Below are positions 1 to 64,000 of a stretch of 64,000 nt of DNA, in pieces (the stretch's first letter is position 1; each line of letters starts with the position of its first letter). A program made the position numbers and the translations under genes. Source of the stretch: Alphaproteobacteria bacterium (GTDB lineage: Bacteria; Pseudomonadota; Alphaproteobacteria; Bin95). A model generated the notes under the pieces. It searched no databases. It was not told the DNA's origin and saw nothing but the letters and a program-made list of their open reading frames with translations. The stretch is taken from positions 4,139,121 through 4,203,120 of the forward strand of contig OZ253490.1 of assembly GCA_965261985.1 (NCBI GenBank). Reading direction: 5' to 3'.

Positions 1-101
1 AGGTAACCGACTGGGAACAGCGCGAATATTTCCGCATCTTCTGACCGAGCTCGAAGCCGGCGCCTTACCGTCGGCGATGTCTTCCAGCGAGGCCCCCGCA
101 T

Positions 102-240
102 GTCGCCCCGGACTACGATCCGGGGCCCAGCCCTGCCACTACGATCCGCAGCGCAGGTTCAGAGATGGACCCCGGCTCTCCGCTACGCTCCGGCCGGGGT
201 GACAGAGGAGGGCCGCCCGTCTATCGCAGCGCGCGGTCCC
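102..240 (-). repeat. GC-rich hairpin-forming dispersed repeat, copy A
   Basis: The reverse complement of 19095-19228 aligns by eye. Shared blocks are GTCGCCCCGG..GATCCGGGGCC and CCCGGCTCTCCGCT(A/T)CGCTCCGGCCGGG(G/A)TGAC, and each block can fold as a stem-loop. Confidence 0.6.
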
Positions 241-308
241 ACCCAAAATCCCCCCTTCCAAATCTTTCGCATCCTAATATATTGGGACAGGAAGATGAGG
301 AGGCGAAC

Positions 309-785
309 ATGGGGAGCGCGCCGGGGCTGGAGACGGGGCACCGTTTCGGCCTGAAGCTCGCGGAACTGTCGCGGCTCTGGCGCCAGGCGCTCGACGCGCG
401 GCTGAAGCCGCTCGGGCTTTCGCAGGCGCGCTGGGCGGCGCTGATCCACCTCAGCGCCTATCCCGACGGGCTGACGCAGGGCCGGCTGGCGCTCCGGGTG
501 GGCATCCGGGACTCGACCCTGGTGCCGCAGCTCGACGCGCTGGCCCGCGACGGCCTGATCGAGCGGCGCGGATCGCCCGACGACCGGCGTGCAAAGATGG
601 TTCGTTTGACTCCGGCAGCGGTGCCGTTGCTGGACGAGATCGACCGGGTCGGCACGGAGCTCCGCCAGGAGCTGACAGTGGATATCGACCCGCAGCATCT
701 CGATGTTTGTCTCCATGTTTTCAACTCGATACGGAACCGCCTGGAAGTGCTGAACGAGGACAGGGACAATGGCCGAAACGCCTGA
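309..785 (+). CDS. MarR family transcriptional regulator
   Basis: The downstream part of ORF 165-785 has a typical MarR winged-helix (LSQARWAALIHLSAYPDGLTQGRLALRVGIRDSTLVPQLDALARDGLIERRGSPDDRRAKMVRLT). I chose the ATG at 309 because it is preceded by AGGAAGATGAGGAGG. The region upstream of it is repeat DNA. Confidence 0.85.
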   Translation: MGSAPGLETGHRFGLKLAELSRLWRQALDARLKPLGLSQARWAALIHLSAYPDGLTQGRLALRVGIRDSTLVPQLDALARDGLIERRGSPDDRRAKMVRLTPAAVPLLDEIDRVGTELRQELTVDIDPQHLDVCLHVFNSIRNRLEVLNEDRDNGRNA

Positions 786-1908
786 GAGCACCGCCGCTGC
801 CGCACCGCCGGCGCGGCGACGCGGCGGCGCCATGCGGGGGCTGCGCTATCTCGCGATCGCCGTCATCGCCTGCGTGGCGCTGGCCTACGGTGCGCGCGAG
901 GTGTGGGACCGCTTCACGCATGTCCACGAATACGATGCGCGCATCAAGGCGAACATGGTGACGCTTGCGAGCAAGGTGGAGGGCGTAATCCTCGAACTCG
1001 CGGTCGATGAAGGAGACCGCGTGGAGCGCGGGCAGGTGCTGGCACGCCTCGACGACCGAATCCCGAAGCTCAGGGTGCAGGGCCTCGAAGCCCAACTCGC
1101 CGGGCTCGAAGCCGAACGGCGCCGGCTGCTTGTCGAGCGCGGGGTCATGGACGCGCAGACCTCGACCAGGATGCTCAGCCGCGAGAGCGATGTCCGTGCG
1201 AGCAAGGCCGGTCGCTCGGTGCTGCTGACGGACCTCGACCTCGCGCGCTCCGAACTCCGCCGCGCCAAGGCGCTCTACGAACGTCGGGTCGTCTCGAAAC
1301 ATGCCCTCGACCAGGCCAGCTCCAAAGTGGACCGGATCGAGGCCGACCTAGAAAAAGTCGATGCCGAGACCCAGTCTGCACGCGCCCAGATGGCCGAGGC
1401 TGAGGCCGAGCGGCGGCGCCTCGAAGTGACCGATTCCGAACTCGCCATGCTGGACCACCGCGCCGCCAGGCTGATGGCCGAGCTGGACCAGCAGCGGGTC
1501 GATGTGGACGACCGGCTGCTGCGCGCGCCCAATGACGGGCTGATCGACCGCATCTTCGTCGAGGACGGCGAGTTCGTGAACGACGGACAGCGCATGCTGC
1601 TGCTGCACGATCCGAGCGAGCTGTGGATCGAGGCCAATATCAAGGAGACCGAGCTCAGCCGGCTCAGGGTCGGCCAGACGGTGGCCGTTTCCGTGGACGC
1701 CTATTCCGACACCGAGTTCAAGGGCACCGTCGAGCGCATCGGCAGCGCCACCACCGCCAACTTCGCCCTGCTTCCGACACCCAACCCGAGCGGCAATTTC
1801 ACCAAGATCACCCAGCGCGTGCCCGTGCGCATCGGCCTGGAGCGCAACGGCATGACACTCCTGCCGGGCATGATGGTGGAAGTGAACATTGACGTCCGAG
1901 ACCGTTGA
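769..1908 (+). CDS. HlyD/EmrA-type membrane fusion protein of an efflux pump
   Basis: It has an N-terminal TM helix, a long coiled-coil (ELRRAKALYERRVVSKHALDQA...) and a C-terminal beta-barrel region (GQTVAVSVDAY...FKGTVERIG...RVPVRI). It overlaps the marR stop and the MFS gene start. Confidence 0.85.
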   Translation: MAETPESTAAAAPPARRRGGAMRGLRYLAIAVIACVALAYGAREVWDRFTHVHEYDARIKANMVTLASKVEGVILELAVDEGDRVERGQVLARLDDRIPKLRVQGLEAQLAGLEAERRRLLVERGVMDAQTSTRMLSRESDVRASKAGRSVLLTDLDLARSELRRAKALYERRVVSKHALDQASSKVDRIEADLEKVDAETQSARAQMAEAEAERRRLEVTDSELAMLDHRAARLMAELDQQRVDVDDRLLRAPNDGLIDRIFVEDGEFVNDGQRMLLLHDPSELWIEANIKETELSRLRVGQTVAVSVDAYSDTEFKGTVERIGSATTANFALLPTPNPSGNFTKITQRVPVRIGLERNGMTLLPGMMVEVNIDVRDR

Positions 1909-3472
1909 GGTCCTGACGGAGCGCTTCGGCGCGCAATATCGCTGGTGGGCGAGCGGCACGGCGCTGGTCGCCATGATCGCCATGGTGCTCTCGGCGACGA
2001 GCGTCACCGTGGCCGTGCCGCACATCATGGGCGCTTTCGGTGTCGGGCAGGACCGCGCGCAATGGGTCGCGACCGGCTATTTCGCCGCCATGACGGCCGG
2101 CATGCTGCTCAATGCCTGGCTGGTCCGCCATTTCGGCGCGCGGGCGGTTCTTACCGGCACCCTGCTCGCCTTCACCGCCGCCGCCTTTGCGGGCGCCGCC
2201 GCGCCCAGCCTCGATGTCGTCATCCTCTCGCGCGTGGTCCAGGGCGCCTGCGGCGGCCTGCTGCAGCCGCTTTCGATGCAGATCCTGTTCCGCGTGTTCC
2301 CCGCCGACCGGCGCGGCACGGCGATGGGGCTGTTCGGCCTGGGCGTGGTGCTGGCGCCGGCTTTCGGGCCCGCGCTCGGCGGCCTTGCCATCGACGGCTT
2401 CGACTGGCGCTGGGTCTTCCTGCTTCCCCTGCCCGGCGTGGCCGCGGCCCTGCCGCTCGGTCTTCTCTTCATGCCCGAGCGCGAGGCTGTCGGACCGCGC
2501 CGGGCCTTCGACTGGCCGGGCTTCCTGCTGTTGGTCACAGCGATCGTGGCCCTTCTCGACGGGCTCGCCAGCGGCCAGCGCATCGGCTGGAGCTCGGACC
2601 GGATCGTCTTCGAACTCGCCCTTGGCACGGCCGCCACGGCGGGTTTCATATTCCGCCAGTTGACGGCGCGGTCGCCCCTGCTCGACCTGACATTGTTCCG
2701 AAACGGGCGCTTCGCCTCGGCCTTCGTCGTCGGCTTCATCTTCGGTTTCAGCATGTTCGGCTCGATCTACCTCGTGGCGGTCTTCGTACAGACGGTGCAG
2801 GGCTATACGGCGCTGCGGGCGGGGTTGCTGATGGTGCCGGCGGGGCTGCTGATGGCGGTCATGTTCCCGGTCTCCGGGCGGCTCAGCGACCTTGTGCCGG
2901 CGCACTGGCCGATCATGGCGGGCCTCGGCATATTCGGGTTCGGCTTCCTGCTGATGTCCACCGCGGATGTCGATACGCCCTTCTGGACCTTCGCACTCTT
3001 CATCATGATCAACCGCTTCGGGCTCTCCTTCGTCATTCCCTCGCTCAACACCGGTTCGCTCAGGGCGCTGCGCCCCGACCAATTGCAACAAGGGTCGGGC
3101 CTGGTGAACTTCACCCGGATGCTGGGCGGCGCCTGCGGCATCAACCTGCTGGTGGTCCTGCTGGAAATGCGCACCGGCGTGTTCGCCGAGGCCTTCGCCG
3201 CAACGCAGACGGCCGCCAACGCGGCCAGCAAGGCGATGCTGGACAGCGTGGGCCGGCTGGCGGCCGCCGGCGGGCTCGGGCCCGAGGAGGCGAGCGCAAC
3301 CGCGGTCCGCTATCTGGGCGAGGTCATGCTGGCCCAGGCCCAGGCCCAGGCTTTCCAGGATGTTTTCGTGGCTGTGGGCCTGCTCGCTTTCGCCGCGCTG
3401 CTGCCGGCCTTCGTCATGGCGCGCACCGGCTTGCAGGAACCGGCGGCATCGGCGAGGCTGCAATCGGCATGA
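1889..3472 (+). CDS. MFS transporter, DHA2/EmrB-like (14-TMS type) drug efflux
   Basis: 527 aa and highly hydrophobic, with MFS motifs (LSRVVQGACGGLLQPL; FPADRRGTAMGLFG). It is coupled to the HlyD-like gene. Confidence 0.85.
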   Translation: MTSETVEVLTERFGAQYRWWASGTALVAMIAMVLSATSVTVAVPHIMGAFGVGQDRAQWVATGYFAAMTAGMLLNAWLVRHFGARAVLTGTLLAFTAAAFAGAAAPSLDVVILSRVVQGACGGLLQPLSMQILFRVFPADRRGTAMGLFGLGVVLAPAFGPALGGLAIDGFDWRWVFLLPLPGVAAALPLGLLFMPEREAVGPRRAFDWPGFLLLVTAIVALLDGLASGQRIGWSSDRIVFELALGTAATAGFIFRQLTARSPLLDLTLFRNGRFASAFVVGFIFGFSMFGSIYLVAVFVQTVQGYTALRAGLLMVPAGLLMAVMFPVSGRLSDLVPAHWPIMAGLGIFGFGFLLMSTADVDTPFWTFALFIMINRFGLSFVIPSLNTGSLRALRPDQLQQGSGLVNFTRMLGGACGINLLVVLLEMRTGVFAEAFAATQTAANAASKAMLDSVGRLAAAGGLGPEEASATAVRYLGEVMLAQAQAQAFQDVFVAVGLLAFAALLPAFVMARTGLQEPAASARLQSA

Positions 3473-4041
3473 CAGATCGCCTCGTCATCGGCATCAGCGG
3501 CGCGTCCGGCGTCGTTTACGGCGTCCGCCTGCTGGAGCTTCTGGCGGCAAGCGCCGTCGAGACGCATCTGGTGATGACGGCGTCTGCCGAGGTCACGCTC
3601 GCGCATGAGACCGACCGCAAGGCGGCCGAGGTCAAGGCGCTCGCGGACCGGGTGTACAACCCGCGCGACATTGCAGCTGCCATCGCGTCGGGTTCGTTCC
3701 GCACGCGCGGCATGGTGGTTGCGCCCTGCTCGGTCCGGTCGCTGTCCGAGATCGCCTGGGGCACGACGACGAACCTACTGACCCGCGCCGCCGATGTGAC
3801 GCTGAAGGAACGCCGCCGTCTGGTGCTGCTCGTGCGCGAGACGCCGCTGCATACAGGCCATCTGCGCGCCATGGCGGCGGCAAGCGAGAACGGCGCCATC
3901 GTCATGCCGCCGGTCCCGGCGTTCTACGCCCGTCCGCGGAGCCTCGACGAGATGATCGACCACACGCTCGGCCGCGCCCTCGACCTGCTCGACATCGACC
4001 TCGGCACCGTCCGCCGCTGGGGCGAGCTGGGAGAAAGCTGA
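3469..4041 (+). CDS. ubiX: UbiX-type flavin prenyltransferase
   Basis: This is the tail of ORF 1945-4041, from the ATG at 3469. The sequence MTDRLVIGISGASGVVYGVRLLELL...MVVAPCSVRSLSEIAWG...LKERRRLVLLVRETPLH is characteristic of UbiX/Pad1. Confidence 0.85.
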   Translation: MTDRLVIGISGASGVVYGVRLLELLAASAVETHLVMTASAEVTLAHETDRKAAEVKALADRVYNPRDIAAAIASGSFRTRGMVVAPCSVRSLSEIAWGTTTNLLTRAADVTLKERRRLVLLVRETPLHTGHLRAMAAASENGAIVMPPVPAFYARPRSLDEMIDHTLGRALDLLDIDLGTVRRWGELGES

Positions 4042-4189
4042 ACCGGGAAGCGGTAATCGCAGCGCTCAATTTTCAAGGCCCTATCCTACTCTCCTAAGAC
4101 CGCTCTTCCATCGGCTCCATTGTATAATCTGGCGACATAATTGGGGACAGCAGCATTATTGTCCTCAATAACCCAATATTGTTCGTTGC

Positions 4190-4483
4190 TCATTTCCTTT
4201 CCCTAGTATTTGATTTAAGTGTGTTCAAAGGTGCCAAAATCCAACGCCCTAGAACCCAAACCAAAGAAAGAATTGCTTGCGGTACCAAGATTATCACGGA
4301 AGCATCCAATAATTCTTGAAATAATATTGACTCATATATCTCTGGACTCATAGGCTGATAATGAGACCATTCTCGTTGGTAAGATGCCTCATCTACTGCA
4401 AAAATAACCCAAAAAGCGGTCCACAAAACAGATAGTGCAAACCAGCCACGCCATAGCACTTTTCGCCAAGGTAGTGTGACCAT
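4190..4483 (-). CDS. Small two-TM membrane protein, unknown function, in an AT-rich islet
   Basis: A 97-aa ORF with two hydrophobic helices (WFALSVLWTAFWVIFAV; VIILVPQAILSLVWVLGRWIL). Local GC is far below the flanks, and no family was recognised. Confidence 0.4.
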   Translation of the reverse strand: MVTLPWRKVLWRGWFALSVLWTAFWVIFAVDEASYQREWSHYQPMSPEIYESILFQELLDASVIILVPQAILSLVWVLGRWILAPLNTLKSNTRERK

Positions 4484-4630
4484 GATTCCTCTCTCCGACC
4501 GCCTTCACCATACTCTCCGTATGCCATTCGACTATTCCGTCCGCACCGGTCTCTGTTATCCACCCTCCCGGCAAGGCCTAATGCCCACTTGCTCAGGCGC
4601 GCGACAGCGCCAGCGGGGCGCCCTGCCGCC

Positions 4631-5458
4631 TCAAAGGCTCAGCACCATGCCTTCCCGGGCGACCTGCGTGCCCGGCCGGTGTCTTGCCGCCTCCGCCCCC
4701 AGCCGCTCCATCGCCTCGTCGCCGCGGCGCGGGTCGTGGTGGAACAGCAGGAGCGTGTCCGCCCCCGCCGCTTCGCAGAGCCTCGCGCCTTCGTTCCAGG
4801 TGGAATGCCCCCAGTCCGGATGGCGGGCGAACTCCTCCTCGGTGAACATCGCATCGTAGATGACGATATCCGCGTCCTCGATGAGCCCCAGAATGTTGCG
4901 GTTCGGCTCGCCCGGCTTGTGGCCGGTATCGCTGACATAGCAGACGGAGCGCCCGCCATATTCCACCCGGTAGCCGGTGGCGCCGCCCGGATGGTCGAGC
5001 GGGGCGGTGCGCACATGAATGCCGCCTGCAAGCGCGAAAGACTCTCCGGCCCGAAAGTCGATGCAGCGCAATTCAGCTGCAAAGCCCTCCAGCGGCACCG
5101 GGAACAGCTCCGGCGACAGCATCCGCTCCAGCACGGGGCGCACGCCGCCCCTTTCCGCCAGATGGCCGGCGCGGACGGCGAACCGGTTGCGGGCGTCGAA
5201 GAGCGGCGCGAAGAACGGCAGGCCGACCACATGGTCGAGATGCGTGTGGCTCAGCAATATGTCGGCTTCCAGAGGCCCCCGGCCGGCCAGGGCCGAGCCC
5301 AGCTCCCTCAGGCCGGTGCCGGCGTCGAGGACCACCAGCCGGTCCCCGCAGCGCAGTTCGATGCAGGCCGTATTGCCGCCATAGCCCGCCGTTTCCGGCC
5401 CCGGACAGGCGATGCTGCCGCGCACGCCGCGGAAGCGGACTTCGAACGATCCCGCCAA
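4631..5458 (-). CDS. MBL-fold metallo-hydrolase
   Basis: It has the HxHxDH motif (LLSHTHLDHVVGLPFF) and a later DTGH/HHD pattern. Its start lies 1 nt downstream of the response regulator stop. Confidence 0.8.
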   Translation of the reverse strand: MAGSFEVRFRGVRGSIACPGPETAGYGGNTACIELRCGDRLVVLDAGTGLRELGSALAGRGPLEADILLSHTHLDHVVGLPFFAPLFDARNRFAVRAGHLAERGGVRPVLERMLSPELFPVPLEGFAAELRCIDFRAGESFALAGGIHVRTAPLDHPGGATGYRVEYGGRSVCYVSDTGHKPGEPNRNILGLIEDADIVIYDAMFTEEEFARHPDWGHSTWNEGARLCEAAGADTLLLFHHDPRRGDEAMERLGAEAARHRPGTQVAREGMVLSL

Positions 5459-5459
5459 T

Positions 5460-6143
5460 TCAGGGCGCCAACCGGTATCCGCCCGGTTCGGTCACCAGGA
5501 TCCGGTTGCGGGGCGGGTCGCGTTCGATCTTCTGCCTCAGCCGGTAGATATGCGTTTCGAGCGTGTGCGTGGTTATGCCGGGGCGGTAGCCCCAGACCTC
5601 CCGCAGCAGCGTCTCCCGGCTGACGGTCGCCCCGTCGGCCCGGTAGAGATATTGCAGAATGGCCGTTTCCTTCTCGGTCAGACGCACCGTCCTTCCGCGC
5701 GCGCCGTCGAGGAGCTGCTTGTAGGCGGGCCGGAACTTGTAGCCGCCGATATCGAGGGCGGCGTCGTGGCTCTGTCCGTGCTGTCGCATATGCGCCCGCA
5801 GGCGAGCCAGGAGCACCTCGAATTTGAACGGCTTGGGGACATAGTCGTTAGCCCCCGCATCGAAGCCGAGCACGGTATCGGCATCGGTATCGACCCCGGT
5901 CAGCATGATAATCGGGACCCTCACCCCCCGCTCCCGCATCGTCCGGCAGAGCTCGCGCCCGTCCATGTCGGGCAGGCCGACATCGAGGAGCACGGCGTCG
6001 AACTGCTCCGAAGCCACGGCATCGACCGCTTCCCTGGCCGTGCCGACTTCCTGCGTCTCGAATTCTTCGTGCAGCTGCAATTGCTCGGCGAGCACGCTGC
6101 GCAGCGTTTCGTCGTCGTCCACGAGCAAAATCGTGCGCGCCAT
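5460..6143 (-). CDS. OmpR-family response regulator (receiver + winged-helix)
   Basis: The receiver reads ILLVDDDETLRSVL...DAVLLDVGLPDMDG...PIIMLTG...DYVPKPF. The C-terminal wHTH reads LTEKETAILQYL...LLREVWGY...TLETHIYRLRQKI. No histidine kinase is adjacent. Confidence 0.9.
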   Translation of the reverse strand: MARTILLVDDDETLRSVLAEQLQLHEEFETQEVGTAREAVDAVASEQFDAVLLDVGLPDMDGRELCRTMRERGVRVPIIMLTGVDTDADTVLGFDAGANDYVPKPFKFEVLLARLRAHMRQHGQSHDAALDIGGYKFRPAYKQLLDGARGRTVRLTEKETAILQYLYRADGATVSRETLLREVWGYRPGITTHTLETHIYRLRQKIERDPPRNRILVTEPGGYRLAP

Positions 6144-6240
6144 CCGGCCGGTCTCCGGGAGCGGAAATCGGCGCGGACGCTATCACAAGTTCGTGAGGGA
6201 GGCGATTCCCGGAGAGTCCGCGGAACGGTATCGACCGGCG

Positions 6241-6921
6241 TCAGCCGCGCGCCCCGAAAACCGCGCTGCCGACCCGCACATGGGTCGCGCCGAAACGGAT
6301 CGCCGTCTCGAAATCCGCGCTCATGCCCATCGACAGCCCCGAGAGCCCGTTGCGCCGGGCCGCCTCGCGCAGGAAGGCGAAATGCGGGCCGGGCGGGTCT
6401 TCGGCGGGCGGAATGCACATCAACCCGACGACATCCAGGCCGTATCCCGTGCGGCATTCGGCGAGAAAGCCGTCGAGCGCAGCCGGCGCGACGCCGCCCT
6501 TTTGCGGCTCATCGCCGGTATTGACCTGCACGAAGCAGGGAAGCGTCCTGCCCGTCCGCTCGAACTCGCGCGCCAGCGCCGCGGCGAGCCGGGGCCGGTC
6601 CACCGTCTCGATCACGTCGAACAGCCGCACCGCAGCCCGCACCTTGTTCGTCTGCAATCCGCCGATCAGGTGCAGGGCGATGTCGGGGAACCGCTCTCGG
6701 AACGCCGGCCAGCGCCCCTCGGCTTCCTGCACCCGGTTCTCGCCGAAGAGCCGGTGCCCCGCTTCCAGCGCCCCCGCGACTCGCGCTTCAGGCTGCAGCT
6801 TCGACACCGCGACCAGCCGGACAGAGGAGGCATCGCGCCCTACAGCCTCCGCCGCCGCTCCGATGCGGCCCGTCACAGCCGCCAGGCGCCCGGCAGCGTC
6901 GGGGTTTTCCATACATCCCAT
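6241..6921 (-). CDS. yggS: YggS-family PLP-binding protein (PLP homeostasis)
   Basis: VRLVAVSKLQP...FGENRVQE...HLIGGLQTNKV...SMGMSADFETAIRFGATHVRVGSAVFG is typical of YggS/ProsC. Confidence 0.85.
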   Translation of the reverse strand: MGCMENPDAAGRLAAVTGRIGAAAEAVGRDASSVRLVAVSKLQPEARVAGALEAGHRLFGENRVQEAEGRWPAFRERFPDIALHLIGGLQTNKVRAAVRLFDVIETVDRPRLAAALAREFERTGRTLPCFVQVNTGDEPQKGGVAPAALDGFLAECRTGYGLDVVGLMCIPPAEDPPGPHFAFLREAARRNGLSGLSMGMSADFETAIRFGATHVRVGSAVFGARG

Positions 6922-7123
6922 CCCGGCAGGCTACCAAAGCGCGCGGTCCGGGTTAAGCCGCGCCGAGACGCGGCGTCGCAGAGGCTGTCAGCGGACCGGC
7001 TTGCGGTCGCGCGGGCGGACTTGCTATGGTAGACGCTGGCGGACGGGAGACCCGTCCGAGAGGTAAAGCCGGTGCCGTGTGCCGGTCCAAGGGGAAACAG
7101 CCACCGACCAAGGGAGTGCAAAC

Positions 7124-8158
7124 ATGAAGATCGTTCGTCTGGCATGCGGCATAGCCGCGACGGCCATGGTGGGAGGCGTCGCCGCATCCGCTTCCGCCGC
7201 CGATGAGGTGAACTGGAACTTCTCCACCTGGGGCAAGCCGCGTGCCTTCACCGCCGGCATGGAAGCGTTGCGCGACTATGTCGCCGAAAAGTCAGGCGGC
7301 AACTTCAAGATCAAGATTCATTACGGCGGCGCGATCTCGCCTCCGAAAGAGAATCTCGACGGCATCAAGATCGGTAGCCACGAGGCGGCGAACTTCTGCA
7401 CCTCCTACCATCCCGGCAAGAACCCTGCCGGCACGGTGCTCGATCTTCCGTTCCTGCCGCTCGCCGAGCTGGAAGTGCAGGCGAAGGTGCATGAGGACTT
7501 CTACAGCCATCCGGAGTGGAAGAAGGAGATGAAGCGCTGGAACGCCATCCCCATCTTCTCCGGCATCCTGCCGCAGTATGAGTTCATGGGCGTCGGCGAC
7601 GCGCCGAAGGACGCCTCGGACTTCAAGGGCATGCGGGTTCGCGCGCTCGGCGGCATCGGCGATGCGATGCGCAAGCTGGAAGCCGTGCCGACCACGATGC
7701 CGGCGCCGGAAACCTATACGGCGCTGGAGCGCGGAATCGTCCAGGCGATTTCCTTCCCCTACAGCTACACCTTCGGCGCCTACCGGCTTAACGAAGTCGG
7801 GAAATGGTTCACGGAAGGTATGGCGCTGGGTGCGGTCAACTGCCCGATCGTTATGAACGTCAACGCCTATAACAGCCTGCCCGACGAATATCGCGGACTG
7901 TTCGATGCGGACCTGAAGTGGAACTCCTACAATGCGCTGATCGCGGCTTACAAAGAGGCCGACAAAAAGTGGATTCCGATGTACCACAAGCAGATGCAGG
8001 TCGTGAAGTTCTCGAAGGAACAGCATGAGGCGCTCAAGAAAGTCGGCGCCGAGCCGGTCTGGAACGAGTGGGTAGCTAAATGGGCTGGCAAGATCCCGTC
8101 CCAGGAGCTTCTTGACTTCGTTCTTGAGCGTGCGGCCGCCCACAACAAATCGGCGTAA
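7124..8158 (+). CDS. TRAP transporter substrate-binding protein (DctP family)
   Basis: Signal peptide MKIVRLACGIAATAMVGGVAASASAADE after the RBS AAGGGAG. DctQ and DctM genes follow. Confidence 0.85.
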   Translation: MKIVRLACGIAATAMVGGVAASASAADEVNWNFSTWGKPRAFTAGMEALRDYVAEKSGGNFKIKIHYGGAISPPKENLDGIKIGSHEAANFCTSYHPGKNPAGTVLDLPFLPLAELEVQAKVHEDFYSHPEWKKEMKRWNAIPIFSGILPQYEFMGVGDAPKDASDFKGMRVRALGGIGDAMRKLEAVPTTMPAPETYTALERGIVQAISFPYSYTFGAYRLNEVGKWFTEGMALGAVNCPIVMNVNAYNSLPDEYRGLFDADLKWNSYNALIAAYKEADKKWIPMYHKQMQVVKFSKEQHEALKKVGAEPVWNEWVAKWAGKIPSQELLDFVLERAAAHNKSA

Positions 8159-8258
8159 CGCCGGGATCGATCGCTGCGCGGGGCCGCCTCTTCCCGGAGA
8201 CGGCCCCGTTTCTTTGATCTAGCTTTTTCAAGGTAGGAAGCGGGAGGCAGGCGCTGCG

Positions 8259-8921
8259 ATGGTGGGGACTTCCAACGAAGCAAATCTGAGCCAGGGCAAC
8301 GGAGCCTTGGCCGCAATTGACCGCCATGTCGGTCGTGTTGAAGACGCCGTGACACTGTTCGCGGCGGTAACGATTTTCGTTTTGATGTTTTTCGTCGTGG
8401 TGGAAGTCCTGGGACGAAAACTCTTCAACCACCCGGTTCCGGGTGCGATCGACTGGGTGGAAGTCTATATGGCGATCTTTGCCTTCCTGCCCGTCGCATA
8501 CGCTCAACGCCTCGGCGTGCATGTTCGTATGGAGTTGGTGGTCTCCAAAATGCGGGGCCGGTATCTCTGGGCCGCCGAGTGTTTTGCGATCTTCGTCGCC
8601 ATCGTTTATTGCGTGATTATCATCGACAAGAGCTGGGAACACTTCCTGCGCGCCTATTTGGACGGCGACAGCTCTATCGATGTGCAACTGCAAACCTGGC
8701 CCGGCAAGCTCGTCGTACCGTGTGCGCTCGTGCTGTTGTGCATCCGCCTGGTTATCCAGGCCTGGGGCTATGGCCGCCTCTTCCTCGACCCGACCAAGGT
8801 GCCGGTGGCGGTACCGGTCATCCTGGGAGTAGCCGCGCATGCACGCGCAGAGATCGAGGAAGTCATGGGCAGGGAAGCGCAGGAACGCGACAACCGCCGC
8901 GACGGCGGAACGCAGGCCTGA
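8259..8921 (+). CDS. TRAP transporter small permease (DctQ-like)
   Basis: A protein with about four TM helices, sitting between the DctP and DctM genes. The start codon is uncertain. Confidence 0.7.
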   Translation: MVGTSNEANLSQGNGALAAIDRHVGRVEDAVTLFAAVTIFVLMFFVVVEVLGRKLFNHPVPGAIDWVEVYMAIFAFLPVAYAQRLGVHVRMELVVSKMRGRYLWAAECFAIFVAIVYCVIIIDKSWEHFLRAYLDGDSSIDVQLQTWPGKLVVPCALVLLCIRLVIQAWGYGRLFLDPTKVPVAVPVILGVAAHARAEIEEVMGREAQERDNRRDGGTQA

Positions 8922-8936
8922 GGGGGATAGAAGGTT

Positions 8937-10253
8937 ATGGATCCGTTCAATGCAGGTTTGCTCTCCGTCGTCATCATCATCGGCATGGTGGTGCTCGGGG
9001 TCCGCGTTGCCTACGCCTCGGGAATTGCGGGTCTCATCGGCCTGATCTGGCTGCGCGGTTACGACGCCGGCGCCGGTCTTGCCGGATTGCTGGCGCATTC
9101 CGAGGTCAGCCATGTCACGCTCTCCGTGCTGCCGATGTTCATCCTTATCGGCTTTCTGGCCTATTATGCCGGGCTGACGCAGAGCGCGTTCTACTCGGCG
9201 CGTTGCTGGCTGGGTACATTGCCGGGCGGGCTGGCCGTCGCGACCGTGTTTGCAACCGCCGGGTTCGCGGCCGTTTCGGGAGCTTCGACGGCAACCGCTG
9301 CTGTCTTCGCCCGGGTCGCGATACCCGAAATGCTGAAATACGGCTACGACCGCAGTCTTGCAGCCGGCGTCGTCGCCGCCGGCGGCACGCTGGCATCGCT
9401 CATTCCCCCGAGCGCCATCCTGGTGATCTACGCGATCATCGTCGAGGAATCGGTCGGCGCCCTGCTGCTCGCAGGCTTCATACCGGGCGCGCTTTCGGCG
9501 GTGATCTATGCGGTGCTGATCGTCTTGCGCTGCAAGTTGAACCCATCTCTGGGAGCGCCGGTTTCCGCCGTACCTTTCGCGGAAAAAGTCCGATCTCTCG
9601 GCGGCGCGTCCGGTATCTTCTTCGTGATCGTCATCATCCTGGGTGGCATATACACCGGCTGGATGACACCAACTGAGGTAGGCGGCGTTGCCGCATTCGT
9701 GATCTTCCTGATTGCGCTCGCCAAGCGGAACATGGGCCTTGCAAACCTGCGCGAATCGCTCATGGAAACCGCGAAGCTCACGGTTTTCATCTTCACGATC
9801 ATCTGGTCAATCCTGATTTATGTGCGGTTCCTCGGCTTTTCGGGCCTGCCGGAGGCATTCGCCAATTTCGTCGTCGGCCTCGATGTACCGCCGATCGTCG
9901 TGATGATCCTGATCCTGCTTGCCTATATCGTGCTCGGCATGTTCATGGACGGCATCGGGATGCTGCTCTTGACCCTGCCGGTCGTCTATCCGGCGGTTAC
10001 GGCACTCGGCTACGATCCGATTTGGTTCGGCATCATCATCGTCAAGATGGTCGAGGTCTGCCTGGTCACGCCGCCCATCGGACTCAATTGTTTCGTGGTC
10101 AACGGCGTGCGTCCGGACATTCCCCTGGAGGACATCTTCAAGGGAATCTGGCCGTTCTTCGTGGCCGATATCATCACGGTCGGCGTACTCGTCGCGTTCC
10201 CCGGCATCGTGCTCTTCCTGCCGCGATTGATGATCCAGAACATCACAAGCTGA
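8937..10253 (+). CDS. TRAP transporter large permease (DctM family)
   Basis: 438 aa and polytopic, with typical DctM composition and position in the operon. Confidence 0.9.
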   Translation: MDPFNAGLLSVVIIIGMVVLGVRVAYASGIAGLIGLIWLRGYDAGAGLAGLLAHSEVSHVTLSVLPMFILIGFLAYYAGLTQSAFYSARCWLGTLPGGLAVATVFATAGFAAVSGASTATAAVFARVAIPEMLKYGYDRSLAAGVVAAGGTLASLIPPSAILVIYAIIVEESVGALLLAGFIPGALSAVIYAVLIVLRCKLNPSLGAPVSAVPFAEKVRSLGGASGIFFVIVIILGGIYTGWMTPTEVGGVAAFVIFLIALAKRNMGLANLRESLMETAKLTVFIFTIIWSILIYVRFLGFSGLPEAFANFVVGLDVPPIVVMILILLAYIVLGMFMDGIGMLLLTLPVVYPAVTALGYDPIWFGIIIVKMVEVCLVTPPIGLNCFVVNGVRPDIPLEDIFKGIWPFFVADIITVGVLVAFPGIVLFLPRLMIQNITS

Positions 10254-10277
10254 GTGCAAAAGGGCGCAGTTTTCCGT

Positions 10278-11834
10278 TCAGGAAAGCCGCGCCGCCAGGC
10301 CCATTGGTTCGTCGCGGAACAGCGCCGTTGGCATTTCGCAAAGATTGTCGGCGACGCGGGGCCGGAAGGCCATCCGCGCCAGCACGTCGCGTTCCATATC
10401 GACCCCCGGCGCAATCTCGGTGAGAACCGGTCCTGCCTCGTCGATGCCGAAGACACAGCGCTCCGTCACGACCATGATCGACTGTCCCCGCGCCAGGCCG
10501 GCACGGGCGTTGAAGCTGATCTGTTCGACTGCCTCGACGAACTTGATGGGCGCGCCGTCGCGCCGGATATCGAGCCGCCCGTCGGCCGCGCGTATGTCCG
10601 ACTCCCCGGCCGAAAACTGGCCGCAGAACACCACCCGCTTCGCCCCCTGGGTCACATTGAAGAAGCCGCCAATGCCGGGTATGCGCGTCTTCAGCTTCGA
10701 CACATTGACATTGCCGGCAGCATCGAACTCCGCCATGCCGACGAACGTAATGTCCAGCCCGCCGCCGTCGTAGAAGTCGAACTGGTAGGTGTTGTCGATA
10801 ACCGAACTTGGGTTGATCGCAGCGCCGAATGAGAGCCCGTAAGCCGGATAGCCGCCCGTCGCGCCCGATTCGACCGTCAGCGTGAAGGCATCGCCGCAGC
10901 CCTCCTCGCCCGCGACCGTCGCCACATATTCCGGCGCTCCGACACCCAGATTGACGATATCGCCCCGGCGGAGTTCCATCGCCGCGCGCCGGCCGATAAC
11001 CTTCTTGACCGACAGGGGAAGCGGCCGCCGCCCGCTCATGTCCGCGCGGACCTCGCCCGAAAAGACCGGATCGTAGGCGGTGGCGAAGGTCTGCGGATGG
11101 TTCTCGGGCCGCGCCACGACCACCCGGTCCACGAGATGGCCGGGGATAACGACACGCCTCGGATCGAGCGAGCCGCGCTCCGCAATGCGCTCGACCTGCG
11201 CCAGCACGACGCCGCCCGAGTTCCGCACCGCCTGCGCGAAGCTTGGACCCTGGAAGGTGCCGATCTCGCGCTCCATGGTGATGTTGCCGTCCGGGTCCGC
11301 CGTCGTGCCCCGCAACAGGCCGGCATCGAGCCGCATCGACGGGTAGAACAGCCAGTCGCGGTCCTTCAGGCGCACCCGCTCGACATAGTCCTCGACCGTG
11401 CGCGCGTTCACCTTGCCGCCGCCATGTTCCGGATCGACGAAGGTGCCGAGGCCCACATGGGTCACGAGGCCCGGCCGTCCGGCCGCGATCTCCCGATAGA
11501 GCTGGACGATGACGCCGAGCGGCAACAGGTAGCCCTCGATCTCATTGTCGATCAGGCGCTGCTGCAACATCCGGTTGAGGTTCAGATAGGAGGTAACGAG
11601 CCGGCGGATCATCCCGTCATGGCGCAAACGGTCGAGGCCGCGCCCGCGCGTGTCACCGGAGCCGGTCGAGGCGATGACGGTCAGCCCCCTCGGCTCCCCC
11701 ATCTCCTGAAAGCGCCCTTCCAGCGCGAGCAGCAGTTCTTCCGGGCAGACCGAACCGACGAACCCGTCCACGCCGAGCGTCGCACCGGACCGGACCAGCC
11801 CCGCCGCCTCCGCAGCAGTGACGATCTTGCTCAT
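10278..11834 (-). CDS. Fused alpha/beta family-I CoA-transferase (YdiF/acetate-CoA-transferase-like)
   Basis: From the internal ATG at 11834 (RBS GGGAGGGA): MSKIVTAAEAAGLVRSGATLGVDGF..., and later LTVESGATGG (catalytic Glu context). Confidence 0.8.
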   Translation of the reverse strand: MSKIVTAAEAAGLVRSGATLGVDGFVGSVCPEELLLALEGRFQEMGEPRGLTVIASTGSGDTRGRGLDRLRHDGMIRRLVTSYLNLNRMLQQRLIDNEIEGYLLPLGVIVQLYREIAAGRPGLVTHVGLGTFVDPEHGGGKVNARTVEDYVERVRLKDRDWLFYPSMRLDAGLLRGTTADPDGNITMEREIGTFQGPSFAQAVRNSGGVVLAQVERIAERGSLDPRRVVIPGHLVDRVVVARPENHPQTFATAYDPVFSGEVRADMSGRRPLPLSVKKVIGRRAAMELRRGDIVNLGVGAPEYVATVAGEEGCGDAFTLTVESGATGGYPAYGLSFGAAINPSSVIDNTYQFDFYDGGGLDITFVGMAEFDAAGNVNVSKLKTRIPGIGGFFNVTQGAKRVVFCGQFSAGESDIRAADGRLDIRRDGAPIKFVEAVEQISFNARAGLARGQSIMVVTERCVFGIDEAGPVLTEIAPGVDMERDVLARMAFRPRVADNLCEMPTALFRDEPMGLAARLS

Positions 11835-11877
11835 GAATATCCCTCCCGGCGTGGAAATCGCGGCAGGCGCCGGGCCC

Positions 11878-12651
11878 TTACGCCGGCACGGCCGTGAAGC
11901 CCACCTGCCCGAGCGGGCCGAAATCCGCCAGGACGCGCGCACCGGGAGCAATCGCGACGACGCCGGTGCAGGTGCCGGTGGTCACATGGTCGCCGGCGCG
12001 CAGCCCGTCGCCCCGTTCGCGTAAGTGGTTGGCGAGCCACAGAAGCACCAGAGCCGGATCGCCTAGCGCCAGCGCTCCAGTCCCCTGCGCCAATGCCTCT
12101 CCATCCACCGAGAGCGCCACACCCGCGTCGCGCAGGTCCCGGTCCCGCCAGTCCGGACGGATCTCGCCCGCGACGAAAGCGATATTGGCGCCGAAATCGG
12201 CCGTCACACCTTCCCGCCCGAGACCGGCGAGCCCGCCCTCGAAGCGCGAACCGACGACCTCGATGCCGCCGGTGACGCCCATGACCGCAGCCAGCACCTC
12301 GGCGCGTTCGAACGGCGCCTCGCGCGGCGGCAGGCCCTCGCCCATGACGAACACGAACTCGCCCTCCACAGCCGGAGAGTGCGCCGCGAACACCACCACC
12401 TCCGCGCCGCGCTCGAAGCAGAAGGGCTCGAGCAGCGCCCCGGCGCCGGGGCGGTCGGTGCCGAGCTTGCGCCGGGCTTCGGCGCTGGTCGATCCGACCT
12501 TCCAGCCGGTACGTGCATGGCCGGAGGCCCGCACCGCCTCGTCCTGGACGCGATAGGCGTCTTCCAGATCGCCGAGCTCCCGCCGCGCGGCGGCCTCGAC
12601 CAGGGTTCCGCCGCGCCGGGCGTCCCACAAGCGTTGCGCCAGATCCGGCAT
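11878..12651 (-). CDS. 2-keto-4-pentenoate hydratase-like enzyme (FAH superfamily, MhpD/HpcG-like)
   Basis: 257 aa from the ATG at 12651: AYRVQDEAV...GWKVGSTSAEARRKLG...GEFVFVMG...HVTTGTCTG. The upstream part of the 418-aa ORF looks like non-coding read-through. Confidence 0.7.
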   Translation of the reverse strand: MPDLAQRLWDARRGGTLVEAAARRELGDLEDAYRVQDEAVRASGHARTGWKVGSTSAEARRKLGTDRPGAGALLEPFCFERGAEVVVFAAHSPAVEGEFVFVMGEGLPPREAPFERAEVLAAVMGVTGGIEVVGSRFEGGLAGLGREGVTADFGANIAFVAGEIRPDWRDRDLRDAGVALSVDGEALAQGTGALALGDPALVLLWLANHLRERGDGLRAGDHVTTGTCTGVVAIAPGARVLADFGPLGQVGFTAVPA

Positions 12652-12793
12652 GGTGCGCCTGCCTTCCACTTCGAAGATCGGTTCCGCAACCCTATCCCGC
12701 CTGCCCAACGCGCGGAAGGCCGTGTCTGTTTGTCCCGGTGAACGGAACCGCGTAGGATGCCTGCAATGAAGGCATGTCATTGAAGGGGCGGAG

Positions 12794-13030
12794 ATGCCGC
12801 AGCTAACCGTGCGAAATGTCAGCCCGGAAGTGGTGAAGGCGCTGAAGCGCCGGGCTGTTGCACACGGGCGGTCCGCTGAGGCCGAACACCGGGAACTCTT
12901 GTGCAACGCCTTGCTGGGACCTGCGGACGATTTCATTGCAAAGGCTGCAGCGTTACGAAAGCGGCTTCGCCCCTCGGTCGATAGCAGCGATGTAATTCGG
13001 GCCGATCGCGACCGGGATATTGCGAAGTGA
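12794..13030 (+). CDS. Ribbon-helix-helix antitoxin (FitA/VapB-like)
   Basis: MPQLTVRNVSPEVVKALKRRAVAHGRSAEAEHRELL is a typical Arc/MetJ-type antitoxin N-terminus. Its stop overlaps the GTG of the PIN gene (GTGA). Confidence 0.75.
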   Translation: MPQLTVRNVSPEVVKALKRRAVAHGRSAEAEHRELLCNALLGPADDFIAKAAALRKRLRPSVDSSDVIRADRDRDIAK

Positions 13031-13469
13031 CAGGCTATGTTGTCGATGCCAGCGTGGCCGTGAAATGGCTGGCGGACGAGGCGTTTTCCGACGAGGCGCA
13101 AGCTTGTTGACGAGCGGTTCGACCCTTGCAGCACCGGCCCTGATATACGCCGAGGCCATAAATGCGTTTTGGGCGATGCATCGGCGCGGCGAAATTTCGG
13201 CAGCCGATCTGTCGGCGGCCGTGGACACGCTCAAGGCCGCGCCTATTGCAGTGCCCTTTTCCATGCTTCAACTCGCGGCCTCGGCGGCGCGGTTGGCGAC
13301 CGACCTCGACCATCCGGCCTATGACTGCTTTTACTTGGCGTTGGCGATACAAACCCACTATCCCGTTGTCACAGCGGATTCGCGTTTCCACAACAGGGTG
13401 CGCGGCCATGCCTATCTGTCGGACTGTATCGTGCATGTTTCGCAGGCCGTATCCGGCCAACATCGTTGA
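13027..13469 (+). pseudogene. vapC: PIN-domain VapC toxin disrupted by a frameshift
   Basis: GTG at 13027 gives VTGYVVDASVAVKWLADEAFSDEAQAC and stops at 13108-13110. The rest of the PIN domain (LLTSGSTLAAPALIYAEAINAFW...HPAYDCFYLALAIQTHYPVVTADSRF) continues from about 13104 in the frame of ORF 13020-13469. Confidence 0.65.
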
Positions 13470-13599
13470 GCGCCTTGGGTGGGCGGGAATACAAGAGACG
13501 GGGGCTGTTCCGCCAAAGGAGATATTCCGCTTCCGTCGCGAGGTCTTTTCCCGCGCCGGAATCGCGTTAGGCTTCCTGCGCTTTACCAAGGGGGCGGCA

Positions 13600-14448
13600 A
13601 TGAAGCTCGGCATCTTCAGCTACAACACCGAATACGGGACCCGGCCCGACGACCTTGCGAAGGCCGCCGAGGAGCGGGGCTTCGAGTCCTTCTGGGTCGG
13701 CGAGCACACCCATATTCCGGCAAGCCGCGAGACGCCTTATCCGGGCGGCGATCCCCTGCCGAAGCCCTACTACCATATGGCCGACCCGTTCGTGTCGCTC
13801 ATGGCGGCGGCAGGCGCCACCTCGACCATCAAGCTCGGCACGGCCGTCTGCCTAGTGATCGAGCGCGACCCGATCGTGCTGGCCAAGGAGGCGGCGACGC
13901 TCGACTGGCTCTCCGGCGGGCGGCTGCTGCTCGGCATCGGCGGCGGCTGGAACGCCGAGGAGATGGCCAATCACGGCACCGATTTCACGCGCCGCTGGCA
14001 AGTGCTGCGAGAGCGCGTCGAGGCCATGAAGGCCATCTGGACGGAAGAGGAAGCGAGCTACGACGGCGAGTTCGTCCGCTTCGAGCGCATCGTTTCCTAT
14101 CCGAAGCCGGTCCAGCGCCCGCATCCTCCCATTATCTATGGCGGGGCCACGCCGCTCGGGCTGAAACGCACGGCGCGCTATTGCGACGGCTGGATGCCCA
14201 TAGACGTGCTGATGGACGATTTTCCCGCCGCTGTCGCCGAGCTCGACCGCCTGACCGCCGAGGCGGGCCGCGACCCGGAATCGATTTCCATCTCGGTATT
14301 CGCCTTCAACGGCGCCAATGAAGAGGCGCTCCGCCGGCTTGCGGAGAACCCGCGCATCGAGCGCGCCGTGCTGGTGGCGCCCCGCTATACGGAAAAGGCC
14401 CTGCCCTTCCTGGACAATTTCGGCGCACTCATTCCCGCATTGGCTTGA
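13600..14448 (+). CDS. LLM-class (luciferase-like) flavin/F420-dependent oxidoreductase
   Basis: From the ATG at 13600: MKLGIFSYNTEYG...GFESFWVGEHTHIP...GRLLLGIGGGWNAEE... Confidence 0.8.
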   Translation: MKLGIFSYNTEYGTRPDDLAKAAEERGFESFWVGEHTHIPASRETPYPGGDPLPKPYYHMADPFVSLMAAAGATSTIKLGTAVCLVIERDPIVLAKEAATLDWLSGGRLLLGIGGGWNAEEMANHGTDFTRRWQVLRERVEAMKAIWTEEEASYDGEFVRFERIVSYPKPVQRPHPPIIYGGATPLGLKRTARYCDGWMPIDVLMDDFPAAVAELDRLTAEAGRDPESISISVFAFNGANEEALRRLAENPRIERAVLVAPRYTEKALPFLDNFGALIPALA

Positions 14449-16072
14449 GGTCGGCCGCAATTTCGCGCAGGCGGAATTTCTGAATCTTGCCTGAAGCCGT
14501 GCGCGGCATGGCGTCCAGCAGTTCCAGGCGCTCCGGCAGGTAGGGCTTCGCCAGCCGGCGCTCCAGCAGGAAGCCGCACATCGCCTCGAAGGTCAGCACT
14601 TCCGTCCCCGGCCGGAGCGTCGCAAAGGCGCAGGCGCGCTCGCCCAGCCGTTCGTCCGGCATGGCGACGATGGCGCAGTCCGCCACCGCCGGATGGCGGT
14701 AGAGCAGCTCTTCCACCTCAACAATGGGAATGTTCTCGCCGCCCCGGATGATGATGTCCTTGGAGCGTCCGGATATCCGGATATAGCTGTCGGCGTCCAT
14801 GCGGGCATTGTCGCCGGTCTCGAACCAGCCCTCCGCATCCGTGTCGTAGCGCTCCGGGCGCTGCAGATAGCCGACGAACTGGCCGGCGCCCCTCACCTGC
14901 AAGCGCCCCTCTTCCTCGTCCGGAACCGGCGTTCCGTTCTCGCCGACCACACGCACTTCCAGGCAGGAAACGGCGCATCCGTCCGTCCCGAAGACCCGCG
15001 CCGGCGGGTCGGATTTCTTCGTGCCCGAGCCGAAGCCGTTCTCGGTCATGCCCCAGCCGGAATGGACGAAACAGCCCAGGCGCTCTCCAGCCTGCTCCAC
15101 CAGCACGCGCGGAATCGGCGCTCCGGCGGAGACGAAGGTCTCCAGGCTTGAGATGTCGTAGCGGTCCAGCACGGGACTGGAGGCGAGATCGGTCAGGAAG
15201 GGCGTTGCCCCCATGGTGAAGGTCACCGCCTCGTCCTGGATCAGCCGCAGCGCCGCCTCCGGGTTCCAGATATCGAGATAGCAGGTCTTGGCGCCGAGCA
15301 CGGGCGACAGCATCAGGCCGTACATGAACCCCGTCTGGTGGGCCAGAGGGGAGCCCATCAGAATTGCCGTATCCTCACCCAAGCCGATGCGCTCGACATA
15401 GCTCATCACCATGGCGATCAGCGTGTTGGAGGTGTGCATCGCGCCCTTGGGCTCGCCGGTCGTGCCGGAGGTGTAGAGAAGCTGGACCACATCGTCCGGA
15501 TCGGGCTTCCCGGCTGCGAACACGGCCTCGGCGTCCGACTCCCGCTCCAGGCGCGGGTCGAGCAAGGCGGCATCGAAATTCTCGCCGATGACGAACAGGT
15601 GCTCCAGCTTCGGCAATGCCGGGCGCAGCTCCCGCGCCATGGCCGCGTGGTCGTGGCCGCGGAATATCTTCGGCGTCACCAGCGCCTTCGCTTCGGCGAA
15701 ATCCACCATGAAGGCGAGTTCGCGCTCGCGGAAGATCGGCATCAGCGGGTTGGAGCAGACCCCGATGCGAAGGCAGGCAATGTGCAGGCAGTAGAATTGC
15801 CACCAGTTCGGGAGCTGGAAGGCGAGCACATCGCCCTTGCGCAGGCCGTGCGCATGAAGGCCGAGGGCCATCCGGTCGGAAAGCCGCTTGACCTGGCGCC
15901 ACGACAGCGTGGTTTCCCCGCCATCCTCCATGCGACGGGCCACGACGGCGACGGCATCCGGCTTGCGTGCTACCGCCTCGTCGAAATAGTCGAGCAAGGT
16001 GCGGTCTCGCCAGTGGCCCTCGACGCGGTGTTTTTCGCCCCGCCAGGCCGGCATGATCGGATCGAAAATCAT
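14429..16072 (-). CDS. AMP-dependent synthetase / acyl-CoA ligase
   Basis: AMP-binding motifs are LLYTSGTTGEPKGAMHT, GWGMTE, WFETGDNARMD and SGKIQKFRLRE. Confidence 0.85.
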   Translation of the reverse strand: MIFDPIMPAWRGEKHRVEGHWRDRTLLDYFDEAVARKPDAVAVVARRMEDGGETTLSWRQVKRLSDRMALGLHAHGLRKGDVLAFQLPNWWQFYCLHIACLRIGVCSNPLMPIFRERELAFMVDFAEAKALVTPKIFRGHDHAAMARELRPALPKLEHLFVIGENFDAALLDPRLERESDAEAVFAAGKPDPDDVVQLLYTSGTTGEPKGAMHTSNTLIAMVMSYVERIGLGEDTAILMGSPLAHQTGFMYGLMLSPVLGAKTCYLDIWNPEAALRLIQDEAVTFTMGATPFLTDLASSPVLDRYDISSLETFVSAGAPIPRVLVEQAGERLGCFVHSGWGMTENGFGSGTKKSDPPARVFGTDGCAVSCLEVRVVGENGTPVPDEEEGRLQVRGAGQFVGYLQRPERYDTDAEGWFETGDNARMDADSYIRISGRSKDIIIRGGENIPIVEVEELLYRHPAVADCAIVAMPDERLGERACAFATLRPGTEVLTFEAMCGFLLERRLAKPYLPERLELLDAMPRTASGKIQKFRLREIAADLKPMRE

Positions 16073-16226
16073 CGGCGTTCCCGGACACCCCGCGCCGCGC
16101 CGGCGACCGGAAAGAATGGGGCCAACAGGGCAGCGATCGGCGTCTCTCGCACTTTATGTCTCCTTCCGAAATGCCGGGCCGCTTGCTTGACCGGCCGGTG
16201 CAGAGGGGCTAGAAGCCGCGCGGATT

Positions 16227-16302
<76 letters not shown>

Positions 16303-16333
16303 TCCTTCTCTTCATTCTTTCGGAACGGGCCGG

Positions 16334-16645
16334 TCAGGCGTCGTTCAGCACGTGAATCGTCCGCTTGGCGATCAGTTCCCTCGTCTTCGCCGCATAGGCC
16401 GCCATATGGGCCGAGGCGCCATGCGCGCGGAGCGCGTCCAGGCTCGCCCATTTCTCGATGACAACAAAGGTGTCCTCGCCGTATTTCGTCTGGATCGCGC
16501 CCGCTTCGGCGTCCACGGCCGCGCCGTATTCGATGCACCCGTCCTCCGCATGCACCGCCGGCACATTCGCATTGAAGGCTTCCAGTATCTCGGCCCGGCG
16601 GCCGGGCTTGGCCTGGATGACGGCGATGACATGGACCCTGGACAT
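16334..16645 (-). CDS. ABM-domain (antibiotic biosynthesis monooxygenase / YgiN-like) protein
   Basis: 103 aa, with VIAVIQAKPG...C..Y.........FVVIEKWASLDALRAHGASAHM, the typical ferredoxin-like ABM pattern. Confidence 0.7.
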   Translation of the reverse strand: MSRVHVIAVIQAKPGRRAEILEAFNANVPAVHAEDGCIEYGAAVDAEAGAIQTKYGEDTFVVIEKWASLDALRAHGASAHMAAYAAKTRELIAKRTIHVLNDA

Positions 16646-16724
16646 AAACTCTCTCCTCTCCCCGCCGCCCCTGCGGCAACGGTTCTCCCGGCGTTATTGA
16701 CCGCTTTCGACCTCCCGGGTCAAG

Positions 16725-18905
16725 ATGGCGCCATTCCCCGAACGCCCGGAGGCCCGGCCGATGCCCGAAGCGCGCGCTCTCTGCTCTTCCTGCGATATCT
16801 ATTGCCAGGTTCTGGTCGAGACGACAGACGGGCAGGTTGTCCGGGTGAAGGCGACCGATCCGAGGCCCGGCCGCGCCAATATCTGCATGAAGGGCGTGCA
16901 CGCGCCTGCCGGCTTCGCCCACCCCGAGCGCGTGTTGCACCCCCTGCGCCGAAAGGGGCCGCGCGGGGGCGGGGAATGGGAACGGGTCGGGTGGGACGAC
17001 GCGCTCGACGACATCGCCGAACGCCTTCAACGGGTTATCGACCGTTACGGACCGGAGGGGTTCGCGGTCTCGACCAGTTCCTGGAACACGCAGAGCGACA
17101 GCGGCATGTGCCGGCGCTTCATGAACCTGGTCGGCTCGCCGAACTGGATTTCGGGCGTGGCGCTCTGCGCCGGCAATACCGCCGCCGTCAACCGCATGGT
17201 CTATGGCTGGTTCCCCTTCCCCGACTTCACCAAGACCGAATGCATCGTTCTCTTCGGGCACAACCCGAAACCGCACTCCTGGACGCCGGAATACAATGCC
17301 ATCCGCCGCGCGCAGGAGCGCGGCGCGAAGCTCATCGTGCTCGACCCGCGCCGGTCGGAAAACGCCGAGCTTGCGGATATCTGGCTGCCGCTCAAGGTCG
17401 GCACCGATGCGGCCATGTGTCTGGGATGGCTCAAGGTCATTCTGGACGAAGGCCTTTGGGACCGGGATTTCGTGAAGCGCTGGACCGCGGGATTCGATGA
17501 GCTCCGGAAGCGCGTCGACGAGTTTCCGCTGGAACGGGTTGCGGAGATCACGGGCGTCGCGCCGGACCGGATCGCGGAAGCCGCACGGCTTTATGCACAG
17601 TCGACGCCGGCGGTCATTCCTTGGACGCCGATCACCGACCTGCAGCGCAACTCGACCTCGGCCATCCGGCTTCAGGCCACCCTGCGCGCCATCTGCGGCA
17701 ATCTCGATGTTCCCGGCGGCGAGCTGCTGCACGGCTTCCATCCGCACATCGTGCCGGAAACCGACCTCGAACTGCACGATGCGCTGCCGGAAGCGCAAAA
17801 GGCCAAGCAGTTGGGCTCCGATACCCATCCGGTGTTCACCTATCGCGGCGCCGCTCCCCTGGAAGAGCCGACCCTGCGGGTCTGGGGCCGGCGCTACGCC
17901 AATCTGGTCTCCGGCTGCTACATGGCGACGCCGTCTGCCGCGTTTCGCGCCATGGCCGACGGCGAACCCTATCCGGTCAAGGCGTTCTTCACCCTCGGCA
18001 ACAACACCCTGCTCAGCTTCGCCAACATGCAACTCATCCATCGGGCGCTGCTGAACCAGGACCTCATAGTCGCATTCGAGCACATGAAGACGCCGACGGC
18101 GGCCCTTGCCGACTACATCCTTCCCGGCGATGCCTGGACGGAGCGCAAGGCGCTGGGAGACGGTTTCGGCTGGACCGCGATCTACCGTACTTCGCAGCAG
18201 GCCGTAGCCCCTCCCGGCGAAGCGCGCAGCGTTTACGATTTCTGGAGCGGTCTGGCGTCCCGCATGGGCCTCGGTTCCCATTTCCCGTGGGAGAACGGCG
18301 ATGCGTTGCTCGACCACCGCGTAGCGGGGCTTGGCATGAAATTCGACGCCTTCGCCGAGCGCCATGCCATACACACGGACGGTCTCGAATTCCGGAAATA
18401 CGAAGCGAAGGGGTTTGCGACGCCATCGGGCAAGGTCGAACTCTCGTCCTCGGTGCTGGGCGCGCTCGGCTTCGATCCCCTGCCCTACTGGCGCGAAGAG
18501 CCGCCGGCGCCGGCCGACATGCCGCTGAGGCTGTTCACCGGCCTGCGCGAGGACGCCTATTTCCAGACCGGCCACCGCCATATCGCAGCCCTTCGCGCCC
18601 GTGCGCCCGAGCCGCTGCTCTACCTGCATCCCGCTGACGCGGCCGAGGCCGGAATCGCAGACGGGGAACCTGCGATCGCCGAGACGGCGCAGGGCCAGGT
18701 CCGGATGAAAGCCGCTATCCGCGACGACATGCAAAAGGGCTTGGTGCGAGTGCCCCATGGCTGGTGGCTGCCGGAAGTCGGGCTGGAGAGCGCCTGGGAA
18801 ATGGCCGATGCGCAGCTCTGCCCCGACGACGAGGATTTCCTCGACCGCGAACAGGGCATCCCCCATTTCAAGGGCATCCCCTGCCGCGTCGCCCCGGCGG
18901 CATAG
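16725..18905 (+). CDS. Molybdopterin (bis-MGD) oxidoreductase, DMSO-reductase/formate-dehydrogenase superfamily
   Basis: An N-terminal Cys cluster (CSSCDIYCQVLV...ICMKG) is followed by molybdopterin-binding and C-terminal dinucleotide-binding regions. The start may be the second Met at 16761. Confidence 0.8.
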   Translation: MAPFPERPEARPMPEARALCSSCDIYCQVLVETTDGQVVRVKATDPRPGRANICMKGVHAPAGFAHPERVLHPLRRKGPRGGGEWERVGWDDALDDIAERLQRVIDRYGPEGFAVSTSSWNTQSDSGMCRRFMNLVGSPNWISGVALCAGNTAAVNRMVYGWFPFPDFTKTECIVLFGHNPKPHSWTPEYNAIRRAQERGAKLIVLDPRRSENAELADIWLPLKVGTDAAMCLGWLKVILDEGLWDRDFVKRWTAGFDELRKRVDEFPLERVAEITGVAPDRIAEAARLYAQSTPAVIPWTPITDLQRNSTSAIRLQATLRAICGNLDVPGGELLHGFHPHIVPETDLELHDALPEAQKAKQLGSDTHPVFTYRGAAPLEEPTLRVWGRRYANLVSGCYMATPSAAFRAMADGEPYPVKAFFTLGNNTLLSFANMQLIHRALLNQDLIVAFEHMKTPTAALADYILPGDAWTERKALGDGFGWTAIYRTSQQAVAPPGEARSVYDFWSGLASRMGLGSHFPWENGDALLDHRVAGLGMKFDAFAERHAIHTDGLEFRKYEAKGFATPSGKVELSSSVLGALGFDPLPYWREEPPAPADMPLRLFTGLREDAYFQTGHRHIAALRARAPEPLLYLHPADAAEAGIADGEPAIAETAQGQVRMKAAIRDDMQKGLVRVPHGWWLPEVGLESAWEMADAQLCPDDEDFLDREQGIPHFKGIPCRVAPAA

Positions 18906-19094
18906 CGCACGGTTCGATCCGGATGAATTGACGGTCGTTCGGGCGACGGCCGCCCGTGGCCGGCATCCGGTGGAGGCGGGGCGGCGCGGCTGCGGGGACA
19001 CCCCCTCGGAAATGTCATGAGATGTCATGTTTTGTCATGGACGGCGACTCCGTCGTTCCGCCGGCGTTCGTTCCGGGCATCCGGCGCGGCGTCG

Positions 19095-19228
19095 GAACGA
19101 CCCTGTTTCGCGCGTATCGCCGCCCCTCCCCCTGGCGTCATCCCGGCCGGAGCGAAGCGGAGAGCCGGGATCTCCAGCGGCTGCCTCCGCCCTTGCGTCA
19201 CGAGGCCCCGGATCAAGGCCGGGGCGAC
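19095..19228 (+). repeat. GC-rich hairpin-forming dispersed repeat, copy B
   Basis: It aligns to the reverse complement of 102-240. It also shares the block GACCCTGTTTCGCGCGTATC with the repeat at 27814-27835 and, in reverse, near 54940. Confidence 0.6.
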
Positions 19229-19277
19229 GCTAATTTGGCGTTGCCGGCTCCTCCCTCGCGAAGTGTCATGAAATGTC

Positions 19278-20901
19278 GTAACTGCCCAGGATGTCAGATT
19301 TGGTTATGGGGTTGACGGTGGGAACGAAAAATGAGTCAACCTTTGGATGAGTCGTTCCGAGCCGTTTGACCCATTGAGGGTGGCCGGGTCCGAGACTTCC
19401 GGACAGAAGATCGCGCGTCTTGAGTTGGAGACCGCTTGGCTTCGGGAGGAGAACGCCTCGCTTCGGGAGGAGACCGCGCGGTTTCGGGAGCGGATAGGTG
19501 AGCTGGAGCGCCGTCTCGGTCTGAACAGCGGCAATAGCGGCAAGCCTCCTTCGAGCGACGGTTTGAAGAAGCCGTCGTCTGAGCGCCGCACACAGAGCCT
19601 TCGTGGCAAGACGGATCGCAAGCCGGGCGGTCAGCCGGGCCACAAGGGCCGGACGCTGTGCCGGACGGCGAGCCCGGACCGTGTGAAGGACCATGTTCCA
19701 GCGGCGTGCGGGGGCTGCGGGGCGTCTCTTTTGGGAGCGTCTTTTGTGGGCGCGCCGGTAGCGCGTCAGGTATTCGACCTTCCTGAGCCGCGTCCTTTGG
19801 AAGTGACGGAGCATCGCGGCCATGCGTGTCGCTGCGGGCGTTGCGGGGCTGTGACGCGGGCGGCGTTTCCCGATGGCGTATCGGGTCCGGTTCAGTATGG
19901 CCCTCGTCTTTCGGGCGTTGCGGTATGGCTCCGTCATGCGCAGTTCCTTCCGGAGCGCCGGCTGTCGGAGGTTCTGGGGGTTTTGTTCGGAGCGCGCGTG
20001 TCGCCTGCGACGCTGGCGTCGATGAGCCGTCGTGCGGCGGAGCGTTTTCAGGCTGCGGGCGGGCATATAGAGGAGCTTGCGGCGGTCGGGGCGCGTGTGA
20101 AGCATCTGGACGAGACCGGACTTCGCATTGGCGCACGCACGCGGTGGCTCCATGTGATCTGCACATCCCCGGATCGGGTCCGGGGCAGGCTCTTGCTGGC
20201 GGCGTATCGGGTGAGCGAGCGGCGCGGCGCCGTGCCTGCGGGGGTGTCCGGGGTCGCAGTGCACGACCACTGGCAATGCTACTGGCCGATGGCGGGTGTG
20301 GAGCATGCGCTTTGCAACGCGCATCACCTTCGGGAGTTGCAGGCGCTTGTGGAGTTCGACAAGGAGGACTGGGCCCGGCGCATGCAGCGTCATCTGCTTC
20401 GGGCCCGGCGCGTGGCGCGGCTGGCGCGGGAGCGGGACATGGCCGTTCCGGGGCGTTTGTTGGCGCGTCTGGTGCGCGGCTACGACCGGCTGCTTGTCGA
20501 GGCGATGGCGTTCCATGAGAACCAGCCGCCGCTCTCCTCGCCCGGCCGGCGCGGGGCCCCGAGGCGGCGCAAGGGTCACAACCTCGCTTTGCGCCTGCAT
20601 GAGCGCCGGGACGAGACCCTGCGCTTCCTGACCGACCCACAGGTCCCCTTCACCAATAATGAGGCCGAGCGCGACCTGCGCATGATGAAACTGCGCCAGA
20701 AAATCTCCGGAGGCTTCCGCTCCCGAAGCGGCGCAGACGACTTCGCCATACTGCGCACAATCATCGCCACCGCTCAAAAGCAGGGCCGGGACGTCCTCAA
20801 CACCCTGATGGGGTCGCCTCGCAGCTTCATCGACGAAATCCGATACGCCTGAAACTACCCCAGGCGCCAACGCCCCTACGACCAACATCCTGGGCAGTTA
20901 C
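19278..20901 (+). mobile_element. IS66-family insertion sequence (single transposase ORF), copy 1, 1624 bp
   Basis: The terminal inverted repeats are GTAACTGCCCAGGATGT (19278-) and ACATCCTGGGCAGTTAC (-20901). It is flanked by the 8-bp direct repeat GAAATGTC (19270-19277 and 20902-20909). Confidence 0.9.
19347..20852 (+). CDS. IS66-family transposase (TnpC-type)
   Basis: The N-terminal leucine-zipper-like region reads LELETAWLREENASLREE...ELERRLGLNSGNSGKPPSSDGLKKP. Cys pairs (PAACGGCG...CRCGRCG) and a DDE core with HLDETG, HDHW and CNAHHLREL follow. Confidence 0.9.
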   Translation: MSRSEPFDPLRVAGSETSGQKIARLELETAWLREENASLREETARFRERIGELERRLGLNSGNSGKPPSSDGLKKPSSERRTQSLRGKTDRKPGGQPGHKGRTLCRTASPDRVKDHVPAACGGCGASLLGASFVGAPVARQVFDLPEPRPLEVTEHRGHACRCGRCGAVTRAAFPDGVSGPVQYGPRLSGVAVWLRHAQFLPERRLSEVLGVLFGARVSPATLASMSRRAAERFQAAGGHIEELAAVGARVKHLDETGLRIGARTRWLHVICTSPDRVRGRLLLAAYRVSERRGAVPAGVSGVAVHDHWQCYWPMAGVEHALCNAHHLRELQALVEFDKEDWARRMQRHLLRARRVARLARERDMAVPGRLLARLVRGYDRLLVEAMAFHENQPPLSSPGRRGAPRRRKGHNLALRLHERRDETLRFLTDPQVPFTNNEAERDLRMMKLRQKISGGFRSRSGADDFAILRTIIATAQKQGRDVLNTLMGSPRSFIDEIRYA

Positions 20902-21347
20902 GAAATGTCATGTTTTGTCATGATCCGCATGCGCATGGCGCATAGACGCTTGTCCTTTCAGGCATGAAGGGCATGGGCTGGGCAGGGGCTGCAGGTATTC
21001 CGTCCGTGTAGGGGGACAAAAGTAATGCGGAAGCTGGACTATGCCGGATATGAACGGACATGGCCGGACGGAGTGAGACGAGGGAAGGGTTTGCGAGGGA
21101 TGAGCGGCGTAGAGTGACGCGGCGAAAAAGTCTTGCGGAATGAGCCTCTGAAGCGGCCCTAAAGCGGCGATTTACGAAGCCTCAAATTGTGGGAAAATGC
21201 GCGCCTCGTGAAGCTGTGCAACTTCGGCGACCGGGATCGCCATTGCGACGGCGGTCGGGGCGGCGTATAGAGAGGGCGGCGCCGGAAGCATCTGCCCTAC
21301 TCTCATGCCTTCGGGCGAGCGCGGGGGTGGCGACCCGCCCGGCGCCG

Positions 21348-22239
21348 TCACTTCTCCACCCTCGTCCAACGCGACCGCGCGGCAGTCAAGTCGCGCACCT
21401 TCGCCTTGTGCAAGGTGTCGAGATAGATATCCGATCCGTCCTTCGTCGCCTTGATGGCCGCGCGCCATAGCTGGCCATCGACAGTTGTGAAGCCCAAGAA
21501 CCTCCGGTCGCCGGACTTGAAGAGATCCCCCTCGTCGAGGATGCGCTGCACCAGCGCATAATCCTCGGCCTGCACGTCCCGATGTCCGACATCGAGATCG
21601 GTCCGCTGCCGGCGGCCGGCCTGTTTGGCGGCTGTCTCTCCCGACAGCCTGACGACGTGCGACCGCGCGCCGATCGCGCCGGCGACGCTGTCGTCGAGCA
21701 TGCCGACCGCGAAGTCGCCATGCTCCGTTCTCCGCCCGGCCGTTTCCAGGAACCGTCGAAACAACCGCGTCCGCCAGGGCGCCCCCACGGCGGCCCTCCC
21801 AAGATCGGGCGTCGCCGCGTCGATCTTCCGGATGAGCCGGTCGGCAGAGTCCTTGCCGACATCGATCAGGCCGACATTGTGCTGGAAGCCGGGGTCGATG
21901 CCGACGGGCACCTGGACGGTGCGTCCGTTCCGCCTGTCGAGCCAGGGCCGGGTCTCGTTCCAGCCCTCCGGCGGTTCCTCCGACAGCTCGAAGCCGAACT
22001 CCTCCAACTCCTCGTGGGACAGCTGGATGACAGTGCAGCGGCAGCGCCAGCCGCAGGGCGGATAGTGGGTGCGCCAGAAGGGATGGTCCCAGGGCAGGAC
22101 GGTGCCGTGCCAGCGCATGTGCTCCGGCCGGGTCCGCGCGTCCAGGACAGCGACATAGCGGAGAAGCGGCCGCGCCTCGGCCAGCCGCTCGATGCGCTCC
22201 CAGCGACCGCGCGCATAGGCCGTGGATGTCAATCGGCTT
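21348..22239 (-). pseudogene. Phage MuF/SPP1-gp7-like head morphogenesis protein, 5'-truncated by IS21-family element, with about 200-aa C-terminal extension
   Basis: YARGRWERIERLAEARPLLRYVAVLDARTRPEHMRWHGTVLPWDHPFWRTHYPPCGWRCRCTV matches my memory of the Phage_Mu_F domain. The first 54 codons of ORF 21348-22400 are read-through of the IS end. Confidence 0.65.
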
Positions 22240-22428
22240 TGAAGTTTGACCCCCGATCGGCGTGCAATATTGACCCCCCTGAGTGGCACGGCGGAGGTTG
22301 TCCCGGTAGTCAACAGGGGGGACCCGCGCGGCTTCGTGTAGCGCCCTGCGCTACGCGGAGCGAAGCCGCGTGGGGGGTGCCTGTTGGCCCACCGGGGCAA
22401 CCGGGCCGCGGGGACGGTCGGCGCCGGG

Positions 22429-23157
22429 TCAGGAGCGGTTCTTGAAGCGCCAGCTCTCGTTTCCGGTCTCGATGATCTCGCAATGATGGGTCAGGCGGTC
22501 GAGCAGGGCTGTGGTCATCTTGGGGTCGCCGAAGACGGACGGCCATTCGCCGAAGGCGAGGTTGGTGGTGATGACGATCGAGGTGCGCTCGTAGAGCCGG
22601 CTCATGAGGTGGAAGAGCAGCTGCCCGCCGGCCTGGGCGAAGGGCAGGTAGCCGAGTTCGTCGAGGATGACGAAGTCGCGCCGGGTGAGCTGGTCCGCGG
22701 TGCGGCCCTGGCGTCCGGAGCGGATCTCGGCCTCGAGGAGATTGACCAGGTCGACGACGTTGTAGAAGCGGCCGCGCGCGCCCTTGCGGATGCAGGACCG
22801 CGCGATGGCGACGGCGAGATGGGTCTTGCCGGTGCCGGTGCCGCCGACCAGCACGATGTTGCGCTTGGCTTCCAGGAAGCCGCCCATTGCGAGGTCGCGG
22901 ATCAGGGGCTCGTTGACCGGCGAGGCGGCGAAGTCGAACTCGGCCAGCTCCTTGGCCGCCGGCAGCCTGGCGGACGCCATCTGGTACTTGATCGAGCGTG
23001 CCGTCTTGTCGGCGATCTCGGCCCTCAGCAGAGCGCCGAAGATCTGTTGCACCGGATGACGGCGCTTGAGCCCGTCGGCGAGGATGTCGTCATAGGCGGC
23101 GCGCATCCCCGCGAGCTTCAGCGTTGTCATCATCGCCAGCACCTCATGACGCTCCAT
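22429..23157 (-). CDS. istB: IS21-family helper ATPase IstB
   Basis: The Walker A is [18 protein letters not shown], followed by [13 protein letters not shown]. This is typical IstB, and it overlaps the istA stop. Confidence 0.9.
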
Positions 23158-24658
23158 GGCCGGCCCCCCTCAGGCGGTCGTAGCGCCGACAGTCGGCCAC
23201 CGGCTGGTGGCGAAGCCGCAGGCCCTCGGGCGTCGGGATGGTCGCCGGCGGCGCCGGCTGGCACCGCCGGGCCAGGATGTTGAGCACGACGTCGGCGCTG
23301 CAGGCGCCGCTGTCGAGCGCCTCGGCACAGGCCGCCTCGACCGCCTCCAGCCCGTCCTCCAGCACCGCCGCGAGAACCTTGACGAACTGCCGGTCGCCGT
23401 CGTCGCGGGCGGAAAGCCGGGTCCGCAGGCGCCCGAGCGCGTTAGGCAACTGCCAGCCCTTGAAGGGCGCGCCATTGCGCAGCGCGCCGGGCTTCTTCGT
23501 CAGAATCGGCACGTAGTGCCACGGATCGTAGACGATCCGGCCGCGCCCGAAGCTGCGGGGATGCTCGGCGACGATCTCGCCGTCCTGGCGGATGACGATC
23601 CGATCGGCATAGGCCCGCACGTCCACCGGTCGCCCGACCGCGCGGGCCGCCACGCTGTACTGGTTGTTGTCGAAGCGCACCAGACAAGTCTTGGAGACCG
23701 CTACCTCAGTGGCGTGGAAGCCGTCGAAGGGGCCGCGATACGCTGTCAGGAAGGGCCGCTCCTCCTCGAACACCTGCCACACCGTCTTGCCCGGGATCGT
23801 CGGATGCGGACGCTTCCTGGCGTCCTCGATGCACCGATCCATGAGCCACTCGTTGATCTCGGCGTAGGAGCGGCCCCGCGGGCTGGGCACGAACAGGCGG
23901 CCGCGAACGTCACCCACCTGTCTCTCGACCTGCCCCTTCTCCCAGCCAGCCCCGGGCGTGCACGCCACAGGCTCCACCAGATGGTGGGTACACATCTCCT
24001 GGAAGCGGCGGTTGTAGTCCCGCTTCTTGCCCACGAACACCGTGCTCACCGCCGTCTTCATGTTGTCGTAGATGCCGCGCCGGCAGACCCCGCCGAAGAA
24101 GCGGAACGCGCGCTCGTGCGCCTCGAACACCATCTCCTGGCTCTCGCGCGGGAAGATCTGGACCAGCTGCATGCGGCTGTGACACAGCCGCATGTGCGCC
24201 GCCTTCACCCTGGTCGTCGTGCCCGACAACACCGCGTATTCGTGGCTCCAGTCGAACTGGTAGGCCTCGCCCGGATCGAAGATCAGCGGCACATAGGCCT
24301 CGGACGACGACAACAGCCGGTGCCGGCGCCGCCAGACCCTGGCATAGCGGCGCACCGCGTCGTAGCCGCCCTCATAGCCCAGAGACGCAAGGTCTTCATG
24401 AATCCGCAGCAGAGACAGCCGATCCCGGCGCGCCTTCTTCTCGTTGGCCTTCAGCTGGCGCTCGAGCTCATCCACCCACGGTCCAAGCTTCGGCATCGGC
24501 TGGATCTTGCGCTCGTAGCTGTACGAGGTCTCATCGCCCCGCACCACCTTGCGCACCGTGTTCTTCGAAACCCTCAAATCCCGGGCGATCGTCTTGATCG
24601 GAACGCCCCTCACCAGATGATCCCGACGGATCCGTGCGATCGTTTCCACTACCAGCAT
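23144..24658 (-). CDS. istA: IS21-family transposase IstA
   Basis: From the ATG at 24658 (RBS GGTGAGGGGGAG): [38 protein letters not shown] (HTH), followed by a DDE integrase core. Confidence 0.9.
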
Positions 24659-24781
24659 CTCCCCCTCACCTCGTCCGTCCAATGACAAGGTGCGTTCATG
24701 GGAACAAACCATGGGGGGGTCAATTTTGGACGCCGATTACCCCCAATCGGGGGTCAATATTCCACGCCGATCAACAATACA

Positions 24782-26704
24782 GGCGATCTGAGGACGCGCA
24801 CCACGCCAGTGACGTTCCTCGGAGAGGCGCCGGGCGAAGCCGATATCGACGAGAGGCTCGACGTCTCCAACACCTCCATTTCCCCGGAATATATCGGCGT
24901 CGAACTCGCCGGGGGCGGGCGCGACTGGTCGCTGACCGGAGGCGCGCGATCGACAACAGCGCGCGACCGGGTCGAGCTCTCCGTCCTCGGCTCCTACTGG
25001 CTGGCGCCACTGTCCGACCTCACCGGACGCCGCCTGCCCACCACGCTCTGCTCTGTGCGCCTCAAGGGCCAGGTGGGCGCCCCGCCGCGCCGCGTGCTCA
25101 AGGTCGACGCAGACCAGGCGGTGTCGGTGCCGACCGCGAACGGCGTCTGGTCCCAGGCTCGCCAGCCCAGCCGCAACCCGGCCGCGATCCTGCGCGCCTT
25201 CGCGCGGGGCTGGTACGACACGGCCGAGCGCAGCGGCGGCGGGCCGGCGCCGACCGGCCGGCTGCTCGCCGGCACGGGCCGCGATCCGGAGACGATCGAC
25301 GACGCCGTCCTGGCCCGGTTCTACTGGCGCTGCGAGAACCACGACCCGCCGCTCCGCTGCGATCTGGCGCTGCAGGGCGACGAGCGGCCGGCGGAAGCGA
25401 TCGAGCGCCTGATCGCCGCGACGGGCCGGGCCGAGATCTCCTGGGCGACGGGCAAGCTCGGTGTCGTGTGGACCGAGCCCGACGACGCGCCGCAGGGCCT
25501 GATCTCGCCGGCGAAAGTCCTGCCCGGCACGCTCTCGCTCTCCTGGCGCGACGGCCCGCTCCCGGACGACATCGTGGTCTCCTATCTCGACCGCACGGTC
25601 TGGGAGGGCCGCGAGGTCCGCGTCCTCGTGCCTGGCGCCGACGGAGGGGGCCGCGAGCGCCAGGTGCGGCTTGAAGGCGTGACGGATGCCGACGCCGCCA
25701 CCTTCCATGCCGCCTCGATCGCCGCCGACGAAGCCTTCCACCGCCGCGCGGTCTCCTGGAGGGCGGGTCGCGAAGGCGCGCTCATGACACGCGGCTCGCT
25801 CTGGCTCATGGCCGCCGACCTGCTCTCCGGAGGCGTGACGGGCCGGCTGCGCGAGTTCGGCGAGGGCCGCGTCCGCCTCGACCGCCCGGTCCGGCTCACC
25901 TCCCAGGCATGGCTCGCGATCGACGCGCCGGGCGCAGACCTCCACCGGACGCCCGTGCTCCGCGCCGACCCCGATCCCGACGGCGGCGATACCGACGCTC
26001 TCATCCTGGTCGAGCCGTTTCCGGGGATCGGTGCATCGGACACCTCGAAGCCGCGCGATGTCGTCTGGCGCCTCTACGATCTCGGCCTGCCACCGAAGCC
26101 GGTCCGCATCCTGTCCAACCGGCCGGTGTCGAAGACGGAGTTCGATATCGTTGCCCGTGACGAGGTGCGGGACTACTGGACCTTCCTCGACGACTATCGC
26201 GCCGCCGCCGCCACGCCCGGCCTGGTGACGGACCTGCCGGACCGGGTGAGGCTGACTTTGGACGGCGCCTGGAACTGGCCGCAGGCATGGACCGACGCCG
26301 GCATCGAGGATGCCTCTCTGATCGTGTTCGGCGCCGCTCGGGGAGCGCGAGGGGCAATCCAGCCGGGCGGGACCTACATAACCACCTATGACGAACAAGG
26401 GCCGGTATATGCATACGACCCGCCGGCCTGGGGATCGGTGGGCGCCGCTGGCGAAGACACCACGGTCACCTTCGGCTCCACGATGGAGATTGTGCCCGGC
26501 CAGGCGCGCGCGTCGACATCCACGTTCTCCTCCCCCGGTTTGCCGCGCCAGGACTGGAAGATCACGAGCGCCGACGCGCCCGTCACGTTCGATTTCGGCG
26601 CGGGTGGGCGCGGCGGCGCCGGCGGGCGCAACGGGACCGGGCAGGCGGCACGCGGCGCCGATGGCGCCGGCGCCTATGCCGAGATCGTGCCGTTGCCGCC
26701 ATGA
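24782..26704 (+). pseudogene. Phage tail / host-specificity protein (lambda J / GTA gp15-like), 5'-truncated at the IS21 end
   Basis: The reading frame runs out of the IS end. The central region (SRNPAAILRAFARGWYD...LLAGTGRDPETIDDAVLARFYW) resembles the Phage-tail_3 region of J-like proteins. The C-terminus is glycine-rich (FGAGGRGGAGGRNGTGQAARGADGAGAY). Confidence 0.55.
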
Positions 26705-27639
26705 TGCACACCCTCGTCATGCTCTCGGGCGGCCCGGACAGCGTCGCGGCGGCCTGGAACGCGGCTCAGGCCGGGCCGGTGCTGCTTGTGCACATGCGGC
26801 TGTCCCTGCATCCCGGCGCGAGGCGCGCCGAAGGCCGCGCGGCTCGCGCGACGGCAGCGTGGATCTCCGAGCACACCGATCATCCGGTGCGCTATGCCGA
26901 GCTGGCCTATGCCGTGCCGCGCGAGGTGCGCCTGGGCATCGGCGACATGGACCATTGCGCCTGGCCGCGTGCGGCGTTCCTGGCTGCCTGCCCGGAGATC
27001 GGCGCGCTCGCCCGCTGCGCCGTCGCCGAGGACGTCGCCTCGGGCTGGCTGAAACGCGCCGCCCATTACCGCGAGGCGGTCGAGATCGCGCTCGACGGTA
27101 TCCGGGACCCCGACTGGCGTTGGACCGACCCGCTCGGCTGGCCTCCGCCGCCCAAGGCCGGGGTGCTGGACGTCATGCCGCCCGAGCTGCGCGAGATGGC
27201 CGTTTCCTGCCGCCAGTCCGCGCCGTCAGGCGCGCCGTGCGGCGAGTGCGACAAATGCCTCGGGGACCGGCCCGGAAGCGCCCCTGCGGGCGTTTTCCCG
27301 GCCCCGCCGCCGCGCCCGCGCGACTGGGGTTGGGACCGGCTCCTCCTCCTCGATCCCGACAGGCTCTGGCGGCGCGACATCCGCGAGCTCAAGCCCCGTA
27401 CGCTCGCCCTCCTGCCGCACCCGGATCGCAAGGCCCTCGCCACGGCGTGCGCCGGCGCCGAGCGCATCGCCCAGCGTCACGGCATCGAGATCGCCGTCGA
27501 GCCCCTCTGGCTGCCCGGCCTCCGGCGCGCCGTCCCCGCGCCCGCCTGGCCCGCCGCGCGCGAGGCCGCCGCCCGCATCCTGGCCGGCCTCTGGCTACGG
27601 ACCAACGAACGTCATAAATCGGAGGAAAACCAGCGATAA
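26701..27639 (+). CDS. QueC-like PP-loop ATP pyrophosphatase domain protein with unknown C-terminal extension
   Basis: The ATG overlaps the tail-gene stop (ATGA). The N-terminus has the PP-loop LVMLSGGPDSVAAAW. Near residue 170, SCRQSAPSGAPCGECDKCL resembles the QueC zinc-binding Cys cluster. The last approximately 120 aa were not recognised. Confidence 0.55.
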   Translation: MMHTLVMLSGGPDSVAAAWNAAQAGPVLLVHMRLSLHPGARRAEGRAARATAAWISEHTDHPVRYAELAYAVPREVRLGIGDMDHCAWPRAAFLAACPEIGALARCAVAEDVASGWLKRAAHYREAVEIALDGIRDPDWRWTDPLGWPPPPKAGVLDVMPPELREMAVSCRQSAPSGAPCGECDKCLGDRPGSAPAGVFPAPPPRPRDWGWDRLLLLDPDRLWRRDIRELKPRTLALLPHPDRKALATACAGAERIAQRHGIEIAVEPLWLPGLRRAVPAPAWPAAREAAARILAGLWLRTNERHKSEENQR

Positions 27640-27767
27640 ATCGGCCATGGATTTCCCGTCGAAAATCCCTCGAAAAATCCCGCCGAAATTAAGTTCTGCA
27701 GAATTTTTGTCCGCCTACAGTCCGGGTTCTCCGGCTTCGCGTCTTCGGCATGGGTCTTTCCTCTCGA

Positions 27768-27975
27768 TCCCGTTTCGTTCCGCTCATCCCGCCGCCGGTT
27801 CATCCCCTGCGGCGGGACCCTGTTTCGCGCGTATCACGCGCGGGCGGGCGGGCCCGCGCGTGCGCCTTTGGCGCCGGCGCGAAACAGGAGGCGAGGCGGC
27901 TCCCGGGATGCCGCTTCCTCCTGCTTCATCCTATCACAAATTCTCCAGAGTCAAATCTTATCTAGGAATTATTTC
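27768..27975 (-). repeat. Modular dispersed repeat, copy C (inverted relative to copy D at 54705-54995)
   Basis: It aligns by eye to the reverse complement of 54705-54995, from CGTTTCGTTCCG through GGGACCCTGTTTCGCGCGTATC to GGAATTATTTC. On its minus strand it carries TTGACT-N15-TAGGAT with an upstream TG (27927-27953). Confidence 0.65.
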
Positions 27976-28569
27976 TACAAATTGCGAAACGTGAGACCGC
28001 CTTCGACCCTGCGCCCCGCGGACGGCCGCGAGCCTCGCCCTCCGCCGACGGCGTCGGGAACCGGAAACGGCCGCCGTCTTCACCGGAGCGAGGGTTGCAG
28101 TTCGCCCCGAAATGCCGTTCAATCCGACAGGATACGGCTCTGGCGCGACTCGATCCGGTCGAACCGGGCGCCATTCCGCGAAAAGCCATCGGACGGACAA
28201 ACTGAGGAGCGCGATTCGTGAGCGTATTGGCGCATGTCATCCTTGGAGGGCCGCAGCAGAACGAGCCCGCTGCAACGCAGGCTCTGGCCTACATATTGAA
28301 ATCAAGTCCGGATATCGATATGACGGGATTTTCAATCGATCATAGAGCCTAAATCACCGGCATAAGCGACGACGACATTTGGGAATCTCGAACTTCTTCT
28401 GGAGGCTAGTATTTGTACAAGATTCCTCGGCAGAAAATCTCCAGCGAATCTGCCGATGATGTTGACTGGCATTTGGCGCTTCGGTCTCCGTCGTGGACAA
28501 CCCAACCCGCGCTTGCGTTCCCCTGACCTGTCATCATGCTTTCAATTCGGAGCGACCAATCTCGTGTTG

Positions 28570-30417
28570 TCAACCACACGCGTCCGCATCGGTCACCGCC
28601 ATGAACAGTGGAGTCCGAAGTTCATTTCTCTCGATCATCGCGCGCATCTCGTCTAGATCCTCCTCGAAGGCACTCATGTTGACTTGAAGATAGCGCCAGC
28701 AACTGAACTCCGGTCGTCCGCGAAGGGCTGTCGCTGATCGATGCGCCCGGCTCAAGCGGTCCAAGGCCTTATCGATTTTCCCAACTGCCCAATAGGCTAT
28801 CGCCATGCACTGAAGATAGTTGGCAGTCTCTTCGCTTCCCTCCCCCGACTCATCGGTCTCCACTGCTCGCTCAAATGCCTCTCTTTCGATGGCCCCACCC
28901 CTCCCCCAAACTGCCATTCCATAGTTGAATGCTTCCACGATCCCCATCTCCGCGATACTGGAGCCCTCCTCTCGAAAGCATTTCTCGGCCTCCTCGCATC
29001 TACCAAGGCCCATGTATGACAACCCAAGACCGTGTCTGGCCCTATCACGCATGTCAGGCTGAATATCGGTTGACGCAACAATCTCTTCCCATAACGCTAT
29101 TGCAATCAACAGATCTTCTTGAAAACGATTGAATGTGCCGGCCAACCAGTATTTTCCATGAAGGTCCAGCGAGATGACCGCGCGTGACTTTACAAACCGC
29201 TGTATTTCATATTTTTCCAATCGCACCAAACGCCGGACCGCTTCCCTGACCATGGGGGGGGCAATATATTCTGCCGCCAACACGCACCACGCATCATCCG
29301 CCGCTCCGTCCAATTCACCATTGTCCGTGCGGAACCGCGATCGTTTCAGAAACGCTTCCGGCCGATCATATCCACAGTAAATTGCTTGATTGATTAGTTG
29401 CGCCGCTGATTCAGGCTGGCGATCAGATTCCTTAAGCTCAGCAAGACGAAACAGGACCTCTCCATCATCTTGATGGGCTTGCTCAATCTTCGTAAGTCTC
29501 TCATCCCTTGTGAGTATGGAGTCATCTTCCAACCATTGCCCTCGCTCCCCCGCGCGCTCGATATATTCGAGTGCACCATCCCTATCATTCCAGTTTCTAG
29601 TTGATATCTCTTGTGCAATTTGGCTGTATTCATGTGCTAGGCGACTTCTGGGGCGGTCCTTCGAAAATACTACTTGGTTCAAAAGGGAGAGAGAGTCGTA
29701 GCGATGCACAACCATGGGGTCCCGCGGAAAACCGAGTTGTTGTTGAAATGCTAATATCTTGTCCTTCAGAATTTGATCTTCGTCGTCTAAGTCCGGTACA
29801 TTTGACATTACGAAGTGCAGGGCTATATTCTTATTTCTTGGCTCATCGGCCTCAGCACGAATATCACGGACCACTTGTATCAAACCGCGAAGATTCTGTT
29901 CGTTGGGAAAAAATAGAATGACTACTGAATCGGGAAGTTGTCGTGTACAAATTCCACTGGAATCCGTATGACCAGTGCGGGAGTCTATCAAGACATAGTC
30001 CGGTTTAATAACCTGTTTCCATTGGTGTTTTACGTCTTCAAATAACAAATATCCGTCACGCTTCTCGTATAAGTCAATCCAGTCGACTTGCCCCAATGTT
30101 GCAGCGTAAGTGTCTGTTAGACCGGAACGCATGAGCCATATTTTTCCGTCTCCAGTACCGATTTCGGGGCAGTCTCCTATATAACTAGAAACATCAGGCG
30201 CTTTGCCGGTTTTCACATATTCAGCCACGAAATCAATTATTCCCGGAATTTCTTCTTTGGGTCGCAGGATGTCGAAGGTATCTAGTCCAGGTGCTTCAAT
30301 GTCGAAATCAACAACAAGTACGTTGCGTCCGCGCAGGGCGAGGGTGACGGCCGTATTTACGAGAGCCATTGTGCGGCCTACACCACCCTTGAAGGAGTAG
30401 AACGTCGTAATGTACAT
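28570..30417 (-). CDS. KGGVGR-motif ParA/MinD-like (SIMIBI) ATPase fused to C-terminal TPR-like repeats
   Basis: From the ATG at 30417, 5 nt after the antitoxin stop: MYITTFYSFKGGVGRTMALVNTAVTLALRGRNVLVVDFDIEAPGL (deviant Walker A). YVLIDSRTGHTDSSG is Walker-B-like. The C-terminal half has helical repeats (GLGLSYMGLGRCEEAEKCF; ANYLQCMAIAYWAVGKIDKALDRL). GC is low. Confidence 0.8.
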   Translation of the reverse strand: MYITTFYSFKGGVGRTMALVNTAVTLALRGRNVLVVDFDIEAPGLDTFDILRPKEEIPGIIDFVAEYVKTGKAPDVSSYIGDCPEIGTGDGKIWLMRSGLTDTYAATLGQVDWIDLYEKRDGYLLFEDVKHQWKQVIKPDYVLIDSRTGHTDSSGICTRQLPDSVVILFFPNEQNLRGLIQVVRDIRAEADEPRNKNIALHFVMSNVPDLDDEDQILKDKILAFQQQLGFPRDPMVVHRYDSLSLLNQVVFSKDRPRSRLAHEYSQIAQEISTRNWNDRDGALEYIERAGERGQWLEDDSILTRDERLTKIEQAHQDDGEVLFRLAELKESDRQPESAAQLINQAIYCGYDRPEAFLKRSRFRTDNGELDGAADDAWCVLAAEYIAPPMVREAVRRLVRLEKYEIQRFVKSRAVISLDLHGKYWLAGTFNRFQEDLLIAIALWEEIVASTDIQPDMRDRARHGLGLSYMGLGRCEEAEKCFREEGSSIAEMGIVEAFNYGMAVWGRGGAIEREAFERAVETDESGEGSEETANYLQCMAIAYWAVGKIDKALDRLSRAHRSATALRGRPEFSCWRYLQVNMSAFEEDLDEMRAMIERNELRTPLFMAVTDADACG

Positions 30418-30422
30418 ATTCG

Positions 30423-31007
30423 TCACGCGACCCGACGTAAGTGGAAAGCCTGCTGTTCCATCCGCAGGGTAGTTGTCACTTTCACAGCTCGGAATTTGTT
30501 GTCCGCCGTAACTGCCGCACTTGTTTCGGAGAGTTTGGGCACTACGAATTCCTCGAGCCTCGCCATGATCTCTGGACACGCAAGCAGGCGAAGATATCGG
30601 TCGTTGGCATATGACTGGATAGATAGACCATTTTCCCACCGGTTTAGCGATGCTTCGCCAAGCCCTGTTACATGGGCAAAGGTGGCCCGCGTCATCCCAT
30701 AGTGCTCTCTGATATGCCGAATCTTGTCAGGCGGCAGAACGCCCAGATGATCGCAGACCGCTGTGTGCTTGAGTCGTTCCGCCGTATCATCCAGATATTC
30801 GAATTCGCACATGCCGCACTGATGCACTGGCACTCGCACCTGCAACTCGACCGAGGCGTCCCCGGAACCATAATCGAACGCGTGAAGATTCCATGTGGTC
30901 GTTATACTTTCTTGACCGCACATCGGACAAGAAGGCACCGACTGCACAACCCGCATTTGTGTCCGCGGATGAGCTGGCTGGTGAGTGTTCGAGCCTCTCG
31001 GATCCAT
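30423..31007 (-). CDS. MqsA-type antitoxin: N-terminal Zn-ribbon + XRE-type HTH, with 40-aa C-terminal tail
   Basis: The Cys pairs CPMCG (C27/C30) and CGMCEFEY (C64/C67) are followed by the HTH IRHIREHYGMTRATFAHVTGLGEASLNRWENG. The architecture matches E. coli MqsA as I recall it. The start is uncertain, with an alternative Met18 at 30956. Confidence 0.75.
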   Translation of the reverse strand: MDPRGSNTHQPAHPRTQMRVVQSVPSCPMCGQESITTTWNLHAFDYGSGDASVELQVRVPVHQCGMCEFEYLDDTAERLKHTAVCDHLGVLPPDKIRHIREHYGMTRATFAHVTGLGEASLNRWENGLSIQSYANDRYLRLLACPEIMARLEEFVVPKLSETSAAVTADNKFRAVKVTTTLRMEQQAFHLRRVA

Positions 31008-31019
31008 CTCCTGGCTTTC

Positions 31020-31379
31020 TCAATCTCTCCGTTCGGAATAGTGGAAGCTGCGTCCGATGATCTTTCCCGATCTTAGCTGCAGCTTGACGTAGAGCTGTGC
31101 TCGGCCTGGCTCGAGGTCGATCTTCATCACGTATCCGGTGGCCCCTTTCGGCTTGTGCAGCTCCACTATCTCAATCGGGTGCCCGTCTTCGAGCCGTGTC
31201 GCGATGAGTTCCCATGCCGCAGCATCTGTGAAATGGGTATCGAGCACCCCTTCCGGGTTCCGTACCTGTCCTGGACGCCAGTCCGTCGGACGCTCAGTGC
31301 TGAACGCTGTCACGCGGGCATGGCTCCTTCGTGCGAGGAGAGCCAATTGACGTCTAGTCGATTCGCTCGGCACCGTCAT
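31020..31379 (-). CDS. Toxin candidate (position and C-terminal pattern reminiscent of MqsR/RelE-fold RNases)
   Basis: This is the 119-aa first gene of the operon, and the toxin-first order matches mqsRA. The C-terminal GYVMKIDLEPGRAQLYVKLQLRSGKIIGRSFHYSE resembles the MqsR C-terminal strands (..QVYLKFTVIHDVLIVSFKEK, from memory). There is no secure motif match. Confidence 0.4.
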   Translation of the reverse strand: MTVPSESTRRQLALLARRSHARVTAFSTERPTDWRPGQVRNPEGVLDTHFTDAAAWELIATRLEDGHPIEIVELHKPKGATGYVMKIDLEPGRAQLYVKLQLRSGKIIGRSFHYSERRD

Positions 31380-31403
31380 TGGCCCGAACCCTCGCCTCTT
31401 TCA

Positions 31404-31432
31404 ATCATATGAGGCGTCAAATCGGATTTCAA
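31404..31432 (-). promoter_or_regulatory. Candidate sigma70-type promoter of the three-gene operon
   Basis: On the minus strand, TTGAAA (31432-31427), then 17 nt, then TATGAT (31409-31404), about 25 nt upstream of the ATG at 31379. The inverted repeat AAATC-C-GATTT lies in the spacer. CCCGAACC occurs at 31383-31390 and 31441-31448. Confidence 0.45.
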
Positions 31433-31518
31433 GCCATGATCCCGAACCGAATCTGGCAAATACCGCTTCACATGGCATCATTTGATTTGATCGGCCTCTT
31501 GTCGATAGACGGCCTGCG

Positions 31519-32641
31519 TCAGCCCTTGTCGGCTGCCCGGTCCGCGCCGACCTGGGCGGCGAGCGCCGCGCTCAGGAAGTCGTCGATATTCCCGTCCAGA
31601 ACGCCTTGGGCGTTTCCCTTCTCCACGCCGGTGCGCAGGTCCTTCACCATCTGGTATGGCTGCAGGACATAGGAACGGATCTGGTTGCCCCAGCCGATAT
31701 CCGCTTTCGCAGCCTGCTCCGCCTGCGCTTCGGCCTCGCGCCGCTGGAGTTCGTGCTCGTAGAGCCGCGCCTTCAGCATGGCCATGGCCGTCGCCCGGTT
31801 GCGGTGCTGCGAGCGGTCGTTCTGGCACTGGACAACGATATTGGTCGGGAGATGCGTGATCCTGACGGCGCTCTCGGTCTTGTTGACATGCTGCCCGCCG
31901 GCGCCTGACGCCCGATAGACATCGACCCTGAGCTCGCTCTCGTCGATCTCGATCTCGATGCGGTCGTCCACCACCGGATAGACCCAGGCGGAGGCAAAGC
32001 TGGTGTGGCGGCGCGACTGGCTGTCGAAGGGCGAGATGCGGACCAGGCGATGGACGCCGCTCTCCGTCTTCAGCCAGCCATAGGCGTTGTCGCCCTCGAT
32101 GCGCACGGACGCGGACTTGATGCCCGCTTCCTCGCCGGGGCTTTCTTCAATCCATTCCAGCTTGTAACCGCCGGCATCGGCCCAGCGCACATACATGCGC
32201 AACAGCATCTGCGCCCAGTCCTGGGCCTCCGTGCCGCCCGCGCCGGCATTGACTTCCAGGTAGCAATCGTTGCCGTCGGCCTCGCCGGAAAGCAGGCTCT
32301 CCAGCCGGCGGCGGCTCGCCAGTTCCCGAACCGACTCAAGTTCGGCTTCGGCCTCGTCCAGCGCCCCCTGGTCCCCTTCCGCCTCGCCGAGTTCGTAGAG
32401 CGTGAGCGCATCGTCCAGCGCGGTTTCGAGCGCGCGGTAGCCTTCCAGCCCGGCGGCCAGGCGTGTCCGATCGCGCATGACCTCCTGGGCGCGCGCCGGA
32501 TCGTTCCAGAGTTCGGGCGTTTCCGCCTCGGCGTTCAGGACCTCCAGCCGCGCCAGCGACGCATCCCAGTCAAAGATGCCTCCGGATCAGGACAAGGCTG
32601 TCGCGGATGTCATCCACCAGGGCCTGCGCTTCTGCACGCAT
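31519..32641 (-). CDS. prfB: Peptide chain release factor 2, requires programmed +1 frameshift
   Basis: The ATG at 32641 opens 23 codons ([23 protein letters not shown]) that end in TGA within CTT TGA C. The +1 frame continues [35 protein letters not shown] into ORF 31519-32478. SPF (RISPFDSQ) and GGQ ([10 protein letters not shown]) motifs are present. Confidence 0.9.
32569..32575 (-). other. prfB +1 programmed frameshift site CTTTGAC with upstream internal SD GGAGG
   Basis: The minus strand reads CGGAGGCATCTTTGACTGG. This is the canonical RF2 autoregulatory site. Confidence 0.85.
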
Positions 32642-32671
32642 CGAACAGTCTCCAACGAAGCCAGAATCGCT

Positions 32672-35086
32672 TCAATATATACCGGAAATCCGCTCGCCGC
32701 TTCCCGCCGGCAGGCGGCCGGGGTCCCCGGGACGCGGCTCGGTGCCGGGCTTGAAGGCCTCCAGGATGATATCGGCCTCGCCGGGTCCTGCCGGCTTGCC
32801 GCTGGTGCGGCCCATACGCAGAAACGACATGCCCGGCGGGATCCGGAACGGCGCTGCCGGCGCCTTGTCGAGCGCCTCGCGCATGAAGGCGCCGAACACC
32901 GGCGCTGCCACCGACGAGCCCGTCTCCGCGTGGCCGAGCGTGCGCGGACGGTCGAAGCCGACATACACCCCCAAGGCCAAATCGGAAGCGAAGCCCACGA
33001 ACCACGCATCGACATAGTCGCTGGTCGTGCCCGTCTTTCCGGCAAGCGGCTTGCCGATCGCCCGCAGCCGGCGGCCGGTTCCGCGCAGCACGACGCCTTC
33101 CAGCATGGACACCACCTGATAGACGCTCTGGGGGTCCGCGATCCGCTCGCGCGGATCCGGCGGGTACGGCACCTTCGGACCGAGCTCGTCGAGCGCATCG
33201 CAGCCCGCGCATGTCCGCCGCTCGCGGCGGAAAACCGTGCGCCCGTGGCGGTCCTGTACGCGGTCGACGATCGTCGGCGAGATGCGGCGGCCGCTATTTG
33301 CAAGCATGGCATAGGCGGCCGTCATCCGGGACAGGGTCGTTTCGCCCGCCCCGAGCGACATCGACAGCACCTCCGGCATCTCCTGCTGGATGCCGAACCG
33401 GCCCGCGACAGCGGCGACTTCGTTCATGCCGACGGCTTGCGCAAGGCGCACGGTCATCAGGTTGCGGGACTTCTCGACGCCGATTCGCATCGGCACGATC
33501 CCGTGGAAGGAGCCGGAGTAGTTTCGCGGCCGCCAGAGCCCGAGATCCCCGCCCTGGTCGATAACGATCGGCATGTCGGCGAGCAGGGTTGCCGGCGTGT
33601 AGCCCTCCTGGAGGGCCGCCAGGTAAACGAAAGGCTTGAAAGCCGATCCAGGCTGGCGCATCGCCTGGGTCGCACGGTTGAATTCGCTGCGCTCCGCATC
33701 GTAGCCGCCGACCATGGCGAGCACATGCCCCGTATGCGGGTCCATCGCTATCAACGCGCCTTCGATCTCCGGGATCTGGCGAAGCGCCCATGTGCCGTCG
33801 GGGTAAGCGCCGCCCGGCCCCGCCCGGACCCGTTCGACCGCAATCAGGTCTCCGGCCTTCAGGACCTCATGCATGCGCTTGGGCGCCGCACCGACCTTCT
33901 GTTTGGGAAGCGAGCGCCTCGCCCATTTGGCCTCCGCCAGCGGGATGCGCCCGGCGCTGCCGTCCTTCAGGAGAATGGCGGCGGCGTCTGCCGAAACGCC
34001 GGCAACCGCGGCAAGGCGATAGGGGCTGAGCCCCGGCGGCTCCGGCGCCGACCTCAGCGCCGCGGCAAGATCGTCCTTGTCCAGGCGAGCGAGGGGGCCG
34101 CGCCAGCCGTGGCGGCGGTCGTAGCCCTGAAGGCCGGAACGCAAGGCACGCTCCCCGATCCGCTGCAGCTTGGGGTCTATGGTGGTGCGCACGGAAAGGC
34201 CGCCGGAATAAAGCTTCTCCTGGCCGAAGACCTCCATCAGCTCCCGTCGCACTTCCTCCGAAAACCACTCGGCCTCGAAAAACTCCGTCGCACCGCGCGA
34301 GCGGACCTCCAACGGCGAGGCGGTGGCTTCCTCGGCCTCCACCGGCGATATGCGCCCGTCTTCCAGCATCCGCCGGACCACCCAGTCGCGGCGCGCGACG
34401 GCCTGTGCGCGGCGCCGGACGGGGTGATAGTTGTTGGGCGCCTTGGGCAGGGCGGCAAGGAAGGCCGCTTCGGCAATCGTCAGGTCGTCGAGCGACCTGT
34501 TGAAATAGTTGAGCGCCGCCGCCGCGACACCGTAGGAGCCGTAGCCCAGGTAAATCTGGTTCAGGTACAGTTCGAGAATGGCGTCCTTGGGCAGCGCCTT
34601 TTCGAGCCGGAAGGCCAGGATCGCCTCCTTGATCTTCCGCTCGACGGAGACCTCCGCGCTCAGCAGGAAGTTCTTGGCGACCTGCTGCGTGATCGTCGAT
34701 CCGCCCACCGGCCGGCGCGCCGACTCGGAAAGCTTGCTGCGAATATTTGTATAGACGGCGCGAAACAGACCGACCGGATCGAGGCCGGCATGGTCGTAGA
34801 AGGTCTTGTCCTCGGCGGCCAGGAACGCATCGACGACCCGCTTCGGGATCGCCTCGACCGGGACGAACAGACGGTGCTCCACGGCGAACTCCGCCAGCAG
34901 CCGGCCGTCGCCGGCATGGACCCGGGTCGCGACCGGCGGTTCATAGGTCGCAAGCCAGCCATAGACCGGGAGGCCGCGGGCGAAATGGTCCACCACGAAC
35001 AGGCCAGCGATGCCGCCCAGCACCGTGCCCGTGGCGGCAAACCAGAAGAAGAAGCGCAACAGACGTCTCATTAGACCGAGAAACAA
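32672..35086 (-). CDS. mrcA: Penicillin-binding protein 1A (bifunctional glycosyltransferase/transpeptidase)
   Basis: GT51 motifs are AAEDKTFYDHAGLD, GGSTITQQVAKN and RKIKEAILAFRLE. The transpeptidase SxxK motif is QPGSAFKPFVY. Confidence 0.9.
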   Translation of the reverse strand: MFLGLMRRLLRFFFWFAATGTVLGGIAGLFVVDHFARGLPVYGWLATYEPPVATRVHAGDGRLLAEFAVEHRLFVPVEAIPKRVVDAFLAAEDKTFYDHAGLDPVGLFRAVYTNIRSKLSESARRPVGGSTITQQVAKNFLLSAEVSVERKIKEAILAFRLEKALPKDAILELYLNQIYLGYGSYGVAAAALNYFNRSLDDLTIAEAAFLAALPKAPNNYHPVRRRAQAVARRDWVVRRMLEDGRISPVEAEEATASPLEVRSRGATEFFEAEWFSEEVRRELMEVFGQEKLYSGGLSVRTTIDPKLQRIGERALRSGLQGYDRRHGWRGPLARLDKDDLAAALRSAPEPPGLSPYRLAAVAGVSADAAAILLKDGSAGRIPLAEAKWARRSLPKQKVGAAPKRMHEVLKAGDLIAVERVRAGPGGAYPDGTWALRQIPEIEGALIAMDPHTGHVLAMVGGYDAERSEFNRATQAMRQPGSAFKPFVYLAALQEGYTPATLLADMPIVIDQGGDLGLWRPRNYSGSFHGIVPMRIGVEKSRNLMTVRLAQAVGMNEVAAVAGRFGIQQEMPEVLSMSLGAGETTLSRMTAAYAMLANSGRRISPTIVDRVQDRHGRTVFRRERRTCAGCDALDELGPKVPYPPDPRERIADPQSVYQVVSMLEGVVLRGTGRRLRAIGKPLAGKTGTTSDYVDAWFVGFASDLALGVYVGFDRPRTLGHAETGSSVAAPVFGAFMREALDKAPAAPFRIPPGMSFLRMGRTSGKPAGPGEADIILEAFKPGTEPRPGDPGRLPAGSGERISGIY

Positions 35087-35111
35087 ACCAATATCGTGGC
35101 AAAATCAAGGC

Positions 35112-36296
35112 TCACCCGCCCCGCGCGGCAAAGTAGTGCGCCAGCGCGGTCTCGATGGCGTCGGCCACCTCTTCGCGCGTCGCGGGCTGCCTGAGGCGCC
35201 GCTCGTCGGACGGGCTCGACAGGAAGCCCAATTCGATCAGCACGGACGGCACTTTCGGCGACTTCAGCACCCGGAAGGCGGCGGACCGGCGAGGGCGGCG
35301 CAACAAGGGTACGCGGGCCTCCAGTTCGGAAAGGAGCAGCTGCGCGAACTCCACCGAACGGTTGGTGGCGCTGCGCTGCTGCATGTCGATCAGGTGGCCG
35401 GCGACATCCGCGTCCCCGCCGAATTCGAGGCCGGCGATCAGGTCGGTCTTGTTCTCCTGCGCCGCCAGCTCGCTCGCGAGCCTGTCGGAGCCCCTCTTCG
35501 AGAGCGTGTAGAGCGACGCGCCGCGGGCCGTGGGGCGCGCCACTGAGTCGGCGTGCAGCGAAATGAACAGGTCGGCGCGCGCCGCCTGCCCGATGGCGAC
35601 GCGCTTGCGCAGCGGCAGGAACCGGTCGTCATTGCGCGTCAGGCGGATATTGTATTTCCCGCTCGCCGCCAGGCGAAGCGCCAGGGTCGCGGCGAATGCG
35701 AGCACGACCGTCTTTTCGTGAACGCCGCTGCAGCCGATGGCTCCCGGATCGACGCCGCCATGGCCGGGGTCGATCACGACGGTCGGCCTCTCCAGGTCCG
35801 GTGGCAGCCGGGGCACGGGCACGACCGGGCGGCTGGCCTCGGGCGCGAGGCTCCCGAAGCTCGCGCCTGCCGGGTCTCCGGCGCGGAGCGGCGCCAGGTC
35901 GATCACGAGTCGGTGCCCCCGGCCGTGCGAGGGAGCCCAGACGCTGGCCGCCTGGATTCGCATCGGCGCCTCGAGGTCCAGCACCAGGCGCCATGTGCCC
36001 TCGTCGAACGCGCCCGCCCGAAGTCCGGCGATCGGGCCGGCACGGCGCGTCGGCAGCTCCGGAGCCCGGGCGGGCGAACGCAGGGCGACGACCGCGCGGT
36101 CGGGGTCGCGAAGTGTGAAGGCGCGGAACGGCGTATTCGCCGACAGGTCCAGCACAAGGCGTGCACCCTCGCCCCACGCGGCCAGGCGCATGCCCTCGAT
36201 CTCGAACGCCTCGGCCTGGCCCGCGCCGAGAGCAAGCAACAGCAGGGCCCGGATTAGCGATTGCCGCCACACGGTTATCGGGCTAATGTAGCGCAC
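35112..36296 (-). CDS. N-acetylmuramoyl-L-alanine amidase (AmiC-like, N-terminal AMIN-type domain)
   Basis: A signal peptide and an AMIN-like region (RLVLDLS...) are followed by the Amidase_3 core VVIDPGHGGVDPGA...DLFISLHAD. Confidence 0.85.
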   Translation of the reverse strand: MRYISPITVWRQSLIRALLLLALGAGQAEAFEIEGMRLAAWGEGARLVLDLSANTPFRAFTLRDPDRAVVALRSPARAPELPTRRAGPIAGLRAGAFDEGTWRLVLDLEAPMRIQAASVWAPSHGRGHRLVIDLAPLRAGDPAGASFGSLAPEASRPVVPVPRLPPDLERPTVVIDPGHGGVDPGAIGCSGVHEKTVVLAFAATLALRLAASGKYNIRLTRNDDRFLPLRKRVAIGQAARADLFISLHADSVARPTARGASLYTLSKRGSDRLASELAAQENKTDLIAGLEFGGDADVAGHLIDMQQRSATNRSVEFAQLLLSELEARVPLLRRPRRSAAFRVLKSPKVPSVLIELGFLSSPSDERRLRQPATREEVADAIETALAHYFAARGG

Positions 36297-36549
36297 GTTT
36301 GCTAGTCTGCGTTCCTTTTGCCGCGTGGGCTATTCCTGTCGCCATCCGAATAACTTTTTCGTTTGCGCCGCCAGTGAAAGTCCGGCCGGCCGGGGTCTAC
36401 ACGGATTGGCAATGAGCGTTCAATGTCCCATCCACGGCGCGCCCGGGCGGCTGAGCCCGCGCGATCGGAGGCCATGTCGATGACTGTCTTGTGCCTGCCG
36501 GATCGCTGCCCCCGCCGCGGCGCCGCCGCATTCCCGGAGCCCTACCTTA

Positions 36550-38994
36550 ATGACCAGGAGCATGCTCATCGATGCAGCGCATTCGGAAGAAACCCGGATC
36601 GCTGTCGTCAACGACCGCCGGCTTGAGGACTTCGATTACGAAGCCGCCGCGCGGACGACCCTGAAAGGCAATATCTATCTCGGCAAGATCGCCCGCGTCG
36701 AAGCTTCGCTGCAAGCCGCCTTCGTCGAGTACGGCGGCAACCGGCACGGTTTCCTGCCTTTCGCAGACATCCATCCGGACTACTACCGGCTTCCCCAGGA
36801 AGACCGCCAGGCGCTGATCGAGGAGGAAGCGGCCGCGCGCCGCGACCGGGACCTCGAAGGCGGCGAGGAAGAAGAGGACGCCGACGAGGCCGAGGCCCAG
36901 GCCAATGGCCGCGACGAGGCGCAGGACGACAGGCGCCGGGCCAACAGGCTGCGCCGCCAATACAAGATCCAGGAGGTCATCAAGCGCCGCCAGATCGTGC
37001 TGGTGCAGGTCTCGAAGGAAGAGCGCGGCACGAAGGGGGCGGCGCTGACCACCTATCTCTCGCTTGCCGGACGGTATTGCGTGCTGATGCCGAACACCGG
37101 GCATGGCGGCGGCATATCGCGCAAGATCACCAATGCGACCGACCGGCGCAAACTCAAGGGCATCGTCGAGGGCCTTGAGGTCCCCGAGGGTGCGGCGGTC
37201 ATCATGCGGACCGCCGGCGTCAAGCGCACCAAGACCGAAATCAAGCGCGACTACGACTTCCTGACCCGCACCTGGGAACGCATCCGCGAAGACACGCTGT
37301 CCAGCACGGCGCCCGCTCTCATCTACGAAGAAGCCGACCTCGTAAAGCGGGCGATACGCGACATTTACGGGCGGGACATCGAGGAAGTCCTGGTCGAAGG
37401 CGACCGTGCCTATCGCAACGCCAAGGACTTCATGAAGGCGTTGATGCCGAGCCACGCGAAACGGGTGCAACAATACAAGGACCAGGCGGAGCCGCTGTTC
37501 ATCGCCCACGGCATCGAGGACCAGCTCTACGACCTGCACACGTCGCGGGTCGAACTTCCATCCGGCGGCTACCTGGTTATCGATTCGACGGAAGCGCTGG
37601 TGGCCATCGACGTGAACTCCGGGCGGTCTACGCGCGAACGCAATATCGAGGAGACCGCCGTCAAGACCAATCTCGAAGCGGCCGACGAAGTGGCCCGCCA
37701 GCTCCGCCTTCGCGACCTCGCCGGCCTCATCGTCATCGACTTCATCGACATGGACGACCGGCGCAACAATTCGCAGGTCGAACGCAGGCTCAAGGATGCG
37801 CTCAGCAACGACCGGGCCCGCGTGCAGGTCGGGAGGATCAGCGCACTCGGGCTGATGGAGATGTCGCGCCAGCGGCTCCGCCCGAGCATTCTCGAAAGCA
37901 GCACCATTGCCTGCCCGCATTGCAACGGCAACGGTTTCGTCCGGTCGGTCGAATCCAGCGCCCTGCAGACCGCCCGCGCCATCGAACAGGAGGCGCTCAG
38001 CGGCGTACATGGCGTTCTGTCCGTGTATTTGTCGACCGACACGGCGCTCTATCTGCTCAACTACAAGCGGGATCTGCTGAACCGCCTGGCCAGCGAACAC
38101 GGCGTCGAAATCCTGCTTGAGCGCGACGACTCGCAGCCGCCCGGCTCGTGGCGTTTCGAAAGCCTTGCGCCGAAACCTCGGGTGGAGAACGTCGAGGCCG
38201 AACCGGCCGCTGCCGAACCGGCCGCTGCCGACGCGGCGGCGGAGGACACGCCCGAAGTCGAGGCCGAGGCCGAGGACGAGGAAGGCGGAGTGAAGCGCAG
38301 GCGGCGCAGCCGGCGGGGAGGCCGGCGGCGGAGAGCAGACGCTTCCGACGAGCCCGAGACGGTCGAGGCGGCCGAGACTTCCGCTGCGGCCGAGACTTCC
38401 GCTGCGGGCGAGGCCGAACCGGCCGCGGAAACGCCGAAGCCGCCGCGCCGGCGCCGCCGGGTTGCAGCCGCTGCGGAGCCGGAGCCTGAGGTGAAGGAGC
38501 CCGAGGTGAAGGAGCCCGAGGCTCCCCCGGCCGCTGAGGCGGGGATCGGCGAGGCCGTCGAGGAAGCGCCCAAGCCGAGGCGGCGGCGCACACGACGCAA
38601 GAAAGAAGAAGCAGCAAGCGAACCGGCCGCCGAGCCCGTGGCGGAGCAGGCGGACGCCGGCCCATCAGCTGACGCTGACGCCGCCGAAGCGCCCGAGGAG
38701 ACTCCGAAGCCCAGGCGCCGGCGCACCCGCCGCAGGAAGGAAGAGGTCCCCGAGGCCGCATCTTCCGAAGAACAGCCGCAGGAGCCGCCTGCCGAGGAAA
38801 CGCCGGCACAGGAGGCGCCAGCGGAACCCGATCCCGTCCCGGCCGCCGAGGCCGAACCCGATCCCGCTCCGGCCGCGGAGACAGAACCCGATCCCGCCCC
38901 GGCCGCGGAGACGGAACCCGATCCCGCCCCGGCCGCCGAAACGGAATCCGCTCGCCGGCGCGGTTGGTGGCGGCGCCAGCTGAACCTGGTCTGA
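36550..38994 (+). CDS. rne: Ribonuclease E
   Basis: The S1 and catalytic domains read MLIDAAHSEETRIAVV...GNIYLGKIARVEASLQAAFVEYGG...VIDSTEALVAIDVNSG. The C-terminal half is long, low-complexity and Arg/Glu/Pro/Ala-rich. About 250 nt of leader (36297-36549) precedes it. Confidence 0.9.
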   Translation: MTRSMLIDAAHSEETRIAVVNDRRLEDFDYEAAARTTLKGNIYLGKIARVEASLQAAFVEYGGNRHGFLPFADIHPDYYRLPQEDRQALIEEEAAARRDRDLEGGEEEEDADEAEAQANGRDEAQDDRRRANRLRRQYKIQEVIKRRQIVLVQVSKEERGTKGAALTTYLSLAGRYCVLMPNTGHGGGISRKITNATDRRKLKGIVEGLEVPEGAAVIMRTAGVKRTKTEIKRDYDFLTRTWERIREDTLSSTAPALIYEEADLVKRAIRDIYGRDIEEVLVEGDRAYRNAKDFMKALMPSHAKRVQQYKDQAEPLFIAHGIEDQLYDLHTSRVELPSGGYLVIDSTEALVAIDVNSGRSTRERNIEETAVKTNLEAADEVARQLRLRDLAGLIVIDFIDMDDRRNNSQVERRLKDALSNDRARVQVGRISALGLMEMSRQRLRPSILESSTIACPHCNGNGFVRSVESSALQTARAIEQEALSGVHGVLSVYLSTDTALYLLNYKRDLLNRLASEHGVEILLERDDSQPPGSWRFESLAPKPRVENVEAEPAAAEPAAADAAAEDTPEVEAEAEDEEGGVKRRRRSRRGGRRRRADASDEPETVEAAETSAAAETSAAGEAEPAAETPKPPRRRRRVAAAAEPEPEVKEPEVKEPEAPPAAEAGIGEAVEEAPKPRRRRTRRKKEEAASEPAAEPVAEQADAGPSADADAAEAPEETPKPRRRRTRRRKEEVPEAASSEEQPQEPPAEETPAQEAPAEPDPVPAAEAEPDPAPAAETEPDPAPAAETEPDPAPAAETESARRRGWWRRQLNLV
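38824..38943 (+). repeat. In-frame 30-bp tandem repeat x4 in the rne 3' region (EPDPxPAAEx decapeptide)
   Basis: The four units are 38824-38853, 38854-38883, 38884-38913 and 38914-38943, each GAACCCGATCCCG(T/C)(C/T)CCGGCCGC(C/G)GA(G/A)(G/A)C(C/A/G). A partial fifth unit follows. Confidence 0.9.
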
Positions 38995-39022
38995 ACCCGA
39001 AACGAAGGGATCGAACGGCCCC

Positions 39023-39823
39023 ATGACGACCAACGGCAAGATGGACCTGCGTTTCGACGAAGACGTCGCAGTCCTCGCATTCAACGATCCGGCGGTGTTG
39101 AACGCGATCGGCCACCGGATGCGCGAGGACTTCTCCGCTGCGCTCGACCGCATCGAGGCCAGCGACGCGCGTTGCATCCTGTTGACGGGCAACGGAAGGG
39201 CCTTCTGCTCGGGCGCGAACCTGAACGATCCCGACCGCCCGCCCCGCGACCGCGCCGCCGAGGCGAGGGGCGAGCAGAAGAGCGATCTGGAAGGCTGGTA
39301 CAACCCGACCCTCGAGCGTTTGCGTGCGTCTCCCATTCCGGTCGTGTCCGCAGTAAACGGCGTCGCTGCCGGCATCGGCATGAGCTTCGCGCTCTCGGCC
39401 GACATCCGCATCGCCGCCAGGTCCAGCTATTTCCTCCAGGCCTTCGCGCGTATCGGGCTTGTGCCGGACGGCGGGGCCACATGGATCCTGCCGCGGCTTG
39501 TCGGCATGGCCCGCGCCATGGAGCTTTCCATGCTGGCGGACAGGCTGCCGGCCGGGACGGCGTTCGAATGGGGCATGGTCAACCGGGTCGTGGACGACGA
39601 GGCGCTGATGGACGAGGCGATGGCGATGGCGCGCCGCCTCGCCGCCGGCCCGGCCTCGCTCGGCATGATTCGCCGGCTCTACTGGCAGAGCCTGGAGAGC
39701 GGCTACAGCGCACAGCTCAAGCTGGAGGCCGATACCCAGACCGCCGCCGGCCAGACCCAGGACTATGAGGAAGGCGTCGCCGCCTTCCGCGAGAAACGCC
39801 AAGCCGCCTTCTCGGGCCGCTGA
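39023..39823 (+). CDS. Enoyl-CoA hydratase/isomerase (crotonase) family protein
   Basis: ILLTGNGRAFCSGANL...VVSAVNGVAAGIGMSFALSADIRIAA...EGVAAFREKR. Confidence 0.85.
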   Translation: MTTNGKMDLRFDEDVAVLAFNDPAVLNAIGHRMREDFSAALDRIEASDARCILLTGNGRAFCSGANLNDPDRPPRDRAAEARGEQKSDLEGWYNPTLERLRASPIPVVSAVNGVAAGIGMSFALSADIRIAARSSYFLQAFARIGLVPDGGATWILPRLVGMARAMELSMLADRLPAGTAFEWGMVNRVVDDEALMDEAMAMARRLAAGPASLGMIRRLYWQSLESGYSAQLKLEADTQTAAGQTQDYEEGVAAFREKRQAAFSGR

Positions 39824-39844
39824 GCCGGCCCGGCGGAGGCAGTC

Positions 39845-40999
39845 CTAACCTGCCCGGCGCAGGAACGAGGCGAGGCGGTCCATCGCCGCCTCAACCTCTT
39901 CCGTCGCGGCGCAATAGCTGAGGCGAACGGTGCGGCTTCCCCGCTCCGGGTCGAAATCCACGCCCGGGGTGATCGCCACGCCGGTTTCGTCCAGCAGCCG
40001 CCGGCAAAAGGCCATGCTGTCATTCGTCAGGTGGCCGATATCGGCATAGACATAGAAGGCGCCGTCGGGCGCGGCAAAATCCCCGATGCCCATGGCCGGC
40101 AGGGCTGACAGCAGAACCTCCCGGTTGCGCGCATAGCGCCGGACATTCGCCTCCAGTTCCTCGCGGCATTCGAAGGCCGCGAGCGCGGCATATTGGGAAA
40201 CCGTCGGTGTGTTCAGGAACAGGTTCTGGCCCAGCCGCTCGACCGCAACCAGCAGGTCTTCCGGCAGCACCAGCCAACCGACCCGCCAGCCGGTCATCGA
40301 GAAGTATTTCGAGAAGCTGTTGACGACGACGGCAGACGGCGAGCCGACTGCCGTTGCCTCTTTCATGCCATAGGCGATGCCGTGGTAGATCTCATCCGAG
40401 ACCAGACGGACGCCGCGGTCGTGGCACCATGCCGCAAGGCGGGCGAGCGCATCCGGCGAGAGCATGGAGCCGGTGGGATTCGACGGGCTCGCGACCACCA
40501 GTCCGTCCAACGGCCCCTCGATGCTTTCCAGAAGCTCCGAAGTCGGCTGGAAGCGGGTATCCGGGCCCGTGGGCACCTGCTCGGTCTCTATGCCGAGCGC
40601 CGCCAGCACATTGCGGTAACAGGGATAGCTCGGATCGGTGAGCGCCACCCGCGCACCGGCGTCGAAGGCAGCGAGGAAAGCGAGCACGAACCCGCCGGAC
40701 GACCCGGTCGTGACGAACACCCGTTCCGGGGCGACCTCCTCCCCGTAGCGTTCGCGGTAGTGCTGTGCGATGCGCCGGCGCAACGGATCGATACCCGGTG
40801 CATCGGTGTAGCCGAGCACCCGTTCGTCGATGGCGGCCTTTGCGGCTTCGCGGGCCCCCGCAGGCGCCGGCGTGCTCGGCTGGCCGATCTGGAGCGGAAA
40901 TACCGTCTTGCCCGCGGCCGCGCGCTCGCCAGCCGCCTGCAGCACCTGCAAGACGATGAAGGGGTCGATCCCGCCCCGCCGGGAAGCCTGAAACGCCAC
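39845..40999 (-). CDS. PLP-dependent aminotransferase, class I/II
   Basis: The Lys motif is NSFSKYFSMTGWRVGW, with overall AspC/AatA-like organisation. Confidence 0.85.
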   Translation of the reverse strand: MAFQASRRGGIDPFIVLQVLQAAGERAAAGKTVFPLQIGQPSTPAPAGAREAAKAAIDERVLGYTDAPGIDPLRRRIAQHYRERYGEEVAPERVFVTTGSSGGFVLAFLAAFDAGARVALTDPSYPCYRNVLAALGIETEQVPTGPDTRFQPTSELLESIEGPLDGLVVASPSNPTGSMLSPDALARLAAWCHDRGVRLVSDEIYHGIAYGMKEATAVGSPSAVVVNSFSKYFSMTGWRVGWLVLPEDLLVAVERLGQNLFLNTPTVSQYAALAAFECREELEANVRRYARNREVLLSALPAMGIGDFAAPDGAFYVYADIGHLTNDSMAFCRRLLDETGVAITPGVDFDPERGSRTVRLSYCAATEEVEAAMDRLASFLRRAG

Positions 41000-41005
41000 G
41001 ACTGC

Positions 41006-42469
41006 TTACTCGCCGAAAACCTGGACGGACAGGCCCGCGCCGCGCGGGTCCGCATGGGTTCTGCAAACTGCTCCGGTGTCGCCCGGCGCTTTGGCCCGGC
41101 AGCGAACCGCCGTGACAAAACCGATCCTTTCTACCTCCGTGAGGGCGAAGCCGGCCTCTCGCAAGCCGGCGCGCGCGGCATCCGGCGCCGCCGTCTCGAC
41201 CAGGACCTGCCGCCCGGAGCCGAGCACCGCGCGCGGCCGGGCGATTGCGCTTTCCAGCGTATCCGCTTCCATGAGCGTCCGCAGCGCGACGACCGGACCG
41301 ATACGCCCGGCCTCCATGCCGGAGGCCGCGCCGGCGAAGCGGACGTCGTTTCCGGACTCGTGAGTTACGAGAAATGGCGAGAGCGCGGGATCGGCTGCGC
41401 CGTCGGGCCCGGGCGCGGCAATCGCGATTCCGGTGCCGGCGGCCAGCCTGCCCGATCCGAAAGGCGCATTCATGGTGAGACCGCAGGCGACCGCAAGCCC
41501 GTCGGCATCCACAACGGCAAAGCCGGTTCCGCCGTCGGCTTCGGGCGCCCCGTCCGGCTCGCCGCCGACCTCGACCGAAAGCAATGGCGCAGCAGGGTCG
41601 GCAACCCGGTCGTCCTCGGCCAGTCGAGGCCACGATTCGGCCTGCCTCGGCCCGGCGCTCGCCCCGTCGGCAGCGAAATATGCTTGCCAGGATTCGCCTT
41701 CGACCGACAGCGGCTCCTGCCTGGACGGCAGGGCGCTTTCCAGCGCCGCCTTGTCGAGACGGTATCCCGCAGCAGCCGCTCCCTGCATCACCATTGTCGC
41801 CAAAGGACCGGAATACAGCGCTCCCGGCCCGTTCAGGCGTATCCGGCGCAGCATCCGGGCAAGCTCCGGCTGCACCAGCGTGTCGCCTTCCCGGATATGC
41901 CGGCCCGCAAAGGTCGCCACTGCATCGCCCGGCGCCGACAGGATGTCATGTGCGAAAGCCCGCGAAACGGGATGGCCCAGCAGGGCCAGACGCTCCGCCG
42001 CCGCCGGCACGGCGCTCCAGCGCAGGCGGCCGTGGGCCGAATGCATGAGGGCCAGTCCCCGCACCAGCATGGGCGGCGGCGCGCCGCCTTCCCCGCTCGC
42101 AGGGTGGATGAAGGAATAGGCCTGCTGCTCCCCCTCGCTGGAGTCATGCACGAGGCAGACCCCGCCCGCCCACAGGCTGGCGCGGGAAGGTCTGGTAACG
42201 GCGAGCGTCATGGCCAGCGCCGCGGCGGCATCGACGGCGGAACCGCCGGCTTTCAGAATATCGCGGGCGGCAAGCGCGGCGTTGGGCTCACCGGCGGCGA
42301 CGCTGCCGAGATAGGTCTGGCGCGGAATGGCTGCCGGATCGACACCGGGGATGCTCCCGCACCCGCCGAGCAAGAGCGGGAACAGAAGCGCCAGCGCCGA
42401 TTGACGCAGGCGTAGCCCGCGCCTAGCTTGCTCCGGACGCCTTGCGAGGTCGCCATCCATGAGGCCCAT
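41006..42469 (-). CDS. Gamma-glutamyltransferase-family protein, lipoprotein signal
   Basis: The lipobox is LLFPLLLGGCGS, followed by AAGEPNAALAARDILKAGGSAVDAAAA, typical of the GGT N-terminus. The start codon is uncertain (42469 or 42460), and it lies back to back with the divergent M48 gene. Confidence 0.7.
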   Translation of the reverse strand: MGLMDGDLARRPEQARRGLRLRQSALALLFPLLLGGCGSIPGVDPAAIPRQTYLGSVAAGEPNAALAARDILKAGGSAVDAAAALAMTLAVTRPSRASLWAGGVCLVHDSSEGEQQAYSFIHPASGEGGAPPPMLVRGLALMHSAHGRLRWSAVPAAAERLALLGHPVSRAFAHDILSAPGDAVATFAGRHIREGDTLVQPELARMLRRIRLNGPGALYSGPLATMVMQGAAAAGYRLDKAALESALPSRQEPLSVEGESWQAYFAADGASAGPRQAESWPRLAEDDRVADPAAPLLSVEVGGEPDGAPEADGGTGFAVVDADGLAVACGLTMNAPFGSGRLAAGTGIAIAAPGPDGAADPALSPFLVTHESGNDVRFAGAASGMEAGRIGPVVALRTLMEADTLESAIARPRAVLGSGRQVLVETAAPDAARAGLREAGFALTEVERIGFVTAVRCRAKAPGDTGAVCRTHADPRGAGLSVQVFGE

Positions 42470-43811
42470 GCGATCCCTTCTCTGCGGCCTCTTCGCCGCA
42501 CTTCTTGCGTGTTCGGCCGCCGCGCCTTCGGAAGCCCGGTCCCTCAACCTGGTCCGTGACGCGGAGATCGAGGAAACGCTTCGCCTCTATGCGAATCCGG
42601 TCTTCGAAGCGGCCGGCCTTTCGCCGGAAAGCATACGCTTGCATCTGGTGAATAGCGACCAGGTGAACGCCTTTGTTTCCAACGGGATGCGGATATTTTT
42701 GAACACCGGCCTGCTTCGGATCAGCCGGAATCCCGGCCAGGTTATCGGTGTGATCGCGCATGAGACGGGCCATATTGCAGGCGGCCATCTCGCCCGCCTC
42801 AAGGACGAGGTCGAGAACCGGACGGCGCAGGCGATCCTCTCGACGGCGCTTGGCGCCGCCGCGGGCATCGCCACGGGAGATCCCCGCGTTGCGCAGGCGG
42901 TGATTTCGGGCGGCATCACGCTCGCCGAACGCGGCCTGCTGCGTCATTCCCGCACCGACGAGTCGGCCGCCGACCAGGCGGCGATGCGTTTTCTCGACCG
43001 GTCGAAAATCTCCACGCGCGGCTTGATGGAATTTCTCGGGATTCTGGAAGACCGGGAAACGATCGCGGGCGGTGTCCAGGATCTCTATCGGCGCACCCAT
43101 CCGATAACCGCAGACCGCGTCCAGATCGTGCGCGAACATGCCGCGCAGTCCCCCTGGGCGGGAAAGGACCTGCCGGACGACTTCCATCGGCGCCACGCCC
43201 GCATGGTCGCCAAGCTGGACGGTCATCTCGACCCTCCCGAGAAAACGCTCGCCCGCTACGACGCTTCGGACACCGCAATAGCGGCGCGTTACGCCCGCGC
43301 CATTGCCTATTATCGCATCCCGGAACTCGGCGAGGCGCTCGCCTTGATCGACGGGCTAATCGCCGAAGCGCCGGACGACCCGTATTTCCGCGAACTCCGG
43401 GGCCAGACGCTGTTCGAGAACGGCCGGGGCGCGGAGGCTCTGGCAGCCTATCGCGAGGCGGTCCGCCTCGCCCCTCATGCGGGCCTGATCCGTATCGAAC
43501 TCGGCCGCTCCGCTATCGAGGTCGGCACGCCGGAAACGCTCGAGGAGGCCGTGCACAATCTGCGCGAGGTCGTGCGGCGCGATCCGCAAAGCGCGAGAGC
43601 CTGGTACTGGCTCGGCATTGCGGAGGGCCGCTCGGGGCAGCGGGTCCTGGCCGATCTGGCGCTTGCCGAACATGCTCTTCTCAGCGGCGATATACGCCGC
43701 GCCGGCGCTCTCGCCGACCGCGCCGGCCGCAAACTCCCCGAGAACTCCGCCGACTGGCACCGGGCCCAGGACATTCTCAATCGAGTCAAACCGCGCAAGG
43801 CGGAGAAATAG
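42459..43811 (+). CDS. M48-family Zn metalloprotease with C-terminal TPR (BepA-like)
   Basis: It has a signal peptide, the HExxH motif in VIAHETGHIAGGH, and C-terminal TPR-like helices. Confidence 0.85.
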   Translation: MRPMRSLLCGLFAALLACSAAAPSEARSLNLVRDAEIEETLRLYANPVFEAAGLSPESIRLHLVNSDQVNAFVSNGMRIFLNTGLLRISRNPGQVIGVIAHETGHIAGGHLARLKDEVENRTAQAILSTALGAAAGIATGDPRVAQAVISGGITLAERGLLRHSRTDESAADQAAMRFLDRSKISTRGLMEFLGILEDRETIAGGVQDLYRRTHPITADRVQIVREHAAQSPWAGKDLPDDFHRRHARMVAKLDGHLDPPEKTLARYDASDTAIAARYARAIAYYRIPELGEALALIDGLIAEAPDDPYFRELRGQTLFENGRGAEALAAYREAVRLAPHAGLIRIELGRSAIEVGTPETLEEAVHNLREVVRRDPQSARAWYWLGIAEGRSGQRVLADLALAEHALLSGDIRRAGALADRAGRKLPENSADWHRAQDILNRVKPRKAEK

Positions 43812-43818
43812 CCCGGTC

Positions 43819-44178
43819 CTACCCGCGCGGCGCGCCTCCGAGCTGGCGACCTCCGACGACATGCATGTGCAGATGCGGGACCTCCTGGTTGCCGTGGCGG
43901 CCGTTATTGCAGGTCGCCCGGTAGCCGCCTTCGGCAACGCCGTCGGCGCGGGCGACCGCCGCCATGGCGCGCACCCAGGCGGCCAGCTCGGCATCGCTGC
44001 CCCGTTCGGCGAAATCGTGCAACGTCTCGTAGCGGCCCTTGGGAATCACAAGAACATGGGTCGGGGCCTTCGGCGCGACGTCGCGGAAGGCGAGCGCATG
44101 TTCGTTTTCATGCACCTTGTCGCAGGGAATCTCGCCGCGCAGGATGCGCGCGAAAATATTGTCGTCGTCATAGCTCAT
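43819..44178 (-). CDS. HIT-family (histidine triad) protein
   Basis: 119 aa from the ATG at 44178: IFARILRGEIPCDKVHENEHALAFRD...VPHLHMHVVGG. Confidence 0.85.
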   Translation of the reverse strand: MSYDDDNIFARILRGEIPCDKVHENEHALAFRDVAPKAPTHVLVIPKGRYETLHDFAERGSDAELAAWVRAMAAVARADGVAEGGYRATCNNGRHGNQEVPHLHMHVVGGRQLGGAPRG

Positions 44179-44489
44179 GGGGATCGCTCGCTTGCGTCGG
44201 GTTTGCCTTCGCGCCGGGCCAGCGCCGCCCGCACATCGTCCGGCGCCACACCCGCATCGGCCCAGAGCACGAGCAGGTGGTAAAGCAGGTCGGCGCTTTC
44301 CTCGATCAACCGGTCCCGGTCTCCGCGCACCGCCTCGATGACCGTCTCGACGGCTTCCTCGCCCACCTTCTGCGCGATCTTCTCCCGGCCCTGGAGGAAA
44401 TAGCGCGCCGTGCGCGAGGTCTCGGGGTCTCCGCCGCGCCGGCTTTCGATGACCGCATAGAGCCGGTCCAGGATGTCGGTATCGCTCAT
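44175..44489 (-). CDS. hisE: Phosphoribosyl-ATP pyrophosphatase
   Basis: [12 protein letters not shown]...[29 protein letters not shown]...[12 protein letters not shown]. Confidence 0.9.
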
Positions 44490-45256
44490 GCGCCGGGCTC
44501 CGGGCGCACCGGGATGCCGGCCGCCGCCATGGACCGCTTGGCCTCCGCGATGCTGTAGATGCGGTCGTGAAAGATCGAGGCGGCGAGCACAGCCGAGGCA
44601 TGGCCCTCCGCCACGCCCTCCGAGAGGTGGTCGAGCGAGCCCACGCCGCCGGACGCGATCACCGGCACCGGTACCGCATCGGCGACCGCGCGCGTCAGCT
44701 TCAGGTCGTAACCGTCCCTGGTGCCGTCCCGGTCCATGGAAGTGAGCAGGATTTCACCCGCCCCGAGCGAGACCATGCGCTCCGCCCAGCCGACCGCCTC
44801 CATGCCGGTCGGCCGGCGCCCGCCATGGGTGAAGACTTCCCACCGGCCGGGTCCGGTGCGCTTCGCATCGACAGCGACCGTTATGCACTGTGTGCCGAAC
44901 TTCCGGGCGGCCTCGCGCACGAATTCCGGGCGGGAAACGGCGGCCGTATTGATCGAAACCTTGTCCGCGCCGGCCAGCAGCAGGCTGCGGATATTGTCCA
45001 CGGTGCGGATTCCGCCGCCCACCGTCACCGGCATGAAGCAGCGGTCTGCGGTGCGGCGCACGACATCGAGGATCGTGTCCCGCCGCTCGTGGCTTGCAGT
45101 AATGTCGAGGAAGCAGAGCTCGTCTGCGCCCGAGGCGTCGTAGAACCGGGCCTGCTCTACCGGATCTCCCATATCGCGCAGGTCCACGAAATTGACGCCC
45201 TTCACGACCCTGCCGGCATCGACGTCCAGACAGGGGATGACGCGCACGGTCAGCAT
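44486..45256 (-). CDS. hisF: Imidazole glycerol phosphate synthase, cyclase subunit
   Basis: [17 protein letters not shown]...[13 protein letters not shown]...PVTVGGGIR...ASGGVG. Confidence 0.95.
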
Positions 45257-45984
45257 TCGCCGCCCACCGCAATGCGCAAGGCGGTCGTAGGGTCGATCCG
45301 CCCGTCATAGAGCGCGCGCCCGCAAATCACCCCTTCGATACCCGAGGCCCGTTCGGCGTAGATCGCGCGGAGGTCGTCGTGGTCCGCCACGCCGCCGGAC
45401 GCGATGACGGGCGTGGTCAGCGCCCAGGCAAGGTCCACGGTCGCATCCATATTGACGCCGCCCAGCGCGCCGTCGCGGGCGATATCGGTGAAGACGATGG
45501 CCGCAACGCCTGCATCCTCGAAGCGCAGCGCGAGATCGAGAGCCGGGGTTTCGGAGGTCTCGGTCCACCCCCTTGTGGCGACCATCCCGTCGCGCGCATC
45601 GATACCGACCACAATTCTTCCGGGGAACCGGCGGCAGGCGGCCCGGACCAGTTCGGGGTCGTTGAGCGCCGCCGTGCCGAGCACGACCCGGCGCACGCCC
45701 TTGCCGAGCCACATCTCGATAGTCGCCATGTCGCGAATGCCGCCGCCGAGCTGGACCGGCAGATCGACCGTGGCGAGCACGGCCTCGACGGCCTCGGCAT
45801 TGACCGGCACTCCCTCCACCGCGCCGTTCAGGTCCACCAGATGCAGCCACGAAAACCCCGCAGCCTCGAACCGCCCCGCCTGGTCGCCCGGATCGTCGTT
45901 GAACACCGTCACCCGGCCCATATCGCCCTGGACCAGCCGCACACAGGAGCCGTCCTTGAGGTCGATGGCGGGGAAGACGATCAT
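45250..45984 (-). CDS. hisA: ProFAR isomerase (1-(5-phosphoribosyl)-5-[(5-phosphoribosylamino)methylideneamino]imidazole-4-carboxamide isomerase)
   Basis: From the ATG at 45984 (an ATGA overlap with the GNAT stop): [22 protein letters not shown]...LHLVDLNGA...VQLGGGIR...IASGGV. Confidence 0.9.
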
Positions 45985-46523
45985 CCGTCCCGCCGCTTTC
46001 CCGAAGTCGGCACATCCTTGAAGAAATGGATACCCGGCACCCAGCGGCCGCGGACATGGGCGTATTTCGGATGCAGGCCCCATCGCCGGTAGCCGAGCGT
46101 CTCGTACATGGCGATCGCCTGGGTCTGGGTTTCCCGCACATCCAGATTGATGACCTTGAAGCGGCGGGCCTTGGCTTCCACCTCGACGGCCTCCATCAAC
46201 AGCCGCCCGACTCCGACGCCGCGCGCCCAGGGCGCAACGAAAAGATGTTGCACCGCGACAATCGACTTTTGCGCCTCGTTGTTGCGGGGCGGGGCCACCA
46301 TCTGCACGGAGCCGCAGATCGAGCCCTCGCGCCGGGCGACGAACAGGCTGCGCTCCGGCACCAGCAGCACGCCCTGCCAGTAGCGTTCAAGCCAATTGCG
46401 TTCGGGCGGGGACACGAAACCGAACCCGCCGCCGTCCAGAATCGCGGCATCGGTCGCTTCGCAAAGATCGAGCAGGTCGGTCTCGCCAAGCGACTTGAGC
46501 CGCTCCACCTGAATTTCATCCAT
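45981..46523 (-). CDS. GNAT-family N-acetyltransferase embedded in the his operon
   Basis: From the ATG at 46523, 1 nt after the hisH stop. [53 protein letters not shown] is the acetyl-CoA-binding motif A region. Confidence 0.8.
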
Positions 46524-46524
46524 C

Positions 46525-47166
46525 TCAGGGCCGCCAATCGAGGAAGTTCGCGATGAGACGCAACCCATATACCTGGCTCTTCTCGGGATGGAATTGCGTG
46601 CCGATCAAATTACCGCGACCGACGACGGCGGCGAACCGGCCGCCATGGTCGCTCACGGCCAGCATGTGCCCTTCTTCGGCCGGTGCAAACCGGTAGGAAT
46701 GCACAAAATAGACGTAGCCTCCGGTACCGAGCCCGGCAAGCACCGGGTGGTCCGCGACAGCCGACAGCCCGTTCCAGCCCATATGCGGCACCTTGAACGC
46801 GGGGTCGCCGGGCTCCAGCGCCACGACGCTGCCCGGCAACCATGCGAGGCCCTCATGCACGCCGTGCTCGAGCCCGCGCTCCGCCATCAACTGCATCCCG
46901 ACGCAGATCCCGAGGAACGGCCGGCCCCTGGCGATCACCGCCTCCTCCATCGCCTCGACCATGCCGTCCAGGCCGAACAGGCCCGAGCGGCAGTCCCCGA
47001 AAGCGCCAACGCCGGGCAGCACGATGCGATCTGCGCCGGCCACCTCGTCGGGATCGGAGGTTACGACGACCCGGCCCGCGCCGCCGTTCTCGTCGCACGC
47101 CCGCGCGAACGCCTTTTCGGCCGACCGGAGATTGCCGGACCCGTAATCGACAATAGCGGTGGTCAC
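46525..47166 (-). CDS. hisH: Imidazole glycerol phosphate synthase, glutamine amidotransferase subunit
   Basis: IVDYGSGNLRSAEKAF...LPGVGAF...FLGICVGMQL...FHPEKS. Confidence 0.95.
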   Translation of the reverse strand: MTTAIVDYGSGNLRSAEKAFARACDENGGAGRVVVTSDPDEVAGADRIVLPGVGAFGDCRSGLFGLDGMVEAMEEAVIARGRPFLGICVGMQLMAERGLEHGVHEGLAWLPGSVVALEPGDPAFKVPHMGWNGLSAVADHPVLAGLGTGGYVYFVHSYRFAPAEEGHMLAVSDHGGRFAAVVGRGNLIGTQFHPEKSQVYGLRLIANFLDWRP

Positions 47167-47522
47167 GACGCCGCCCGAGCGAGGAAACGGGCTTCGGCAT
47201 CGGCGCCGTTCCGCCCGGCCGCCAGCGCGGCTGCGGCGAACCCCCGCCGGCCGAGGCTCCAGCGCGCCAAGTCGTTGCCTTCAAAGCCGACCGAGAAGGC
47301 CGCAAGCAGGAGCAGCGGCAGCGACAGCCACGGGAAATCGGCCAGAGCGACCGCCGCCGCAACTATCGCCAGAAGTCCCGCCGCTACCGCCCAGTCGCCG
47401 CGCCATGCCGCCCAGAGCGGCCCGAAAAACAGGCCCGGCCAGCAGAAACCTTCCTTGACGGCGCGAATTTCCGGCTCTTCCAGGACGCCCCGGCTGCGGC
47501 GGTGGATCGTGTAGATACGCAT
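47163..47522 (-). CDS. Small membrane protein (DUF2628-like) between hisB and hisH
   Basis: 119 aa from the ATG at 47522: VKEGFCWPGLFFGPLWAAWRGDW, plus two TM helices. The family assignment is from memory. Confidence 0.6.
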   Translation of the reverse strand: MRIYTIHRRSRGVLEEPEIRAVKEGFCWPGLFFGPLWAAWRGDWAVAAGLLAIVAAAVALADFPWLSLPLLLLAAFSVGFEGNDLARWSLGRRGFAAAALAAGRNGADAEARFLARAAS

Positions 47523-47530
47523 TGCGCCGG

Positions 47531-48118
47531 TCAGAGGCTGCCCTTGGTGGACGGCACGGCGTCGCTGCGGCGCGGATCGATCTCCGCCGCCAGCCGCAAG
47601 GCCCGCGCCAGGGCCTTGAAGCAGGCTTCGACGATGTGGTGCGTGTTCGTGCCGTAAAGGCATTCGACATGCAGCGTGGCGCCGGCATGTTGCGCAAAGG
47701 CCTGGAACCACTCCCGGAACAGCTCCGTGTCCATAGAGCCGAGCTTCTGCGCCGGAAGGTCCACCTGCCAGATGAGGTAGGGCCGGTTGGAAAGGTCGAG
47801 CGCGACGCGGACCAGCGCCTCATCCATCGGCACATAGGCATGGCCGTAGCGACGGATGCCTTTCCGGTCCCCGAGGGCGGCGGAGACGGCCTGCCCCACG
47901 GCGATGCCGGTATCCTCCGTGGTGTGGTGCGCGTCGATGTGCAGGTCGCCCTTCGCGGCCAGGTCGAGATCGACAAGGCCGTGCCGGGCCAGTTGTTCGA
48001 GCATGTGGTCGAGGAAGCCGATGCCGGTCGAGACGCTGTACCGGCCCTCGCCGTCGAGGCTAAGCCGGACATCGATCTCGGTTTCGGTCGTCTTCCGCGC
48101 TATCGACGCTTCGCGCAT
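47531..48118 (-). CDS. hisB: Imidazoleglycerol-phosphate dehydratase
   Basis: [16 protein letters not shown]...[17 protein letters not shown]...[16 protein letters not shown]...[12 protein letters not shown]. Confidence 0.95.
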
Positions 48119-48195
48119 GGGCCGGGCCTCACGGGTGCGTTGCGGCGTCTTTTAGCATGGCCGCTGGGCAATGCCAGTGCGGCGGCGCCGTGGGC

Positions 48196-49743
48196 TCAGG
48201 CCATGCCGACGGGCTCGTCGAACTCTTCCAGAACCTCGCCTGGCCGCGCCTGCAGCATCTCCTCCAGCTCGCGGCGGAGCGCGGCGGCGCCCGGATCGTC
48301 GAAGCGGTTGTCCATTTCGTTCGGGTCGCTGGCGAGGTCGTAGAGCTCGCCGGCGCCCGAATTCAGCTCCAGCGTCAGCTTCGCCGTTTTCGTGCGCACC
48401 GTACGCAACTCCAGCGGCACGCCGCAGCGGCTCGCATTCACATTCCATTCGCTATACGCCACCTCGCGCCCGGCGCCCGGTGCGTTCTCGAACAGGTCGC
48501 GCAGGCTTTGCGACTGGGCGCGCTCGTCGAGCGCCGTGCCGCCGTAGTCGCAGAAGGTTGCGGGAAGGTCGAGCGTGGACACCGGGTCCTTCGCCTGCCG
48601 CCCGGCGGGAATGCCGGGCCCGCGGGCGATGAGCCCGACGCGCAACAGAGCCTCGTAGGGCGTCGGCCCCTTGAGGTAGAGGCCGTGGTCGCCGAGCAGG
48701 TCGCCGTGGTCGGTGGAATAGACAACGATGGTGTTGTCGCGCATCCCGAGCCGGTCGAGTTCGACGAGAACGCGCCCGACGGAGTGGTCGATCAGCGAGA
48801 TCATGCCGTAATAGTTCGCCGTCATCTCGCGCAGTTCCGCCTCGGTCTGGTCCGGCACGCGCGAGAGCTTGGCGCGGAAGTCCCGCAGACTGGGATCCGC
48901 GAGCACCGGTTCCCGCTCGAGCGAGGCCCGGTGCCACCAGGGGCGGCGATCCAGGTCCTTCCCGCCTTCCGCCGGCAGCTCCACCTCGTCCGGATGGTGC
49001 AGCAGACTCCAGGGGTCCGGGCAGTCGAAAGGATGGTGCGGGTCCGGAAACGACACCCAGGCGCAGAACGGCGTGTCCGGCTTGCGGCCCTGCAGCCATT
49101 CCACCGTGCGGTCGGCGCACCACGCGCTGCTGTGCAGCGCTGCCGGCATGGCGGAATTCCAGGTCTGGGCCGCGCCAGGGCCGGGACGGGTTTCCGCGCC
49201 CCAGAGGTCGAATATGTCGGGATAGCCCGACTCCTCGAATACCCAGCGCTCGAAATGCTGCCCGCGCGGCGGCGTCACCGCTTCCTTGCGGTGGTGGAAC
49301 CAGTGCCCGAGCACCATCAGCTCGACATGGCTGAAGCCCATATAGGGCCCGAACCAGGACGCATCGAAGTCGGCCGTGCTGTGGCTGCATTCCGGCGTGC
49401 CGGTCGGCGCAAAGGTGCTGCTGGTCGCGAAATGCGCCTTGCCGATGAATGCCGTGTCGTAGCCCTTGGCGTTGAGGGCGGTCGCGAAGCCGCGCTCGCC
49501 CGTCTCCGGGCGCAGGTCGATGCCGTTGTCCGCGACGCCGTGGGTCAGCGGCAGCAAGCCGGTCAGCATCGACGCTCGCGAGGGCTGGCACACGAGGTTC
49601 GGCGTGATGCACGCATCGAAATGCGTCCCTTCCGCCGCCAGCCGGTCCAGATGCGGCGTCCGCACACGGCGGCCGGCGAAGCCGTAACAATCGGCGCGCT
49701 GCTGGTCGGATGTGATGAAGAGAATGTTCGGCCGGTCGGACAT
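48196..49743 (-). CDS. Sulfatase-family protein (Cys-type formylglycine motif)
   Basis: PNILFITSDQQRAD plus the CxPxR signature in LVCQPSRASMLTG. Confidence 0.85.
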   Translation of the reverse strand: MSDRPNILFITSDQQRADCYGFAGRRVRTPHLDRLAAEGTHFDACITPNLVCQPSRASMLTGLLPLTHGVADNGIDLRPETGERGFATALNAKGYDTAFIGKAHFATSSTFAPTGTPECSHSTADFDASWFGPYMGFSHVELMVLGHWFHHRKEAVTPPRGQHFERWVFEESGYPDIFDLWGAETRPGPGAAQTWNSAMPAALHSSAWCADRTVEWLQGRKPDTPFCAWVSFPDPHHPFDCPDPWSLLHHPDEVELPAEGGKDLDRRPWWHRASLEREPVLADPSLRDFRAKLSRVPDQTEAELREMTANYYGMISLIDHSVGRVLVELDRLGMRDNTIVVYSTDHGDLLGDHGLYLKGPTPYEALLRVGLIARGPGIPAGRQAKDPVSTLDLPATFCDYGGTALDERAQSQSLRDLFENAPGAGREVAYSEWNVNASRCGVPLELRTVRTKTAKLTLELNSGAGELYDLASDPNEMDNRFDDPGAAALRRELEEMLQARPGEVLEEFDEPVGMA

Positions 49744-49774
49744 GGCGCCTCGCGTCGGGGAAGGGAAATGGGGG

Positions 49775-51325
49775 TCAGTCGGATGCCGCGTCGGCTTCCC
49801 TGGCGGCGGCGCGTTCGCGCTTCTGCCTGAGGGGCAAGCGGATACCGAAATGCCAGATGAAGAAGACCGTGAGCAGCAGGAAGAAGAGCGAGATCGGGCT
49901 CGTCAGCAGGACGGTCAAATCGGACTTGTTGATGAGAACCGTCTGCCGGAGGTAGATCTCGAAATTGCTGCCGAGCAGGAAGCCGATCACGAGGCAGACG
50001 ATAGAGAAGCCCGCCTTGCGCATGAGGTAGCCGACGCCTGCGAACAGGAACAGCATCCCCACGTCGAACATGGAGTTGGTCGGGATATAGACCCCGACCA
50101 CGCAAAGCAGCACGACCGTCGGCAGCACGATGTGCTTCGGGATCCGGACGAACTGGACCCAGATGCGGATGCCCGCGCGCCCGATGATGAGATGGGCGAG
50201 ATTGGCCATCAGCATGGACGCGAAGATGGAGTAGATGAGCTCGGCGTGGGTCACCATCATCAGCGGCCCCGGCACGACGCCGTGGATCATGAACGCGCCG
50301 ATCAGGAGCGCCGCCGCCACATTGCCCGGAATGCCGAGCGCGATGGTGGGGATCAGGTTGGCGCCGACCACGGCGCTGTTCGCCGCTTCGGTCGCCTGGA
50401 TGCCTTCGAGCTCGCCGGTGCCGAACTTGTCGCCGCGCGGGGACGCGCGCCTGGCGGCGCCGTATCCGAGGAACGCAGCCAGGGTGACGCCGAGGCCGGG
50501 CAGCACGCCGACGCCGGTGCCGATGCAGGCGGAGCGGATCAGGGTCTTCCAGTTGCCCCAGAACTCCCTGGGCGCGAGGCGGTTCTCGACCCGGAACTGC
50601 GATGCCGGAGGCAGGGGCGGCGGGGGCGGTTTGCCCCGGTCCCGGCGCATGTCGTAGAGCTGCGACAGGATGGAACTCAGCGCCAGCGTCCCGATCGCGA
50701 AGGGCAGCAGTGGAATGCCGTCGAAGAGGTAGATGGTGCCGAAGGTCATGCGCGCCGTGCTGTCCACCGGGTCCAGCCCCCAGGTGCTGAGGAACAGCCC
50801 GAGCGCTGCTGCGATGAGGCCCTTCACGAGCGACCGCCCCGCCAGGGCGGCGATCATGGTGAACGAGAAGAGGATGATGGTCGTGAATTCGTTCGGGCCG
50901 AATTTGAGCGCGATGGCCGCGAAGGGCGCGGCGAGCAGGATGAGCACGATGTCCGAAAACGTGTCGCCGAAGACCGAGGAGTAGAGGGCCGTCTTCATCG
51001 CCTTTTCCGGCTTGCCCTGCTTTGCGAGCGGATAGCCGTCGAGCGCAGTCGCCGCCGCTTCCGGCGTTCCGGGCGCGTTGATCAGGATCGCGGGGATGGC
51101 GCCCCCCGATGTGCCGCCCTTGTTGATGCCGACCAGGAAGGCGATTGCGGCGAGCGGTGTGAAATAGAAGGTGATCGGGATCAGCATGGCGAGCGCGGTC
51201 ACGCTGCCGAGCCCCGGCAGGACGCCGAAGATGATGCCAAGCACGATGCCGACGCAGATATAGGCGAGGTTGACGAGCGTAAAGGCGGCCTCGAACCCGC
51301 CAAGCATGCTGTTGAGTATATCCAT
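49775..51325 (-). CDS. tctA: Tripartite tricarboxylate transporter large permease TctA
   Basis: A polytopic protein starting at MDILNSMLGGFEAAF (ATG at 51325). It lies directly downstream of the TctB/TctC genes. Confidence 0.85.
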   Translation of the reverse strand: MDILNSMLGGFEAAFTLVNLAYICVGIVLGIIFGVLPGLGSVTALAMLIPITFYFTPLAAIAFLVGINKGGTSGGAIPAILINAPGTPEAAATALDGYPLAKQGKPEKAMKTALYSSVFGDTFSDIVLILLAAPFAAIALKFGPNEFTTIILFSFTMIAALAGRSLVKGLIAAALGLFLSTWGLDPVDSTARMTFGTIYLFDGIPLLPFAIGTLALSSILSQLYDMRRDRGKPPPPPLPPASQFRVENRLAPREFWGNWKTLIRSACIGTGVGVLPGLGVTLAAFLGYGAARRASPRGDKFGTGELEGIQATEAANSAVVGANLIPTIALGIPGNVAAALLIGAFMIHGVVPGPLMMVTHAELIYSIFASMLMANLAHLIIGRAGIRIWVQFVRIPKHIVLPTVVLLCVVGVYIPTNSMFDVGMLFLFAGVGYLMRKAGFSIVCLVIGFLLGSNFEIYLRQTVLINKSDLTVLLTSPISLFFLLLTVFFIWHFGIRLPLRQKRERAAAREADAASD

Positions 51326-51350
51326 CGACCGGGTCCCGTTCTCGCTGCGC

Positions 51351-51923
51351 TCAGCGCCAGAAGGCGGGGAGTTCGGTGTTGAAGAATTGGTAGGCCGCCT
51401 GCGAAAGCACCACCGGCGTGGCAAGCGAGAACAGGGCGATGCTCCAGGGGTTCCTTGCCCCGACGAACAGCATGGTCGCGACCAGGAAGAGCGTCATGGC
51501 CGGCTCGAAACCCACATGTTCGATCAGGAACCAGGACGCGCAGGCAACGACCGTCCAGATGAGCAGGTTCAGTAGCACATGCCTGTTGGCGCCCGTCGCC
51601 TCGGCACCGAACTCCTCATCCAGCGGGTCCTCGCCGGATGCAACGCTCCTGCCGCCGCGGATGGCCTGCAACGTCATGACGGCCGCCAGCAGCAGGCACG
51701 CGCCGATGGCGATGGACGGCACCAGGGCCGGAGCAAGATCGAGCTCGCTTTCGGCCGGGGCGGTGTTGTCGGGGATCAGCCAGAAGAGGCAGTAGAGCGA
51801 CGCCAGGACAAGCAGCACTCCCGCCCATATGTGGGTTGTTCTCAAGGGAGCGACCTCATGCGCAACGGGCGTGGAAGGCGGGTGCCGTGCCGGGACGCCG
51901 AGAGGCGCCCCGGCTCCCGGCAC
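51351..51923 (-). CDS. tctB: Tripartite tricarboxylate transporter small subunit TctB (start uncertain)
   Basis: A small protein of about four TM helices between tctC and tctA. The true start is probably downstream of 51923. Confidence 0.6.
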   Translation of the reverse strand: MPGAGAPLGVPARHPPSTPVAHEVAPLRTTHIWAGVLLVLASLYCLFWLIPDNTAPAESELDLAPALVPSIAIGACLLLAAVMTLQAIRGGRSVASGEDPLDEEFGAEATGANRHVLLNLLIWTVVACASWFLIEHVGFEPAMTLFLVATMLFVGARNPWSIALFSLATPVVLSQAAYQFFNTELPAFWR

Positions 51924-51929
51924 TCGGGC

Positions 51930-52856
51930 TTATTGCGTCGCCTTCAAGACCTCTTCCAGGCTCTTCGTGATGTCGGCCACGAAAGCCGTCATCTCGGACG
52001 AGGGGATGAAGCGCTTCGGAAACTGTAGGTTCTCCAGCACCTTGGTGAAGTCCGGATCGTCCATCGCGGCCTTGGCTGCCGCCTCGAGTTTCATCGCGAT
52101 CTCGTCGGATATCCCCGCCGGGGCCATCAGCACGGAATTGCCGGGAATGGCGATGCCGTAAAGCTCCTGCGTCGAGGGAATGTCGGGCTCCTTCGCCAGC
52201 CGGTTCGGCAGGAAGGAGGCGAGCACGATCATCTTGCCGGGGTGCTGCTGGTGGATGCCGCCGCTATAGGCGAAGTCGATCTTGCCGCCGAGCAGGAACG
52301 GCACCATCTCGCCGCCGCCGCGCGTCGGGATCGCCGTCCACAAAACGTTTTCCTTCTTCGCGATGTAGTTGATGAAGGTCTTCGACATGCCGCCCATGTC
52401 CGCGACATTGAGCGGGTTGGTCCTGGAATATTCCAGCAGTTCCTTGAGCGTCTTGTACGGCTTGTCCGGCGTCGCGATGAGCGCCACCTGGTATTCGCTG
52501 ATGCCCGCGATGACACGGATGTCGTCCACCTTGTAGGCGACGTCCTTCTTGGTCATCGGGTTCCAGATCGTGTTGCCGAGATCGGTATAGGCGATGGTGT
52601 GGCCGTCCGGCTTCGCCTTGGAAAGGAAGGTGATGCCCACGGCGCTGCCGGCGCCGGGACGGGGCTTGACCACCACCGTGCCGCCGAGTGCCTCCCCAAG
52701 CGCCTTGGACAGCACCATCGACATCGTGTGGGTGGTCCCGCCGGCCTTGTAGGGCACGATCAGCGTGATCGGCTTGTCCGGCCATGCGGCGGCGCTTCCG
52801 GCTACTACCGCCACCGCCGTTGCCGCCGCAGCGGCCAATGCAATTCGTTTGAGCAT
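51930..52856 (-). CDS. tctC: Tripartite tricarboxylate transporter substrate-binding protein TctC (Bug family)
   Basis: From the ATG at 52856 (RBS AGGGAGA): signal peptide MLKRIALAAAAATAVAVVAGSAAAWPDKPITLIVPYKAGGTT, typical of Bug/TctC. Confidence 0.85.
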   Translation of the reverse strand: MLKRIALAAAAATAVAVVAGSAAAWPDKPITLIVPYKAGGTTHTMSMVLSKALGEALGGTVVVKPRPGAGSAVGITFLSKAKPDGHTIAYTDLGNTIWNPMTKKDVAYKVDDIRVIAGISEYQVALIATPDKPYKTLKELLEYSRTNPLNVADMGGMSKTFINYIAKKENVLWTAIPTRGGGEMVPFLLGGKIDFAYSGGIHQQHPGKMIVLASFLPNRLAKEPDIPSTQELYGIAIPGNSVLMAPAGISDEIAMKLEAAAKAAMDDPDFTKVLENLQFPKRFIPSSEMTAFVADITKSLEEVLKATQ

Positions 52857-52908
52857 GTTGTCTCCCTGACTTTTCGGTTGCTCCCGTGATCGGTCTTCCT
52901 GCCGGGGC

Positions 52909-54045
52909 TCATGCATCGACGACGAGTATCTCCTCATTGTCGAAATAGTCGGAACGCAACACGGGGCTGCCCTCCGTCACCTCCAGCAAGTCCTCCATAT
53001 GGTAGCCGCATTTCCCGACCCACCGCACGCGCGTCTCGATAGTGCTCATCATGCCGGGCTCGAACGCCATGTCCTCATGCGGGCTGATGAGCGGGCGCTC
53101 ATGCACCAGCAGCCCGAGCCCGTGCCCGTTATGCGCGTAGGGGAAAGGAATGCCGTGGCGCTCATGCAGCGCCGTGGCGCGCTCGAATATCTGCCGCCCG
53201 GTGTTTCCCGGCCGGACCATGTCAATCAGTTCGCGGTGGATTTCGCGCAGCCGCGACCACCAGGACCGGTCCTCGTCGTTGAGCGGGCCCAGCTTCGCCG
53301 TGCGGCCGACATTGGAATAGTAGCGCCCGTAGCGCCCCCCGGCATCGGCCTTCAGGATGTCGCCGCGCTGCACCCGGTAGTCCGACGGGTCCTTGTGCGG
53401 AAAGCCGGTGTTGGGCCCGCCGTTAATATGCGTGAACGCCACGGACTCAGCCCCGTGCCGCAGAATGCCGTCGGCGAGGCGGAAGCACATGTCCCGCTCC
53501 GTGTCGCCGGGCCGCGTCGCCAGGAAAGCCTCTTTCAGCGCGCGTTCGGTGCCCCGGAAGCCGGCCGCGAGGCGCTCGCGCTCGCGCGGCGTCTTGATGA
53601 CGCGCGCACGGTCGAAGATCGGCTCCGAGCGCCCGAAACGCGCATTGGGCAGCAGCGCGCGCAAACGCTCGAAATAGATCGCAGGCAGGTAGTCGAGCTC
53701 CAGCCCGACCGAGCCCCGCGCCGCGCCCAGCTCGTCGATGACCTCCGCCAGGATGTCTATGGGCGAGGTGACGAACTCCTTGTAGGTGCGGATGTCGTCG
53801 ATCCAGGACTCCTCGCGCGCGAAGCCCTCCTCCACCCGGCAGAGGATGAAGACCGGGTCGCGGTCCCCGTCCCAGACCACCAGCGCCAGCCGGTCGCGGA
53901 TATCGACCTGCGTCGAGATGAAGACATCGCTCGTATAGAGGACGTTCTCCGGCGATGCGGCCACGACAAGGTCGAACTCGCTCGCCTGGATAAGCCGTTT
54001 CAGCCTGGGCAGGTCGCCGAGCGCGTCCTCGAATCGTTTTGCCAC
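52909..54045 (-). CDS. M24-family metallopeptidase (Xaa-Pro dipeptidase/creatinase-like)
   Basis: The GTG at 54045 is preceded by GGAGGGGG. Pita-bread-fold motifs are GDILKADAGGRYGRYYSNVGRT, HGLGLLVHE and the ME triad context. Confidence 0.8.
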   Translation of the reverse strand: MAKRFEDALGDLPRLKRLIQASEFDLVVAASPENVLYTSDVFISTQVDIRDRLALVVWDGDRDPVFILCRVEEGFAREESWIDDIRTYKEFVTSPIDILAEVIDELGAARGSVGLELDYLPAIYFERLRALLPNARFGRSEPIFDRARVIKTPRERERLAAGFRGTERALKEAFLATRPGDTERDMCFRLADGILRHGAESVAFTHINGGPNTGFPHKDPSDYRVQRGDILKADAGGRYGRYYSNVGRTAKLGPLNDEDRSWWSRLREIHRELIDMVRPGNTGRQIFERATALHERHGIPFPYAHNGHGLGLLVHERPLISPHEDMAFEPGMMSTIETRVRWVGKCGYHMEDLLEVTEGSPVLRSDYFDNEEILVVDA

Positions 54046-54174
54046 CGGCCCCCTCCGAGCGGTAAACGGAGCGCGGACCCTAGCAGACGGCCGCCAAGCC
54101 TGGAACCCTGCCCCCTGCCTAAACCGGAGGCTCACACGAGCGCGTGCCGGATGCACCGTGTCATGGCCCAGCGG

Positions 54175-54435
54175 TCACCCGCGTTGGACCGGTGCGAGGC
54201 GTCCGCGGCCCCTGAACTGCCGTTGGATGTAAGCGCGGCGATCCTCGGGCGGCCACTCCTCGCGTTCGAACATCTCGAACATGGCAAGTTCGTCGGGTGA
54301 AAGAGGGTTCCCTTCGATCGCCTGCAAAGGCGCGGCCTCGGCAAGCCGCCCGTTCGCGGCCGCGCCTCGGGGACGATCGGGATTGCGCGGCATTCCGGTC
54401 ATAGTTCGAACCTGTAGCAGATCGTTCCTTCGCAC
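54175..54435 (-). CDS. Small protein with VbhA-like antitoxin motif (orphan)
   Basis: PLQAIEGNPLSPDELAMFEMFEREEW resembles the (S/T)xxxE(G/N) inhibitory helix region of VbhA/FicA antitoxins, from memory. No Fic gene is adjacent. Confidence 0.35.
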   Translation of the reverse strand: MRRNDLLQVRTMTGMPRNPDRPRGAAANGRLAEAAPLQAIEGNPLSPDELAMFEMFEREEWPPEDRRAYIQRQFRGRGRLAPVQRG

Positions 54436-54704
54436 CGCCGGAACGATACTTCCCCCGCGACCGCAATGCGGAAGGCGCGGACTCGGCCCAAGCGTTGCCA
54501 GGCCTCAGCTAGGCGCTCGACACAGGGAATGGCGTGGTAATACCGCCGTTCTCGACAGGAGACTCATGTCGGGGAATTCCCGCAGGCATGGGCTTGACAT
54601 GGGGAAAAGCGTGGTAAGCTCAAATTGAGAGGGAGCACCGGCGGAACATGACATCGCATGACATGTCCCGGCGTCTCTTCCTGGAGGCAGCAATTCGTTC
54701 ACGA

Positions 54705-54995
54705 ATTATGAAATAATTCCCGGTAAGGACTTGACATCTGTAAAACCGTGATAGAATGGGACAGGAGGAAACGGCATCCGGAGGCCGCTTCGTCTCCCGT
54801 GTCGCGCCGGTGCGAAAAAAACCCCAACGGAACGGATGGGAGACGTGCGCCCTGCGCTTGGCTCGCGCGCGCAATCAGGCGCGCAAAGCCGCGCCGGCGC
54901 AAACGCGGGCGCGGGCGCGCGCATGCGATACGCGCGAAAAAGGGACCCGCCGCAGGCTGGCAGGCGGCGGTGCGAACGGAACGAAACGCGATGGA
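54705..54995 (+). repeat. Modular dispersed repeat, copy D
   Basis: It is the inverted homologue of 27768-27975, with about 70 extra bp. It carries TTGACA (54731-54736), then N15, then TAGAAT (54752-54757), with TG one base upstream of the -10 box, followed by AGGAGGAA. Confidence 0.65.
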
Positions 54996-55180
54996 GGAAC
55001 GACATGCAGGATACGGACGGCGGAGCTTCGGTGAGGCAGGCGGAGAGGGGCGGGGCAGCGGCGAAACATGACATTTCATGACATGTCCCGGCAGCCGCGC
55101 CGCATCGCCTCTATCGGAACCCGGTCATGGGCTCATCGGTTCCGGGCCATGAACGGTAGTATAAGCTGTCATCAGCGGTG

Positions 55181-55209
55181 AGGCGGCTTTCGGGGCCGCC
55201 TTTTCGATT
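55181..55209 (+). terminator. Candidate rho-independent terminator
   Basis: AGGCGGC-TTTCGGG-GCCGCCT is followed by TTTCGATT. Confidence 0.5.
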
Positions 55210-55300
55210 CCGGAGGGCGACGGAGGCTGGGAGGCATGTCGGGAACGGACAGGAGACTCGCGCCCGGCGCAGGGGGCCTCATGACAAAACATGACATTTC

Positions 55301-56906
55301 GTAACTGCCCAGCACATTGGTCATTGCGGGGTTCGTTCTTGGGTCAGGGTTCAGGCGTATTGGATATTTTCGATGAGGCTGTCGGATGTGCCTGTCAGGG
55401 TGTTGAGTATGTCCCATCCCTGCTTTTGAGCGGTGGCGATGATTGTGCGCAGTATGGCGAAGTCGTCTGCGCCGCTTCGGGAGCGGAAGCCGCCGGAGAT
55501 TTTCTGGCGCAGTTTCATCATGCGCAGGTCGCGCTCGGCCTCGTTGTTGGTGAAGGGGACCTGTGGGTCGGTGAGGAAGCGCAGGGTCTCGTCTCGGCGC
55601 TCATGCAGGCGCAAGGCGAGGTTATGGCCCTTGCGCCGCCTCGGTGTCCCGCGCCGGCCGGGCGACGGGAGCGGCGGCTGGCTCTCATGGAACGCCAGCG
55701 CCTCGACAAGCAGCCGGTCGTAGCCGCGCGCAATCCGCGCCAGAAGCCGCCCCGGAACGGCGTGACCCCGCTCCCGCGCGATCCGCGCCACACGCCGGGC
55801 CCGAAGCAGATGACGCTGCATGCGCCGCGCCCAGTCCTCCTTGTCGAACTCCACCAGCGCCTGCAACTCCCGCAGGTGATGGGCGTTGCAAAGCGCATGC
55901 TCCACACCCGCCATCGGCCAATAGCATTGCCAGTGGTCGTGCATCGCTATCCCGGACACCCCCGCAGGCACTGCCCCACGCCGCTCGCTTACCCGATAGG
56001 CCGCCAGCAAGAGCCTGCCCCGGACCCGATCCGGGGATGTGCACATCACATGAAGCCAACGCGTGCGACCGCCGATCCGAAGCCCGGTCTCGTCCAGATG
56101 CTTCACCCGCGCCTTGCTGGCCGCCAGCTCCTGTATGTGCGCGGCCGCGTCCCGCAGACGCCCCGCAGCCCGACCGCTCATCGCCGCCAATGTCGCCGGA
56201 GACACACGCACCCCGAACAACACCGCCATCACCTCAGACAGCCGCCGCTCCGGCAGGAACTGCGCATGACGCAGCCAGACCGCCGCACCGGCAAGTCGTT
56301 GGCCATACTGCGCCGCGGCCGACACACCGGCCGGGAACGCCGCCCGCGTCACCTCACCGCAACGCCCGCAGCGACGCGCATGACCCCGATGCTCCGTGAC
56401 CTCCAGCGGGCGCGGCTCCGGCAGATCGAATACCTGACGCGCTACCGGAGCGCCCACCGGCGACGCCGGCGACAGCGACGCCCCGCAGCACCGGCAGGAC
56501 GCCGGAACATGCTCCTCAAACCGGTCCGGGCTGGCCGTACGGCACAGCGTCTTGCCCTTGTGCCCCGCCTGTCCGCCCGGCTTGCGCCCCGTCTTGCCCC
56601 TCAGGCTACCGGTTCGACGCTCAGACGCCGGCTTCTTCAACCCGTCGCTCGACGGCGGCTGGCCGCTGTTGCGGCTGTTCAGACCGAGACGACGCTCCAA
56701 CTCCGAAATGCGTTCCTCAAGACGCGCGTTCCGCTCCCGCAGCCACGCGTTCTCCAACTCCAGACGCGCGGTCTTCCCACCCGATGTCTCGGATCGCGAC
56801 CCCGGCAAAGGACCATGCGACGGTTTGGAACCACTCATGGAAAGGTTGACTCATTTTCAAACCACCGCGTCAACCCCTCACCAACACAGATATCCTGGGC
56901 AGTTAC
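55301..56906 (-). mobile_element. IS66-family insertion sequence, copy 2 (diverged), 1606 bp
   Basis: The ends are GTAACTGCCCAG... (55301-) and ...CTGGGCAGTTAC (-56906). It is flanked by the 8-bp direct repeat GACATTTC (55293-55300 and 56907-56914), which is the reverse complement of the copy-1 duplication. Confidence 0.9.
55351..56838 (-). CDS. IS66-family transposase (TnpC-type), copy 2
   Basis: 495 aa and collinear with the copy-1 transposase, with many substitutions and a 6-aa shorter N-terminal zipper. Confidence 0.9.
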   Translation of the reverse strand: MSGSKPSHGPLPGSRSETSGGKTARLELENAWLRERNARLEERISELERRLGLNSRNSGQPPSSDGLKKPASERRTGSLRGKTGRKPGGQAGHKGKTLCRTASPDRFEEHVPASCRCCGASLSPASPVGAPVARQVFDLPEPRPLEVTEHRGHARRCGRCGEVTRAAFPAGVSAAAQYGQRLAGAAVWLRHAQFLPERRLSEVMAVLFGVRVSPATLAAMSGRAAGRLRDAAAHIQELAASKARVKHLDETGLRIGGRTRWLHVMCTSPDRVRGRLLLAAYRVSERRGAVPAGVSGIAMHDHWQCYWPMAGVEHALCNAHHLRELQALVEFDKEDWARRMQRHLLRARRVARIARERGHAVPGRLLARIARGYDRLLVEALAFHESQPPLPSPGRRGTPRRRKGHNLALRLHERRDETLRFLTDPQVPFTNNEAERDLRMMKLRQKISGGFRSRSGADDFAILRTIIATAQKQGWDILNTLTGTSDSLIENIQYA

Positions 56907-57037
56907 GACATTTCATGACATATCAGGGGGTGTCCCGGCCCCGGCCGCCCTGTCGGCCATGCCGGTGACGGCCGCCGGCCCGGTTGCTAGATTGGCGCCC
57001 ACCGCCGGGGGGATATCCGCAATGACGAGATCGAGCC

Positions 57038-59083
57038 ATGAATAGGCCTGAGGGCGGGTCCTGGATCGTCGGGGTCGATGTCGGCGGCACCTTCACCGAC
57101 TTCTCCGCCGTCAACGACCGGACCGGCGAAACGCATATCTTCAAGCGTCCCTCGACGCCGGACGACCCGAGCCGCGCGATCCTCGAGGGCATCCGGGAAA
57201 TGGCGGACGCCTGCGGGATCGCGCTCGACGAGGTATCCCGCCTGGCGCACGGCACGACGGTCGCGACCAATGCGCTGCTCCAGGGCAAGGGCGGCAGGGT
57301 GGCGCTGGTCACCACCGAGGGCTTCCGGGACCTGCTGGAGATCGGCCGGCAGGTCCGCCCGCACATGTACGATTTCCGCCGCACCTGGCCCGCGCCGCCG
57401 GTGCCGCCGGAGCGGCGTTTCGAGCTTGCCGAGCGCATGGATGCGGCGGGCAAACCGGTGCGCGCGCCGACCGGGGCCGATATCGAGGCGGCCGTCGAGG
57501 CGGTCCGCGCCAGCGGGGCCGAGGCTTGCGCCGTATGCTTCCTGTTTGCCTATCTGAACGGCACGCATGAACAGGCAATGGCCGCCGCCCTGCGTGCGGC
57601 GCTGCCGGACTTGCAAGTCTCGCTGTCGTCCGAAGTCCAGCCCGAGTTCCGGGAGTTCGAGCGCTTCTCGACCACGGCCGTGAACGCCTGTCTGCAATCG
57701 GTGATGGATCGTTATCTCGGCCGGCTGGAAGAAGGGCTTTCCCTTGCGGCCCCGCGCGCCAGCCTCGGCATCAACCAGTCGAGCGGCGGCCTGATGTCCG
57801 TTGACCGGGCGCGCTCCTTTCCGGTCCGCACCGCCCTTTCGGGGCCGGCCGCGGGCGTCGTCGGCGCGATCCACGCGGCGCAGAGCACCGGCTTCGACGA
57901 TCTCGTCACGCTCGACATGGGCGGCACCAGCGCCGACATGGCGCTCATCCGGGGCGGAGAGGCCGATATCGCCTATGAGCGGGCCGTCGCGGGCTTCCCC
58001 ATTCGCCTGCCGCAAATCGACATTGCGACCATCGGGGCCGGCGGCGGCTCTATCGCCTGGTTCGACCGCGATGGCCTGATGAAGGTCGGCCCGCAAAGCG
58101 CCGGCGCCGACCCCGGCCCCGCCTGCTACGGGCGGGGCAACACGGAACCGACCGTGACGGACGCCAACCTGCTGCTGGGCCGGCTGAGCGTGCGGGGCCT
58201 GCTGGACGGGAGCATGCGCCTCGACGAGGACAAGGCCCGCGCCGCCTTCGAGCCGGCCGCCGCGCGCCTCGGGCTTTCGGTCGAGCGCACTGCGGAAGGC
58301 GTGCTCGACATCGTGGCCGCCAACATGATCCGCGCGATCCGCACGGTCTCCGTCGAACGCGGCCACGACCCGCGCGGCTATGTGCTGGCCGCCTTCGGCG
58401 GCGCGGGGCCGCTGCATGCCCGCGATGTGGCCGCCGGCATCGGCATAGGCGAAATCCTTGTGCCGCCCGCTCCCGGCATCGTCTGCGCCGAGGGCCTGCT
58501 GGTCTCGGACCTGCGCGAGACCCTCACCCGGAGCGAGCGCATCGCCGTGTCGCCGGAGGCGTTTCCGCGCATTGCGGCCATCCTGGAGGAGCTGGAGGAG
58601 CACGCCCGGCTCTGGTTCGCGGGCGAAGGCACTGCCGAAGAAGGCCGGCAGACCGAGGTCTCGCTCGACATGCGCCATGTCGGGCAGAATTTCGAACTCG
58701 CCGTCACGCTGCCGGAAAGCCTCGACGACCTTCGCGACCGGTTCCTCGACGCGCATGAGTTCGCTTACGGCTTCCGCAATCCGGAAGACCCGGTCGAAAT
58801 CGTCAATCTGCGGCTGACGGCGAAGGCCCGCCTCTACCGCGCCCCGCAGACAACGCTGCCGCCCGCCGAAGGGCCGCCTCGGCCGAGGGAACGCCGGCTC
58901 GCCCGGTTCGCCGGCCGGGAGTGCCCGGACACGCCGGTTTTCGACCGCGCCGCGCTCGGCGCGGGCAGCCGCATCGCCGGCCCGGCCGTCATCGAGCAAC
59001 TCGACGCCACCGCTATCGTCTATCCGGGCGACACGGCGGCGGTGGACACTTACGGCAACCTCACCATACGGATCGCTGCATGA
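57038..59083 (+). CDS. hyuA: Hydantoinase A / oxoprolinase family protein (HyuA)
   Basis: VGVDVGGTFTDFSAV...THGTTVATNALLQGKG...TLDMGGTSAD. Confidence 0.9.
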   Translation: MNRPEGGSWIVGVDVGGTFTDFSAVNDRTGETHIFKRPSTPDDPSRAILEGIREMADACGIALDEVSRLAHGTTVATNALLQGKGGRVALVTTEGFRDLLEIGRQVRPHMYDFRRTWPAPPVPPERRFELAERMDAAGKPVRAPTGADIEAAVEAVRASGAEACAVCFLFAYLNGTHEQAMAAALRAALPDLQVSLSSEVQPEFREFERFSTTAVNACLQSVMDRYLGRLEEGLSLAAPRASLGINQSSGGLMSVDRARSFPVRTALSGPAAGVVGAIHAAQSTGFDDLVTLDMGGTSADMALIRGGEADIAYERAVAGFPIRLPQIDIATIGAGGGSIAWFDRDGLMKVGPQSAGADPGPACYGRGNTEPTVTDANLLLGRLSVRGLLDGSMRLDEDKARAAFEPAAARLGLSVERTAEGVLDIVAANMIRAIRTVSVERGHDPRGYVLAAFGGAGPLHARDVAAGIGIGEILVPPAPGIVCAEGLLVSDLRETLTRSERIAVSPEAFPRIAAILEELEEHARLWFAGEGTAEEGRQTEVSLDMRHVGQNFELAVTLPESLDDLRDRFLDAHEFAYGFRNPEDPVEIVNLRLTAKARLYRAPQTTLPPAEGPPRPRERRLARFAGRECPDTPVFDRAALGAGSRIAGPAVIEQLDATAIVYPGDTAAVDTYGNLTIRIAA

Positions 59084-60669
59084 CCGCGCTCGACCCCATC
59101 GGCCTCGAAATCCTCGCCAACGCGCTCCGCTCGATCACCGACGAGACCTTCGCCGCGCTGATGAAGAGCGCCTATTCGACCAACATCAAGGAGCGTCACG
59201 ACCACTCGACCGCGATCATGGACGCGCAGGGCCGGCTGATCGCCCAGGCGGAGCAATCCCTGCCCATTCACATCGCGTCGATGAGCGGGCTGATGGATTG
59301 CCTGCTGGCGCGCTATGGCGACGATATCGAGGAAGGCGACATCGTCATCGCCAACGATCCGCACACGGCGGGCGGCACCCATCTGCCCGACATCAACATG
59401 GCCTCGCCGGTCTTCGCGCACGGGCGCATCGTCGCCTGGATCTGCAACATCGCGCACCACGCCGATGTCGGCGGCATGGCGCCGGGGTCGATGGCGGGCG
59501 GCATGTCGGAAATCTACCAGGAAGGCCTGCGGGTGCCGGTTGTCAAGCTCTTCCGCCGGGGCGTGCTGCAGAAGGAGCTGTTCGACCTCGTGCTCCTGAA
59601 TGTGCGGCTGCCGAACGAGCGGCGCGGCGACTATTTCGCACAGGTTGCAGCCTGCAATCTGGGGGTGAGGCGCATGGCGGAGACCGTCGAAGCCTATGGC
59701 GCCGATACGGTCCACGCCGCCTTCGAGGACATGCTGGCGCGCACCGCAGGCCGCATGGCGGAGGCCATTCGCACCATCCCGGACGGCACCTACCGCTTCG
59801 ACGATGTCATGGACGACGACGGCATCGACACCCGCGACATCCCCATCGTGCTGACCGTCGAGAAGGAAGGCGGCCGCGCCAGCTTCGATTTCTCGGGCAC
59901 CGCTCCGCAGGTGCCCGGAAACATCAATGTGACCATGAACGCCACCGTCGCCGCGGTCACCTATGCGCTCAAGGCGCTGCTGGACCCCGAGGTGCCGAAC
60001 AACCAGGCGGTGATCGACTGCGTGGAGATTTCGGCGCCGCGCGGCTCGCTGCTCAACGCCGTCTTCCCCGCTCCCGTGGCGGCCAGGGCACATACCTGCC
60101 AGCGGATCATCGACGTCGTGTTCGGCGCGCTCGCCCCCGCCCTGCCCGACCGCGCGCCGGCGGCCGGCAACGGCGCGAACACTACCGCCGTCTTCTCGGG
60201 CATCGACCCGCGAACGGGCGAGGGCTACCTCTATCTCGAAACGCTCGGCGGCGGCGGCGGCGGCTGGCCCGGCGGCCACGGCAAGGACGGCGTGCAGGTC
60301 GGCATCACCAACACCTCCAACCTGCCGGTCGAGGCCATCGAGACCGAATATCCGTTGATGGTCGAGCGCTACGGCCTCCTGGAAGGCTCCGGCGGCGCAG
60401 GGCGGTTCCGGGGCGGGCGCGGGATGTATCGCGTGGTGCGGCCGGTCGGACACGATTGCCTCTTCAACGGCGCGGGCGAGCGCTTTACCAACGCGCCCTG
60501 GGGCCTTGCCGGCGGCGAGCCCGGCGGCCGCGGCCGCTTCGCGCTCCTGGACGCCGCCGGCGCCGAGACCCCCCTCGCTACCAAGCCCTCCGGCATCATC
60601 GTGCGAGAGGGCGAGCGGCTCCTCGTCGAGACCCCCGGCGCGGGCGGGTTCGGGTCCCCCCCGTCGTGA
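59080..60669 (+). CDS. hyuB: Hydantoinase B / oxoprolinase family protein (HyuB)
   Basis: The ATG at 59080 overlaps the hyuA stop (ATGA). MTALDPIGLEILANALRSITDE...NDPHTAGGTHLPD. Confidence 0.9.
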   Translation: MTALDPIGLEILANALRSITDETFAALMKSAYSTNIKERHDHSTAIMDAQGRLIAQAEQSLPIHIASMSGLMDCLLARYGDDIEEGDIVIANDPHTAGGTHLPDINMASPVFAHGRIVAWICNIAHHADVGGMAPGSMAGGMSEIYQEGLRVPVVKLFRRGVLQKELFDLVLLNVRLPNERRGDYFAQVAACNLGVRRMAETVEAYGADTVHAAFEDMLARTAGRMAEAIRTIPDGTYRFDDVMDDDGIDTRDIPIVLTVEKEGGRASFDFSGTAPQVPGNINVTMNATVAAVTYALKALLDPEVPNNQAVIDCVEISAPRGSLLNAVFPAPVAARAHTCQRIIDVVFGALAPALPDRAPAAGNGANTTAVFSGIDPRTGEGYLYLETLGGGGGGWPGGHGKDGVQVGITNTSNLPVEAIETEYPLMVERYGLLEGSGGAGRFRGGRGMYRVVRPVGHDCLFNGAGERFTNAPWGLAGGEPGGRGRFALLDAAGAETPLATKPSGIIVREGERLLVETPGAGGFGSPPS

Positions 60670-61463
60670 GCCCCGTGCGCGTCGAACGCCGGGGGATCGC
60701 GCTTCATGTCCTGCTGACAAGGCCCGAGCGCCGCAATGCGCTGACCCAGTGGACCATGGAGGCGCTGCTGGCCGCGTTCCGGGAAGCCGCACGGTCGGAT
60801 GCCCGCGCCGTCGTGCTGCGCGGCGAGGGCGGGCAGTTCTCGGCCGGCGGCGACATGTCGATGCTGGGCGCCATCCCTCCGCCGGCGGACCCGGACCCGC
60901 TGTTCCCGCTCTATCGCAGGATGGGCCATGTTCTGGAGCTGCTGAACGCCCTGCCGCAGGCCGTCATCGCCGTGGTCGAGGGCGCCTGCACCGGCGGCGG
61001 CCTCGGCATGGTCTGCTGCTCCGATGTCGCGATCATGCATGAGGACGCGAAGATCGGCCTGCCCGAGGCGCGCTCCGGCTTCATCCCGGCGCAGGTGATC
61101 CCCCATATCGTACGCCGCATGGGCGAGGGCTGGACCCGGCGACTGGTCGCAACCGGCGTCATCCTCGACGGCCGCCATGCTCGGCAAGACGGCCTGGCCC
61201 ACATCCTCGTCGCCAGCCGCGAGGAGGCCGACGAGGCGCTGGCGGAGGTGCTGGATCAGGTCCGCCTCTGCGAGCCCTCGGCCGTCGCGGAAGCGAAACG
61301 CCTTGTCCTCTCGGTCGGCGACCGCCCGGTGGACGAAACCCTCGACGACGCCGCCCGCACCATCGCCGCCCTCCTGCGCGGCCCCGCCGCCCGCGCCGGC
61401 ATAGACGCCTTCCGGGAAAAGCGTCCGCCGCCATGGGCGGAGGAGCCTTCGTCCGAAGATTGA
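60666..61463 (+). CDS. Enoyl-CoA hydratase/isomerase family protein
   Basis: The GTG at 60666 overlaps the hyuB stop (GTGA). LLTRPERRNALT...GGQFSAGGDM...VIAVVEGACTGGGLGMVCCSDVAIM...AFREKRPP. Confidence 0.8.
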   Translation: MSPVRVERRGIALHVLLTRPERRNALTQWTMEALLAAFREAARSDARAVVLRGEGGQFSAGGDMSMLGAIPPPADPDPLFPLYRRMGHVLELLNALPQAVIAVVEGACTGGGLGMVCCSDVAIMHEDAKIGLPEARSGFIPAQVIPHIVRRMGEGWTRRLVATGVILDGRHARQDGLAHILVASREEADEALAEVLDQVRLCEPSAVAEAKRLVLSVGDRPVDETLDDAARTIAALLRGPAARAGIDAFREKRPPPWAEEPSSED

Positions 61464-61488
61464 CCGCCTTGCCGCAGCCCGGCTGCCC

Positions 61489-62376
61489 TCAGCCCAGCCC
61501 TTCGATCCGTGCCGCCAGTGCCAGCGTGCGGCGGGCTTTTTCCACGATGGGGTAATCGACGAAATAGCCGTCCACCTGGATCGAGGCCAGGCCGGCGGCC
61601 TCGGCTTCGTCGAATGCCGCGACGATGCGCCGCGCGCGTTCCGTCTCCGCTTCCGTCGGCGAGAAGGCGTCGTTGACCGGGCCCACCTGGTCCGGATGGA
61701 TGCAGAGCTTGCCCTGGAATCCCATGGCAAGCACGCGCCGGGCGGACGCGGCGAAGGCCTCCGTTTCGCGCAGCTCGATGAACACCGTATCGACCGGCGG
61801 CTCCAGCCCGCCCGCCCGCGATTCCAGCACGATTGCCGTGCGCGCATGGGCAAGCTCCGCCTCGTCCAGCGACCAGTGGAGCCCCACGTCGAGCGTGTAA
61901 TCGCCGGCGCCGAAACAGAGCCGGCGGAGGCGCGAGCGGCAGTTGGCGATCTCCTTCAGGTTCGAGACGCCGAGCCCGGTTTCGACGATAGGCATGAGGT
62001 CGATGCTGCCTGTCTCCAGTCCGGCCTTGCGCTCAAGCTGGGCAAGCGTCCAGTCGATGGTCTGGAGCATGGCCGCGCTTTCGAGCTTCGGCAGCACGAT
62101 GCCGTCGAGCCAGGGTCCGACAATCGCTTCCATATCCTCGAAGCACCACTCGGTCTCGGCGGCGTTGACGCGCACGAAGCCCTTGCACGGCCGCTGCCGC
62201 TGTAAGGCGGCGACGGCAAGCGCGCGGGCTGCGGGCTTCTTCGCGACCGCCACGGCGTCCTCAAGGTCGAGGATCGCCGCATCGGCGCCGGCCTGGAACA
62301 CCTTCTCGGCCCGGCGGGCATGGTTGGCCGGGGCGAACAGGAAGCTCCGCCACGGCCCCGTCGAAAGAACGCTCAC
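61489..62376 (-). CDS. HpcH/HpaI aldolase / citrate-lyase beta (CitE)-like lyase
   Basis: SFLFAPANHARRAEKVFQAGADAAILDLEDAVA...RVN...CFGAGDY...KLCIHPDQV. Confidence 0.85.
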   Translation of the reverse strand: MSVLSTGPWRSFLFAPANHARRAEKVFQAGADAAILDLEDAVAVAKKPAARALAVAALQRQRPCKGFVRVNAAETEWCFEDMEAIVGPWLDGIVLPKLESAAMLQTIDWTLAQLERKAGLETGSIDLMPIVETGLGVSNLKEIANCRSRLRRLCFGAGDYTLDVGLHWSLDEAELAHARTAIVLESRAGGLEPPVDTVFIELRETEAFAASARRVLAMGFQGKLCIHPDQVGPVNDAFSPTEAETERARRIVAAFDEAEAAGLASIQVDGYFVDYPIVEKARRTLALAARIEGLG

Positions 62377-62385
62377 GTCCCTGCC

Positions 62386-63162
62386 TCACATTGCAGTCAT
62401 GCCGCCGTCGATGCTGAGATTCTTGCCGGTGATGTAGTTCGCGCCCGGCGAGAGCAGGAAACAGACGCTCGGCGCCACATCGCTGGTCTCGGCATAACGG
62501 CCGAGCGGAATGCGGGCGATGGTCTGGGCGCCGAATTTCGGCCCGCGGATCACTTCGGTCATCGGGGTCACGACCGTGCCGAACGCCACCGAATTCACGC
62601 AGATGCCGTAACGCGCCCATTCGCGCGCGGCGCTCATGGTGATGCCGAGCACGCCGGCCTTGGCAGCGCCGTAGTTGATCTGGCCGATCGTGCCGGCCGT
62701 GCCGGCGATCGAGGACACATTGACGATCTGGCCGGGGCAGACGCCGAACTCGCCGGTCTCCGACTGCTTGATCATCTGGCGGCCCACCGACTGCAGGCAG
62801 AGATAGACCGCGGTGAGGTTCACATTGATGACCTGGTCCCAGTATTCGCGGCTCATCTTGTGGATCATGGCGGCGCGGACGATGCCGGCATTGTTGACCA
62901 GTCCGGTGATCGAGCCCCACTCGCCCACCATCGTCTCGACGATGCTGTCCGCAAGGCTCTGTTCGGTGACCGAGCCGTGGAAGCCCATCGCATTGCCCTC
63001 GCCGAGTTCGGCGACGAGGCTGTTTATGCCTTCCTCATTGAGATCGACGACGGCGACGCGGCCGCCCATGGAGACCACCGTGCGCGCGACCTCGCGGCCG
63101 ACGCCCTGCGCCGCGCCGGTCACCAGGATATTGCGGCCTTCGAGGCTGAAGGGATTGCTCAT
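62386..63162 (-). CDS. SDR-family oxidoreductase (FabG-like)
   Basis: It has the TGAAQGVG cofactor motif, NNAG, and the YGAAK catalytic motif. Confidence 0.9.
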   Translation of the reverse strand: MSNPFSLEGRNILVTGAAQGVGREVARTVVSMGGRVAVVDLNEEGINSLVAELGEGNAMGFHGSVTEQSLADSIVETMVGEWGSITGLVNNAGIVRAAMIHKMSREYWDQVINVNLTAVYLCLQSVGRQMIKQSETGEFGVCPGQIVNVSSIAGTAGTIGQINYGAAKAGVLGITMSAAREWARYGICVNSVAFGTVVTPMTEVIRGPKFGAQTIARIPLGRYAETSDVAPSVCFLLSPGANYITGKNLSIDGGMTAM

Positions 63163-63239
63163 TTGGGCGTTTCCTTATGCATGGAGGTTCCGTTACCGTA
63201 GCCGCAACTGCGCCGGCGGCAAGCGGGAGAAAGGGACGC

Positions 63240-64000
63240 ATGACGGAGAATCCGCGCTGGAAGCAGCGCCCGGAGGGGTCCACCTGGGGCGATTGGGGGC
63301 CGGACGACCAGCTCGGCCGGCTGAACCTGCTGACGCCGGAGCGGGTGCTCGCCGCGCGCGAGGAAATCCGCCTGGGCGAGGTTTATTGCCTGTCCCTGCC
63401 GCTCGACTATCCGGGCCGCAACATCCTCAATCCGCGCCGCCATCCGCCGGTGCTGGAGCCGACCCAGGGGCCGGACGGCGCGCCCCGCTACAACTACCCG
63501 CTCCAGCTCGACGACCCGCGCCATATCGATGTCGGCTGCGACGACCGGGTGCATATGACGCTCCAGTACTCGTCCCAGTGGGATGCGTTCTGCCATATGG
63601 GCCAGCTGTTCGACGCGGACGGCGACGGCATCCCGGAAATCCGTTTCTACAACGGCTTCAAGGGCGGCGAGGACATTGTCGGGCCGGTGGACTACAACGC
63701 CGACGGCTCGCAGACGCCGCGCCCGGAAGCCATGGGCGCGCGCAAGCTCGGCATCGAGACCTTCGCTGAGAAGGGCGTGGTCGGGCGCGGCGTAATGATC
63801 GATCTGGAGCGCTTCTTCGGCCGCGACAGCCGCCATCTCGTCACCTGTGACGAGCTGATGCGCGTGCTGGAAGAGACCGGCGCCACGGTCGAGGAAGGCG
63901 ACCTCGCTTTCTTCTACACCGGGTTCGCGGACCTCATCCTCGAAATGGAAAAGGAGCCCGACGGCCCCCGCCTCGCCAATAGCTGCGCGGCGCTCGATGG
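63240..64000 (+). CDS. Cyclase-family protein (kynurenine-formamidase-like), 3'-partial at window end
   Basis: This is my own translation from the ATG at 63240 (RBS GGGAGAAAGGG): MTENPRWKQRPEGSTWGDWGPDDQLGRLNLLTPERVLAAREEIRLGEVYCLSLPL... It stays open to the end of the window and is not in the ORF track because it has no stop. Confidence 0.65.
   Translation, partial: MTENPRWKQRPEGSTWGDWGPDDQLGRLNLLTPERVLAAREEIRLGEVYCLSLPLDYPGRNILNPRRHPPVLEPTQGPDGAPRYNYPLQLDDPRHIDVGCDDRVHMTLQYSSQWDAFCHMGQLFDADGDGIPEIRFYNGFKGGEDIVGPVDYNADGSQTPRPEAMGARKLGIETFAEKGVVGRGVMIDLERFFGRDSRHLVTCDELMRVLEETGATVEEGDLAFFYTGFADLILEMEKEPDGPRLANSCAALD

Follow-up and report, generated by a model that had tools for sequence, protein, structure and literature searches.

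A mobile three-gene cassette joining an MqsA-type protein to an arginine P-loop ATPase–TPR protein: a candidate tripartite toxin–antitoxin-like system

INTRODUCTION

In the MqsR/MqsA toxin–antitoxin (TA) module (ygiUT of Escherichia coli), a small gene comes first and is followed at close spacing by the gene for a protein with a Zn ribbon and an XRE-type helix–turn–helix (HTH) domain; E. coli MqsA binds an ACCT-N-AGGT palindrome. MqsRAC shows that such a module may enlist a further protein in defence against phages (Vassallo et al. 2022, PMC9519451). In toxin–antitoxin–chaperone (TAC) systems of this kind the third protein is a SecB-like chaperone, and the antitoxin carries a C-terminal extension that tracks the third gene and makes the antitoxin depend on its product. 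PDC-M28, itself only a candidate phage-defence system in PADLOC, is a three-gene operon around a KGGVGR-variant ParA-like ATPase. Predicted-inactive MinD/ParA-like domains also occur inside conflict-system proteins (Kaur et al. 2020, PMC7159879), and in ATPase–TPR sensors of the STAND/Avs type a nucleotide switch is fused to a TPR array.

Here we describe an operon, g1–g2–g3, found in a stretch of 64,000 nucleotides of alphaproteobacterial DNA (‘the window’), that resembles each of these systems in part. With MqsR/MqsA it shares the gene order, the tight spacing, a palindrome overlapping the promoter, and a second protein that falls just under the TIGR03830 cut-off and whose counterparts carry MqsA names in RefSeq. 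It differs in that g1 lies outside the MqsR family (PF15723) by Pfam, profile–profile comparison and fold; the operator is TCAnATGA; g2 has an extra tail of ~44 residues; and there is a third, ATPase–TPR gene. With TAC and MqsRAC it shares the number of genes, an MqsA-type antitoxin whose extension follows the third gene, and a proposed role for the third protein in controlling the antitoxin and sensing an invader. Its third gene, however, encodes a KGGVGR ATPase–TPR protein rather than a SecB-like chaperone (neither Pfam nor NCBIfam gives g3 a SecB match), and its putative toxin is of a different family. The nucleotide switch joined to a TPR array recalls the STAND/Avs-type sensors, except that g3 is SIMIBI-class, not STAND, has no fused effector domain, and is partnered by a TA-like pair instead of vWA–MoxR or the like.

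The PADLOC profile PDC-M28B matches g3 at 3e-30, with residues 4–216 aligned to profile positions 131–348 of 438, that is, over the ATPase domain only. PDC-M28 occurs on mobile DNA, for example on the Enterobacter plasmid pSurvcare220, adjoining an integrase, and mobility is common to both systems; PDC-M28B has no TPR region. The pSurvcare220 proteins, taken as a positive control, match PDC-M28 A, B and C at 1e-126 to 1e-173. Membership in PDC-M28 was rejected: g1 and g2 match neither PDC-M28A nor PDC-M28C, and only the ATPase domain is common. A sequence-only reading of this DNA knew of no described system of this composition, and this has held: the trio matches no named defence or TA system, PADLOC included in the search, and we found no report in the literature on KGGVGR, on PDC-M28 or on MqsA combined with ParA/TPR. 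Our best reading is that the operon is an undescribed candidate for a tripartite TA-like defence or addiction system.

ORGANIZATION OF THE OPERON

The three genes are tightly packed open reading frames on the minus strand between 31379 and 28570 of the window, separated by spacers of 12 nt (g1–g2) and 5 nt (g2–g3), and they form one operon (Table 1), all as the sequence-only reading had it. The length of g3 is counted from its MYITTFYSFKGGVGRT start, which most homologues also use. In most loci the gap between the g2 stop and the g3 start is 2–9 nt, which points to translational coupling of the two.

Table 1. Features of the cassette and its upstream region (window coordinates)
Feature	Position	Strand	Description
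g1	31020..31379	-	119 aa; toxin-first position; unannotated family; candidate toxin
g2	30423..31007	-	194 aa; MqsA-family Zn ribbon, XRE HTH and tail; candidate antitoxin, and also candidate autorepressor and g3-docking partner
g3	28570..30417	-	615 aa; KGGVGR-variant ParA/MinD-like (SIMIBI) ATPase and TPR superhelix
Promoter-like element	31404..31432	-	-35 TTGAAA 31432-31427; 17-nt spacer; -10 TATGAT 31409-31404
Proximal operator-like palindrome TCATATGA	31405..31412	.	overlaps the -10 hexamer
Distal operator-like site ATCAAATGAT	31477..31486	-	core TCAAATGA 31478-31485; ~100 nt upstream of g1

The operon stands out in base composition. Its GC content is 0.523 compared with 0.686 in the flanks, the largest such difference among 78 loci compared; the dip first judged by eye is confirmed in 400-nt windows, which give 0.44–0.56 at 28.2–31.2 kb vs 0.64–0.78 over most of the flanking DNA. 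Rfam found no RNA elements in the 20–40 kb section of the window, and the 930 bp 3′ of g3 have no match in related loci.

Transcription would start from a TTGAAA-N17-TATGAT promoter, which the sequence-only reading had proposed. By itself this match is weak, because the AT-richer region yielded nine promoter-like matches vs 2.8 expected; it is convincing because related loci preserve the -35 and -10 elements and the palindrome overlapping the latter (consensus TCAnATGA). Of 152 such loci, 130 have the core TCANATGA upstream of g1, 68 of them in two or more copies, against a background expectation of 0.005 per 200 nt, and in aligned upstream regions CTTGAAAT and CATATGAT keep a constant distance from g1 across loci of different groups. 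The boundary originally drawn at 31432 takes in this promoter and stops too short, as the conserved regulatory region runs to ~31486 and includes a second operator copy there. A palindrome so placed suggests autoregulation. By analogy with that of MqsA, the proximal copy is a predicted binding site for a dimer of the g2 HTH, acting in autorepression. Type II TA systems generically have a two-gene core that regulates itself through an operator in its promoter; the conserved palindrome over the -10 element and the bipartite g1–g2 forms of the operon match this pattern, with binding as a prediction.

DISTRIBUTION AND MOBILITY

Genes g1, g2 and g3 occur in identical order, and with like spacing, in all 83 loci found by way of g3. 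Metagenome loci found by way of g1 have g2 next in 59/59 and g3 in 38/43, so the adjacency, about which the sequence-only reading had been cautious, is not due to chance. The cassette is present in at least 139 species-level genomes, and the proteins make up thousands of clusters. The hosts belong to no fewer than seven groups at the level of phylum or class, among them Alpha- and Gammaproteobacteria, Binatia, Acidobacteriota, Latescibacterota, Spirochaetia and Entotheonella. A large number of the carriers are MAGs of sponge symbionts, and the trio is plasmid-borne in cultured Rhizobium, Massilia and Polymorphobacter. The g1 family is represented as well in metagenome contigs whose origin is not stated.

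Flanking genes differ at every locus, related loci have neither a conserved fourth gene nor conserved flanks, and the triad is lower in GC than its flanks in 74 of 78 loci. Together, the non-conserved flanks and the GC contrast mark a mobile cassette, which, judged from such sequence comparisons, is horizontally transferred as a unit of ~3 kb. Most copies are single chromosomal cassettes; in several genomes the triad stands alone among housekeeping genes, not in a defence island. A search of the viral contigs of IMG/VR gave no relative. Both this and the isolated settings speak against the module proposed below.

THE MqsA-TYPE PROTEIN, g2

The MqsA architecture attributed to g2 stands. The protein comprises a Zn ribbon (C27/C30/C64/C67), an XRE HTH at ~92–150 (with an HTH_3 match at residues 96–130) and a conserved C-terminal tail at ~151–194. 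In an alignment of 84 homologues, at least 95% keep each of the four cysteines. g2 scores 59.7 bits with TIGR03830 (curated cut-off 61.8) and 24.4 with PF15731 (cut-off 30), and its counterparts in Rhizobium and Massilia are listed in RefSeq as MqsA-family antitoxins. The first ~20 codons are not conserved among homologues, and the true start may therefore be M18.

Tail length tracks the presence of g3. The median is 44 aa where g3 is present (n=120; at least 40 aa in 119) and 18–26 aa where it is absent (n=4), the latter representing only two independent lineages. This suggests, by likeness to TAC antitoxins, that the tail is a docking site for g3, and it lends indirect support to an action of g3 on the antitoxin.

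THE ATPase–TPR PROTEIN, g3

Two parts make up g3: an ATPase domain (~1–290) and a TPR superhelix (~300–600). Residues 2–186 match NF047398, the KGGVGR-motif variant AAA ATPase model, at 156.4 bits (cut-off 90), and there are matches to CbiA and TPR_12. The identification of g3 as a KGGVGR SIMIBI ATPase with TPRs, and the motifs listed for it (FKGGVGRT, DFDIEAPGL and DSRTG) and for g2 (the four cysteines), are all borne out in the translations. No feature suggesting export is seen in g3. Foldseek searches with an AF2 model retrieve TPR arrays and, for the N-terminal domain, Soj and NifH; the ATPase domain is modelled at low confidence (pLDDT 40–70). The Walker A motif is deviant (KGGxGR[ST]), with the DxD and Walker B aspartates retained. 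The P-loop lysine is an arginine in 136 of 136 homologues, and the residue after KGG[VTS]GR is S or T with a single exception. With such a P-loop, g3 may not hydrolyse ATP at all, a point against the mechanism proposed below.

On a Sinorhizobium plasmid the KGGVGR ATPase domain is fused to TIR, adjoining a patatin gene. This fusion, the likeness to PDC-M28B and the precedent of MqsRAC support a role for the cassette in biological conflict.

The ParA/Soj-like sequence and fold of g3 also admit a different account, in which g1–g2 is an ordinary two-gene TA pair and g3 an accessory serving another purpose: for example, a ParA-like positioning or partition ATPase that would reach DNA through g2 as an adaptor and use the upstream palindromes much like a centromere. 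In its favour, pairs of g1–g2 that lack g3 exist; type Ib partition loci look similar, with palindromes repeated ahead of a self-regulated operon; and stimulation of a ParA ATPase by the tail of a partner is a known theme (ParA/ParB, ParF/ParG, MinD/MinE). We nevertheless consider it quite unlikely, since g3 accompanies g1–g2 in nearly all loci. Partition in particular sits poorly with the predominance of single chromosomal copies, and with an ATPase that comes last in the gene order, is fused to TPRs and has an arginine P-loop, which are not features of partition ParA proteins. A 23-kb Massilia plasmid that carries the cassette has its own canonical ParA and partitioning determinant elsewhere. 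This plasmid map, and an arginine where KGGxxK[ST] has lysine, led us to disfavour a function of the ParABS type.

THE SMALL PROTEIN, g1

The family of g1 comprises 480 clusters at 50% identity. The protein itself has no match in Pfam, NCBIfam, PADLOC or PHROGs, nor do 88 diverse family members in Pfam; sequence and profile searches of the PDB were empty or gave E>0.2. Gene callers sometimes report a 97-aa form, although residues 1–22 are conserved. An AF2 model (pLDDT 82) predicts a helix, a long loop, a second helix and four β strands. Foldseek searches with the model against the PDB and BFVD stay at TM-scores of ~0.3; in one of them no match reaches E<0.001, and the best 50 of 586 matches are NTF2-like or designed sheets, with a best TM-score of ~0.3. 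No RelE/MqsR-like structure is among these 50, though the long loop at 18–51 may mask a match to the core. Profile–profile comparison with a 35-sequence MqsR alignment (hhalign) gives a probability of 5.6% over 18 columns, a hairpin, and of 7% when forced over 77 columns; with E. coli MqsR itself it stays below 7%. The resemblance to MqsR once suspected in the C-terminus is not supported, and membership of g1 in the MqsR family was rejected on the empty database searches and the hhalign probabilities of at most 7%.

What points to a toxin is context. g1 is the most conserved of the trio (median 67.5%, compared with 50.6% for g2 and 52.9% for g3), and g1–g2 pairs without g3 are found in two lineages. 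Among MAG assemblies, in loci chosen for an intact g3, g1 is pseudogenised in 7 of 83 and g2, intact throughout, in 0 of 83 (Fisher p = 0.014); decay of g1 alone is the order expected when the toxin is dispensable but the antitoxin is not. For a type II pair, whose toxin halts growth until its cognate antitoxin binds it directly, this decay is the one indirect sign. From its position, its conservation, the g1–g2 variants and this decay we infer that g1 is the toxin, an assignment that stays contextual because no link to MqsR appears by sequence, profile or fold. The weak point of the TA reading is that these searches tie g1 to no toxin.

Could the roles be reversed, with g3 as effector and g1 as sensor or co-antitoxin? 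Once activated, g3 would then itself be what damages cell or invader; it could coat the nucleoid, for instance, or sequester an essential TPR ligand. The wider KGGVGR family does join the ATPase domain to effector-type domains such as TIR, and a KGGVGR ATPase is the central protein of candidate PDC-M28. TPRs are binding modules, however, not effector modules; g1–g2 persists without g3; and it is g1, not g3, that is most conserved and that decays. We give this arrangement only a slight chance.

The missing toxin signature would be no surprise if the operon were a non-TA signalling or regulatory module, possibly tied to a host-associated lifestyle, in which g2 would act as transcription factor, g3 would serve as an ATP-dependent scaffold of TPRs, one of the ‘eukaryote-like repeat’ proteins, and g1 would be a small co-regulator or adaptor. 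The many sponge-symbiont carriers fit, as TPR proteins are reported to be enriched in sponge symbionts (PMC8163846), and the conserved operator makes g2 at least a regulator. Yet the family is not sponge-specific, occurring on Rhizobium, Massilia and Polymorphobacter plasmids and in metagenome contigs, and g3 shows no sign of export. The decay of g1, the patchy spread across groups, the variable flanks and the low GC are more in keeping with a cassette that is selfish or defensive than with a housekeeping regulator, and we think a signalling module unlikely.

PROPOSED MECHANISM

That the cassette is a mobile three-part TA-like module, with g3 guarding g2 and g2 restraining g1, we regard as a proposition with an even chance of being right. 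In such a module, a dimer of g2 would bind the TCAnATGA palindromes over the promoter and repress the operon, while its zinc-ribbon domain would keep g1 inactive. g1 would be a growth-arresting effector of a new family, perhaps an RNase of MqsR/RelE type that has diverged very far. The docking point for g3 would be the ~44-residue C-terminal tail of g2. Switching with its bound nucleotide, or standing guard, g3 would determine how stable or how active g2 is, as the SecB-like chaperone does in TAC systems such as MqsRAC. A trigger, for instance a stress signal or a protein from a phage or plasmid, would engage the TPRs or the ATPase cycle of g3 and so free g1, and freed g1 would bring about abortive infection or post-segregational killing.

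A bolder wording, which we hold tentatively and think possible but not probable, is that the cassette belongs to a new class of tripartite systems for abortive infection or addiction: g1 an unrecognised effector family, an arginine P-loop ATPase–TPR protein guarding an MqsA-type antitoxin by way of its tail, and the whole spread without a recombinase as a 3-kb unit over at least seven groups, sponge microbiome members included.

IMPLICATIONS

If the model is true, the cassette would exemplify a third way of wiring a TA module to a sensor, besides proteases and SecB-like chaperones, the link running here through a TPR array on a SIMIBI-class nucleotide switch. For the KGGVGR ATPase family this would be the first mechanistic context to be proposed, and the list of candidate toxins would grow by a family of small proteins that is new and has at least 480 clusters at 50% identity. 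The plasmid copies in cultured Rhizobium and Massilia make the idea directly testable. Exchanged as it is among unrelated members of sponge microbiomes, the cassette may matter for the dynamics of phages and plasmids in these dense communities.

Organization of the cassette and its surroundings

The cassette consists of three tandem ORFs on the minus strand: g1, the candidate toxin; g2, an MqsA-family candidate antitoxin; and g3, a KGGVGR-variant, ParA-like ATPase with a TPR region. They are separated by spacers of 12 and 5 nt, and a promoter-like element (TTGAAA-N17-TATGAT) precedes them. In 400-nt windows, GC content is 0.44-0.56 over the cassette genes versus 0.64-0.78 across most of the flanking sequence. 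The sequence-only reading had described this packing, this promoter and this fall in GC; all are present, and the observation was accurate. The g3 ORF as listed extends further upstream, from a GTG; in an alignment of 20 sequences, most g3 homologues begin MY[IV]TTFYSFKGGVGRT.

Features of the cassette and its surroundings in the window
Feature	Position	Strand	Description
tRNA-Phe	16227-16302		left of the triad
Mobile-element-like region	16227-27639		left of the triad
IS66-family transposase	19347-20852	+	left of the triad
Phage-tail_3 domain protein	24698-26704	+	left of the triad
PP-loop-like ORF	26701-27639	+	312 aa
Interval	27640-28569		~930 bp, from g3 stop to phage-like genes
g3	28570-30417	-	ORF, 615 aa
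g2	30423-31007	-	ORF, 194 aa
g1	31020-31379	-	ORF, 119 aa
Predicted g2 sites	within 31400-31490		TCATATGA, TCAAATGA
Promoter-like element	31432-31404	-	TTGAAA-N17-TATGAT
Palindrome core copies	31405-31412; 31478-31485
prfB	31519-32640	-	release factor 2; right neighbour
prfB frameshift site	~32576-32570	-	+1 site

To the right, approximately 30 nt separate the prfB stop from the start of the conserved cassette promoter region, and a PBP1A-like gene lies beyond. The prfB frameshift site, CTT TGA C with GGAGG before it, is canonical, an ordinary known feature. The region to the left resembles the remains of a mobile element or prophage, and several large ORFs in it have no Pfam match. One ORF there begins MMHTLVMLSGGPDSV... 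and contains a PP-loop-like SGGxDS motif; its Pfam search was empty at E<=0.001. The interval beyond the g3 stop is of intermediate GC (0.53-0.65); it has no convincing ORF and no Rfam match, and it resembles none of the more than 160 related loci.

Conservation, hosts and mobility

A g3 alignment scanned against one genome per GTDB species found 139 relatives. The best 80 of these were fetched and, with three further contigs, form a set of 83 loci, all of which carry g1, g2 and g3 in identical order and with equally tight spacing (83/83). Chance adjacency of the ATPase to MqsA-like genes, which the sequence-only reading had proposed to check, is thus not borne out. Among metagenome contigs found through g1, g2 comes next in every one of the 59 loci long enough to include it, and g3 is present in 38 of 43. 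Two metagenome-contig lineages carry g1-g2 without g3, and unrelated genes come next, so the g1-g2 pair can stand alone. Unrelated genes lie downstream of g2 in one g3-less locus (L112); in another (L131), the pair is followed by two ORFs (246 and 305 aa) that by eye have an AbiEi/AbiEii-type look (locus positions 2219-3873).

By record title, the hosts include Alphaproteobacteria, Gammaproteobacteria, Candidatus Binatia, Latescibacterota, Spirochaetia, Candidatus Entotheonella and Acidobacteriota (Vicinamibacterales, Terriglobia). All 80 genome-scan records are MAGs. A sponge source is suggested by several titles (Spongia_Bin9, Ca. Poriferihabitaceae, Ca. Poriferihabitans, and the bin codes CAR, COS and RHO, which are consistent with the species in the sponge survey of Robbins et al. 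2021, PMC8163846); for the remaining MAG carriers we infer a sponge origin. The trio also occurs on plasmids of cultured hosts: Rhizobium gallicum R602sp (pRgalR602b) and Massilia forsythiae, where tblastn confirmed the three genes, and R. phaseoli and Polymorphobacter megasporae, where they are identified by annotation alone. RefSeq labels g2 on these plasmids an MqsA-family antitoxin and g3 a ParA/AAA ATPase. A role for g3 as a ParA-type partition or positioning protein is disfavoured: the cassette is mostly found on chromosomes, and on the 23-kb Massilia plasmid a canonical ParA is encoded at a locus of its own.

Conservation is limited to the three genes. All-against-all clustering of flanks revealed no recurrent neighbour and no flanking family in more than 8 of 82 loci, and the window flanks match related loci nowhere except in the promoter region (~110-200 nt). 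The triad is lower in GC than its flanks in 74 of 78 loci. Together, the unconserved flanks and low triad GC indicate a mobile 3-kb unit without a recombinase of its own. In five of seven contexts inspected gene by gene (L001, L003, L170, L171 and the window), a translation gene lies within a few kb (serS, alaS, ileS or valS; in the window it is prfB), which could reflect either chance or a preferred site of insertion.

The ATPase-TPR protein

The KGGVGR ATPase and TPR parts that had been read from the sequence of g3 are both recovered by profile searches. The protein scores 156 bits against the NCBIfam KGGVGR-motif variant AAA ATPase model (cut-off 90), and also matches CbiA/ParA and TPR families. 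In its AlphaFold model, residues 300-600 have pLDDT >90 and the ATPase domain is poor. Foldseek pairs the C-terminal half with TPR superhelices (consensus TPR, OGT, SPINDLY and kinesin light chain) and the N-terminal half with Soj and NifH. Among proteins of solved structure, FleN, ParA, Soj and MinD are nearest in sequence, with E ~1e-3 and over the first 40-60 residues only. The protein retains the signature lysine, the DxD motif and the Walker B aspartate; all 136 g3 homologues examined have arginine in place of the canonical P-loop lysine, and so ATP hydrolysis by g3 is putative. TPRs are binding modules, and the g1-g2 pair persists without g3; both make it unlikely that g3 is the effector.

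Similar ATPase domains occur elsewhere in conflict-type contexts, as two plasmid loci attest. One is the middle protein of PDC-M28, a PADLOC phage-defence candidate whose complete A/B/C operon lies on the Enterobacter bugandensis plasmid pSurvcare220 (locus L167, 3069-6399), adjoined by a tyrosine recombinase (integrase); components A and C there have no Pfam domains. The other is a 734-aa fusion of a KGGVGR ATPase domain with TIR_2 on the Sinorhizobium chiapasense plasmid NZ_CP133151 (locus L166, 3989-6193). An unassigned 106-aa ORF immediately precedes it, with a 1-nt gap, and genes for a patatin-like protein and a further TIR protein lie beside it. The locus has the appearance of another defence-type system, so far uncharacterised, built on a g3-type ATPase. 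MinD/ParA-like domains, predicted to be inactive, are also found within conflict-system proteins (Kaur et al. 2020, PMC7159879).

The candidate antitoxin and its predicted operator

The MqsA architecture proposed for g2 is upheld by its homologues: across 84 of them, the four cysteines and the HTH are conserved. Residues 27-148 score 59.7 bits against the MqsA-family model TIGR03830 (cut-off 61.8), and PF15731 and HTH_3 match as well. The first ~20 residues are not conserved, so M18 is perhaps the true start. The C-terminal tail displays a recurring F-R...F-x-L-R pattern. It extends at least 40 residues past the HTH in 119 of 120 g3-bearing loci (median 44) versus 18-26 residues in g3-less loci, a small sample of four; this difference suggests that the tail may be a contact site for g3. 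In most loci, 2-9 nt separate the g2 stop from the g3 start, which fits co-translation of partners. One locus (L079) has an insertion of ~1.4 kb between the two genes.

Aligned upstream regions conserve CTTGAAAT at -35 and CATATGAT at -10. The palindrome TCAnATGA covers the -10 element, and a second copy occurs ~70 nt further upstream. Its core is present in 130 of 152 upstream regions, with at least two copies in 68, versus a background of 0.005 copies per 200 nt in other parts of these loci. Besides the two copies in the table, the whole 64 kb contains just one more. Autorepression by an HTH dimer is the mode of MqsA and most type II antitoxins, and the pattern is that expected for it, with g2 as the predicted binder.

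The protein in the toxin position

g1 belongs to no family in Pfam, NCBIfam, PADLOC or PHROG, 88 diverse relatives belong to no Pfam family, and sequence searches of the PDB gave no match. When 1.84 billion representatives were scanned in full with HMMER, it fell into a sizeable group of small proteins: 480 clusters, nearly all of 110-130 aa, that NCBI labels hypothetical. Its AlphaFold model (pLDDT 82, pTM 0.77) comprises a helix (6-17), a long, highly conserved loop rich in Pro, Trp and Arg (18-51), a second helix (52-64) and four beta strands. Foldseek found nothing below E = 0.02 in PDB and BFVD; TM-scores were ~0.3, to NTF2-like and designed proteins, and no RelE/MqsR-type toxin was among the matches listed.

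The resemblance to MqsR that had been suggested for g1 fared poorly. Against a 35-sequence MqsR alignment, only YIKLQLGxGxVIGRSFH pairs with VYLKLTVIDDVLI-VSFK (profile-profile probability 5.6%, or 7% when extended). Within it, the invariant or nearly invariant Y97, K99, S111, F112 and H113 fall opposite MqsR Y81, K83, S94, F95 and K96, of which Y81 and K96 are proposed active-site residues. This correspondence remains a lead, not evidence of MqsR membership.

By median identity to the window proteins, g1 is the most conserved of the three (67.5%, versus 50.6% for g2 and 52.9% for g3). Among the 83 loci, which were selected through g3 and may include MAG assembly errors, g1 is broken in seven (frameshift, stop, insertion or truncation) and g2 in none (Fisher p = 0.014). 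Loss of g1 first, with g2 retained, is the decay that TA logic predicts. In L017, the insertion inside g1 is ~3.4 kb. The cassette might instead be a regulatory or symbiosis module and not a TA system, as the lack of a toxin signature in g1 would allow, but such a module accounts less readily for a selfish-element distribution and for the way in which g1 decays asymmetrically.

Relationship to known systems and proposed mechanism

The sequence-only reading knew of no described system of this kind, and none of the three compared here matches. Membership in mqsRA was rejected because g1 does not test as an MqsR toxin, in the toxin-antitoxin-chaperone (TAC) systems because g3 is not SecB-like, and in PDC-M28 for want of components A and C, although PDC-M28B and g3 have the ATPase domain and its P-loop arginine in common. 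Neither the KGGVGR family nor PDC-M28 nor this combination of genes is mentioned in the literature searched. As a working analogy, TAC comes closest: there, a C-terminal extension renders the antitoxin reliant on a SecB-like protein, and MqsRAC, which is built this way, protects E. coli from phage T2 (PMC9519451).

By this analogy, the cassette would work as a TA- or TAC-like module with g1 in a candidate role. We infer every step that goes further than domain identity, synteny and operator conservation. g2 would repress the operon at the palindromes and neutralise g1 through its zinc-ribbon domain. g3 would bind the g2 tail, which could lie in the TPR groove or act as a peptide that stimulates the ATPase, and would set the activity or lifetime of g2 by nucleotide-dependent dimerisation; some trigger that diverts g3 would then free g1. 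The scheme as a whole is the likeliest of the readings considered, and could as readily prove wrong as right. Its new elements would be a class of sensor or regulator placed on a TA-like core, and a toxin-position protein of an apparently new family. The association of the three genes is robust, widespread and experimentally accessible.
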